DNA from: Candidatus Saccharimonadota bacterium
GTDB taxonomy: Bacteria > Patescibacteriota > Saccharimonadia > Saccharimonadales > Saccharimonadaceae
DNA length: 32,000 nucleotides
NCBI GenBank assembly: GCA_001029695.1
Contig: CP011211.1
Coordinates: forward strand, 300,001 to 332,000
Direction: 5' to 3'
This document shows, piece after piece, positions 1 through 32,000 of the stretch; the first letter of the stretch is position 1; the number at the start of each line of letters is the position of its first letter. The notes below the pieces were generated by a model. It was given only the letters and a program-made list of their open reading frames with translations. It was not told where the DNA came from and made no database searches. The translations under genes were made by a program, and so were the position numbers.

Positions 1-24
1 ACTAACTGTGAATTTAGAAACACC

Positions 25-1251
25 ATGGATCCGGGATGGATCTTTTGCGATCGAGTCGTAGCGACAGACCTCACATCGGTTTTATCAGCAGACAATGGCT
101 TCTCTTTTAGTCGCGGAAACAAGTCTGTCATCGCTGCAAATCTCTACGCTATAAACCCAGCATATTATGGACTATGGGTTGCGGGATTTCTTACTTCGGA
201 TGGTCCCACTAGCCGAGGACCCGAAAATTTCATCATCTCAAATGTGAATATCATTAATGCAGGGATGGGTGGAGTTTTACTCGATAATGCACCTCGTAAC
301 GGCAAGATAACAGGACTTTTTATCAATGGAGTTAGTCGTGGTCCATCTGACGAGCCGGATGTAAACGGTGGAGTTGGTATTCGATTTGGCGGATACCCGA
401 GCGATAACCGCGTGTCGCCAAGTGAATACGCAAGTCGTATTGAGATTAGCGACTTCGTCCTAATAAACTGCGCAAAAGGCGGCGTGCAGCCCACCGGCAC
501 CCAGGATTGTGTCGTACGCAATGGCTTGATCGTCAACCCAGGATCAGAGTTTGACCATACGGGCACGACCACGATAGCCGACACCGATACAACTCAAAAC
601 TTCGGAATCGCAACAGCTGGAATAGCCGCAAGTACTGTCGTACGCTTTACGGCATCTGATATTCGTGTTGTCGATGATCGCTCAACGCCACGCGCCAATT
701 ACCCCGTCTATCTCGAAGGCACTACTGGAGTTGAATATACCGGTATCACCTCTCACGGCACTCGAAGAACCGCAGCAACTGACAGCGTTGCCGTAGAGCG
801 TCGCCTGCTCGGGTCGACAGTCATACAATCCATGCTGATCGTTCCGAGCGGTATTCGTTCAGGTGCCAATGCAGCAACAGGAACAATTCGCGGGTCGGAC
901 GTCAATGGCGCTGCAGGCTCACGTCGCCAAATTGGCCAAGCACTTACTGCAGGGACTGCCAGGTGGGACGTCGCAGCATCTGGTGATGTAGAGTCAGGTG
1001 CTAACGCCGGCTCTAATCTTGTTGTCGCTGGCTACTCCGACGCAGGTGTAAAACTTGCAGACTACCTGGTTATCCGACGTACGGATGGACGAGCCGCATT
1101 TGGAGGCGCTGTTCAATTGAAATCTTACACCACAGCAACACGCCCAACCCCGGCATCGGTTGGTGCGGGCGGGCAAATATATGATTCAACTCTTGGCTAT
1201 GCCATCACGTCCGACGGCACAAATTGGAAGTTTGGACCAACGGTAGTGTAA
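25..1251 (+). CDS. Right-handed beta-helix protein with a phage tail-fibre/tailspike-type C-terminus (possibly 5'-truncated by the window edge)
   Basis: 408-aa ORF; the frame stays open back to nt 1. It has beta-helix-like rungs (NVNIINAGMGGVLLDN, GLFINGVSRG, ISDFVLINCAKGG, VVRNGLIVNPG). The C-terminal SYTTATRPTPASVGAGGQIYDSTLGYAITSDGTNWKF is a motif I recognise from phage/prophage tail-fibre and pectate-lyase-fold tailspike proteins. By eye it is more GC-rich than the genes downstream. Confidence 0.7.
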   Translation: MDPGWIFCDRVVATDLTSVLSADNGFSFSRGNKSVIAANLYAINPAYYGLWVAGFLTSDGPTSRGPENFIISNVNIINAGMGGVLLDNAPRNGKITGLFINGVSRGPSDEPDVNGGVGIRFGGYPSDNRVSPSEYASRIEISDFVLINCAKGGVQPTGTQDCVVRNGLIVNPGSEFDHTGTTTIADTDTTQNFGIATAGIAASTVVRFTASDIRVVDDRSTPRANYPVYLEGTTGVEYTGITSHGTRRTAATDSVAVERRLLGSTVIQSMLIVPSGIRSGANAATGTIRGSDVNGAAGSRRQIGQALTAGTARWDVAASGDVESGANAGSNLVVAGYSDAGVKLADYLVIRRTDGRAAFGGAVQLKSYTTATRPTPASVGAGGQIYDSTLGYAITSDGTNWKFGPTVV

Positions 1252-1291
1252 AAACCTTCCAGTAGCTCTAAAGGAGACACGTACCGATCTC

Positions 1292-2401
1292 TCATACTTT
1301 TTGGGTAGCCCATGTATTCAGCTCGCCAGCAATACGGCCGGTCAATTCGGCGAGTCGCTGCTCCATCTCTTCGAAGTCTAGCTGAAAAACTTGCTCAACC
1401 ATGCCATATAGCGGACGCCCTCGTGTCAGCCCAGTTAGATCAATGCGCGTATCTAGCCCGTAGTGCATCAGTGTATTTCTGAGTGGTTTTTTTGCAGGAT
1501 CAACAATCAAGATAGCGTCTGGATCAGCAAGTAATCCGTCAATATACTGATGAGATTGCAATGTCAAAACCCTCACTTTCTCATCCTTAAGGATACTTAG
1601 ACTGCGCAGTACCTGATAAACGGTAAGATAGCGAAGCTTAAATATAGTTTGCCGAGAGGCTTCGGAGGTATCGAGTCCAAGCAATTGATCGCAAGTGTTT
1701 ATAAGTCCTTGAAAGGTGCTTAGTAGCATATTGATCGTCGGAGTCATCTTACCATTAAACCCATTGCTATACTGGACCACCGAGCGAACATCTTGGTTGG
1801 CAATCCCAGATACATCCATCGCACTGACAAATGATTGAGCCGTCGGATCAGGTACCGCACCTAAATGACGGAAGTACCTTCCGTACTCCTGCGAGATATT
1901 TTTGAGTGTCTCGCCAGTACCGTCGAGAAACAGCTTCTCTGGTGGATGCCCAAGCGTAAAAGTCGTAGCAAACGTTGACGTTATGAGTTGATCTTCATAG
2001 CGCGTGAGGCCAAGATCAGCCTTCCATGCGGACGCAAACGGCAAACGCACAGGATCGATAAACGCTCGGCGGTGAGCAGGAGCAACTTTGTCTGCAAAGA
2101 AATCAAGCTGCCCAGACACGCCACGATGCGTATCCTCGAATAATTTAAGGCTATGCCGTGAACGCTCCAACAAATCAAGCATCCCCGGAGTGAAGCTCAC
2201 ACCTCCTGCAGTCGAAGGATCAAGAATTTTTAGTCGAGCATACGATTCATATGCAAAAAGCGATAGGTAGTTGAACATACAAAAGAGTGCTGAAGGAGCG
2301 AGCGTTTCCGCCTTAACTAAACTACTAATGAATCGACCAACAAAAGCGACGTCAACATCAATGGCATCTCGAACTAATATATCTCGCGTTAGATTGGGCA
2401 T
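1292..2401 (-). CDS. Hypothetical helical protein with a HEPN-like RNxxxH motif
   Basis: 369-aa ORF with no TM segment or signal peptide. The C-terminal third carries LRNTLMHYG (R-x4-H, the RNxxxH form typical of HEPN RNases). GGTGA lies just upstream of the ATG. The 53-nt gap to the upstream same-strand gene suggests an operon. Confidence 0.65.
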   Translation of the reverse strand: MPNLTRDILVRDAIDVDVAFVGRFISSLVKAETLAPSALFCMFNYLSLFAYESYARLKILDPSTAGGVSFTPGMLDLLERSRHSLKLFEDTHRGVSGQLDFFADKVAPAHRRAFIDPVRLPFASAWKADLGLTRYEDQLITSTFATTFTLGHPPEKLFLDGTGETLKNISQEYGRYFRHLGAVPDPTAQSFVSAMDVSGIANQDVRSVVQYSNGFNGKMTPTINMLLSTFQGLINTCDQLLGLDTSEASRQTIFKLRYLTVYQVLRSLSILKDEKVRVLTLQSHQYIDGLLADPDAILIVDPAKKPLRNTLMHYGLDTRIDLTGLTRGRPLYGMVEQVFQLDFEEMEQRLAELTGRIAGELNTWATQKV

Positions 2402-2454
2402 TCATCACCTTTCATAGTCAAACTTTCTAGCACTCGGAGGGCTCGTATCCACCT

Positions 2455-3390
2455 CTAAGATGCTCCTCGTCGCACCTTAGAGCGTCTTACTAAATATGCT
2501 TCATGCAGCCCATCAGCGCGGTCTAGCCTCTCTATTAGATCAGTAAAATGGCCTTCGTACAGAGCGACTGCCTCAGGTATGCATTCGAATACATACTCTT
2601 GAGCCACCAAGACAGCGAGTAACGCCATCGAAAAAAGAGGTTGTGGTCGCTCCGGTATGGGATCTGTATAGGGAAAGAAATTTCCGTCATTTCCGTCAAC
2701 GCGCTCTAGGTGATGTCTTTCAATATCATACCAAGAACCATGAATCATTCCTGACCCTATTCGATAAGCGGAATATGCAGCTGGACCTAAAAGCGCCAAT
2801 CTAGTCTGCGCATTTGGCCAATTAATTTTCTTTCGTGATGGTATCTCGTCCTCTGTAACGCCCGCTGACATAAATGTCTGTTGTACGGATCGCTCCATAC
2901 GCTCTTCTATGTCCCATTTCTCACCCCCGCGCAACGCTATCTGCTCTCGAATGTTCTTCATAAACTCTTTTTCACCAACAAGACTATCGAAAACATATGC
3001 ATCAAACCTCGATACATCAGTTTTATCCTGAAGTAAGTATTTGATAATTGATGCAGAATCAAGAAACTGTCGCGTAAGTTGCATCTGTTGGTCGCCTCCA
3101 TGCTCATCAGCAATTCCGGCAATGACGGCCCGCATTAGCTTCGACATACGTATAAGATGGCCGACCAAAATAGCCTCGTTCCGTGTAAACCCCTCTACAT
3201 GATCTTGATCAAGCGTACCAGCAACCGCCACAAGAAGCTGAGTACTTTCCCTTAGTAGTTCAAACGACACTCTAAGAAATTCATCCTCAGAGGTGGCTCG
3301 CGTTAGAGTATCGAAATCCACCTCATAGCGCCTGATACTATTCAAATCCAGTTCCTCATGCTCACTCATATGAGCTATATTATGAGGCAC
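2455..3390 (-). CDS. Hypothetical helical protein (DUF5677-like by memory) with an R-x6-H motif
   Basis: 311-aa maximal ORF starting at GTG 3390. ATG at 3369 (MSEHEELDL...) is the more likely start because a TTGGCA-17-CATAAT promoter sits at 3407-3379, making the mRNA nearly leaderless. It contains YRIGSGMIHGSWYD (R-x6-H) and has no TM segments. Confidence 0.65.
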   Translation of the reverse strand: MPHNIAHMSEHEELDLNSIRRYEVDFDTLTRATSEDEFLRVSFELLRESTQLLVAVAGTLDQDHVEGFTRNEAILVGHLIRMSKLMRAVIAGIADEHGGDQQMQLTRQFLDSASIIKYLLQDKTDVSRFDAYVFDSLVGEKEFMKNIREQIALRGGEKWDIEERMERSVQQTFMSAGVTEDEIPSRKKINWPNAQTRLALLGPAAYSAYRIGSGMIHGSWYDIERHHLERVDGNDGNFFPYTDPIPERPQPLFSMALLAVLVAQEYVFECIPEAVALYEGHFTDLIERLDRADGLHEAYLVRRSKVRRGAS

Positions 3391-3407
3391 TCAACGCCAT
3401 ATGCCAA
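3379..3407 (-). promoter_or_regulatory. Candidate sigma70-type promoter for the two-gene helical-protein operon
   Basis: On the minus strand: -35 TTGGCA (3407-3402), a 17-nt spacer, then -10 CATAAT (3384-3379). ATG 3369 lies about 9 nt downstream of the -10. Confidence 0.4.
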
Positions 3408-3448
3408 CGCAACCCGAGAACTCTCAAACAAGCCACGTGAGCGAGCGT

Positions 3449-3481
3449 ACACAAAAGGGTCACATCGGTACAGTGTGACCC
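3449..3481 (-). terminator. Rho-independent terminator (minus strand)
   Basis: 8-bp stem GGGTCACA / TGTGACCC (3457-3464 / 3474-3481) with a 9-nt loop. On the minus strand it is followed by TTTTGTGT. Confidence 0.55.
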
Positions 3482-3536
3482 CTGTAAAATATCCCAAATA
3501 TACCGAACGTTCGTTCGACTTGGTGCGATTTTACAA

Positions 3537-3684
3537 CCAAGTCCGAACTGATTTCGAGCAAAATGGCTGAGCCGTGCAGGCTCAGCCCCAACGCCTGCGG
3601 GCCCCACTAGAAAAACCCTTTGCCTATTTTTTCCGCCGGATTTCTTTTTTGAAACTGAAAAGGGTGTTTTCTAGTAGTTCGGAC
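3537..3684 (+). repeat. Structured non-coding repeat, copy A (inverted relative to copy B)
   Basis: Aligns by eye with the reverse complement of 6786-6954. The first 64 nt differ at 3 positions; overall there are about 10 substitutions plus 16-nt and 9-nt indels. It contains the hairpin GGCTGAGCC-GTGCA-GGCTCAGCC, the long-range helix CACTAGAAAA...TTTTCTAGT(A)G, and 9-nt termini GTCCGAACT / AGTTCGGAC that are mutually complementary. Confidence 0.85.
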
Positions 3685-3768
3685 TACTGCAAAAGCAGTA
3701 GAGGCGTCGAGGCTTCGCTCAGGCGGCAAAGCCGCCATATGTCGCTAAAGCGACGTATACGCCGATAC

Positions 3769-4086
3769 CTAGAATCCCAACCAAGCGCCTTCGGTGTTGT
3801 CTGGCATATTCTTATAATCTATAAATTTCTTACAATCTTCCTCTTTTGCGCTACGCTCAAAGATGAAGTAATCACTCTTGATATCAGCAGTTTTGCCGCG
3901 CTGAACGCGCGCCTCACAAATGAGACTTTTCTCGTCTGTCTCTGCCTCTTTGCGTAAATCGCTCGCTTCTTTTTCTTTGTAATGTTCGGAAGTGTAATAA
4001 AATCCCGCATAACTGCCGCCCGCTAGCGCGGCAGTAATGAGCCCGACGAGTAAGTATTTGTTAATTGAAATAACATTTTTCATCAC
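3769..4086 (-). CDS. Small membrane-anchored/secreted hypothetical protein
   Basis: 105-aa ORF with an N-terminal hydrophobic segment (YLLVGLITAALAGG). Its start overlaps the stop of the upstream gene (ATGA at 4083-4086). Last gene of a five-gene cassette. Confidence 0.6.
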   Translation of the reverse strand: MMKNVISINKYLLVGLITAALAGGSYAGFYYTSEHYKEKEASDLRKEAETDEKSLICEARVQRGKTADIKSDYFIFERSAKEEDCKKFIDYKNMPDNTEGAWLGF

Positions 4087-4460
4087 TCATACCTCGGAAT
4101 AGGATTTTCTCGACAATCAAAATTGCCTTTTATACTGTCTTGATAGTATTCATATGGAGATGAGGTAGTTTTGAAACCACCCCATGCACTACTTGGCATA
4201 CCGCAATAGTGATAGTATGTGCCGCTCAACTTTATGACCATATACTCGTTGCTGCTGTCATACCACGCACCTTTAACAGTCGAGTCTGATTTATCGAGTG
4301 GCTCAAAATTACTTGCTGAAATATTCACTTTGTCATCACGGTATTTTACCGTTACATAACCAGAACTAGGCGACAGGAAAAGAAAATACAGAATCACACC
4401 GCCAATAAGCACTGCAAGTCCGATATACACCCATGAATAGTTTTCTTTGTGCTGTGTCAT
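4083..4460 (-). CDS. Membrane-anchored KTSC-domain protein
   Basis: 125-aa ORF with an N-terminal TM segment (WVYIGLAVLIGGVILYFLFL). The C-terminal GAWYDSSNEYMVIKLSGTYYHYCGMPSSAWGGFKTTSSPYEYYQDSIKGNF matches the KTSC-domain pattern from memory. ATGA overlaps occur at both ends. Confidence 0.65.
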   Translation of the reverse strand: MTQHKENYSWVYIGLAVLIGGVILYFLFLSPSSGYVTVKYRDDKVNISASNFEPLDKSDSTVKGAWYDSSNEYMVIKLSGTYYHYCGMPSSAWGGFKTTSSPYEYYQDSIKGNFDCRENPIPRYE

Positions 4461-5335
4461 TTCGTGAGAGTCCTTTTCACACGTTTAGATATAAGGAAAT
4501 ACGGCACCCAAATTAACACTCCTATGACACTCCTGCCTACGTCGCCACTATACTTACTCATCATTGCCTGTATCTCGGCATTTCCGGCAAGACCAGATGA
4601 ACTAAAAATATCTGACGCTGCCGCATAATCTATCATTCCGTATGCCGCTGCGAATATCAGCGTCGCAATTGCGAATGGCTTTGCTAATTTACGCTTACGG
4701 AATAACAGCATAAGCATAGTAATGAGAAGTACCACATATATGATAACAGCTGTATTCTCGAATGCTGTTAGGGCTTGTAGAGTATCACCAAGTCCATGCT
4801 CATATTCGTTGAGAGTTGATACGTCTGACGACGACATGAATCCGTCGGAGAAAAACCTAAATACCGTAATAAGTAACGCCAAAATCTGCCCTACAATGAA
4901 CAGTGCCAACCAGCCCTCGAGTCCAATCTTTTGGTCACGCCGTTGCTCTTTGGTTATCTTGTCGGGATTAGTTGTTTTTGAAAGATAAGAATCACCAAGT
5001 GATAATTGTTTTTTGAGCTTTTCTGCTTTGGCATACGGTTCGCCACGCATCTCTATCGCCTGATTGATAAAATCGAGTGCATCATCGTCATGACCATTAA
5101 AGTAATGGACTAACGCCTGTAACTCATAGAGTTTATATCTTGCTGTGCCAATTTCTTCACTGAATTGATATTTTTCAGCTAAAGAATCGAGTCGTTTTTG
5201 GACTAGAGCCAGTAATGCCTTGTCCTTCTCGCCAGAGGTTGCATCTTTGAGATTCGCCTCAACAACTTTAATTTGGTCTATGTACTTTTGACGATTTTCC
5301 GAATGAGGAAGTTGCATTATTCTAAATCTCCCCAT
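4457..5335 (-). CDS. Helical-repeat (TPR-like) N-domain fused to a DUF2569-like membrane domain
   Basis: 292-aa ORF. The alternative ATG at 5317 forms a TAATG stop/start overlap with the upstream gene. The N-terminal half is soluble and helical. The C-terminal half has about 4 TM helices beginning GLEGWLALFIVGQILALLITVF, reminiscent of DUF2569. Confidence 0.65.
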   Translation of the reverse strand: MGRFRIMQLPHSENRQKYIDQIKVVEANLKDATSGEKDKALLALVQKRLDSLAEKYQFSEEIGTARYKLYELQALVHYFNGHDDDALDFINQAIEMRGEPYAKAEKLKKQLSLGDSYLSKTTNPDKITKEQRRDQKIGLEGWLALFIVGQILALLITVFRFFSDGFMSSSDVSTLNEYEHGLGDTLQALTAFENTAVIIYVVLLITMLMLLFRKRKLAKPFAIATLIFAAAYGMIDYAAASDIFSSSGLAGNAEIQAMMSKYSGDVGRSVIGVLIWVPYFLISKRVKRTLTK

Positions 5336-5985
5336 GTTCGTTTAGTATCGTCTGTCTGCTCAATATCTATCACGTCGTTATGTCGGGTTGCGTGCTTCTC
5401 GGCACGAGTAAGCGCGTACGTGAATAGCAACTGTATCACCAGAGATATCACAAGAATCACGACAAGTACGGGAAATGCCTGACCAAGCGTCATGCCAAAG
5501 ATGCCGATACAAATCATCAGCGCGACGATACCAAGCGCAAGAAAGAATGTTGTCATACCTGTTGATGTGTTGTCTTGTTCTTTGGAAGCCATGTATTGCC
5601 ATGGTGCAAGCACTACGGCGTAAAGCCATAATAGGCTTGCCCAAAGTGGTGCAGATTGAGAGCTCAGGGCAATATCTGCAATGTAATATGTCGATACGGC
5701 GATGAGACCATAAGTGTATGCGATACCCAGTAAGCCAAAGATGAAAAACAGCACATATTTGCGCTTTTCTGCAAAAGCCGCCGCAGGCGCTGCAAAAAGC
5801 AGACTAGGCATGAGGAGTAAACCAATAATCATCGCGCCAAACATCATGTAGAGTAAGCCGCCTATGAATAATGACCACTCGCCAGCAACCATGAGCCAAA
5901 TGCCACCGACAATACCACCCAGAACATTGAGCAAAAGAATAGGTACACTGAGGGTTGTAGTAAGTCCGCTAAAAAACCGTTCCAT
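5317..5985 (-). CDS. Polytopic membrane protein, unknown function
   Basis: 222-aa ORF with about 6 hydrophobic helices and a charged C-terminal tail. Tightly packed in the cassette. Confidence 0.65.
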   Translation of the reverse strand: MERFFSGLTTTLSVPILLLNVLGGIVGGIWLMVAGEWSLFIGGLLYMMFGAMIIGLLLMPSLLFAAPAAAFAEKRKYVLFFIFGLLGIAYTYGLIAVSTYYIADIALSSQSAPLWASLLWLYAVVLAPWQYMASKEQDNTSTGMTTFFLALGIVALMICIGIFGMTLGQAFPVLVVILVISLVIQLLFTYALTRAEKHATRHNDVIDIEQTDDTKRTWGDLE

Positions 5986-5991
5986 CGTATT

Positions 5992-6531
5992 CTATGATCC
6001 CAAACAGTACTCTGAACCGTTTTCTAGCAGTACCGTAATTGCATAATTCCGAGCAGACGACACACCGTCGCAATTCGTACCAGTCTTGAACACGGCTGTC
6101 TCGGCTGTCGGCTCGCCCCCACCAGAAACAGACGTAACTTGTGCAAGACTAGAAGTTGAAAGGTCGCTTGCGCTCGGTAGTTGTCCACGATTTTCTGTCA
6201 TGAATGATGTAACATCTGTCGTGAGAACACTAACATCATTTTTGCGTGCTGTGTCGCGCTGGCTTTGCTGCAAGCTAGGAAACGCCGCCTGCACAACCCA
6301 GACGATGAGCAAACTCAAAACAACGCCGACACTACCCGTTACAATTCCTGCAATCGCTTTTTTGCGCCCTCGTTTCTTAACCGATGCTGCTCCAAAAATG
6401 ATAGCCAGAGCGCCAAGCACAATACCGATATACCAAACAAGGCATGTGATAATTGCTAAAATGCCAAGAACTAGCGACGCAATCGCAAGACCCTGACTCT
6501 CTGTTTGTTCTGTTTTGTGTGATTCTGACAT
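5992..6531 (-). CDS. DUF4190-type double-TM anchor fused to a pilin-like ectodomain
   Basis: 179-aa ORF. The N-terminus GLAIASLVLGILAII...GAASVKKRGRKKAIAGIVTG is typical of DUF4190. After the second TM segment, QQSQRDTARKNDVSVLTTDVTSFMTENRGQLP resembles the alpha1-C region of type IV pilin/pseudopilin domains, but there is no class III signal peptide. GGAGG lies 7 nt upstream of the ATG. Confidence 0.7.
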   Translation of the reverse strand: MSESHKTEQTESQGLAIASLVLGILAIITCLVWYIGIVLGALAIIFGAASVKKRGRKKAIAGIVTGSVGVVLSLLIVWVVQAAFPSLQQSQRDTARKNDVSVLTTDVTSFMTENRGQLPSASDLSTSSLAQVTSVSGGGEPTAETAVFKTGTNCDGVSSARNYAITVLLENGSEYCLGS

Positions 6532-6741
6532 AATACCGCCTCCTCTGGAGTATCTTTGTTAGTGGTTTTTGCGAACCAAAAAGCCCGCCACGAGCGGTAG
6601 TCTTGCGACTACCCACAAACCTTTCGGAATGCGACCACAAAGAGAAGTACTCATGACGAGCTGTTTCTCTTTGTGGATTCTTCAACCATGCCGTACAAAG
6701 TGCGGTTTAGGTCTAGGCGAATATCGCTTGTCATGATTGTA
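6532..6741 (-). promoter_or_regulatory. Weak candidate promoter plus ~200-nt structured 5' leader of the cassette
   Basis: Minus-strand -10 TACAAT (6741-6736) with a weak -35 TAGCAA. The leader contains a 12-bp hairpin (CCACAAAGAGAA...TTCTCTTTGTGG) and a second TTTGTGG that could pair with the same 5' arm instead. It also has GNRA-capped hairpins (CC-GAAA-GG, GTAGTC-GCAA-GACTAC) and a short GC hairpin followed by CTTTTTGG. Confidence 0.35.
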
Positions 6742-6785
6742 CTATTTACACCGTATTTTTGCTAGATGATAGATACAAATAACCG

Positions 6786-6954
6786 CCACCACCAGAAAAC
6801 ACCTTTTTCAGTTTCAAAAAAGAAATTCGGCGGGGAGAAATAAAAAAATAGGCAAAGAGTTTTTCTGGTGGGGTGAGCGGGCGCGTGAGCCCGCAGGCGT
6901 TGGGGCTGAGCATGCATGGCTCAGCCATTTCGCTCGAAATCAGTTCGGACTTGG
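6786..6954 (-). repeat. Structured non-coding repeat, copy B (directly follows tRNA-Ala; the shared sequence starts in its CCA)
   Basis: The reverse complement aligns with 3537-3684. It carries the same hairpin (GGCTGAGC...GCTCAGCC) and the helix CCACCAGAAAA...TTTTCTGGTGG. A 16-nt insertion creates an extra hairpin, GCGGGC-TCACGC-GCCCGC. Confidence 0.85.
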
Positions 6955-7028
6955 TGGAGCATACCGGATTCGAACCGGTCGCCTCTTCGCTGCCAGCGAA
7001 GCGCTCTAGCCAAATGAGCTAATGCCCC
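6952..7028 (-). tRNA. tRNA-Ala (anticodon GGC), CCA encoded
   Basis: The reverse complement GGGGCATTAGCTCATTTGGCTAGAGCGCTTCGCTGGCAGCGAAGAGGCGACCGGTTCGAATCCGGTATGCTCCACCA folds as a cloverleaf. The anticodon loop is CTGGCAG, and the G3:U70 Ala identity pair is present. Confidence 0.95.
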
Positions 7029-7052
7029 ATAAAAGTACGTTCATCATTGTAA

Positions 7053-7082
7053 CAAGAAAAACACCCGCAACCAAGCGGATGT
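7053..7082 (-). terminator. Rho-independent terminator after the HdeD-family gene (hairpin usable on both strands)
   Basis: Minus strand: ACATCCGC-TTGGTT-GCGGGTGT followed by TTTTTCTTG. A possible tRNA-Ala promoter (TTGGTT-17-TACAAT) overlaps it. Confidence 0.6.
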
Positions 7083-7106
7083 TTTTCGTAGACGTATAGA
7101 GATCGT

Positions 7107-7712
7107 TTATTTCTTAGCAAATCGCTTTACAGATTCAACACCCTCTACAAACTCGTCTTTTGCTTCATTGAAGACTGATCGAACTTTAAACGCATACGAT
7201 AGGCTGATCGATCCAGCCAAAATAGCGTAGAGTCCAAGTACCCATACAAATGCAATACCGCCGGTCACTGGATAGCGCCAGATGATTATTCCCGCAATCA
7301 CCCCAAGTACACCACCGATAATCCAAAGAAGTCGATTCTCGGTCTTCTCGACGAAGAATGCCGCTACGAAGAGATCAAACACACCACGTGCAAGTACTAG
7401 CGCACCGACGATCACGATAAAGATGTCGAGAGCAGTCTGGGGATTGCGGAGCAAATAGACGCTCACACCAAGCATTACGACTCCTACGAGCAGCGAAAAC
7501 CACCATGACGAGTTTTTGCCAATATCACTGAATCCATGAACAAGCTCGAGTACTCCGAGCACGAGTACATAAATCGCGAAGATATATAGAAGTGTTACTA
7601 ATGTTAGGCCTGGCAAGAACAAGGCGACGATACCAAAAATAATCGTTGCGATACCCTGTAATACAAAAAGCCACCAAAGACCGCTTACATATTCTTTTAT
7701 ACTGCTACTCAT
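7107..7712 (-). CDS. HdeD-family (DUF308) membrane protein
   Basis: 201-aa ORF with about 6 TM helices. WWLFVLQGIATIIFGIVALFLPGLTLVTL and the repeated helical-hairpin pattern are typical of HdeD/DUF308. A TTAACA-17-TACAAT promoter and a GGAGG site lie upstream. Confidence 0.8.
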   Translation of the reverse strand: MSSSIKEYVSGLWWLFVLQGIATIIFGIVALFLPGLTLVTLLYIFAIYVLVLGVLELVHGFSDIGKNSSWWFSLLVGVVMLGVSVYLLRNPQTALDIFIVIVGALVLARGVFDLFVAAFFVEKTENRLLWIIGGVLGVIAGIIIWRYPVTGGIAFVWVLGLYAILAGSISLSYAFKVRSVFNEAKDEFVEGVESVKRFAKK

Positions 7713-7780
7713 TGTAGATACCTCCTACATGTTAGTTGTGGCTTCATTGTACGCCTACTATCAGTTTTTGTTAAGCATAC

Positions 7781-7905
7781 ATAAAACCACCCCCTGTAAA
7801 AGGAGTGGCTATTCAGCTGCTGCGCGCCCACCCAAGGGGCACGGTGTTTTTGTTTTGATTTGTTTATTTTAAACGCTACAGGTACCCCTAGTAGCGCACC
7901 AGCTT
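7781..7905 (-). ncRNA. Candidate small RNA (~125 nt) with its own promoter and terminator
   Basis: Minus strand: -35 TTGAAT (7940-7935), a 17-nt spacer, then extended -10 TG-C-ATAAT (7917-7912). The transcript would contain the hairpin CGCTAC...GTAGCG, an A/C-rich linker, and a long-range pairing AGCTG..GCGC / GCGC..CAGCT. It ends in the terminator CCACTCC-TTTTACAG-GGGGTGG + TTTTAT (7787-7808). There is no plausible ORF. Confidence 0.35.
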
Positions 7906-8097
7906 ATCGACATTATGCACCCAAATGCTGCAAAATTCAAGCTTATGCTAGTATTGTTTTACAAAATATGATTAAATAACAGTGTTCAGAAGCATACGCG
8001 AAGCGAGTGTTTCCTCTCACGAGGGGCTCTTTCTTGAAAAAGTTCGCCGCATGGTCGATCTGACGATACAAGTAACAAGAAAAGAGTTCCAAATTTT

Positions 8098-8439
8098 ATG
8101 GCACAGCAAAATCTTTTCATCGGTAGCCTTGCTTACGCAACTAACGATGATAGTTTGAAAGCTCATTTTGAGCAAATTGGCCCTGTTTCGAGCGCTCGCG
8201 TGATCACTGATCGCGATAGCGGCCGTAGCAAAGGCTTTGGTTTCGTCGAATTCGAAAACGATGCAGACAACCAAAAAGCTGTTGATCAACTCGACGGTAA
8301 AGAGCTTGACGGCCGCACTATCAGTGTCGGTCTAGCTCGTCCCCGCGAAGAGCGTCCAAAGCGCGACTTCAACGGCGGCGACCGTGGTGGTGATCGTGGT
8401 GGCAACGGTGGCGGTTCATTCCGTCAGCGTAGCTGGTAA
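8098..8439 (+). CDS. RRM-type RNA-binding protein with a Gly/Arg-rich tail
   Basis: 113 aa with RNP2 LFIGSL and RNP1 KGFGFVEF. The C-terminal tail is GGDRGGDRGGNGGGSFRQRSW. Confidence 0.9.
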   Translation: MAQQNLFIGSLAYATNDDSLKAHFEQIGPVSSARVITDRDSGRSKGFGFVEFENDADNQKAVDQLDGKELDGRTISVGLARPREERPKRDFNGGDRGGDRGGNGGGSFRQRSW

Positions 8440-8457
8440 TCGATCACTCGATTCAGC

Positions 8458-8494
8458 AAAATACCTCGTCCTTCCGGGCGAGGTATTTTATTTG
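8458..8494 (+). terminator. Rho-independent terminator (probably bidirectional)
   Basis: AAAATACCTCG-loop-CGAGGTATTTT followed by ATTT. It lies between convergent genes. Confidence 0.7.
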
Positions 8495-8511
8495 GTAAAT
8501 CTTGCATAAGT

Positions 8512-8991
8512 CTAAACTTGTTGAGGCGCTGCGGTTTGATTCTCACGCTGCGACGGAGCTGAAGGTGATGATCTGTCAGGCACAACGGGAGCCCACTCGC
8601 CATCGTCCTCTTGAACGCTCTGCTCTATACATGACTGAATATTCCAGGAGGTTGGTTGACTACAATCACTATTTATGACCATAGCGATTAAAACAAATCC
8701 ATAAACAAAAAGCGTCAACACTGCAGATACACTACTGATAATAATTCCCGCGAGTGCAAGCCCACTCGGCGCGCCTGAGCGCTTCGTTTGTATGCGACCT
8801 ATGAGACTTAGTATAAAGCCAACAATCGCAGGAATCCCGATAAGAAACGCGTTCGTGAGCAATGCAACAATCGAGACGCTAAATCCAGCTACTGAAAGTC
8901 CAGCACCTTGTGGCTGGCTCCCTAGCTGCGCCCTTACTGGATCGGATGTTGCGTCGGTGTTCATCTTCTCATAATAGAAGACAGTAAGCAT
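8512..8991 (-). CDS. DUF4190-domain membrane protein
   Basis: 159-aa ORF; the internal ATG at MNTDATSD is a possible true start. Two TM hairpins (GFSVSIVALLTNAFLIGIPAIVGFILSLIG, GLALAGIIISSVSAVLTLFVYGF) are followed by a Pro/Ser-rich tail. Confidence 0.7.
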   Translation of the reverse strand: MLTVFYYEKMNTDATSDPVRAQLGSQPQGAGLSVAGFSVSIVALLTNAFLIGIPAIVGFILSLIGRIQTKRSGAPSGLALAGIIISSVSAVLTLFVYGFVLIAMVINSDCSQPTSWNIQSCIEQSVQEDDGEWAPVVPDRSSPSAPSQRENQTAAPQQV

Positions 8992-9020
8992 AAATACAAC
9001 AATACGAGATAGCGAGGAGA

Positions 9021-10832
9021 CTAAGCCAGCTGACTTTCAAACATATGATAATACGCACCACGAAGCGATACGAGCTGTTGATGGGTACCTTGCTCTACAA
9101 GATACCCATCTTTTATCATAAATATCGTATCCGCCTTCTCGATAGTTGTCAGGCGATGACTAATAGTAATCACTGTCCGTTCTTTATCCGCAAACAAATG
9201 CTTAAATATTCGCGACTCAGCAAGCGCATCGATTGCGCTTGTCGGCTCATCTAAAATGATAATCGGGCTGTCTCGATAAAAGTTTCGTGCAAGCGCAAGC
9301 CGCTGCCATTGACCACCAGATAAATCCGCACCCTTCGTTCCATCCTCGTGCTCCATCCAGTTGATCACATAACTGTCTACGCCTCGGGGGAGTTTTTCGA
9401 GAAACGTCCTTGCTTCAGCACGATCAAGTGCAGCCTCAAATCGTATTGAGTCGAGCGGGCCACTTACATCGCCAAAGTAGATATTATCCTTTGCAGAAGC
9501 AAATCCGTATGACAAATAATCTTGCTGTAGAACACCCAATTGGGCGTGCCACGAGTCAATCGCAATTTTCTTCATACTCTTGCCGTCAAGATACATAGCA
9601 CCGGACGTAGGTAAATAGAGTCCGGTAAGGACTTTGATGAGCGTTGTCTTGCCTGCTCCATTTTCGCCAACAATCGCCACATGCGCACCTTTTTTAATCG
9701 TTAGCGATATGTCATGAAGTGTAGGCTTCTGTGACTGCGGGTACTGAAACGACACATTACGAAGTTCGATTGCTTCAGGCGCTTTCACTAGTATAGAATT
9801 GCCGCCCTTGCCGGCGGGTAGTCGCATAAACTCCTGATAGTCAAAAAGATTTGCGAGGTCTTCATCTATGTAGCTAAGTTGAGACACAAAGCTCCCAGCG
9901 CCACTCAACGCTCTCGATACGACTTGCTGAACATACAGAAATTGCCCGATAGGCTGAGCCCTATCAATGATCTGCAGTACAGTAAAAATCAGTGCACCCA
10001 CCTCTGCTGCAGTTTCGAGTGCATCCGCAAATAATTTCTTACCTATGTATCGCCGCTCAAACTCAATGCGCTCTTTTTCGTCTTTATCACGTAGTGCCAT
10101 ACGAAGGTCGAGCAAATATCGAACAATACCGTAAAGCCTTAACTCGCCTATATATTTCGGCTGAAGCATATTCCATTCGATCATACTTTTTGCTCGCCTC
10201 GTCTCTACGTGCTCCTTGCGATGGTTAATCTGCGCCCTCGACAGACGAAGTTGTATATAAATACCCGGAATAACCGCTGCAAGCAAAATAAGCCCCAGCC
10301 ACCAGCTCACAAATACCATCGCAATAATCCCCGCAAGCATGGCAATAAATTGCGTAAGAACATTTGATAATCGATCAAACACCCAGGCAAACGACCTCGC
10401 AAAATCAGTTGCTCGATCATATAGATCGGCCGTGTTCTTGTCGTCGTACCGCCAAAAATCAAGTTGTAAAAAATGCTCATACATGCGATCACTCATCGCA
10501 GCTTCCACTTTATAGCGCATAAGCTGTTGGACGTACTGATTAATGCTATTCCAAATAGTCCAGCCCACTCCGAGAAGCGCTGTAACGACAACGTACAGGA
10601 TAGCTTGGTCGCCAGCTGCATGATTGCCTGCATAAGCCTCAGCAAGAGCTGTTGTCGTCTTAGCAGCAAAAAATGTCGTCACAATAGGCAGTGTCGCAGA
10701 TATAACTGCGCTCACAAGCTGCAACACTACTGCAAGTGGCGCTGCCCTATACGTCAGTACTGCAACTTGCCATACGGCAAGTGCGTACTGTCTTCCCGTT
10801 AGTTTTCTTGGCTTTTTCACCATATTACTCAA
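9021..10832 (-). CDS. ABC exporter, fused permease/ATPase (MsbA/type I exporter family)
   Basis: 603 aa. An N-terminal 6-TM domain is followed by Walker A GENGAGKTT, signature LSGGQWQR and Walker B IIILDEPTS. Confidence 0.9.
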   Translation of the reverse strand: MSNMVKKPRKLTGRQYALAVWQVAVLTYRAAPLAVVLQLVSAVISATLPIVTTFFAAKTTTALAEAYAGNHAAGDQAILYVVVTALLGVGWTIWNSINQYVQQLMRYKVEAAMSDRMYEHFLQLDFWRYDDKNTADLYDRATDFARSFAWVFDRLSNVLTQFIAMLAGIIAMVFVSWWLGLILLAAVIPGIYIQLRLSRAQINHRKEHVETRRAKSMIEWNMLQPKYIGELRLYGIVRYLLDLRMALRDKDEKERIEFERRYIGKKLFADALETAAEVGALIFTVLQIIDRAQPIGQFLYVQQVVSRALSGAGSFVSQLSYIDEDLANLFDYQEFMRLPAGKGGNSILVKAPEAIELRNVSFQYPQSQKPTLHDISLTIKKGAHVAIVGENGAGKTTLIKVLTGLYLPTSGAMYLDGKSMKKIAIDSWHAQLGVLQQDYLSYGFASAKDNIYFGDVSGPLDSIRFEAALDRAEARTFLEKLPRGVDSYVINWMEHEDGTKGADLSGGQWQRLALARNFYRDSPIIILDEPTSAIDALAESRIFKHLFADKERTVITISHRLTTIEKADTIFMIKDGYLVEQGTHQQLVSLRGAYYHMFESQLA

Positions 10833-10876
10833 CTACTGTATCATACGCCAGGATACTAAAAACAAGCTGCGCCACT

Positions 10877-11458
10877 CTAACTATCGGCATTTAATAGCTC
10901 TGCAACAGAACGCGAAACAAGATCTTCAATCGGCCGACATGCAGCTAGTCGCTGCCGCACCTGAGTGGAGCTAACATCCAGAGGATCTACATTTAGCCGT
11001 ACGGCACGTCTTCCTAGTTGCAAGGCAGGATAACCTGGACGTTCAACAATAGCCATCGACAGGTTTTCAAGCATCCAAGCCCCATCCTCCCATTGCGGCA
11101 TCGTCTGTAAAGAGTCAGACCCAAACACCCATGTAAACTGACGATCAGGATATGCTTCACCTAGTTGCCGTACTGTATCAATTGTCTCCGTAGGCTTAAT
11201 CCTATCCAGCTCCTGTTCTTCGACGCGCAGCAAGGTTTCACCCGTCGTGACTATATCGAGACATAAGGCAGCACATAATTGTAGCCTCCGCTCTCGATTA
11301 GCATCTATGCGCTTGTCGCGACGCTCACCACTAGGAAGAAGCCAAACATCAGCGCCGCTCTGCCCAGCCCTATCGGCACACGCCTGTAGAATCGTTTGGT
11401 GTGCGCGTGTAGGTGGGTTAAACGCCCCTCCGTAAATGATTGTCTCTTTTTGTTTCAT
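10877..11458 (-). CDS. nadD: Nicotinate/nicotinamide mononucleotide adenylyltransferase
   Basis: 193 aa with GGAFNPPTRAH (nucleotidyltransferase HxGH-type motif) and the C-terminal VSSTQVRQ (ISSTxxR motif). AAGGAGGGTG lies upstream. Confidence 0.85.
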   Translation of the reverse strand: MKQKETIIYGGAFNPPTRAHQTILQACADRAGQSGADVWLLPSGERRDKRIDANRERRLQLCAALCLDIVTTGETLLRVEEQELDRIKPTETIDTVRQLGEAYPDRQFTWVFGSDSLQTMPQWEDGAWMLENLSMAIVERPGYPALQLGRRAVRLNVDPLDVSSTQVRQRLAACRPIEDLVSRSVAELLNADS

Positions 11459-11473
11459 ACACCCTCCTTATAT

Positions 11474-11493
11474 AAGTGTACATATAACACTAT
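11474..11493. promoter_or_regulatory. Candidate NrtR operator, site 1 (nadD / nrtR divergent region)
   Basis: AAGTGTACATATAACACTAT is a 5-7-5 palindrome (AGTGT-n7-ACACT). Its reverse complement ATAGTGTTATATGTACACTT nearly equals site 2 at 13220-13239. Confidence 0.5.
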
Positions 11494-11594
11494 CTATATA
11501 TATTACTTAATATATCAAACATAGATAGATAATCAAGCTCCTTCTCGTTGGGACCTCGACATACTGTCAATCAACAGAGAAAACAAGTATACTT

Positions 11595-12278
11595 ATGACT
11601 ATGAAATACACAGGTAGCTATGTCGCCCCCACCCTCACTGTAGATGCAGTATTATTTCAACTGATCAATAACGAACTCAATGTTATCTTGATAGAGCGAC
11701 CCAATGACCCCTTCAAGGGACTTTGGGCGCTCCCAGGTGGATACAATCCCGTCGGCGAAACAACCCACGATGCACTGCAACGTATCGTACAAGAAAAAGC
11801 TGGGATAAACATAGACAAAGACCTTAGCTATATAGAGCAACTCTACACCTTCGATACCGTCGCGCGTGATCCTCGTGGACATGCGGTTTCCGTTACCTAC
11901 ATGGGCTGCGGACGAAATATCGAATGGACAAAAAGCGAAGCGCATACCGCCTCCTTTGCGGTCAGCAGCCTCCCTAAGACCGCCTATGACCATACAGACA
12001 TCATTCGCTATGCCCATGAGCGACTTATCGCAAAGCTCTCCTACACAAACGCAATCTACGCATTCCTTCCCCAGAAATTTACCCTCACAGAATTGCAAAG
12101 TGCCTATGAAGCAATCCTTGTTCGACCACTCGACAAGCGTAATTTCCGTAAAAAGTTCCTAGGCCTTAACTTAATCCGCGAAACTGATGAAATGAAGCGT
12201 GAAGGTGCACATAGGCCTGCACGTCTTTACATGTTCAACTCAAGCACACTTGAGACACTCGACCGAAGTTTTGAGTAA
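11595..12278 (+). CDS. nrtR: NrtR-family regulator (Nudix domain + C-terminal winged helix)
   Basis: 227 aa. The N-terminal Nudix fold has a degenerate box (GGYNPVGETTHDALQRIVQEKAGI). The C-terminal FTLTELQSAYEAILVRPLDKRNFRKKFLGLNLIRET...HRPARLYMF is the NrtR DNA-binding signature as I remember it. Confidence 0.8.
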   Translation: MTMKYTGSYVAPTLTVDAVLFQLINNELNVILIERPNDPFKGLWALPGGYNPVGETTHDALQRIVQEKAGINIDKDLSYIEQLYTFDTVARDPRGHAVSVTYMGCGRNIEWTKSEAHTASFAVSSLPKTAYDHTDIIRYAHERLIAKLSYTNAIYAFLPQKFTLTELQSAYEAILVRPLDKRNFRKKFLGLNLIRETDEMKREGAHRPARLYMFNSSTLETLDRSFE

Positions 12279-12293
12279 AGCGCCACCATCCCC

Positions 12294-13115
12294 CTATATA
12301 CCAAGTAAGGGCGGCGCAAATTTCACCTGACGAAGCAACTCTTCACCCGTAAACCGTTGACGAGCTGGCAGCTCCACCCAGTTACCTCCATCCGGCGACT
12401 CATGAATTGCATCGGGGTAAATCATGCGTCTCCAGTGAAGCTTATCTCGTATATCATCTGGATCATCCGGATTGACTCGCGAGTAATGAATAATACTACA
12501 GTTCCTGATTACGTACGTAGGGTCTTGGTCAAGCGCCTCCCACTGCTCAGGAAGCATCCTCTCGATTCCATAGCGAGCAACATTTATAAAATCCCCGTGC
12601 GATACCACGATAACTCGTTCACCTGATTTTTCACGATGTAGCGTACCCTGAAAGTCACGGAAACGACCATAGACATCTGGCATACTTTCACCACCATCAA
12701 ACCGTACATACCACGGAGTTGCCGCATGTAGCTTACTTGTCAGCGGAAACTGCGATCGCTGTTCAGCGCGAGGAACAATACCGTAAACACCCCAGCTCCT
12801 CTCTACGACACGATCATCGATCGTCCATTCTCCGCATAATTTACCGCCGACATATGCCGCAGTTTCACGTGTTCTTAAAAATGGCGATATATACCTACCC
12901 TGAAATGATTCTGCACCGCCAAGATTGCTATCGATCCACAGCTTAGCTGCTTTTGCTTGAGCAATACCTTTAGATGAAAGGCGCTGCTGCCAATCTGGGC
13001 GGTCATTGATAGAAGCAGCCGCATCATGCGGTTGATCCGTCTTGTCTGCTTTTTGTATGATGTTCGCTTCCGACTGTCCATGACGGACAAATACAATATC
13101 ATTTGGCATTGGCAT
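12294..13115 (-). CDS. Histidine phosphatase family protein (phosphoglycerate-mutase-like)
   Basis: IVFVRHGQSEAN (RHG motif) and VVSHGDF (second catalytic His). The ORF extends to TTG 13157, but ATG 13115 (MPMPNDIVFVRHG) with AAAGGTG upstream places the RHG motif at its usual N-terminal position. Confidence 0.8.
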   Translation of the reverse strand: MPMPNDIVFVRHGQSEANIIQKADKTDQPHDAAASINDRPDWQQRLSSKGIAQAKAAKLWIDSNLGGAESFQGRYISPFLRTRETAAYVGGKLCGEWTIDDRVVERSWGVYGIVPRAEQRSQFPLTSKLHAATPWYVRFDGGESMPDVYGRFRDFQGTLHREKSGERVIVVSHGDFINVARYGIERMLPEQWEALDQDPTYVIRNCSIIHYSRVNPDDPDDIRDKLHWRRMIYPDAIHESPDGGNWVELPARQRFTGEELLRQVKFAPPLLGI

Positions 13116-13180
13116 GGTACAAAAAACACCTTTCTTTATATCAAAAGTATATGACAATCACACATACAAGTCAATTAGTG

Positions 13181-13239
13181 TTGACACGACAATAACTCTT
13201 CGTTTATCATAAATATAGTTAGTGTTATACATACACTTA
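13181..13239 (+). promoter_or_regulatory. pncA-pncB promoter with candidate NrtR operator, site 2
   Basis: TTGACA (13181-13186), an 18-nt spacer, then TATCAT (13205-13210). It is followed by TAGTGTTATACATACACTTA (13220-13239), of the form AGTGT-n7-ACACT, over the expected transcription start. Confidence 0.5.
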
Positions 13240-13259
13240 CAGAAAAGGAGTACGCCACT

Positions 13260-13958
13260 ATGGCAAAAAACTTTATCGACTCTAAAGCATTCATTATTGT
13301 AGATGCACAGTGCGGCTTCATGCCCGCAAACGAAAATGAAACCTCACGCAAACCTGGCTTCGGTGAGCTTGGGGTCACCGGTGGTGATCGTATCATCCCC
13401 AACATAAATACTCTCACTCGTCTACTCGGTGAACGTGGCGTCTTTATTGCGACAACCCAAGACTGGCATCCACTCGAAACAGCCCACTTTTCTAAAACAC
13501 CTAACTTTATCAATACCTGGCCAGTTCATTGCGTCGCTAACACACCAGGTGCAGCGCTACACCCGGACCTTGATGTAGCCGAAGACCCAATGCTTGCTGA
13601 GCGTTTCATAAAAGGAGATACTGCATGCACATCCCCGGAGAACGACACTAGTTACAGTGGTGCTCTGGCCTATAATCCAACTTCACTCACCACCCTTCCT
13701 GACCGACTCAGAGAGCGACAACATACAGACATATACGTCGCTGGACTCGCACTAGGGGATGGCGATCACCATAAACTCTGCGTTGACTCAACAGCCTATG
13801 ACTTACAAACACAAGGATTTAACGTCTCACTAATAACAGACGCTACTGAGGCAGTTGTTCCCGAAAATCGAGCAGCATGTTTTCGCAATCTAGGAAGGCA
13901 AGGCATCCGACTTATGACTACAGCACAAGTCATCGAAGAAATTGAGAGTCAGTCATGA
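13260..13958 (+). CDS. pncA: Nicotinamidase (isochorismatase family)
   Basis: 232 aa with IIVDAQCGF, TQDWHP, WPVHCV and LCVDST, which are the catalytic Asp/Lys/Cys and metal-site context of PncA. AAGGAG lies upstream. Confidence 0.85.
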   Translation: MAKNFIDSKAFIIVDAQCGFMPANENETSRKPGFGELGVTGGDRIIPNINTLTRLLGERGVFIATTQDWHPLETAHFSKTPNFINTWPVHCVANTPGAALHPDLDVAEDPMLAERFIKGDTACTSPENDTSYSGALAYNPTSLTTLPDRLRERQHTDIYVAGLALGDGDHHKLCVDSTAYDLQTQGFNVSLITDATEAVVPENRAACFRNLGRQGIRLMTTAQVIEEIESQS

Positions 13959-15208
13959 AAAATTACGAACCAAATCTTAGCCGTGGGCTCGATTATTACA
14001 AACTAACGATGGGGGATGTTGCCCTTGAAAAACATCCAGACGCCGAAGTTACTTTTACGCTAAAGAACCGTAATACTATGCAGCCCCTGAGTGAATACGT
14101 ATCGCCTAGCGCGCTTCAACACCGTCTCGACGCTATTCGCGACCGAGGCTTTAGCTCAGAAGAAGTTGCCTATTATGCAGGTCTTAAGGCGCAAAATAAC
14201 GAAGCACGATTCACTCCAGAATATCTAGAACATATAGCTAATCTACAGCTCCCCAAGGTTACCGTCGAGCTATCGTCCGACTCCGAAGAGTTAGCACTCG
14301 AAACTACCGGCTCGTGGCCTGATGTAAGTCTATGGGAAACGGTCGCTATGAGCGAGATCAATGAAGAGTATTACTCAAACCTCATGCAATCTCATGGACT
14401 CGATATCTCTGATCTCTACGTAGAAGGAGACAGACGCCTCGATACAAAGATTGAGAAACTTCTTTCTCATCCGAATATTACATTCGCAGACTTTGGGACT
14501 AGGCGTCGGTTTAGCGCAGACTGGCACGAGCATGTTATCGAGCGTCTTGCAGCAGAACTTCCGGAGAACTTCATCGGCACAAGTAACCCATGGTTTGCCT
14601 ACAAATACAACCTTACCCCAATCGGAACATTCGCTCATGAATTGCCTATGGTGTACGCAGGGCTCGAAGATGCCAAAGGGAATAATCCTTTAGACGGACA
14701 CGCCTCTATGTTTAAAGACTGGGAAGAACACTACCAGGGTGACCTATCTATTGCCCTTACCGATACATTCGGTAGCGAGTTTTTCTTCACCGAATTCACG
14801 CCAGAGCAAGCGCGCAAATGGAAAGGTCTTCGCCATGATTCCGGGGACCCATTTGAATTTGGCGAGCATGCGATTGATTATTATAAGCAAAGTAACGTTG
14901 ACCCTGCGACGAAAACAATTGTTTTTAGCGACGGCCTCGATATAGACAAAATCATCGCTCTCGCTGAACACTTCAGCGGTCGTATCAACACTACCTTTGG
15001 ATGGGGAACATCTCTCATGAACGATCTAGGGCTGCCTGCCAACAACTTCGTCATGAAAGCGACAAAAGTTAATAACGTCGATACCGTAAAGCTCAGTGAC
15101 GACACAGGCAAACACACAGGACCGGACGATAAGGTTCACGAATATCAATCCCGCGTAGCCTTAGCTATTGCAAAAGTCTGCCAAAAACAGTTACTAATAG
15201 CGAGATAA
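13955..15208 (+). CDS. pncB: Nicotinate phosphoribosyltransferase
   Basis: 417 aa with DFGTRRR, GTFAHE, LTDTFG and GLRHDSGDP motifs. ATGA overlap with pncA. Confidence 0.9.
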   Translation: MKNYEPNLSRGLDYYKLTMGDVALEKHPDAEVTFTLKNRNTMQPLSEYVSPSALQHRLDAIRDRGFSSEEVAYYAGLKAQNNEARFTPEYLEHIANLQLPKVTVELSSDSEELALETTGSWPDVSLWETVAMSEINEEYYSNLMQSHGLDISDLYVEGDRRLDTKIEKLLSHPNITFADFGTRRRFSADWHEHVIERLAAELPENFIGTSNPWFAYKYNLTPIGTFAHELPMVYAGLEDAKGNNPLDGHASMFKDWEEHYQGDLSIALTDTFGSEFFFTEFTPEQARKWKGLRHDSGDPFEFGEHAIDYYKQSNVDPATKTIVFSDGLDIDKIIALAEHFSGRINTTFGWGTSLMNDLGLPANNFVMKATKVNNVDTVKLSDDTGKHTGPDDKVHEYQSRVALAIAKVCQKQLLIAR

Positions 15209-15216
15209 AATATTTT

Positions 15217-16653
15217 ATGACCGAGTTTTCTTCACCTAATAACCAGGAGCTCTACCCTCTTAAGCCACTTCACCCGTGGCTAGAGTGTCCAGAGCGCTAT
15301 GCCCCAACTCTTGATCGACAGGAGCGAGAATTATGGTACGACGGACCCAATTATACCGCAGACGCTGTCATCATGACCCGTGACGCGGATCCTCTTATTC
15401 TTCTCATCACACGCCGTGACGGATCGTATGCCGTACCTGGCGGATTCATTGATGCCAGCGAATCGACAGAGCGAGCTGCCATCCGTGAGGCCTATGAGGA
15501 AACCTCCGTCAATTTAGCCGATACAAAGTCGTCTCTAATATTTTCAGGGGTCGTCGATGACCCGCGGGCGACAAAACATGCATGGATAGAAACTACGGCA
15601 TTTTTATTTTCAGTCGATAAACCGCTCCCATCCAAGGCGGGAGATGACGCCCTCGATACAACCTGGTGCAGATACAGTCAATTACCAGGAGAGCTATACG
15701 GATCTCACAGAGAGATTATCAACGCCGCCTATGAACGACACTTCCATCTTCACACCCTAAAGTTTCCAGAAACAGCAGTAGTAGAAAAAGCATATGGCGG
15801 CCACATGCTCTATCACCGATTTTTCGTAAAACACAGCTCATCAAGCCCACAATATTTCGTAAAGTCGCATGACAAGATACTTTTCTCCGACCAAAGTAGA
15901 GCAAATCATTCCATACAGTATCTAGAAAAAGAAGCGTTAGTATACGAATACCTGCGCTCAAGCTCGTATCTATTTATCCCTACTATCTCACAATCACATG
16001 CGCCCCATACGATCACAATGGACGCATACCATCCAGATGAAAACTGGTATTGGCGTGCACCAAAAAACGCTGCATACCACAATTACGTAGAAGATATCTT
16101 CTCAGCCTTTTATCAGCTAGAGACTATTGCTCCTCCGACAGATTTTCATGAAAATATTGAACCGACACACATACTGCTAGCTACTGAAGGTTGGGGCGCG
16201 ATACATGATACTACCGATACAGTATATACGTCTCTATTCGCATATCATCATGAGATTCCTAGTGCAGATACTCTATACAGCAACCTAACGAACCTTAGAG
16301 ATTACGCACTACACCACCCTCCGCAGCCGCCCTCCGTGCTTGCTCATCATGATGCAAGACAAGCAAATATAGCATGGCATCCTAGTCATGGAGCGCGACT
16401 GGTCGATTGGAGCTGGACTGGCCTCGCCACTCCAAAAAGCGACTCAACAAACTTTCTTATCGATCTTCATAAGCACGGCCATGACGTAAGTCGCTACCTT
16501 GACGATCATTTCGACCCCATACACGCATTGACACTGATCGGGTTTTGGATCGAGCATAGCACATGGCCCGTCGGAAATGGCGACAATGACGTACGGAAGC
16601 AACAATTCCTATCTGCCCTTAGCGCATATGAGCTTTTTACAAAAACTATATAA
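15217..16653 (+). CDS. Nudix hydrolase fused to an aminoglycoside-phosphotransferase-fold kinase domain
   Basis: 478 aa. The N-terminus has an intact Nudix box, GGFIDASESTERAAIREAYEETSV. The C-terminus has the Brenner motif HHDARQAN (HxDxxxxN) followed by LVDWSW (IDWE-like metal-binding Asp), as in APH/choline-kinase-fold kinases. Last gene of the pncA-pncB operon. Confidence 0.75.
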   Translation: MTEFSSPNNQELYPLKPLHPWLECPERYAPTLDRQERELWYDGPNYTADAVIMTRDADPLILLITRRDGSYAVPGGFIDASESTERAAIREAYEETSVNLADTKSSLIFSGVVDDPRATKHAWIETTAFLFSVDKPLPSKAGDDALDTTWCRYSQLPGELYGSHREIINAAYERHFHLHTLKFPETAVVEKAYGGHMLYHRFFVKHSSSSPQYFVKSHDKILFSDQSRANHSIQYLEKEALVYEYLRSSSYLFIPTISQSHAPHTITMDAYHPDENWYWRAPKNAAYHNYVEDIFSAFYQLETIAPPTDFHENIEPTHILLATEGWGAIHDTTDTVYTSLFAYHHEIPSADTLYSNLTNLRDYALHHPPQPPSVLAHHDARQANIAWHPSHGARLVDWSWTGLATPKSDSTNFLIDLHKHGHDVSRYLDDHFDPIHALTLIGFWIEHSTWPVGNGDNDVRKQQFLSALSAYELFTKTI

Positions 16654-16729
16654 TTTGCCCTCTCCAAGCAGTATTTCAGTATACTTCCTATAGTATAGTA
16701 ATAGAAAGCATCGTAGAAGAAAGGGCTTC

Positions 16730-17188
16730 ATGGAACAGCAAAAGCTAAGAATTATTGGCGTTATCGCTATAGGGCTCATCGCTATTGGAGGTACGGCAAC
16801 AGCAGTCGTTCTCAATAAACAGACTGATACTACGCCATCTAGCACAACGACCACCTCGTCTCCCAATAACGCTACGCCATCTACCAGTGGCACTGCCTAT
16901 AAAAATGGATCATTTTCAGCAAACGGCAGCTACCGCACACCTGGTGGCACCGAAACAATTAGCGTCAGCGTCACGTTAAAAGACGACGTCATAACCTCAG
17001 TATCCGTAACGGGCAATGGACGAGGAGATTCAGCTGAATACCAATCTATGTTTAAGAGTGGCGTAAGTAGTCTGACTGTAGGAAAAGACATCGATGATGT
17101 AAAACTCTCACGAGTATCGGGCTCCTCACTCACCTCGACAGGATTTAATAGTGCCCTCGACACGATTAAAACAGAAGCCCGAGTCTGA
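16730..17188 (+). CDS. Membrane-anchored FMN-binding-domain protein (ApbE substrate)
   Basis: 152 aa with an N-terminal TM anchor and a Thr/Ser-rich linker. The FMN_bind-like domain carries VSGSSLTSTGF, matching the NqrC/RnfG flavinylation motif SGAT(L)TS. Confidence 0.8.
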   Translation: MEQQKLRIIGVIAIGLIAIGGTATAVVLNKQTDTTPSSTTTTSSPNNATPSTSGTAYKNGSFSANGSYRTPGGTETISVSVTLKDDVITSVSVTGNGRGDSAEYQSMFKSGVSSLTVGKDIDDVKLSRVSGSSLTSTGFNSALDTIKTEARV

Positions 17189-18032
17189 TCTCAACTTTGA
17201 GGCGCTCGGCACTCAGTGGTATATATCTACTCCAGGCACGATTACTAAGTCTGTCGAAGCACAAATCCACGAGCACTTAGAAGTCATAGACAAAACATGG
17301 TCTCGCTTTCGTAACGATTCGCTCGTAGCCACTATGAGCTCATCAGCCGGGACATATAAAATCGATACAAGAGACAGTCAATTACTCGCTTGGTACAGTG
17401 AGCTCTACTCTGCTACAAATGGTAAAGTCTCTCCGCTCATAGGACAGACCATTTCTGACGCAGGATATGACCAGGTATATTCACTGACTCAAAAGCAAGC
17501 AATTCATCAGACTCCCGCATGGGGTGACGTCATAGAACTCACAGGCGCTTCATTAAGTGTCCGACGTCCGGCACTGATCGACGTCGGGGCTGCTGGTAAG
17601 GGGTATGCCGTTGATGCGATTTGCGACTTACTGAACGCAAATGACATTCACGCATATACGATTGACGCTGGAGGTGATATTCGCACAAAAGGACCTCTTC
17701 AGCGGATTGGACTAGAGCACCCCTTTGATGCTACAAAAGTCATCGGTGCAGTCAATCTGACTAGCCGCAGTATTTGCGGGTCGGCTACCAATCGACGAGC
17801 ATGGGGTGACTGGCATCATATCATCGATCCGTCCACATCACTTCCTACAACAAACATTATTGCCACATGGGTCATTGCCGACACAGCCATGATTGCCGAT
17901 GGCCTGGCGACGGCTCTATTCTTCGTCGAACCAGATAAACTCACTCACCTAGCCGACTTTCTGTATGTAATAATTCGTAGCGACGGAACTGTAATGTATT
18001 CTAAACATAAGACTATTGAACTATTTATATAG
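17151..18032 (+). CDS. apbE: FAD:protein FMN transferase (ApbE family)
   Basis: 293 aa with ALGTQWYI, IDVGAAGKGYAVD and IDAGGDI motifs. The only in-frame start found is GTG 17151, which overlaps the upstream gene by 38 nt, so the start is uncertain. Confidence 0.8.
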   Translation: MPSTRLKQKPESDLNFEALGTQWYISTPGTITKSVEAQIHEHLEVIDKTWSRFRNDSLVATMSSSAGTYKIDTRDSQLLAWYSELYSATNGKVSPLIGQTISDAGYDQVYSLTQKQAIHQTPAWGDVIELTGASLSVRRPALIDVGAAGKGYAVDAICDLLNANDIHAYTIDAGGDIRTKGPLQRIGLEHPFDATKVIGAVNLTSRSICGSATNRRAWGDWHHIIDPSTSLPTTNIIATWVIADTAMIADGLATALFFVEPDKLTHLADFLYVIIRSDGTVMYSKHKTIELFI

Positions 18033-18039
18033 GAAACCC

Positions 18040-19551
18040 ATGAAACACGTACTCGAATCAGTCGTTAATAAAATCACCATGTACCGACTGGTTATGTTCG
18101 GCCTACTTCCCATTGCCCTACTCAGCTTACTCCTAAGCGGCATTGGACAGCTCGGACTGCCGTTCGAATCTCTCCTTTTATCCTATATTCTTGTAGTCAC
18201 ATCATCATATGTCTTTAGTCGGCTGTTTGCATGGACATTTTCAACTTCACACAACTCAGAGTCTTGGATGATCACTGGACTGATTCTGTTTCTCGTCCTA
18301 CCGCCAGCTTCAACACCAAAATCAGTTCTTGTGTGTATCGCCGCAGCATTTATCGCAACTGCATCAAAATACCTGCTCGCGTATAAACAGCGACATATAT
18401 TTAATCCGGCAGCTATTACACTACTCATTGTAGGTGGTAGTGGTCTGTCTGGCGCACTATGGTGGATTGGAACACCGCTTCTTCTACCGGCCGTCAGTAT
18501 AGTTGGACTACTCATTGTCGCAAAAACCCGTCGGTATGCCATGGTCGGTACTTTTCTTGCCGTGGCAATTATCACATCTCTTGTTGTGTCACTCTTGCAG
18601 CAATATTCTATAGAAGAAACGCTCAAAACAGCAATAATATCCGGTCCGATTATCTTCTTTGCATCGGTCATGCTCACAGAGCCGCTCACCTCCCCAACCA
18701 CACGAAAATGGCAACTCATCTTTGCAGCGATCGTCGGTATTTGGTATGGCGGCAACTTCTTTACCGGTGATTTTGCATGGCTCTCAACACCAGCAGCTGC
18801 GCTGATTATTGGAAATCTATTTGCATTTGCCGTCGGTACTAAAAAAGCTATCCGGTTAAAGATCGATGACGTTCGGGAGATAGGACCCAATATCCATGAA
18901 GTCGTCACCACTCCATTAGTGCCCTTTTCCTTCTCTCCGGGACAATACCTCGAGCTAAGCCTTCCTCATAGAAAACAAGACCAAAAAGGTATGCGGCGTA
19001 TTTTTTCAATCGCATCGGCACCAGGAGAGTCAACAGTACGATTTGGCATCACACACGGAAATACTATAAGTAGCTTCAAAAAAGCGTTGCTTGAGAGCAA
19101 GGGCAAGACCATACGAACGACACTTCTAGGCGGTGACTTCATCTTACCTGACGACTCTCAGACACCTTTACTATTCATGGCAGGTGGTATTGGTATAACA
19201 CCTTTTCGATCAATGCTCGCAGATCTTTCGCTAAGGGCGGAGAAGCGAGATATCGTTCTTTTCTATGGAACAAACACAATTGACTCAATCGTGTTTCAAG
19301 ATGTTCTCGATCAGGCTGAAAAAACCTCTGGCCTAACGGTGATTCCAATTCTCGCGTCACCACCCGAAGGCTGGCAAGGTGAAACCGGCTTCGTCCGTAC
19401 CACCCTTCTAGCTCGCTATGCACCAGATTTTCGTGAGCGAACTATATTCATATCTGGGCCTCCAGTCATGGTTGATACGCTGAAGAAAGATCTAAAACAT
19501 ATGGGAGTATCTCAAAAACAGATCATTACTGATCATTTTTCAGGCTACTAA
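18040..19551 (+). CDS. Polytopic membrane domain (NqrB/RnfD-like) fused to an FNR-type FAD/NAD(P)H oxidoreductase domain
   Basis: The ORF is open from TTG 18016; ATG 18040 is preceded by AGGAAA. The N-terminal ~270 aa has about 8 TM helices and HIFNPAA, reminiscent of NqrB/RnfD. The C-terminal part has RIFSIAS (RxYS FAD site), GGIGITPFRSM (NAD(P)H site), ISGPP and the terminal FSGY. Confidence 0.8.
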   Translation: MKHVLESVVNKITMYRLVMFGLLPIALLSLLLSGIGQLGLPFESLLLSYILVVTSSYVFSRLFAWTFSTSHNSESWMITGLILFLVLPPASTPKSVLVCIAAAFIATASKYLLAYKQRHIFNPAAITLLIVGGSGLSGALWWIGTPLLLPAVSIVGLLIVAKTRRYAMVGTFLAVAIITSLVVSLLQQYSIEETLKTAIISGPIIFFASVMLTEPLTSPTTRKWQLIFAAIVGIWYGGNFFTGDFAWLSTPAAALIIGNLFAFAVGTKKAIRLKIDDVREIGPNIHEVVTTPLVPFSFSPGQYLELSLPHRKQDQKGMRRIFSIASAPGESTVRFGITHGNTISSFKKALLESKGKTIRTTLLGGDFILPDDSQTPLLFMAGGIGITPFRSMLADLSLRAEKRDIVLFYGTNTIDSIVFQDVLDQAEKTSGLTVIPILASPPEGWQGETGFVRTTLLARYAPDFRERTIFISGPPVMVDTLKKDLKHMGVSQKQIITDHFSGY

Positions 19552-20105
19552 CGCGCACTCGTAAACCACTCAGCAAAATGACTCCAGTGCACAAGCCCTT
19601 CCGCTGCCGACGCGACATCACCTCGATCGTGCCTCTCCGCAAGGGTCTTGTTTCCGTAAAGACATACCGTCTTCTCTATCGAATTTCCCTTTACTCCGCG
19701 TGGCTCACGCGCAAACTTCCCCTCGTAACTTGCTTCGAAATGCTGCATATTTTGACCATCAAAATAGGCGATATGCTCGAGGCATATTATCGTTCGATCT
19801 TTGCCATCCATAATCTTTAGCCAGTCATCCGGCTGCCACCACGAGGATACATCTTTCATATAGCCTCCGGGAAATCCACCTAGGGCAGGTATACTCCAAC
19901 TCGTATCTTGCACAACAACAGGCTCATGTGTTACTTCATATGCCGCACGTGCCTTTGCCTTCGTAATCTCTGCAGGGTCTTGATGCTGGATCTCGTCTAT
20001 ATCCACAGCAATCGCGATAACTCCTATGTCGTACCCACTTAGCGCCTTTCTTGCTTCGACAATTTTTCGATTATTGGTAGTTGCAAAATTAATTGTTTCC
20101 GTCAT
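19548..20105 (-). CDS. Non-canonical purine NTP pyrophosphatase (ITPase/Ham1/RdgB family), divergent
   Basis: 185 aa with INFATTNNRKIVEA, DEIQ, VQDTS, GGFPGGYMK and REPRG. The C-terminal region lacks the canonical GFGYD. Confidence 0.75.
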   Translation of the reverse strand: MTETINFATTNNRKIVEARKALSGYDIGVIAIAVDIDEIQHQDPAEITKAKARAAYEVTHEPVVVQDTSWSIPALGGFPGGYMKDVSSWWQPDDWLKIMDGKDRTIICLEHIAYFDGQNMQHFEASYEGKFAREPRGVKGNSIEKTVCLYGNKTLAERHDRGDVASAAEGLVHWSHFAEWFTSAR

Positions 20106-20313
20106 ATCCTAAAAAATCTCGCAGTGCCGCAAACGGCTTTATTTTAGTGTAGGTTGCTGTATCTTCCATCTGGTTCAACTCTGCGCGCGTACGGCCCGCA
20201 TAACCCTCTGGAATAAAGATCCTGTCCCATCCATAACCATTTTTACCACGCGGCTCTTGGGCTATGCTACCATCAAGTACGTAGTCTGACACCTTTATCA
20301 CCGCTAGAGCCAA
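20089..20313 (-). pseudogene. C-terminal fragment of a second, more canonical ITPase
   Basis: 74-codon ORF with a TTG start only. GSIAQEPRGKNGYGWDRIFIPEGYAGRTRAEL corresponds to the last ~40% of RdgB/Ham1 proteins. The N-terminal ~110 aa are absent. It is wedged between the Nudix gene and the full-length ITPase, overlapping both. Confidence 0.4.
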
Positions 20314-20714
20314 CCTAGCTTTCTGAACAATTTCACCGATGGCGGTACATTGTCATATTCAGCAAGTTTATCTTTTGCCACCCATTCTAACCTTTCAACT
20401 CCTTCAGACAGTCTTAGCTCGCCCTCACTATATTCACAGATAACATCGAGATAAACAAATTGCTTTTCCTTTCCATCAAGATCGCATTTTACTTCCGTGT
20501 CCCACCCAATCTGATCTTTTACTGTAACTGTAATACCTATCTGATCTTCTAAGTGCTTATTAAGTGTTTCAGTGACATCCTGCCCAGGCTGTAGTTCAGC
20601 GCCAAACACATACCATGTCTCTGCGTATGGTGGCGCACCATCTGGCTTTTTACGGAGTAGTACTTCTCCGTTTTTATTTTCGACAATTGCGATAACGAGA
20701 ACTTTAGTTTGCAT
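20304..20714 (-). CDS. Nudix-fold protein with a degenerate Nudix box
   Basis: 136 aa. GAELQPGQDVTETLNKHLEDQIGI aligns to GX5EX7REUXEEXGU, but several catalytic Glu/Arg positions are replaced. A TTGTAT-17-TATAAA promoter lies upstream. Confidence 0.7.
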   Translation of the reverse strand: MQTKVLVIAIVENKNGEVLLRKKPDGAPPYAETWYVFGAELQPGQDVTETLNKHLEDQIGITVTVKDQIGWDTEVKCDLDGKEKQFVYLDVICEYSEGELRLSEGVERLEWVAKDKLAEYDNVPPSVKLFRKLGWL

Positions 20715-20884
20715 AGCTTAAGTATATCAGATCCCTGGAGTGAAAATACCTCACCCAACTGACAGGAGACGGCACCCGAAACATGGCATATTTATATCGT
20801 CCGACACACGTATATACAAAGGTTTATCATTGAGAAACCATGCGACTCCGAATATACTACATGACCGTTATCTTACGGATACAT

Positions 20885-24054
<3,170 letters not shown>

Positions 24055-24071
<17 letters not shown>

Positions 24072-24930
24072 TGTCTCGAAGTCTTGCTATGCGATCCTCG
24101 AGTGGAGGGTGGCTGCTAAATAATTTACTCAAAAAACTTGGTTTGAGTGGATTACTCAAAAATAGATTTGCCGATGCGCTATTTTGATGCTGCATAGGCT
24201 TTCCAAATTGAAGAAGCTTCTCGAGTGCACTTGCCATACCTTCACTATCTCGTGTCGTCAAAGCACCCGAAGCGTCGGCAAGATACTCTCGCTGACGGCT
24301 CACCGCCATCTGCACCATCGCAGCAATGATTGGCGCAAGGATTATCACGATAATTCCGACGATATACACGGCTGGATGAACATTATCTCGACGATCACCA
24401 CCAAAGAAGAGCATACGAAGGACAATATCAGAAAGAAGCCCAATCGCGCTAACAAGACCAAACGAAATCATACTCACACGGATATCATAATTTTGCACAT
24501 GTCCCATTTCGTGGGCCATAACCGCAGTTACTTCACGATCATTCATAATTTCAAGCAAACCTGTCGTAGCACCGACAATAGCATGCTGAGGGTTGCGACC
24601 TGTTGCGAATGCGTTTGGCGCAGGGTCATCGATAAGATAGATTTTTGGTGTCGGCATACCTGTTGTAATCGCAAGATTCTCAACAATCCGATACAGACGA
24701 GGGTTGTCTTTCTTTTCGATTTCTCGCGCACCGTTCATAGCGACAGCAAGCTTACTTGCTGCAAAATACTGAAACAGTGCATACAAAAATGCCGCTACCA
24801 GTACCCATAAAGTGATAGATGTATCACCAAAGTAAAGGCTGACTAAGTAGCCGATACCACTCACAATACCAACAAACACAGCCATTATAAGTATGGTGTT
24901 TCGTTTATTAGTCGCAATAGCTCCGTACAT
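24055..24930 (-). CDS. htpX: Zinc metalloprotease HtpX (M48 family)
   Basis: 291 aa with TM helices, the HEMGH zinc motif and a downstream EYLAD glutamate motif. Confidence 0.9.
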
Positions 24931-24986
24931 TAGTCAGCCTCTCCTGTAATTTGGTAGTTTGTTACTTATTCTTAGTCTGTCGAGTT

Positions 24987-25556
24987 CTAGAACTTTACGT
25001 CAACAGGCTTTTCAACTGTTGCACGCTCAGATTCGTCAACATCGTAGAATTCGCGCTCTTTAAACCCAAGCATACCTGCAAAAATGTTGTTTGGGAAAAG
25101 TGAAATCTTTGTGTTAAGGTCGCGTACGCCACCATTATAGAAACGACGAGAACCTTGGATTTTGTCCTCAGTATCGACAAGCTCAGCCTGAAGTTCAGAG
25201 AAATTCTGGCTTGCTTTTAGCTCAGGATACGCCTCAGCAACAGCAAAGATACTCTTTAGGGCACCTTCGAGTTGATTGTCAGCGGCAGCAGCTTCTTTAG
25301 GCGTCTTTGCATTGATCATGCTTGAACGCGCTTCAGTTACAGCCTCAAACACACCGCTCTCATGAGATGCATAGCCCTTGACTGTGTTAACGAGATTTGG
25401 GATCAAGTCAGCACGGCGCTTTAGCTGTACAGTAATATCACTCCACGCTTCGTCTACACGAATCTTGAGCGTTACGAGTCCGTTATAGGTCGCCCAAAGG
25501 AAGATGCCAAGAACAACAACAATTCCCAGAATAATCCATAGCCATAGTAAATCCAT
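24987..25556 (-). CDS. lemA: LemA family protein
   Basis: 189 aa with an N-terminal TM segment and a typical LemA helical domain (YNGLVTL...RADLIPNLV...RRFYNGGVRDLN). Extended -10 TGGTATAAT lies at 25608-25600. Confidence 0.9.
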   Translation of the reverse strand: MDLLWLWIILGIVVVLGIFLWATYNGLVTLKIRVDEAWSDITVQLKRRADLIPNLVNTVKGYASHESGVFEAVTEARSSMINAKTPKEAAAADNQLEGALKSIFAVAEAYPELKASQNFSELQAELVDTEDKIQGSRRFYNGGVRDLNTKISLFPNNIFAGMLGFKEREFYDVDESERATVEKPVDVKF

Positions 25557-25612
25557 TTTCTTATAATCCCCTTATATATTCCGTTTCTTTTACTCCTTCA
25601 TTATACCATTTT

Positions 25613-25655
25613 GCAACAAAAAATTCGACTACAGACGAGTCGAATTTTTATAATT
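25613..25655 (-). terminator. Terminator hairpin downstream of tRNA-Leu (T-runs on both strands)
   Basis: AATTCGACT-ACAGACG-AGTCGAATT, flanked by an A-run on one side and a T-run on the other. Confidence 0.65.
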
Positions 25656-25657
25656 TT

Positions 25658-25744
25658 TGGTGCGCAGAGCGGGACTTGAACCCGCACGACCGTGAGGCCA
25701 AGAGATTTTAAGTCTCTCGTGTCTACCAATTCCACCATCCGCGC
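25658..25744 (-). tRNA. tRNA-Leu (anticodon UAA), CCA encoded
   Basis: The reverse complement is GCGCGGATGGTGGAATTGGTAGACACGAGAGACTTAAAATCTCTTGGCCTCACGGTCGTGCGGGTTCAAGTCCCGCTCTGCGCACCA. It has a long variable arm and the anticodon loop CTTAAAA. Confidence 0.95.
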
Positions 25745-25768
25745 TTAAAACCTAGTATACTAGAAAAT

Positions 25769-26362
25769 ATGCAACAAGTACTAATAATTCATGGTGGCTC
25801 AAGCTTCAATTCGTACGAGTCATATATTCGAGACCTACGAGACAGTCCGTTGAAGTACGAAAAACTACTCCCTCAGCAGAAATGGAAGCCATGGATAGCC
25901 GAGCAAATGCCAGACGCAGACGTACTACTCCCTACCTTTCCAAATGGCAAGAATGCCGTATACGAAGAATGGAAGATATATTTTGAGAAAATACTTCCCT
26001 ACCTAGATCTAGAAAATACACAGCTGGTCGGCCATAGTCTTGGGGCGATGTTTCTTGCAATTTACCTAAATGAAACCACCCTAGCCAAAAGAGTTAAGCG
26101 GCTCATCCTAGTTTCGCCAGCTTACGCCGATGAAAGTGTCGAAGAGTTAGGAAGTTTTAAAGTAACTTCTGCAAAACATGCCGTGGATAGCGCTGAAGAA
26201 TTACATCTATTTCACAGTCAAGACGATCCAGTCGTACCCTACACAGAGCTCGCTAAGTTTGAGCTTGACCTACCTAGCGCTATAGTTCATCGATTCAATG
26301 GTCGAGGCCATTTCTCAGACCCTACATTTCCAGAATTACTAGAACTTCTCAAACAAAAATAA
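25769..26362 (+). CDS. Alpha/beta serine hydrolase (YdeN/RBBP9-like)
   Basis: 197 aa with the nucleophile elbow GHSLGA and downstream Asp/His candidates (SQDDPVVP, GRGHF). Confidence 0.75.
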   Translation: MQQVLIIHGGSSFNSYESYIRDLRDSPLKYEKLLPQQKWKPWIAEQMPDADVLLPTFPNGKNAVYEEWKIYFEKILPYLDLENTQLVGHSLGAMFLAIYLNETTLAKRVKRLILVSPAYADESVEELGSFKVTSAKHAVDSAEELHLFHSQDDPVVPYTELAKFELDLPSAIVHRFNGRGHFSDPTFPELLELLKQK

Positions 26363-26386
26363 TCTCGAACTATCGAGATTATTTCA
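26361..26386. terminator. Bidirectional terminator between the hydrolase gene and tRNA-Cys
   Basis: AATCTCGA-ACTA-TCGAGATT. On the minus strand it is followed by ATTTTTGTTTG, and on the plus strand by ATTTCA. Confidence 0.65.
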
Positions 26387-26460
26387 TGGAGGCACCTACG
26401 GGATTCGAACCCGTGTACACGGTTTTGCAGACCGCTGCGTAACCACTCCGCCAAGGCGCC
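26387..26460 (-). tRNA. tRNA-Cys (anticodon GCA), CCA encoded
   Basis: The reverse complement is GGCGCCTTGGCGGAGTGGTTACGCAGCGGTCTGCAAAACCGTGTACACGGGTTCGAATCCCGTAGGTGCCTCCA. The anticodon loop is CTGCAAA, and the discriminator U73 is typical of Cys. Confidence 0.95.
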
Positions 26461-26554
26461 ATCTCGACATAGTATAGCAGATCAACCAACGCGTTTAAAC
26501 TTATTTAAGCTGTTTTATACGCTAAGTTATATATTACTAAAATACGTCTTTCAT

Positions 26555-28243
26555 TTAACGTCGATATACTTGGCGCACCGCAAATCCGGCACCAGCTACG
26601 ATAGCAATACTCATAAAAAGTACTAAATTATTAACGCTCTGACTTCCTACGCCCGTATTTGGTGCCAGCACCTGCTGACCACTACTGCCGTCTTTAACAG
26701 CAAGTCCTATAGGGTCTATAATCTCGCCATTTACCTGCCCGTCCTCATCAAGCTCGCCGCCATCGATAAGTGTATATGAAACTTTAAGCGCCGGCTTATT
26801 ATCAATTTCTGTCTGAGTGATGACCGCTCCTGGAACTGGGCTGTATGAGCCTTTTTGATACTTCATCGCAGTCACCTGGTCAGGTTTCAGATTTGTTACA
26901 AATGTAAGCTCAGTAGGGAGTGTCGCTCCATCTTGAACTTTGACCTTGAAATTGGCAAGTCCGAGTGGATAGCTATATCCAGGCTGCAGCGAAGCACCAA
27001 GTTCAGCTTGTGTCTTGATCTCTGCGTACTGCAAGTTGGCCGTTTCCGGCAGCTGCAACTTCGCGCTCAACTCTTCACCTTCAGACTTAGGAGGAAAGGT
27101 TGCAACATTTTTTGGCATTGAATATACCGCTATTCGTGCTTTACCTGGTTGACCACTAGCATAATCACCAGTACCTATAAACACATCCCCATCTTTTGTG
27201 ACACCCGGAGTAGCAGTAGCGCGAGTTCCGGTGACCGGAGTAGTGCCACCTCCATAAATTGTACACACGAGACCCTCGGAAGCTTCAGGTGACATATCTA
27301 TGGTACCCAAAAAAGCACCTACGCTATTGTATTTCCGCACCTCAAAGTATGCTGGACACCCTTCGTAGGGCGGCGTCTGACCTGAAAAGTCAGTACTGGT
27401 AGCGTAGAGGTTATTGTTATTATCAACGCTCATTCCGTATCCAAGCTTCATCGGAGTCTCACCACCTATAACCTTAATAACAACACCTTCGTGACTCACA
27501 GCGAACAATCGCATCATCTGGTCATTCCTGTCGTGATCCATAGCTGCGACATGCAGTTGATCATGAGAATCAATCGCTACAAGAAATGGCGCATCATAGC
27601 CATCCGTATCACCCTGTAGCCGCTCTACTGTCTCTTCGATACCCCCGGATTGGGTAAGTTTGACTAAAATCGTGCCGAGCGCATCGCTTGTGCCAACCGT
27701 CATATATAGGCTATTGTTGCCATCAAAAGCGATAGAATAAATGCTTCGGAAACCACCAGGATACGTATCATTGAAAGCTTCGATCACTCCATTAAAGGTA
27801 TCGTCGGGATTGTACTTCAAGATGACACTATCGACCCGAGAATTACCACCGCCAAGGTCTACGTATTTATCTACAGGAAAGTACGTCGACCCATACCTAT
27901 CAATGGCTATATTAGGTATCGCCATACTGTATCCTGGCCTAAGCTTAAATTCCTTAACAAACGCTCCCGCAGCATTCATCTTAACAATATACGACTCCTG
28001 TTCTTCACCCGCCTTAATACCATACGCATATGCGTCGCCCGTAGGACTAACCGCTGGACCATAGAGTGCAAGATAGTTCCCTAGACCATCCTTAAAACTC
28101 GAGTTATAGACCTGCAACTTACTTGTACTACTCAGATCACCCTCTGTAGCAGCAAATACACTCGTCAGAGGCGCGAGACTCGTCGCAGCAGTCACCATCA
28201 CTGCTAGAGCGATAATGTACACCTTTTTAATACTTCTCACCAT
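26555..28243 (-). CDS. Cell-wall-anchored surface protein: signal peptide, beta-propeller-like repeats, C-terminal sortase signal
   Basis: 562 aa. The N-terminal signal is VYIIALAVMVTAATSLAPLTSVFA. Repeats resemble NHL/SMP-30-like blades (SLYMTV, QLHVAA, NLYATS). The C-terminus has a DGGELDEDGQVNGEIIDPIGLA domain, then LAPNTG, a hydrophobic helix and RQVYRR. Confidence 0.8.
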   Translation of the reverse strand: MVRSIKKVYIIALAVMVTAATSLAPLTSVFAATEGDLSSTSKLQVYNSSFKDGLGNYLALYGPAVSPTGDAYAYGIKAGEEQESYIVKMNAAGAFVKEFKLRPGYSMAIPNIAIDRYGSTYFPVDKYVDLGGGNSRVDSVILKYNPDDTFNGVIEAFNDTYPGGFRSIYSIAFDGNNSLYMTVGTSDALGTILVKLTQSGGIEETVERLQGDTDGYDAPFLVAIDSHDQLHVAAMDHDRNDQMMRLFAVSHEGVVIKVIGGETPMKLGYGMSVDNNNNLYATSTDFSGQTPPYEGCPAYFEVRKYNSVGAFLGTIDMSPEASEGLVCTIYGGGTTPVTGTRATATPGVTKDGDVFIGTGDYASGQPGKARIAVYSMPKNVATFPPKSEGEELSAKLQLPETANLQYAEIKTQAELGASLQPGYSYPLGLANFKVKVQDGATLPTELTFVTNLKPDQVTAMKYQKGSYSPVPGAVITQTEIDNKPALKVSYTLIDGGELDEDGQVNGEIIDPIGLAVKDGSSGQQVLAPNTGVGSQSVNNLVLFMSIAIVAGAGFAVRQVYRR

Positions 28244-28307
28244 ACCCCAAAACTCCCGCCATCATTTAAAAACAGCACTAAATATGAATTTAGTATACCA
28301 TAACCGT

Positions 28308-28901
28308 TTAAAAGTTCGACACTGAAGCAGTAGAAGTGATGACTTTTTGCGCCATCTTAAGTGAATCGTCTAGGGTATTTTCCTCTGAAGATGCGCCTGG
28401 TCCATAACTCAATATAATCCAGTTTCGTCCATCAAGAATATTAAGCTGGCCAAGCTTCTGATTGTAATAAGCCTGGTCGCCTACACCCTTCACATCTTCG
28501 ACACCTTGATCAGGTTTACCTGCGGTAAATTCTGTCTTGTTCTGCTCCACGCCTTTATCATTCACGCCAGAACGCACGACAACAGCCGCTACAAGCATGC
28601 TATCTGTATCGGGGTTGCCATCAGTATATCCACACTGGCTAGAGGCGGTATTTCCAGACTGAGCGGGCGTTTTTTCGCCACTCTGTAGAGTTTTTTCACC
28701 AAGCAGATCTTTTGATTCTTCGATAGTCAGCAAGTCACACGCTTTAGTAGGCTGATACACCACTTTCGGCGTACTTGCAGCGATTGAAAGCACCATTGCT
28801 ATGATTATTGCAATCACGCCGACACTGATTGCTACGCCGATAATCAGTTCTTTTTTGTGAGTAACAATATATTTTTCTTCGGGAATATTTTCATCATTCA
28901 T
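28308..28901 (-). CDS. Membrane-anchored extracytoplasmic protein (DUF3558-like pattern)
   Basis: 197 aa with an N-terminal TM segment. ACDLLTIEESKDLLGE...SSQCGYT...GVGDQAYY resembles small actinobacterial-type secreted proteins with two conserved Cys. Confidence 0.65.
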   Translation of the reverse strand: MNDENIPEEKYIVTHKKELIIGVAISVGVIAIIIAMVLSIAASTPKVVYQPTKACDLLTIEESKDLLGEKTLQSGEKTPAQSGNTASSQCGYTDGNPDTDSMLVAAVVVRSGVNDKGVEQNKTEFTAGKPDQGVEDVKGVGDQAYYNQKLGQLNILDGRNWIILSYGPGASSEENTLDDSLKMAQKVITSTASVSNF

Positions 28902-28951
28902 AATTTACTCATAGTATATCAGTATTGCCGACGCATCGAACCATTACACAC

Positions 28952-29131
28952 TCATTCCTTCGTAGAAATAACTGGCTGTCGAAGAATAGTGCGCAGTTTG
29001 TGCGGCTCAACCTTTCGAGCGTCGCTGAGATAAATCTCATGATACTTCTTAGTCATCTGAAAACTGTTCGAAGGTATAAACTGGTCGTACATTGTAGCGA
29101 GAAGCTCTGTTTCGTCGTCGTACGATCCAAC
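28952..29131 (-). pseudogene. Remnant of a GyrI-like (small-molecule-binding) domain gene, C-terminal ~60 codons only
   Basis: The minus-strand translation is VGSYDDETELLATMYDQFIPSNSFQMTKKYHEIYLSDARKVEPHKLRTILRQPVISTKE*. HEIYLSD-RK--P-KL-TILRQPV is the characteristic C-terminus of GyrI-like domain proteins. An in-frame TAA lies immediately upstream, and a neighbouring frame (EVCTVKLD) suggests a frameshift. It is too short to appear in the ORF track. Confidence 0.55.
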
Positions 29132-29190
29132 TTAACCGTGCAAACCTCCTACTTATTACAGGAGTATCGTCGTCTGCGCTATCTAGATCT

Positions 29191-29630
29191 TTATCTTTTG
29201 GCAGATGCAGCGATCAACGCAAAGGTAAAAATAACCCAGTCATTCAGCAAATGTGCACCATATGATACCCCTATGTTCTTAGTACGAATATATGCCAGCG
29301 TAAGTACGATCCGAGCAGTTCCTATCACAAGCAACGCTTGCGCGACATTCCATCCATACGTCGGAAGGTGAGCCGCCGCAAACCATATCGCCGTCAACAC
29401 CCATGCCCAAATGACCATAGATTTACGCGACACTTTGCTTTTTTATAAAAGAGATACATGATGGCCAAAAACGGCAGTATCGTAAACACCTCTTCGCCTA
29501 ATAACTGTATACCCGTACCTACATAGAAAGCGATAATTTCTAGTACGCCAGCCTGCGCGAGGCCATTAGTTGCCGGATTTGCATTAGCACCAAACAAATT
29601 CATGACAACCACGGCAACGATTCCCGTCAA
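29191..29630 (-). pseudogene. CPBP-family (CAAX/Abi) intramembrane protease, frameshifted and N-terminally truncated
   Basis: Two ORFs carry the family motifs between them: 29394-29630 (GEEVF = EE motif) and 29191-29433 (FAAAHL = FxxxH, AHLLND = HxxxD). Adding one nucleotide to the A6 run (T6 on the plus strand, 29439-29444) fuses them as ...LFYKKSKVSRKSMVIW.... The frame has no start codon upstream and runs into the neighbouring gene. Confidence 0.6.
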
Positions 29631-29703
29631 TGCTAGATTCAGGATAAAGACGTCAGAGCGCCTGATGATTGCCGCACTACTACATAAGAGAGTGCTATTT
29701 ACA

Positions 29704-30108
29704 TTACCTACTAACTTTTACTAAGTTATCTACTTTTTGTATTATTTCTTGGTATATCTCTTCCTCGTATGACTCGCGGCTATTATCATCAACTCGGTGA
29801 CCCTCTCCAATATCGGTTATTTCCCAGTTAAGAATACTCGGCGGTAATTCGACGATCTCTTTCGCTTCATCGATCACTCTTTGATTCATCAGAATAATGA
29901 TATCGTGACTATCGTCTATGCGCTCTTGGCTTAATTGTTCTGGATTTAATTTTGCAAAAGGTTTAATACCGTGCCTGTCTAGAACCGCAAGCGTATTCTC
30001 AAAATACTCACGCTCCTTTAGGTCACTCCAGTTAACGTTCGTGCCGCTAGAAAAAATTTTATCAATATTAATAAATAATGTCAACTGCCTGAGATTAATA
30101 GCTATCAT
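29704..30108 (-). CDS. LMW-PTP/ArsC-fold protein lacking the CX5R P-loop (truncated remnant or pseudo-enzyme)
   Basis: 134 aa. FSSGTNVN...LAVLDRHGIKP...HDIIILMNQ...PPSILNWEITDIG follows the SAG...Gid...D-ii-M...W-i-DP pattern of low-molecular-weight phosphatases. The N-terminal CxGNxCRS segment is absent, and there is no room for it before the divergent neighbour. Confidence 0.45.
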   Translation of the reverse strand: MIAINLRQLTLFINIDKIFSSGTNVNWSDLKEREYFENTLAVLDRHGIKPFAKLNPEQLSQERIDDSHDIIILMNQRVIDEAKEIVELPPSILNWEITDIGEGHRVDDNSRESYEEEIYQEIIQKVDNLVKVSR

Positions 30109-30126
30109 TCTGTTAAAATAAAACCA

Positions 30127-30663
30127 ATGGACAAGTATACGGCATATGAAACCCTACTAAAGAAGACTGACACTATTAGAGATCAACAAGACACCCCGAT
30201 AGACAAGGAAGTTAAGCCTATCATCGCGGCACTCTGGCTTCATGGATTTACAACGTCAGGCTCATGTGCAGGACATATAGACAGCGAGAGCCGCGGACCA
30301 TACATTCACATAACCTCTTCCGATTTTGACGCTCAGTATAATACCTTCAACGAAGCTATTAACGCAGGTAGAATGGCCGAGGCGCGCCAACTTAAGCAGA
30401 AAATATACGATTCCTCTCTTACTGTATACTCGCGCATTTTCAGCTTATTGAATAAATTCTATAAAAATACCAATTTCGATTACAACCACTTAATCATCGC
30501 ATACGCACAGCTCAATGGGGAAATCTATCTCTACTTTAATGATGTACGCATAGCTGATACCTTTAATCACGAGCAGCGCAGGGCGTGGCTAGAAGAGTGT
30601 CACTATGAACTTCAGCGCCTAACAGATTTTTTACTATCACAGCCTATTTACGTCCGCCAATAG
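30127..30663 (+). CDS. Hypothetical protein
   Basis: 178-aa ORF with an ATG start and soluble composition. I recognise no motif. Confidence 0.55.
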   Translation: MDKYTAYETLLKKTDTIRDQQDTPIDKEVKPIIAALWLHGFTTSGSCAGHIDSESRGPYIHITSSDFDAQYNTFNEAINAGRMAEARQLKQKIYDSSLTVYSRIFSLLNKFYKNTNFDYNHLIIAYAQLNGEIYLYFNDVRIADTFNHEQRRAWLEECHYELQRLTDFLLSQPIYVRQ

Positions 30664-30715
30664 CGTCCACACTCTGCTGTCACAATTACAGCCCATAGGG
30701 CAAAGAGTAATCTCC

Positions 30716-31126
30716 CTACTTCCCTTCCTCGTGAAACCAAGGTGAGTACACTACAGACGTAATAATACCCTCGGGACTTAGAAAGCGAGTAACGACTTGG
30801 CCCCATGGCTCTGTTTTATTTTTCACAAAGAGAACATAGCCTTGATCTAACAACACTTGCGTCGCATCTTCTACGCTCTCTACTTCATATTCTATCCAGG
30901 ATGTAGGTACAGTGATGTCAGCTGGCCATTCATTACTATCGAAGCACGAACTTGCCGCTTGAGAGAGCGGCCATAATGCAAAATGCTTCACACCCTCTAT
31001 CGTTTCAGACTGATAATAACCAGACTCTTCCTTGAGCGGAAGATTTAAAGTGTCAATGTATAGCTTTCTGCTTGTTTGGATATCGTTCACTATAGGGCCG
31101 AAGCCAGCGATAAAGTGAACATTCAT
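30716..31126 (-). CDS. VOC-family (glyoxalase/bleomycin-resistance fold) protein
   Basis: 136 aa. The N-terminal FGPIVNDIQTSRKLYIDTLNLPL and C-terminal EPWGQVVTRFLSPEG patterns are typical of VOC/glyoxalase-like domains. Confidence 0.7.
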   Translation of the reverse strand: MNVHFIAGFGPIVNDIQTSRKLYIDTLNLPLKEESGYYQSETIEGVKHFALWPLSQAASSCFDSNEWPADITVPTSWIEYEVESVEDATQVLLDQGYVLFVKNKTEPWGQVVTRFLSPEGIITSVVYSPWFHEEGK

Positions 31127-31143
31127 AATGTTAAATTATACAC

Positions 31144-31674
31144 CTACCTTGCTGGCATGTACGTAAGCTGGATCAGTCCTCTGTCAAACGTTTCACTTTT
31201 TACAAGCGTCAGCTGGTGTGACGGTTGGCCTTCTTGAAACAATCGAACACCCCCGCCAAGCGTCACAGGAATGATTGACAGTACAAGCTCATCAATAAGC
31301 CCTACATTTAAAAACTGCTGGATAACATTTCCACCGCCAGACACCCAAATATCTTTATCCGTTCGTTGCCTAGCCTTTTCGATAACAACCTCAAGTGGCG
31401 CCTTAATAAACTCAACATCCATATCTAACGGTGGCGCAGCTTCTGGGCGGCTCGACGAAAGAACATATGTCGGTAAATTATGACTATTGAGCCAGCCACG
31501 TTCCGCAAGAATATCATATGTACGTCGACCAAAAATTTCTACACCAAGAGTCGCAACAAATGCATCGAATCCATACTCTACGTCGTTGTACGGATCGAGC
31601 CACGAAAGGTCATCGTCAACCCCCGCAACGTAGCCGTCAAGTGATGTTGCAATGTAAGCGATGATCTTAGTCAT
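31144..31674 (-). CDS. Dihydrofolate-reductase-family protein (RibD C-terminal domain type)
   Basis: 176 aa with IIAYIATSLDGYVAG..DDLSWL, FGRRTYD, IWVSGGGNVIQQFL and DELVLSIIPVTLGGG. Confidence 0.8.
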   Translation of the reverse strand: MTKIIAYIATSLDGYVAGVDDDLSWLDPYNDVEYGFDAFVATLGVEIFGRRTYDILAERGWLNSHNLPTYVLSSSRPEAAPPLDMDVEFIKAPLEVVIEKARQRTDKDIWVSGGGNVIQQFLNVGLIDELVLSIIPVTLGGGVRLFQEGQPSHQLTLVKSETFDRGLIQLTYMPAR

Positions 31675-31740
31675 ATGTATGTATTATACATAGCCGAAGC
31701 CATAAATTTAAACCTTTCACCGTCGGAAGAGGATCGTTAT

Positions 31741-32000
31741 TTAGTAACCACCAAAGCTATCTATTCGTATGTTACGAATCTGTACACCCATATCAATAAG
31801 GAGATGTTCATTCGCCTCAACCATCGCGGGTGGACCTGATATATAAAAGTTTTGGCCGATATCATCAATGAGAGAGTGAATGAGTTTCTCTCTTTTCTTT
31901 CGATTGATGTCCTTTGTATTGATATAGATAATCGATAGATTCGGTAAGTACGTAGACCATACGTCCAGCTCACTACGAAACAAGAAGTTCTCATTCTGAT
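31741..32000 (-). CDS. C-terminal part of an FNR-type oxidoreductase (5' end beyond the window)
   Basis: The frame is open to the window end. FYISGPPAMVEANEHLLIDMGVQIRNIRIDSFGGY parallels the C-terminus of the 18040-19551 product (IFISGPPVMVDTLKKDLKHMGVSQKQIITDHFSGY). Confidence 0.7.
   Translation of the reverse strand, partial: QNENFLFRSELDVWSTYLPNLSIIYINTKDINRKKREKLIHSLIDDIGQNFYISGPPAMVEANEHLLIDMGVQIRNIRIDSFGGY

Follow-up and report, generated by a model that had tools for sequence, protein, structure and literature searches.

A DUF5677 gene and a gene of an unannotated family carrying an R-N-x3-H motif lie side by side near a tRNA-Ala gene in a Saccharibacteria chromosome

Organization of the locus

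The window, a 32,000-nt stretch of contig CP011211.1 (positions 300,001 to 332,000) of a Candidatus Saccharimonadota bacterium, contains two adjacent genes on the reverse strand, here called A and B. Gene B (bp 1292–2401) encodes a 369-aa protein of an unannotated family, predominantly alpha-helical but including a small beta element. Gene A, located upstream of it, encodes a member of DUF5677 (PF18928) that is all-alpha except for one small beta hairpin. Both reading frames of the original prediction were present, 369 aa at bp 1292–2401 and 311 aa at bp 2455–3390, the latter being the mechanical reading frame of gene A from a GTG at bp 3390. Because this GTG falls within a promoter-like site, homologs align from M8, and gene callers choose a 304-aa product in other contigs (L059, L063, L066 and L102–L105), the start of gene A is most likely the ATG at bp 3369, which gives a gene of bp 2455–3369 and a product of 304 aa.

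The promoter-like site, TTGGCA-17-CATAAT (bp 3379–3407, reverse strand), was found as originally described and matches 10 of 12 consensus positions; with its −10 element ending 10 nt upstream of the ATG, it would give gene A a transcript that has little or no leader. Sites of this kind were no more frequent in the region than in shuffled sequences (three found, 4.3 expected), and support for this one comes from its position and from its being unchanged in contig L059, in which the sequence farther upstream differs. The spacer between genes A and B is 53 nt long, carries a Shine-Dalgarno-like AAGGTGA (bp 2405–2411, reverse strand) 3 nt ahead of the gene B ATG, and contains no promoter-like or terminator-like site. 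A terminator-like hairpin (bp 3565–3587, reverse strand; 9-bp stem with 7 GC pairs and a T-rich tail), situated upstream of the promoter, divides the pair from a preceding five-gene cassette. The proposal of a two-gene unit with its own promoter was thus upheld by co-directionality, a single promoter-like site and a short, terminator-free spacer, and judging by these features genes A and B form a real operon that is probably co-transcribed from that site.

Chromosomal setting of the gene pair

Convergent with gene B lies a gene for a phage-type tail spike, of which the C-terminal 408 aa (of 689 aa) are encoded in the window (bp 25–1251, forward strand). It matched phrog_29706 (E = 4e-168), which bears out the tail-fibre-like neighbor of the original prediction but not a phage setting, since this phage-derived gene stands alone, with gene B on one side of it and housekeeping genes on the other; DUF805 and Mur ligase genes flank it. 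This lone protein shares 67–70% identity with tail spikes of Rhodococcus phages. A tblastn search of both proteins against 50,697 phage genomes and scans of IMG/VR, for which alignments of closer relatives were used, returned nothing, and neither did a megablast search in which the DNA of the region was compared with phages and E. coli genomes. A prophage or moron origin of the pair was ruled out by the flanks of the tail spike gene and by the absence of A and B from phage genomes and IMG/VR.

On the other side, the five-gene cassette (bp 3769–6531, reverse strand; a 105-aa protein, KTSC, DUF2569, a 222-aa protein and DUF4190, mostly small membrane proteins) lies between the pair and a tRNA-Ala (GGC) gene (bp 6952–7028, reverse strand), which borders the region about 3.6 kb from the pair. 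The cassette is missing from sister contig L059 and present in L063 and L102–L105; L066 was dropped as a further cassette-less variant owing to a run of N at a scaffold junction. In sister strains (L064, L065, L067, L068, L103 and L104), a conjugative element encoding a serine recombinase, ArdA, a relaxase, TrwB and a Shedu protein (SduA_C) is inserted at the tRNA-Ala, indicating that this tRNA gene marks an integration hotspot. The exact gene A protein (100% identical) was found on 14 contigs and was followed by gene B in every case, regardless of the presence of the element or of the cassette. The pair thus resembles tRNA-side defense islands in its closeness to a hotspot, but differs from them in that it is not cargo of the element and is fixed in all strains seen. 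No recognizable island boundaries and no att-like direct repeats were found around the pair, and a recent transfer from a high-GC donor was ruled out because GC and GC3 of the region are those of the host. The A-B pair is fixed in the chromosome of one Saccharibacteria (TM7) species, beside a tRNA-Ala hotspot.

Gene A is a member of DUF5677

A Pfam search placed gene A in DUF5677 (E = 1.1e-13; 52.1 bits against a cut-off of 27.1; model positions 2–162 of 166), and all 28 close homologs scored above the gathering threshold of this family, which was the only one returned when the 28 were scanned at E≤10. The original prediction had likened "the larger ORF upstream" to DUF5677; the family was right, although the upstream gene is the smaller of the two. 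Gene A has the length class and the invariant residues of the family, and nothing sets it apart. We know of no function assigned to DUF5677.

The peptides quoted for the two proteins were both found, that of gene A being RIGSGMIHG (bp 2737–2763, reverse strand), which had been read as an R-x6-H motif. Across 23 DUF5677 relatives, the Ser, His and Gly of this peptide are invariant (23/23 each), whereas the Arg is retained in 18 and gives way to G, I, K, M or Q in the other five; R74, R100, S206, H210, H289 and E290 are invariant. The conserved signature of DUF5677 in these alignments is accordingly R, R, S-x3-H-G and H-E, and R-x6-H appears to be a feature of a subfamily only. The Arg of R-x4-6-H is thus not conserved in the family of gene A. 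In HEPN motifs the residue following the Arg is usually polar (N, D or H); that of gene A is not, unlike the N in the RN of gene B.

The vicinity of serine recombinases has been found to be enriched for DUF5677 (preprint PMC12632615). When a DUF5677 gene was assayed by itself in Enterococcus faecalis, it did not figure among the candidates conferring phage defense.

Gene B family and its relation to HEPN proteins

The family of gene B forms about 683 clusters at 50% identity, with lengths almost always of 360–400 aa; gene B itself had no match in Pfam, NCBIfam, PHROG or PADLOC. Its proposed HEPN-like peptide, RNTLMHY (residues 308–314; bp 1460–1480, reverse strand), is an R-N-x3-H-Y motif that was strongly conserved in 51 diverse members sharing 20–40% identity: R308, H313 and Y314 in 51/51 and N309 in 49/51. 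The conservation of the R and H residues therefore holds in full for gene B, and in gene A for the His but not for the Arg. Such conservation is what counts here, since 92% of shuffled gene A and 76% of shuffled gene B sequences contain one or more R-x4-6-H matches, which makes the motif alone uninformative, as the original prediction had itself cautioned; each protein has two matches, one of which is conserved. A second conserved motif of gene B, RSRHSLKLFED (residues 80–90; bp 2132–2164, reverse strand), contains R82 (51/51), K86 (50/51) and the less conserved H83 (29/51). Together with D17, E52, D129 and D204, R82 and K86 make up the invariant or near-invariant residues outside R-N-x3-H-Y, suggesting an active site, or a regulation, of greater complexity than that of a minimal HEPN domain; so many invariant acidic residues would be unusual for a metal-independent HEPN RNase.

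The AlphaFold models of the two proteins were of high confidence (pLDDT 92 and 94) and all-alpha, in agreement with the helical nature originally assigned to both. Structure and profile comparisons gave no HEPN fold or profile match for either protein: 1) a whole-protein Foldseek search of the gene B model against PDB gave nothing at E≤1e-3, the 50 best-ranked entries including no HEPN protein, and the best HEPN lead in BFVD was a 145-aa "HEPN domain-containing protein" at rank 17 with a weak match (E = 5.8, TM = 0.41), 2) the gene A model matched only generic long-helix proteins in PDB (TM<0.25), 3) Pfam HEPN families had no match among the 51 gene B family members at E≤10, nor was any found in the scan of the 28 gene A homologs, 4) profiles of both families gave only chance matches (E>0.4) to PDB sequences, and 5) PADLOC-DB v2 gave no match for A or B at E≤1. 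Alignment with hhalign of A against B, of the N-terminal against the C-terminal half of B, and of each half against the DUF5677 core gave probabilities below 1% throughout, by which both a Cas13-like internal duplication of gene B and a common origin of A and B were rejected.

Gene B nevertheless resembles the stand-alone Abi-type HEPN RNases (Abi_2/AbiD-AbiF, AbiV, AbiU2, ApeA and HepT/DUF86) in being all-alpha, in its Abi-like size of about 370 aa, in having a conserved R-N-x3-H near the C-terminus, and in occurring alone in variable or defense islands, once directly beside an ApeA gene. The HepT motif is R-x4-H-x-Y, of which the Tyr beside the His in gene B is reminiscent, but it lies at +1 from the His instead of +2. 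Gene B differs from these RNases by the lack of a Pfam HEPN profile match and of a HEPN structure among its PDB Foldseek matches, by a large N-terminal region with extra invariant D, E, R and K residues, and by the position of its motif, which in the model closes a short helix (residues 302–313) on the C-terminal side, whereas in canonical HEPN domains, which are four-helix up-down bundles, the motif stands at the start of a long helix, the last of the core. Taken together, sequence features make gene B a plausible new HEPN-like family and a candidate single-gene Abi-type effector.

Conservation of the gene pair

Outside this Saccharibacteria lineage, no DUF5677 gene was detected near gene B at any of 84 loci (48 genome loci, 7 from context look-ups and 29 metagenome loci), which were searched with two HMMs at thresholds as loose as E≤1–10, and no gene B homolog was present at any of six loci of gene A homologs. 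Gene B had no constant neighbor across loci; all-against-all clustering of the neighbors showed only local synteny among close Streptomyces relatives. The A-B pair was met only in near-identical strains. Since each gene is solitary elsewhere, A and B are most likely two separate accessory genes.

The original prediction was that the two products could be two different HEPN proteins forming an obligate heterodimer with a composite R/H site, as the two HEPN domains of Cas13 do. The adjacency and shared direction of the genes behind one promoter-like site, the helical nature of both proteins, and an R..H motif in each that is invariant among close homologs are consistent with this idea. Co-localization of homologs had been set beforehand as a test of it, and none was seen at the 84 gene B and six gene A loci. 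The Arg of gene A is replaced in five of 23 DUF5677 relatives and is not followed by the polar residue typical of HEPN motifs, A and B share no profile similarity, neither has a HEPN profile or fold match, and a match to R-x4-6-H is expected by chance. A heterodimeric nuclease made of A and B is thus very improbable. The likeness to Cas13 is confined to the idea of two R..H motifs meeting, as gene B has no internal duplication. That to HEPN-MNT toxin-antitoxin systems is likewise confined to the idea of a HEPN gene with a neighboring partner; here the partner is not conserved, and in the Pfam search gene A was a DUF5677 protein with no nucleotidyltransferase domain.

A looser connection would be that formerly independent genes A and B were joined in one operon in this lineage, with A being, for example, a sensor, regulator or antidote of effector B. 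The single promoter-like site, the 53-nt spacer with a Shine-Dalgarno-like sequence for B and no intervening terminator point in this direction, as does the fact that the promoter, A and B travel together while the sequence upstream varies, every strain variant seen having kept the pair and all 14 contigs encoding an identical gene A protein. Moreover, in L058 only 2 nt separate a gene A homolog from the TIR effector gene it follows, suggesting that DUF5677 proteins can partner with different effectors. However, both families are solitary elsewhere, so that neither gene requires the other, and as the strains are nearly identical, retention of the pair may simply reflect recent common ancestry. 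We therefore consider such a lineage-specific module unlikely, and somewhat favor the view that A and B are evolutionarily independent accessory genes lying side by side, not a conserved two-component system.

Neighborhoods of homologs and possible functions

In all other genomes sampled, mainly those of Actinobacteria, homologs of either gene were solitary and usually shared variable islands with genes for transposases, restriction-modification, ApeA, TIR, CBASS or ATPase defense; the closest named homologs of both genes are from Rhodococcus and Nocardia. Gene B homologs were found beside ApeA/HEPN_Apea, beside an N6_N4 methyltransferase and a resolvase, and beside a type I restriction-modification system, while gene A homologs were found immediately behind a TIR_2 gene in the vicinity of CBASS and ubiquitin-like systems, beside AAA_15/21, and beside a McrB-like AAA_5 gene and a methyltransferase. 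In a census of gene B neighbors, DDE transposases led, with scattered PADLOC candidates. The association with defense genes is a qualitative one, drawn from about eight annotated contexts and a census with no baseline. The accessory setting originally suggested for the pair agrees with these observations, the neighbors being accessory or defense-like both at the homolog loci and at the present locus.

These surroundings bear on a further possibility, namely that neither protein is a HEPN RNase and that they perhaps do not serve defense at all, the R..H residues being part of a larger, possibly metal-dependent site and the two genes forming, with the tail spike, maybe a host-interaction block acquired from the gene pool of Rhodococcus. 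Both A and B have numerous invariant acidic and basic residues outside the motif, no method gave a HEPN match, the adjoining tail spike has about 70% identity to its counterparts in Rhodococcus phages, and the DUF5677 gene assayed gave no reported phage defense. On the other hand, the absolutely conserved R and H of R-N-x3-H in gene B fit the HEPN signature R-x4-6-H, the neighbors elsewhere are predominantly defense or mobile genes, and by eye neither protein has an N-terminal signal-peptide-like hydrophobic stretch, so that neither resembles a delivered effector. On balance this reading seems doubtful to us.

If A and B are independent accessory genes, gene B may act as a stand-alone conflict or abortive-infection-type effector. 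By analogy with HEPN proteins, R308-N-x3-H313-Y314 would serve as the active site, with the Arg and the His as general acid/base in metal-independent RNA cleavage, probably after homo-oligomerization and an infection trigger. Gene A would be a separate helical protein that need not interact with B. Both were probably taken from the gene pool of the actinobacterial (Rhodococcus/Nocardia-like) host of the epibiont.

Significance

A heterodimeric HEPN nuclease, if true, would be a new architecture, but the evidence is not in its favor. What the locus offers is the gene B family, which with about 683 clusters, no Pfam or NCBIfam model, an invariant HEPN-type motif and a solitary occurrence in actinobacterial islands is a reasonable candidate for a new family of single-gene Abi-type effectors. 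For DUF5677, the true conserved signature can now be given, and the company of the family is seen to consist of TIR, ATPase and restriction-type genes.

Saccharibacteria are tiny parasitic epibionts with genomes of about 1 Mb; to our knowledge, little is known of their defense repertoire and of their gene exchange with hosts. It is conceivable, though quite improbable in our estimation, that A, B and the tail spike are a block captured by this obligate epibiont from a Rhodococcus-like host and its phages, in which the spike would be re-used for recognition or digestion of the host envelope, A and B would make up a newly assembled defense module directed at host-derived phages able to adsorb to the epibiont as well, and B would be the founder of a new family of HEPN-like effectors comprising about 680 clusters. 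The three genes form a fixed block, and each of them points to Rhodococcus/Nocardia and their phages; the locus thereby bears on gene exchange between epibiont and host and hints at the host of this uncultured lineage.

Gene organization and transcription signals

Gene A was delimited mechanically as an ORF at 2455..3390 (minus strand) encoding 311 aa from a GTG start, and gene B, encoding 369 aa, occupies 1292..2401 on the same strand. Sequence matching located a promoter-like site (TTGGCA-17-CATAAT) at 3407..3379 (-). Because the GTG at 3390 falls within this site, alignments of gene A homologs begin at Met8 and gene callers assigned 304 aa to gene A on other contigs, the start was placed at the ATG at 3369, from which gene A residues are numbered here. 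This ATG is 10 nt past the -10 hexamer and lacks a Shine-Dalgarno sequence, which fits the near-leaderless promoter proposed originally; the transcript would be leaderless or near-leaderless. The spacer between A and B is 53 nt long, with AAGGTGA 3 nt 5′ of the gene B ATG and no terminator found in it, and a GC-rich hairpin with a T tail (3587..3565, minus strand) closes the preceding transcription unit. About 110 bp 5′ of the gene A ATG are identical in the same-species contig L059, whose sequence further upstream differs. The reading of A and B as an operon is based on this layout and upstream identity, not on the frequency of promoter-like sites, which showed no excess in the region (3 found vs. 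4.3 expected from shuffles).

Genes A and B are not a conserved pair

The original prediction was that A and B encode two HEPN-like proteins (HEPN being an RNase superfamily with an R-x4-6-H motif) forming a heterodimeric nuclease. The survey of gene B homologs covered 48 loci in species-representative genomes, nearly all of them actinobacterial, 7 from context look-ups and 29 from metagenomes. With narrow and broad HMMs at E<=1-10 and flanks up to 5-8 kb, no DUF5677 gene was found near gene B at any of these 84 loci. Gene B was likewise missing from all 6 gene A homolog loci. Neighbour clustering revealed no universal partner of gene B, only local synteny among close relatives. The proposed two-protein architecture is not supported; the two genes are not a conserved pair, and their independence is a direct observation, as is their genomic context. 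In this species, the exact gene A protein was present on 14 contigs, with gene B following it in all. An obligate heterodimer is highly improbable, and a functional module of A and B specific to this lineage is unlikely. We consider it somewhat the more probable reading that A and B, accessory genes independent of each other, lie side by side and are transcribed together in this species; A would be a DUF5677 protein and B a stand-alone HEPN-like effector.

Gene A belongs to DUF5677

The suspicion that the upstream ORF is related to DUF5677 was borne out: with a score of 52 bits (cut-off 27), gene A is a bona fide, ordinary member of that family. The string Y-R-x2-S-x3-H-G is invariant among close gene A homologs. 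When more distant DUF5677 proteins were added, 5 of the 23 sequences had G, I, K, M or Q in place of the Arg of R-x6-H, so that R-x6-H is not the family signature; R74, R100, S206, H210, G211 and E290 were still invariant. A preprint describes enrichment of DUF5677 near serine recombinases, and a DUF5677 ORF tested there is absent from those reported to protect E. faecalis against six phages (PMC12632615).

Gene B family and relationship to HEPN

The R..H peptides quoted originally for A and for B are both present. Each protein has two matches to R-x4-6-H, but shuffled sequences contain one or more such matches in 92% of cases for A and 76% for B; the match alone is therefore uninformative, and conservation is what counts. 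A word-indexed search gave 74 clusters of gene B relatives, and an exhaustive profile search extended the family to 683 clusters at 50% identity, nearly all of 360-400 aa and matching end to end. Pfam, NCBIfam, PHROGs and PADLOC all lack a model for this sizeable family, and gene B had no match in any of them. Among 51 members of 20-40% identity, D17, R82, D129, R308, H313 and Y314 are invariant and E52, K86, D204, N235 and N309 nearly so, and R-N-x3-H-Y is therefore the strongest family signature.

AlphaFold2 models of A (pLDDT 94.3, pTM 0.90) and B (pLDDT 92.3, pTM 0.92) were both essentially all-alpha with small beta elements. Foldseek returned no match to the PDB at E<=1e-3 for either; the best matches (TM<0.25, rmsd above 15 A) were GPCRs, outer-membrane channels and F-BAR domains, and no HEPN entry was among the 50 PDB matches listed. 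Gene B had no significant match in BFVD, where its only compact local match, a 145-aa phage "HEPN domain-containing protein" (E 5.8, TM 0.41, rmsd 6.4 A), is a hint, not evidence. The family profiles of A and B found nothing among PDB sequences, and when each sequence of the two alignments was compared with Pfam at E<=10, no HEPN family recurred. With hhalign, A showed no similarity to B, the halves of gene B showed none to each other, and neither half resembled the DUF5677 core. Gene B thus carries the motif and lacks profile similarity. In view of these fold and profile comparisons, HEPN membership is unproven for B and is not supported for A: of the proposal that both are HEPN-like, the invariant R-N-x3-H-Y of B stands, while the Arg of A is replaceable and neither protein had a HEPN profile match or a significant Foldseek match. 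HEPN-like chemistry of gene B, suggested by its motif, is less likely than not because of the many additional invariant acidic residues and the missing fold or profile support. That A and B are both non-HEPN enzymes, possibly outside defence, accords with the null searches and less well with the invariant motif of B; we regard it as unlikely.

Genomic neighbourhoods of homologs

One gene B homolog adjoins an ApeA (HEPN_Apea), pentapeptide and DUF6308 group, another an N6_N4 methyltransferase, a resolvase and YagJ, and a third a type I R-M system. In a Terracidiphilus contig (L052:4534-8193), two unannotated same-strand genes encoding 464 aa and 330 aa flank a gene B homolog at distances of 73 and 100 nt, and this group comes immediately behind a type I R-M system; the three genes may be a unit confined to that lineage. 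At L058:5100-6906, 2 nt separate a TIR_2 gene from the start of a gene A homolog (53% identity), possibly a TIR-DUF5677 operon; the island around them also holds ubiquitin-like conjugation genes (Multi_ubiq, Prok-E2, ThiF/JAB) and CBASS (CD-NTase, Cap15). Other gene A homologs follow AAA_15/AAA_21 ATPase genes or lie near a McrB-like AAA_5 gene and a methyltransferase, and the xenogeneic silencer Lsr2 is present at two gene A homolog loci.

A bulk tally covering 145 neighbours of gene B is headed by DDE transposases, NUDIX and HTH proteins, with PADLOC candidates scattered among them. Neither family was found in 50,697 phage genomes or in IMG/VR scans, and one Streptomyces megaplasmid carries gene B (a single occurrence). 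The GC content around gene B in Streptomyces and relatives (L001-L048) is 0.59-0.70, which looks low for Streptomyces, whose genomes have a GC of about 0.72; together with the transposase neighbours, it is consistent with horizontally acquired islands. Across these contexts, the association of A and B homologs with defence or mobile islands is consistent, though qualitative.

A fixed locus beside a tRNA-Ala integration hotspot

Housekeeping proteins encoded in the window group with proteins labelled Candidatus Saccharibacteria. The local gene order is DUF308, tRNA-Ala (6952-7028, minus strand), a five-gene cassette, A, B, a convergent 689-aa tail spike homolog, DUF805, Mur ligase, LeuRS and NusB. 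The locus contains no prophage. The cassette (3769-6531, minus strand), encoding small, mostly membrane proteins (105 aa, KTSC, DUF2569, 222 aa and DUF4190), occurs both in the window and in most strains. L059 has in its place unrelated sequence of about 0.9 kb, with the breakpoint in a hairpin about 85 nt 5′ of the pair's -35 hexamer.

The tRNA-Ala is an insertion site in sister strains. In other same-species samples (L064, L065, L067, L068, L103 and L104) it carries a conjugative or mobilisable element with a serine recombinase, ImmA/XRE, ArdA, an N6_N4 methyltransferase, a relaxase and a TrwB-type coupling protein at one end, and HATPase_c_3 and Shedu (SduA_C) as cargo at the other, beyond which the same cassette, A, B and tail spike follow. 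Since gene B follows gene A in strains with or without the element and with or without the cassette, the A-B pair is fixed chromosomal DNA beside an integration hotspot. The pair matches the host in GC and GC3 and is therefore not a recent arrival. The element-bearing loci have a GC of 0.53 vs. 0.46 for the host. On the conserved side of the tRNA, window positions 10877-16653 hold an NAD salvage cluster (CTP_transf_like of NadD type, NrtR, His_Phos_1, isochorismatase/PncA, NAPRTase and a NUDIX protein).

A lone tail spike gene and a possible Rhodococcus-like host

The tail spike gene, partly included in the window (25-1251, plus strand) and complete in the same-species contig L063 (16462-18531, minus strand), stands alone, with gene B on one side and the genes for DUF805 and Mur ligase on the other. 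Its 689-aa product has 67-70% identity over 88-91% of its length to the tail spikes of the Rhodococcus erythropolis phages Trina, Grayson and NiceHouse, and its GC (0.52) exceeds that of the host (0.46). The best named homologs are from Rhodococcus for gene B and Nocardia for gene A. Mycolata such as Gordonia are parasitised by environmental Saccharibacteria (PMC11880426), and a Saccharibacterium can be bound and infected by a prophage of its host (PMC13578794). Possibly the tail spike is a receptor-binding or depolymerase protein captured from a phage of the host; its similarity hints that the epibiont's host is Rhodococcus-like. A receptor-binding protein of a host phage, standing alone in the chromosome of an epibiont, may exceed the original finding in interest.

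Follow-up and report, generated by a model that had tools for sequence, protein, structure and literature searches.

The inverted pair of repeats that brackets a five-gene cassette beside tRNA-Ala in the window (the whole 32,000-nucleotide stretch of Saccharibacteria DNA analyzed here) probably represents the two boundary repeats of a cargo slot in islands that carry a large serine recombinase (LSR) and sit at tRNA CCA ends, with the window copy being a recombinase-less remnant (probability roughly 0.66). Across the family, we observe a recurrent architecture, precise junction sequences, cassettes in two orientations, and mosaic cargo. The link between repeat and tRNA CCA is an attachment-site signature of large serine recombinase islands, a point that the first-pass annotation missed.

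The inverted pair at tRNA-Ala

An inverted-repeat search of the window returned three collinear blocks shared by copies A and B (Table 1), which are inverted homologs of ~170–230 nt each. Exact words of 21 and 23 nt occur in the window only at A and B (0 expected from shuffles), and a profile built from 17 family members had no match in the 32-kb window other than A and B. Together with pairwise alignment, these results bear out the homology first proposed, including 3 differences within the first 64 nt and length differences of 16 and 9 nt. The limits given for copy A (3537 and 3684) were too short: it runs from the TTGGTG at 3520 to ~3748, and past 3684 it continues with sequence homologous to the family's long form. 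The supposed 16- and 9-nt insertions in B are instead deletions in A, since the segments are present in all other family members; they include a GCGGGCGC/GCGCCCGC hairpin kept in those members. Of the compensatory changes proposed between the copies, the C-G to T-A exchange in the long helix is real (alignment columns 115/196), but the inner CCCTTT/AAAGGG helix is not clean, with one G-U and one C-A mismatch in copy B by pairwise alignment.

Table 1. Features of the island and its surroundings (window coordinates)
Feature	Position	Strand	Description and basis
Hairpin GGGTCACA/TGTGACCC then TTTTGTGT	3450..3483	-	Candidate native terminator of tRNA-Ala; sequence and empty-site reading
Direct repeat CACCAAGTC, right copy	3517..3525	-	attR-like junction: repeat end ...AATCGCACCA, then AGTCGAACG of the flank
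Copy A	3520..~3748	+	Long boundary repeat at the distal end, with hairpins P5, P6, and P7 added to the common core; shortened by two internal deletions compared with other family members
P1 hairpin of copy A, outward reading	3565..3587	-	GGCTGAGCC..GGCTCAGCC then ATTTTG; terminator-like (terminator scan), facing out of the cargo
Cargo	3769..6531	-	Five small, mostly membrane proteins: DUF4190, 222 aa, DUF2569, KTSC, 105 aa; ORFs and Pfam
LOOT RNA (RF03000)	6596..6713	-	Cassette leader; Rfam, 75.5 bits
Inner extension of short copy	6714..6785	-	Common to the window and L059; CGGTGTAAATAGTACAATCA; leads into LOOT (alignment)
Copy B	6786..6956	-	Proximal short boundary repeat; begins ~16 nt into the full repeat and has no long-form 3' extension
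Direct repeat CACCAAGTC, left copy	6948..6956	-	9 bp; tRNA 3' end plus 4 nt; attL-like junction of tRNA and copy B
tRNA-Ala(GGC)	6952..7028	-	Integration target; ARAGORN; Rfam tRNA, 61.9 bits; strand exchange directly 3' of CCA
Inverted-repeat block 1	3536-3602/6889-6955		96% (repeat search)
Inverted-repeat block 2	3592-3632/6843-6883		85% (repeat search)
Inverted-repeat block 3	3633-3678/6788-6833		91% (repeat search)

As first noted, copy B begins in the ACCA of the tRNA called by ARAGORN, whose end stands in place of the first ~16 nt of the full repeat. This start would follow from the outer ~25 nt of the repeat, which end in TGGTG, being a recombinase half-site. A 9-bp direct repeat, CACCAAGTC, overlooked at first, brackets the island. 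At its left copy, the crossover position is identical to that of attL junctions at five other tRNAs; its right junction matches the sequence 3' of tRNA-Ala in two assemblies (L004 and L007). There, tRNA-Ala runs into AGTCGAACGAA, the far flank of the window island, over only 11 nt past the tRNA, and the L004 scaffold joins the tRNA end to DUF5677 across one 100-N link. We read these as signs of an empty integration site, which would consist of the tRNA plus AGTCGAACGAACG leading to DUF5677. The same tRNA-Ala CCA is occupied by an ICE in other strains. Because of the empty-site reading, the hairpin at 3450..3483 is likely the native tRNA-Ala terminator, now parted from its tRNA by the island.

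The remnant would thus be ordered tRNA-Ala, copy B, LOOT, five genes, copy A, CACCAAGTC, and native terminator, once the LSR gene had been lost together with the opening 16 nt of the proximal repeat. This deletion apparently had CCACCAAGTC at the end of the tRNA and CAACCAAGTC within the repeat as its endpoints; we only infer it, since tblastn found neither an LSR nor an LSR fragment in the window, in agreement with the first-pass annotation. Alternatively, the cassette could have moved in trans instead of losing an LSR.

The five-gene operon also occurs in other Saccharibacteria, both with and without repeats. Its nearest relative (L076-79, 90% aa) comprises LOOT, the operon, and DUF5677 without repeats; therefore, the operon need not always travel with them. 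LOOT lies inside the island directly after copy B, and it follows the short repeat in J_CALMYZ too, but it is a separate 118-nt RNA outside the repeat proper that accompanies the operon even where repeats are absent (L076 and L080). LOOT also precedes the homologous operon in L083 and, in L024, a different gene. In the window, a terminator-like hairpin (6597-6583; terminator scan) ends LOOT just 5' of the first cassette gene. The inner extension of the short copy holds a weak -10-like TACAAT, a putative promoter at which a simple promoter scan made no call.

A family of paired repeats beside serine recombinases

The unit occurs once or twice per genome in ~35 Saccharibacteria contigs and is not a high-copy repeat. 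An exact 20-mer search recovered 29 genome contigs (22 titled Saccharibacteria, Saccharimonas, or Saccharimonadales, one Nomurabacteria, and one unclassified MAG) and 30 metagenome contigs. Collection by an exact 20-mer inflates apparent conservation and hides diverged members; L083 was missed this way and reached only via protein. At least 18 contigs have two copies, always in the order plus then minus, with 5' ends outward and 1.7–8 kb apart. Each pair combines one short and one long form, as do B (short) and A (long) in the window. The cargo between them is unrelated among members (methylases, a CdiA_C-like protein, a LeuRS cluster, and a 1484-aa protein), and its genes run convergently (J_CALMYZ), divergently (J_JAPUDQ), or in one direction relative to the repeats.

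An LSR gene lies immediately outside one repeat copy in 10 loci, and tblastn places an LSR beside one repeat in 12 loci. These neighboring proteins of 519–562 aa have Resolvase, Recombinase, and Zn_ribbon_recom domains, and the gene continues at its 3' end into the 3' end of a tRNA, in antisense. In 10/10 complete LSR loci, the last 104–139 nt of the gene recur as an inverted duplicate that abuts the repeat, and eight of these duplicates are 100% identical. The gene itself ends ...FNFLPSLV-RGAGL-stop into antisense tRNA-Leu, and the duplicate ends ...FNFLPSLV-SLYDKARTYFEENG-stop into the repeat. attL junctions fall directly after CCA at tRNA-Phe, Leu, Glu, Gln, and Gly, and distal repeats end in ...CACCA followed by flank. 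Fusions of a tRNA to a short repeat (L021/L042, L039, L069, and L016) start exactly at CCA and end at varying repeat depth. The outermost ~25 nt of the repeat are element-specific and end in TGGTG, the complement of tRNA CACCA; they may constitute the LSR half-site. The remaining ~160–230 nt form a highly conserved, hairpin-rich module.

In a full island, the tRNA is followed by an LSR gene that reads back into the end of the tRNA, then by an inverted copy of the last ~105–139 nt of that gene, the proximal repeat, cargo, the distal repeat, and chromosomal flank; the LSR would integrate such an island directly 3' of the tRNA CCA. Recombination between the two repeat copies would flip the cargo, given that they are inverted; if both recombined with those of another element, the cargo would be replaced in either orientation. 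The route may be homologous recombination or the LSR itself. Canonical LSRs recombine attP with attB only, and 200-nt arms are unnecessary; we know of no explanation in known LSR systems for an inverted attP-like copy.

Segment inversion, a secondary proposal of the first-pass annotation, is supported at the level of the family, as the cassette lies one way round in some related contigs and the other way round in others. L025 and L046 have a flank in common and a cargo end that is 99.6% identical, yet the flank adjoins one end of the cargo in L025 and the other end in L046; an assembly chimera formed across the repeat could also produce this arrangement. Beside the LSR, L073 and L070 have the long form of the repeat, and J_CALMYZ and others have the short one; beside the tRNA, the same operon has the short form in the window and the long form in L083. 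Among related contigs, one cargo can follow different backbones, and homology ends at the repeats; in L019, a J_CALMYZ-type LSR backbone (94%) switches at the repeat to J_DISN-type cargo (88%). The repeats probably both mark and mediate cargo inversion and exchange.

Repeat structure and competing explanations

The unit is non-coding, conserved at the nucleic-acid level, and strongly structured, as first described, with z-scores of -8.6 for the sense and -7.3 for the antisense strand. RNAalifold predicts a multi-helix junction with the fold-back layout A-B-B'-C-C'-D-D'-A', and 93% of cells are paired. Double changes occur at 12 pairs versus 5.6 in shuffles (1/500), and the covariation score is 0.123 versus 0.084 in shuffles (0/500) and at most 0.045 with partners slid. 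Covariation thus supports several hairpins: P3, P5, P6, and P7 show compensatory changes, and the long-range helices P2 and P4 show almost none. Helix mismatches comprise 30 G-U and 36 A-C, counts we take as equal, so neither strand acts as the transcribed one; since the local hairpins covary without strand bias, they fit an RNA and a DNA structure equally well. In short copies, P5 is missing and P2 is reduced to its 5' strand, with the remainder kept. Repeat conservation and hairpin covariation exceed what a homology arm needs, so the repeat likely has a further function. The P1 hairpin with its T-run, found in outward reading in most subtypes (family alignment), probably also insulates neighbors from cargo transcription.

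A rival reading is a structured RNA of ~185–250 nt, with the unit as its gene or leader, in which a four-way junction P2(P3, P4, P5) and hairpins P1, P6, and P7 act with or on the recombinase; we consider this unlikely. The RNA might be a 3' UTR of the LSR mRNA in an excised circle, an antisense LSR regulator via the duplicated 3' end, or an RNA cofactor, and the inverted pair would mean that it is needed at both ends. The strong sense fold, the predicted multi-helix junction, and the compensatory changes agree with an RNA, as does conservation far above that of the neighboring LSR (48–73% protein identity), and the LSR frame would enter the repeat in a hypothetical excised circle. Against an RNA stand the nearly equal antisense fold, the balanced mismatches, the scant covariation in P2 and P4, the truncated short copies, and cargo orientations that imply no consistent transcription through the unit. 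An Rfam search gave no match, in line with the first-pass annotation, which could place the unit in no RNA family.

Folded single-stranded or cruciform DNA sites, comparable to integron attC or hairpin telomeres, would let a recombinase acting in trans capture and release cassettes, making a serine-recombinase "integron" at tRNA ends. Equal folding of both strands, unbiased mismatches, and the fold-back layout suit this idea, as do a recombinase gene outside the cassette beside an intact attP-like site, variable cargo with homology breaks at the repeats, and recombinase-less cassettes at tRNA ends (the window and L083). However, arrays of several cassettes are never seen, homologous recombination between 185-nt repeats suffices for inversion and exchange without new chemistry, and, to our knowledge, no serine recombinase is known to act on folded single strands. 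We regard this explanation as improbable.

The first-pass annotation preferred RNase III-type processing stalks, in which transcription from tRNA-Ala reads through the cassette and the ~150-nt ends of the transcript pair to form a panhandle that is cleaved. tRNA-Ala, copy B, LOOT, and the five genes do lie on one strand, with copy A antisense at the far end, so a single transcript would have complementary ends. Elsewhere, the cargo runs inward, outward, or one way relative to the repeats, so co-transcription of both copies is not a family-wide feature; most pairs do not adjoin a tRNA promoter, and copy A and LOOT each have a terminator-like hairpin, that of copy A facing outward. This reading is therefore very improbable. 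A MITE- or REP-like selfish repeat, two copies of which landed by chance on either side of an operon, is hardly tenable either: copy A has complementary 9-nt termini (GTCCGAACT and AGTTCGGAC) and the unit is non-coding and AT/GC-patchy, but genomes hold one or two copies rather than tens, every pair is convergent and combines a short form with a long one, unit ends lack target-site duplications, and the unit is constantly associated with LSR genes and the ends of tRNAs.

Comparison with known systems

The boundary-repeat islands resemble known LSR elements (phiC31/Bxb1 prophages, Tn4451/Tn5397, and SCCmec) in their Resolvase, Recombinase, and zinc-ribbon recombinase encoded at one element end, in site-specific insertion with few shared junction bases, and in ends that are imperfect inverted repeats from two attP half-sites. 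They differ in that known attP sites are ~50 bp, whereas the inverted ends in Saccharibacteria are 185–290 nt, hairpin-rich, and highly conserved. One of these ends sits inside the island with an inverted duplicate of the recombinase 3' end. The islands target the very CCA terminus of many different tRNAs, and the window copy lacks a recombinase.

The invertible segments of Cin, Gin, and Pin (phage P1 C, Mu G, and e14 P) likewise have a recombinase just outside a 2–8 kb segment between inverted repeats, likely crossovers at the outer repeat ends, and both orientations in nature. There, small invertases assisted by an enhancer and Fis switch between two alternative tail-fibre reading frames; in Saccharibacteria, the putative flip catalyst is an LSR, the cargo can be of any kind and can be replaced, and inversion splits no gene. 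A hypothetical excised circle would, like the yeast 2-micron plasmid (Flp/FRT in 599-bp inverted repeats), contain two long inverted repeats (LSR 3' end plus boundary repeat, ~320 nt) with a recombination site mid-repeat, splitting it into recombinase and cargo segments. This analogy is structural only, as the island is integrative rather than a plasmid and its recombinase is a serine rather than a tyrosine enzyme.

Integron attC cassettes and recombinase-mediated cassette exchange share with these islands a promoter-poor, variable cargo between conserved structured repeats, a recombinase encoded outside the cassette, and cassettes common to different backbones. Unlike integrons, the islands have no IntI tyrosine recombinase, attC R/L-box consensus, or arrays, and each cassette is flanked by two inverted repeats rather than carrying one attC.

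An inverted repeat pair at the tRNA-Ala gene

The first-pass annotation had described an inverted pair of repeats around a five-gene cassette, and a repeat search of the window recovered it as three collinear inverted blocks with 85-96% complementarity. The two copies, A and B, share exact words of 21 and 23 nt that occur nowhere else in the window, and shuffled sequences gave none. Pairwise alignment reproduced the 3 differences in the first 64 nt as well as the length differences of 16 and 9 nt; family alignments assign the latter to deletions in A, not to insertions in B as had been proposed. A search of the 32-kb window with a profile of 17 relatives found these two copies only. Because the profile match to A extends to 3748, this copy is longer than its earlier end at 3684 implied; the start of copy B in the ACCA end of tRNA-Ala(GGC) was borne out, since the tRNA gene occupies that stretch. 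Coordinates are collected in the table.

Along the minus strand, a DUF308 gene is followed by tRNA-Ala, copy B (sense), a LOOT RNA, five small genes (DUF4190, 222 aa, DUF2569, KTSC, and 105 aa), copy A (antisense), a hairpin with a T-run terminator, and a DUF5677 gene. The called form of the last gene is 304 aa; an exact-protein contig search with the 311-aa GTG-start form found none. A short direct repeat (crossover core), the 9-bp CACCAAGTC, is present at both ends of the island, with one copy in the target gene. The tRNA-side junction reads tRNA...GCTC + CACCAAGTC + CGAACTG and the far-side junction ...TTGTAAAATCG + CACCAAGTC + GAACGAACG. Elsewhere in the window, and unrelated to the repeat pair, are an RRM-domain RNA-binding protein and a set of NAD salvage genes (NadD-like CTP_transf_like, NrtR-type NUDIX regulator, isochorismatase/PncA-like, NAPRTase, and NUDIX).

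The 23-mer GCTCAGCCCCAACGCCTGCGGGC was found in two IMG/VR contigs, in one of which homology to copy A extends beyond 3684, with compensatory changes in the hairpins. A 20-mer scan returned 29 genome contigs and 30 metagenome contigs. By title, 22 of the genome contigs are Saccharibacteria, Saccharimonas, or Saccharimonadales and one is Nomurabacteria; another is an unclassified MAG ("uncultured bacterium"), and the remaining five (high-GC proteobacterial or planctomycete) look like chance matches. Relatives were gathered through one exact 20-mer or one protein only, and the family sequences are mostly metagenome assemblies. With adjacent blocks joined, at least 18 contigs carry two copies, spaced 1.7-8 kb apart and ordered plus then minus without exception, so that their 5' ends face outward; a diverged pair detected by profile search (L083-85) has the same arrangement.

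Coordinates of features in the window and on contigs of relatives
Feature	Contig	Coordinates	Strand	Remark
Copy A, profile match	window	3527-3748	plus	long form
Copy B, profile match	window	6956-6786	minus	short form
Inverted blocks	window	3536-3678 and 6788-6955		repeat search
Direct repeat CACCAAGTC	window	6948-6956 and 3517-3525		both island ends
tRNA-Ala(GGC)	window	6952-7028	minus	
LOOT RNA (RF03000)	window	6713-6596	minus	75.5 bits
RRM-domain protein	window	8098-8439		
NAD salvage region	window / L001	11595-18000 / 1-6836		
tRNA-Leu(taa)	window	25658-25744	minus	downstream to 25600
LOOT	L024	963-1080		
LOOT	L076	5330-5447		
LOOT	L080	5745-5863		
LOOT	L083	6050-6167		
ICE-like element	L002	10691-20606		also L003, L005, L006
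ICE-like element, far end	L012	1-2415		
LeuRS cargo	JAPUDQ010000038.1 (L018+L026)	5660-13630		
Toxin-domain/helicase cargo	CALMYZ010000048.1 (L023+L024)	3887-8854		
Tyrosine-integrase end, tRNA-Gly(gcc), LSR remnant and truncated repeat	L016 (IMGVR_UViG_3300045988_142396)	2524-2900		viral-flagged
Second LSR at tRNA-Gly(gcc)	CAURII010000001.1 (L027; L031)	626-2353; 2030-2160		
Small inverted fragment pair	DDFI01000004.1 (L038)	113-383, 1713-1787		75-nt repeat fragments

Serine recombinases at tRNA CCA ends

Just outside one copy, relatives encode a protein of 519-562 aa with Resolvase, Recombinase, and Zn_ribbon_recom domains, that is, a large serine recombinase (LSR), which tblastn placed next to the repeat in 12 loci. 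The gene is directed away from the repeat pair, and its 3' end enters the antisense 3' end of a tRNA (Phe, Leu(taa), Glu, Gln, or Gly). The window contains no LSR at E<1e-10 (tblastn, two family LSRs as queries). Copies A and B can be aligned from end to end with the long and short repeats found in LSR-bearing members. In B the first 16 nt of the core are missing, and the tRNA end is joined at ACCAAGTCC. Crossover by the CCA, as in the window, is also seen at five other tRNAs.

Wherever the LSR is complete (ten of ten loci), an inverted duplicate of its last 104-139 nt lies between the LSR start and the repeat; in eight cases the identity to the gene end is 100%. The duplicate continues directly into the repeat (...FNFLPSLV followed by SLYDKARTYFEENG and a stop), and the LSR gene itself continues into the tRNA (...FNFLPSLV followed by RGAGL and a stop; TGGTG joined to CGGGG). 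Judged from these junctions, the join of tRNA and LSR end corresponds to attL and that of distal repeat end and flank to attR; the sequence where the internal duplicate meets the repeat is what an intact attP would have, inverted. Strand exchange maps to CACCA(A), at the CCA end of the tRNA. At its outer edge, the repeat has ~25 nt that are element-specific, and their opposite strand resembles a tRNA T-loop and acceptor; we regard them as a putative recombinase half-site.

Members without a recombinase are fused to tRNAs always exactly at the CCA, at variable depth in the repeat (L021/L042 at tRNA-Gly, L039 and L069 at Gln-like ends, and L016 with a remnant of the LSR 3' duplicate). In the window, CCACCAAGTC at the tRNA end matches CAACCAAGTC within the repeat. 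We infer that these fusions, the window included, are deletion derivatives from which the LSR was lost.

Several loci show further complexity. In the viral-flagged contig L016, the C terminus of a tyrosine integrase is followed by tRNA-Gly(gcc), the LSR remnant, and a repeat truncated after its second hairpin; adjacent sites there seem to serve two types of integrase. In CAURII010000001.1, a second, different LSR (554 aa) adjoins tRNA-Gly(gcc), and tandem or nested islands at a single tRNA are suggested because the ~50 nt after this tRNA recur (~90%) beyond the distal repeat of the neighbouring island. DDFI01000004.1 has a small inverted pair of repeat fragments which, together with a 90.6% copy of the LSR 3' end, lies ~3.5-5 kb from the main island and probably represents an older element's remains.

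Contigs encoding the identical DUF308 protein show three states at tRNA-Ala. First, the arrangement is that of the window (L001/L011). Second, tRNA-Ala is followed by AGTCGAACGAA, the sequence beyond copy A; of the two contigs in this state, L007 then stops and L004 is scaffolded via 100 N to DUF5677. An unoccupied site would look like this, as judged by 11 nt and one scaffold link. Third, in sibling strains, an ICE-like element sits exactly after the CCA, ahead of copy B, with the junctions GCTCCACCA to AAAGGTG and TTCCACCA to AGTCCGAAC. These three states mark the 3' end of tRNA-Ala as an integration hot spot. Besides a 581-aa large serine recombinase, whose identity to the repeat-associated LSRs is only 28%, the ICE-like element encodes an M78 peptidase/HTH pair, ArdA, an N6_N4 methylase, a Replic_Relax relaxase, a TrwB-like coupling protein, and SduA_C. 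Another tRNA of the window, tRNA-Leu(taa), has its own terminator and a LemA gene directly after it; this site, which an LSR island occupies in DDFI01000004.1, is unoccupied in the window.

Our preferred reading, to which we give a probability of about two in three, is that copies A and B are the distal and proximal boundary repeats of a cargo slot in an LSR island at the tRNA-Ala CCA whose recombinase has been lost. The repeats would carry the recombinase half-site at their outer ends, which would explain both the start in the CCA and the direct repeat, and their inverted arrangement would allow the cargo to be flipped and replaced.

Exchange and inversion of cargo

All copies have a core of ~185 nt, from TGG... 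to ...TTTTCTGGTGG, followed by one of two inner extensions. In long copies the extension is a set of three hairpins plus the 3' strand of a long-range helix. In short copies it is another conserved stretch, which comprises a GTCGC/GCGAC hairpin, a palindrome, and, facing the cargo, a -10-like GATATAAT; in the window, L059, and J_CALMYZ this short extension runs into LOOT.

The idea that the bracketed segment can invert was supported for the family, with both orientations in four comparisons (L025/L046, L073/J_CALMYZ, L070/J_DISN, and window/L083). L025 and L046 have their outer flank in common, and one cargo end matches at 99.6% identity; in L025 the flank is joined via the repeat to the opposite cargo end from that in L046. 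The pair is best read as an inversion isomer; a chimeric path through the repeat is less likely, and three independent comparisons agree with inversion. The LSR-adjacent copy is long in L073 and L070 and short in J_CALMYZ, J_CAURII, L030, L059, and L075, the LSR genes of L073 and J_CALMYZ being 92.7% identical. Homologous outer flanks meet the short copy in L070 and the long one in J_DISN, and the window operon has a short tRNA-adjacent copy in the window and a long one in L083. Within the window species, a single cassette orientation was present in all five examined assemblies that span it (L001, L011-L014). Cargo is also exchanged: L019 combines a J_CALMYZ-type tRNA-Phe/LSR backbone (94%) with J_DISN-type cargo (88%), and the switch in homology falls inside the repeat. 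As far as sequence alone can tell, LSR catalysis of inversion is indistinguishable from homologous recombination. The identity profile of L025 and L046 was tried as a discriminator and set aside, since the way the comparison is built places the switch at the inner edge of the common repeat.

Members differ in their cargo, which includes N6/N4 and C5 methylases, AAA proteins, a LeuRS cluster, and a CdiA_C-like protein together with a helicase-like protein of 1484 aa. Slot contents are often defence or conflict genes. Some methylases are accompanied by AAA/OLD-like proteins; in CALMYZ010000048.1, a 138-aa CdiA_C-like toxin-domain protein faces the 1484-aa helicase/nuclease-like protein. The cluster in JAPUDQ010000038.1, bounded by two long repeats, comprises a full-length LeuRS, a class II aminoacyl-tRNA-synthetase-like protein, an Ldh_2 dehydrogenase, a cupin, and two unknown proteins, recurs in L038+L034 and L049/L050, and resembles a small cluster for biosynthesis that includes a resistant copy of the synthetase.

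The window operon and LOOT also occur without any repeats (L076-79, at 90% aa identity, and L080-82). LOOT lies directly upstream of the 222-aa/DUF2569/KTSC operon in four distant Saccharibacteria contexts and of the unrelated 1484-aa gene in J_CALMYZ, and its 3' end is a terminator-like hairpin immediately ahead of the first ribosome-binding site. Given its recurrent position and hairpin, LOOT resembles a leader acting in cis more than an independent sRNA. Dozens of homologues of the cassette DUF2569 protein lie on contigs of 3.2-3.9 kb, about the cassette length between repeats, which suggests that assemblies routinely break at the repeats.

Folding of the repeat and comparison with integrons

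A full-length copy folds much better than its shuffles on both strands (z = -8.6 and -7.3). RNAalifold, applied to 17 non-redundant long copies, gave a junction closed by CCCCAACGCCT/AGGCGTTGGGG that contains a GC hairpin, a long CCAGAAA...TTTCTGG helix, and a third hairpin, with two further hairpins after it. Under a hand-set structure, 93% of cells are paired. Double changes occur in 12 pairs, versus 5.6 +/- 1.7 in shuffles (1 of 500 reached this number). The long-range helices, in one of which the first-pass annotation had read a compensatory change, are nearly invariant, partly because the 20-mer used for fishing covers one of their strands. The covariation score was 0.123, versus 0.084 in shuffles (0/500) and at most 0.045 with slid partners, and covariation is confined to four short hairpins. 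As had been supposed, the unit matches no known RNA family: at the gathering threshold, Rfam returned LOOT and tRNAs only in the window and 19 further loci, and a search with a full-length copy at E<=1 produced no relevant match. In the outward direction, a T-run follows the first hairpin in most subtypes, and in the window this hairpin was called terminator-like.

Several other assignments were considered and set aside. A coding role fails since the ATG at AAAATGGCTGAGCC is not conserved and the T-run indels are not multiples of three. The reverse strand, with its NCCA end and GGTTCGA motif, had no ARAGORN or Rfam match as a tRNA or tmRNA, and we read these features as mimicry of a tRNA half-site, not a gene. 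A covarying 5' hairpin, TTGGT...ACCAA, is out of register between subtypes, and the stretch was treated as a variable half-site. Finally, a long-range helix TCGAACC/GGTTCGA, which would be the counterpart of the complementary 9-nt termini noted earlier, occurs in some subtypes only and would cross helix P2.

Less probably than in the preferred reading, the repeat may act as a structured RNA or may serve a folded-DNA cassette system. Mismatches in the helices are about equally G-U (30) and A-C (36), with no asymmetry to pick a transcribed strand, so neither strand can be named as RNA, and DNA-level palindromes fit the structure data equally well. A bolder proposal, which we consider unlikely, is that the repeats are the working sites of a new cassette system and not passive homology arms: an LSR docked at a tRNA CCA end would keep an intact, inverted attP-like site by its own promoter, and folded repeats of ~200 nt (DNA hairpins or RNA) would be used to flip, capture, and exchange cassettes of defence and accessory genes. 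The panhandle or RNase III processing stalk favoured initially, in which one transcript would carry both complementary arms, is disfavoured by comparison among members, as the orientation of cargo genes relative to the repeats varies and both arms on one transcript are not a shared feature. With one or two copies per genome contig set and two by profile search in the window, the unit is not dispersed like a MITE, and no target-site duplications were seen at its ends.

Saccharibacteria and other CPR bacteria have tiny genomes, and how they acquire and reshuffle accessory genes is, to our knowledge, poorly understood. The family described here shows one defined way of doing so. Its serine-recombinase islands sit at the CCA ends of at least seven different tRNAs, and each has a slot for cargo that is framed by long conserved inverted repeats. 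Modules for restriction-modification, toxins, tRNA synthetases, and membrane proteins appear to be exchanged and inverted in this slot. For annotation, it accounts for a recurrent unannotated structured element, for assembly breaks at ~3-4 kb around such cassettes, and for a tRNA gene that seemingly runs into conserved non-coding sequence. We know of no precedent among serine integrases for a perfect inverted duplicate of the recombinase 3' end, or for a repeat more conserved than the recombinase itself. Serine integrases are widely used in genome engineering, and these two features could point to a new control or direction of LSRs. Our literature search on LOOT, on serine recombinases of Saccharibacteria/Patescibacteria, and on serine-integrase cassette exchange at tRNAs did not find this architecture described.

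The integron offers a comparison. Integron cassettes are served by an IntI tyrosine integrase, and each has a single attC with R/L boxes; neither is found here. In this repeat family, by contrast, the recombinases are of the serine type, the boundaries are TGGTG/CACCA, and each cassette has two inverted repeats. Should the repeats prove to be working sites, ultra-small episymbiotic bacteria would have, in this family, an equivalent of the integron that is based on a serine recombinase.
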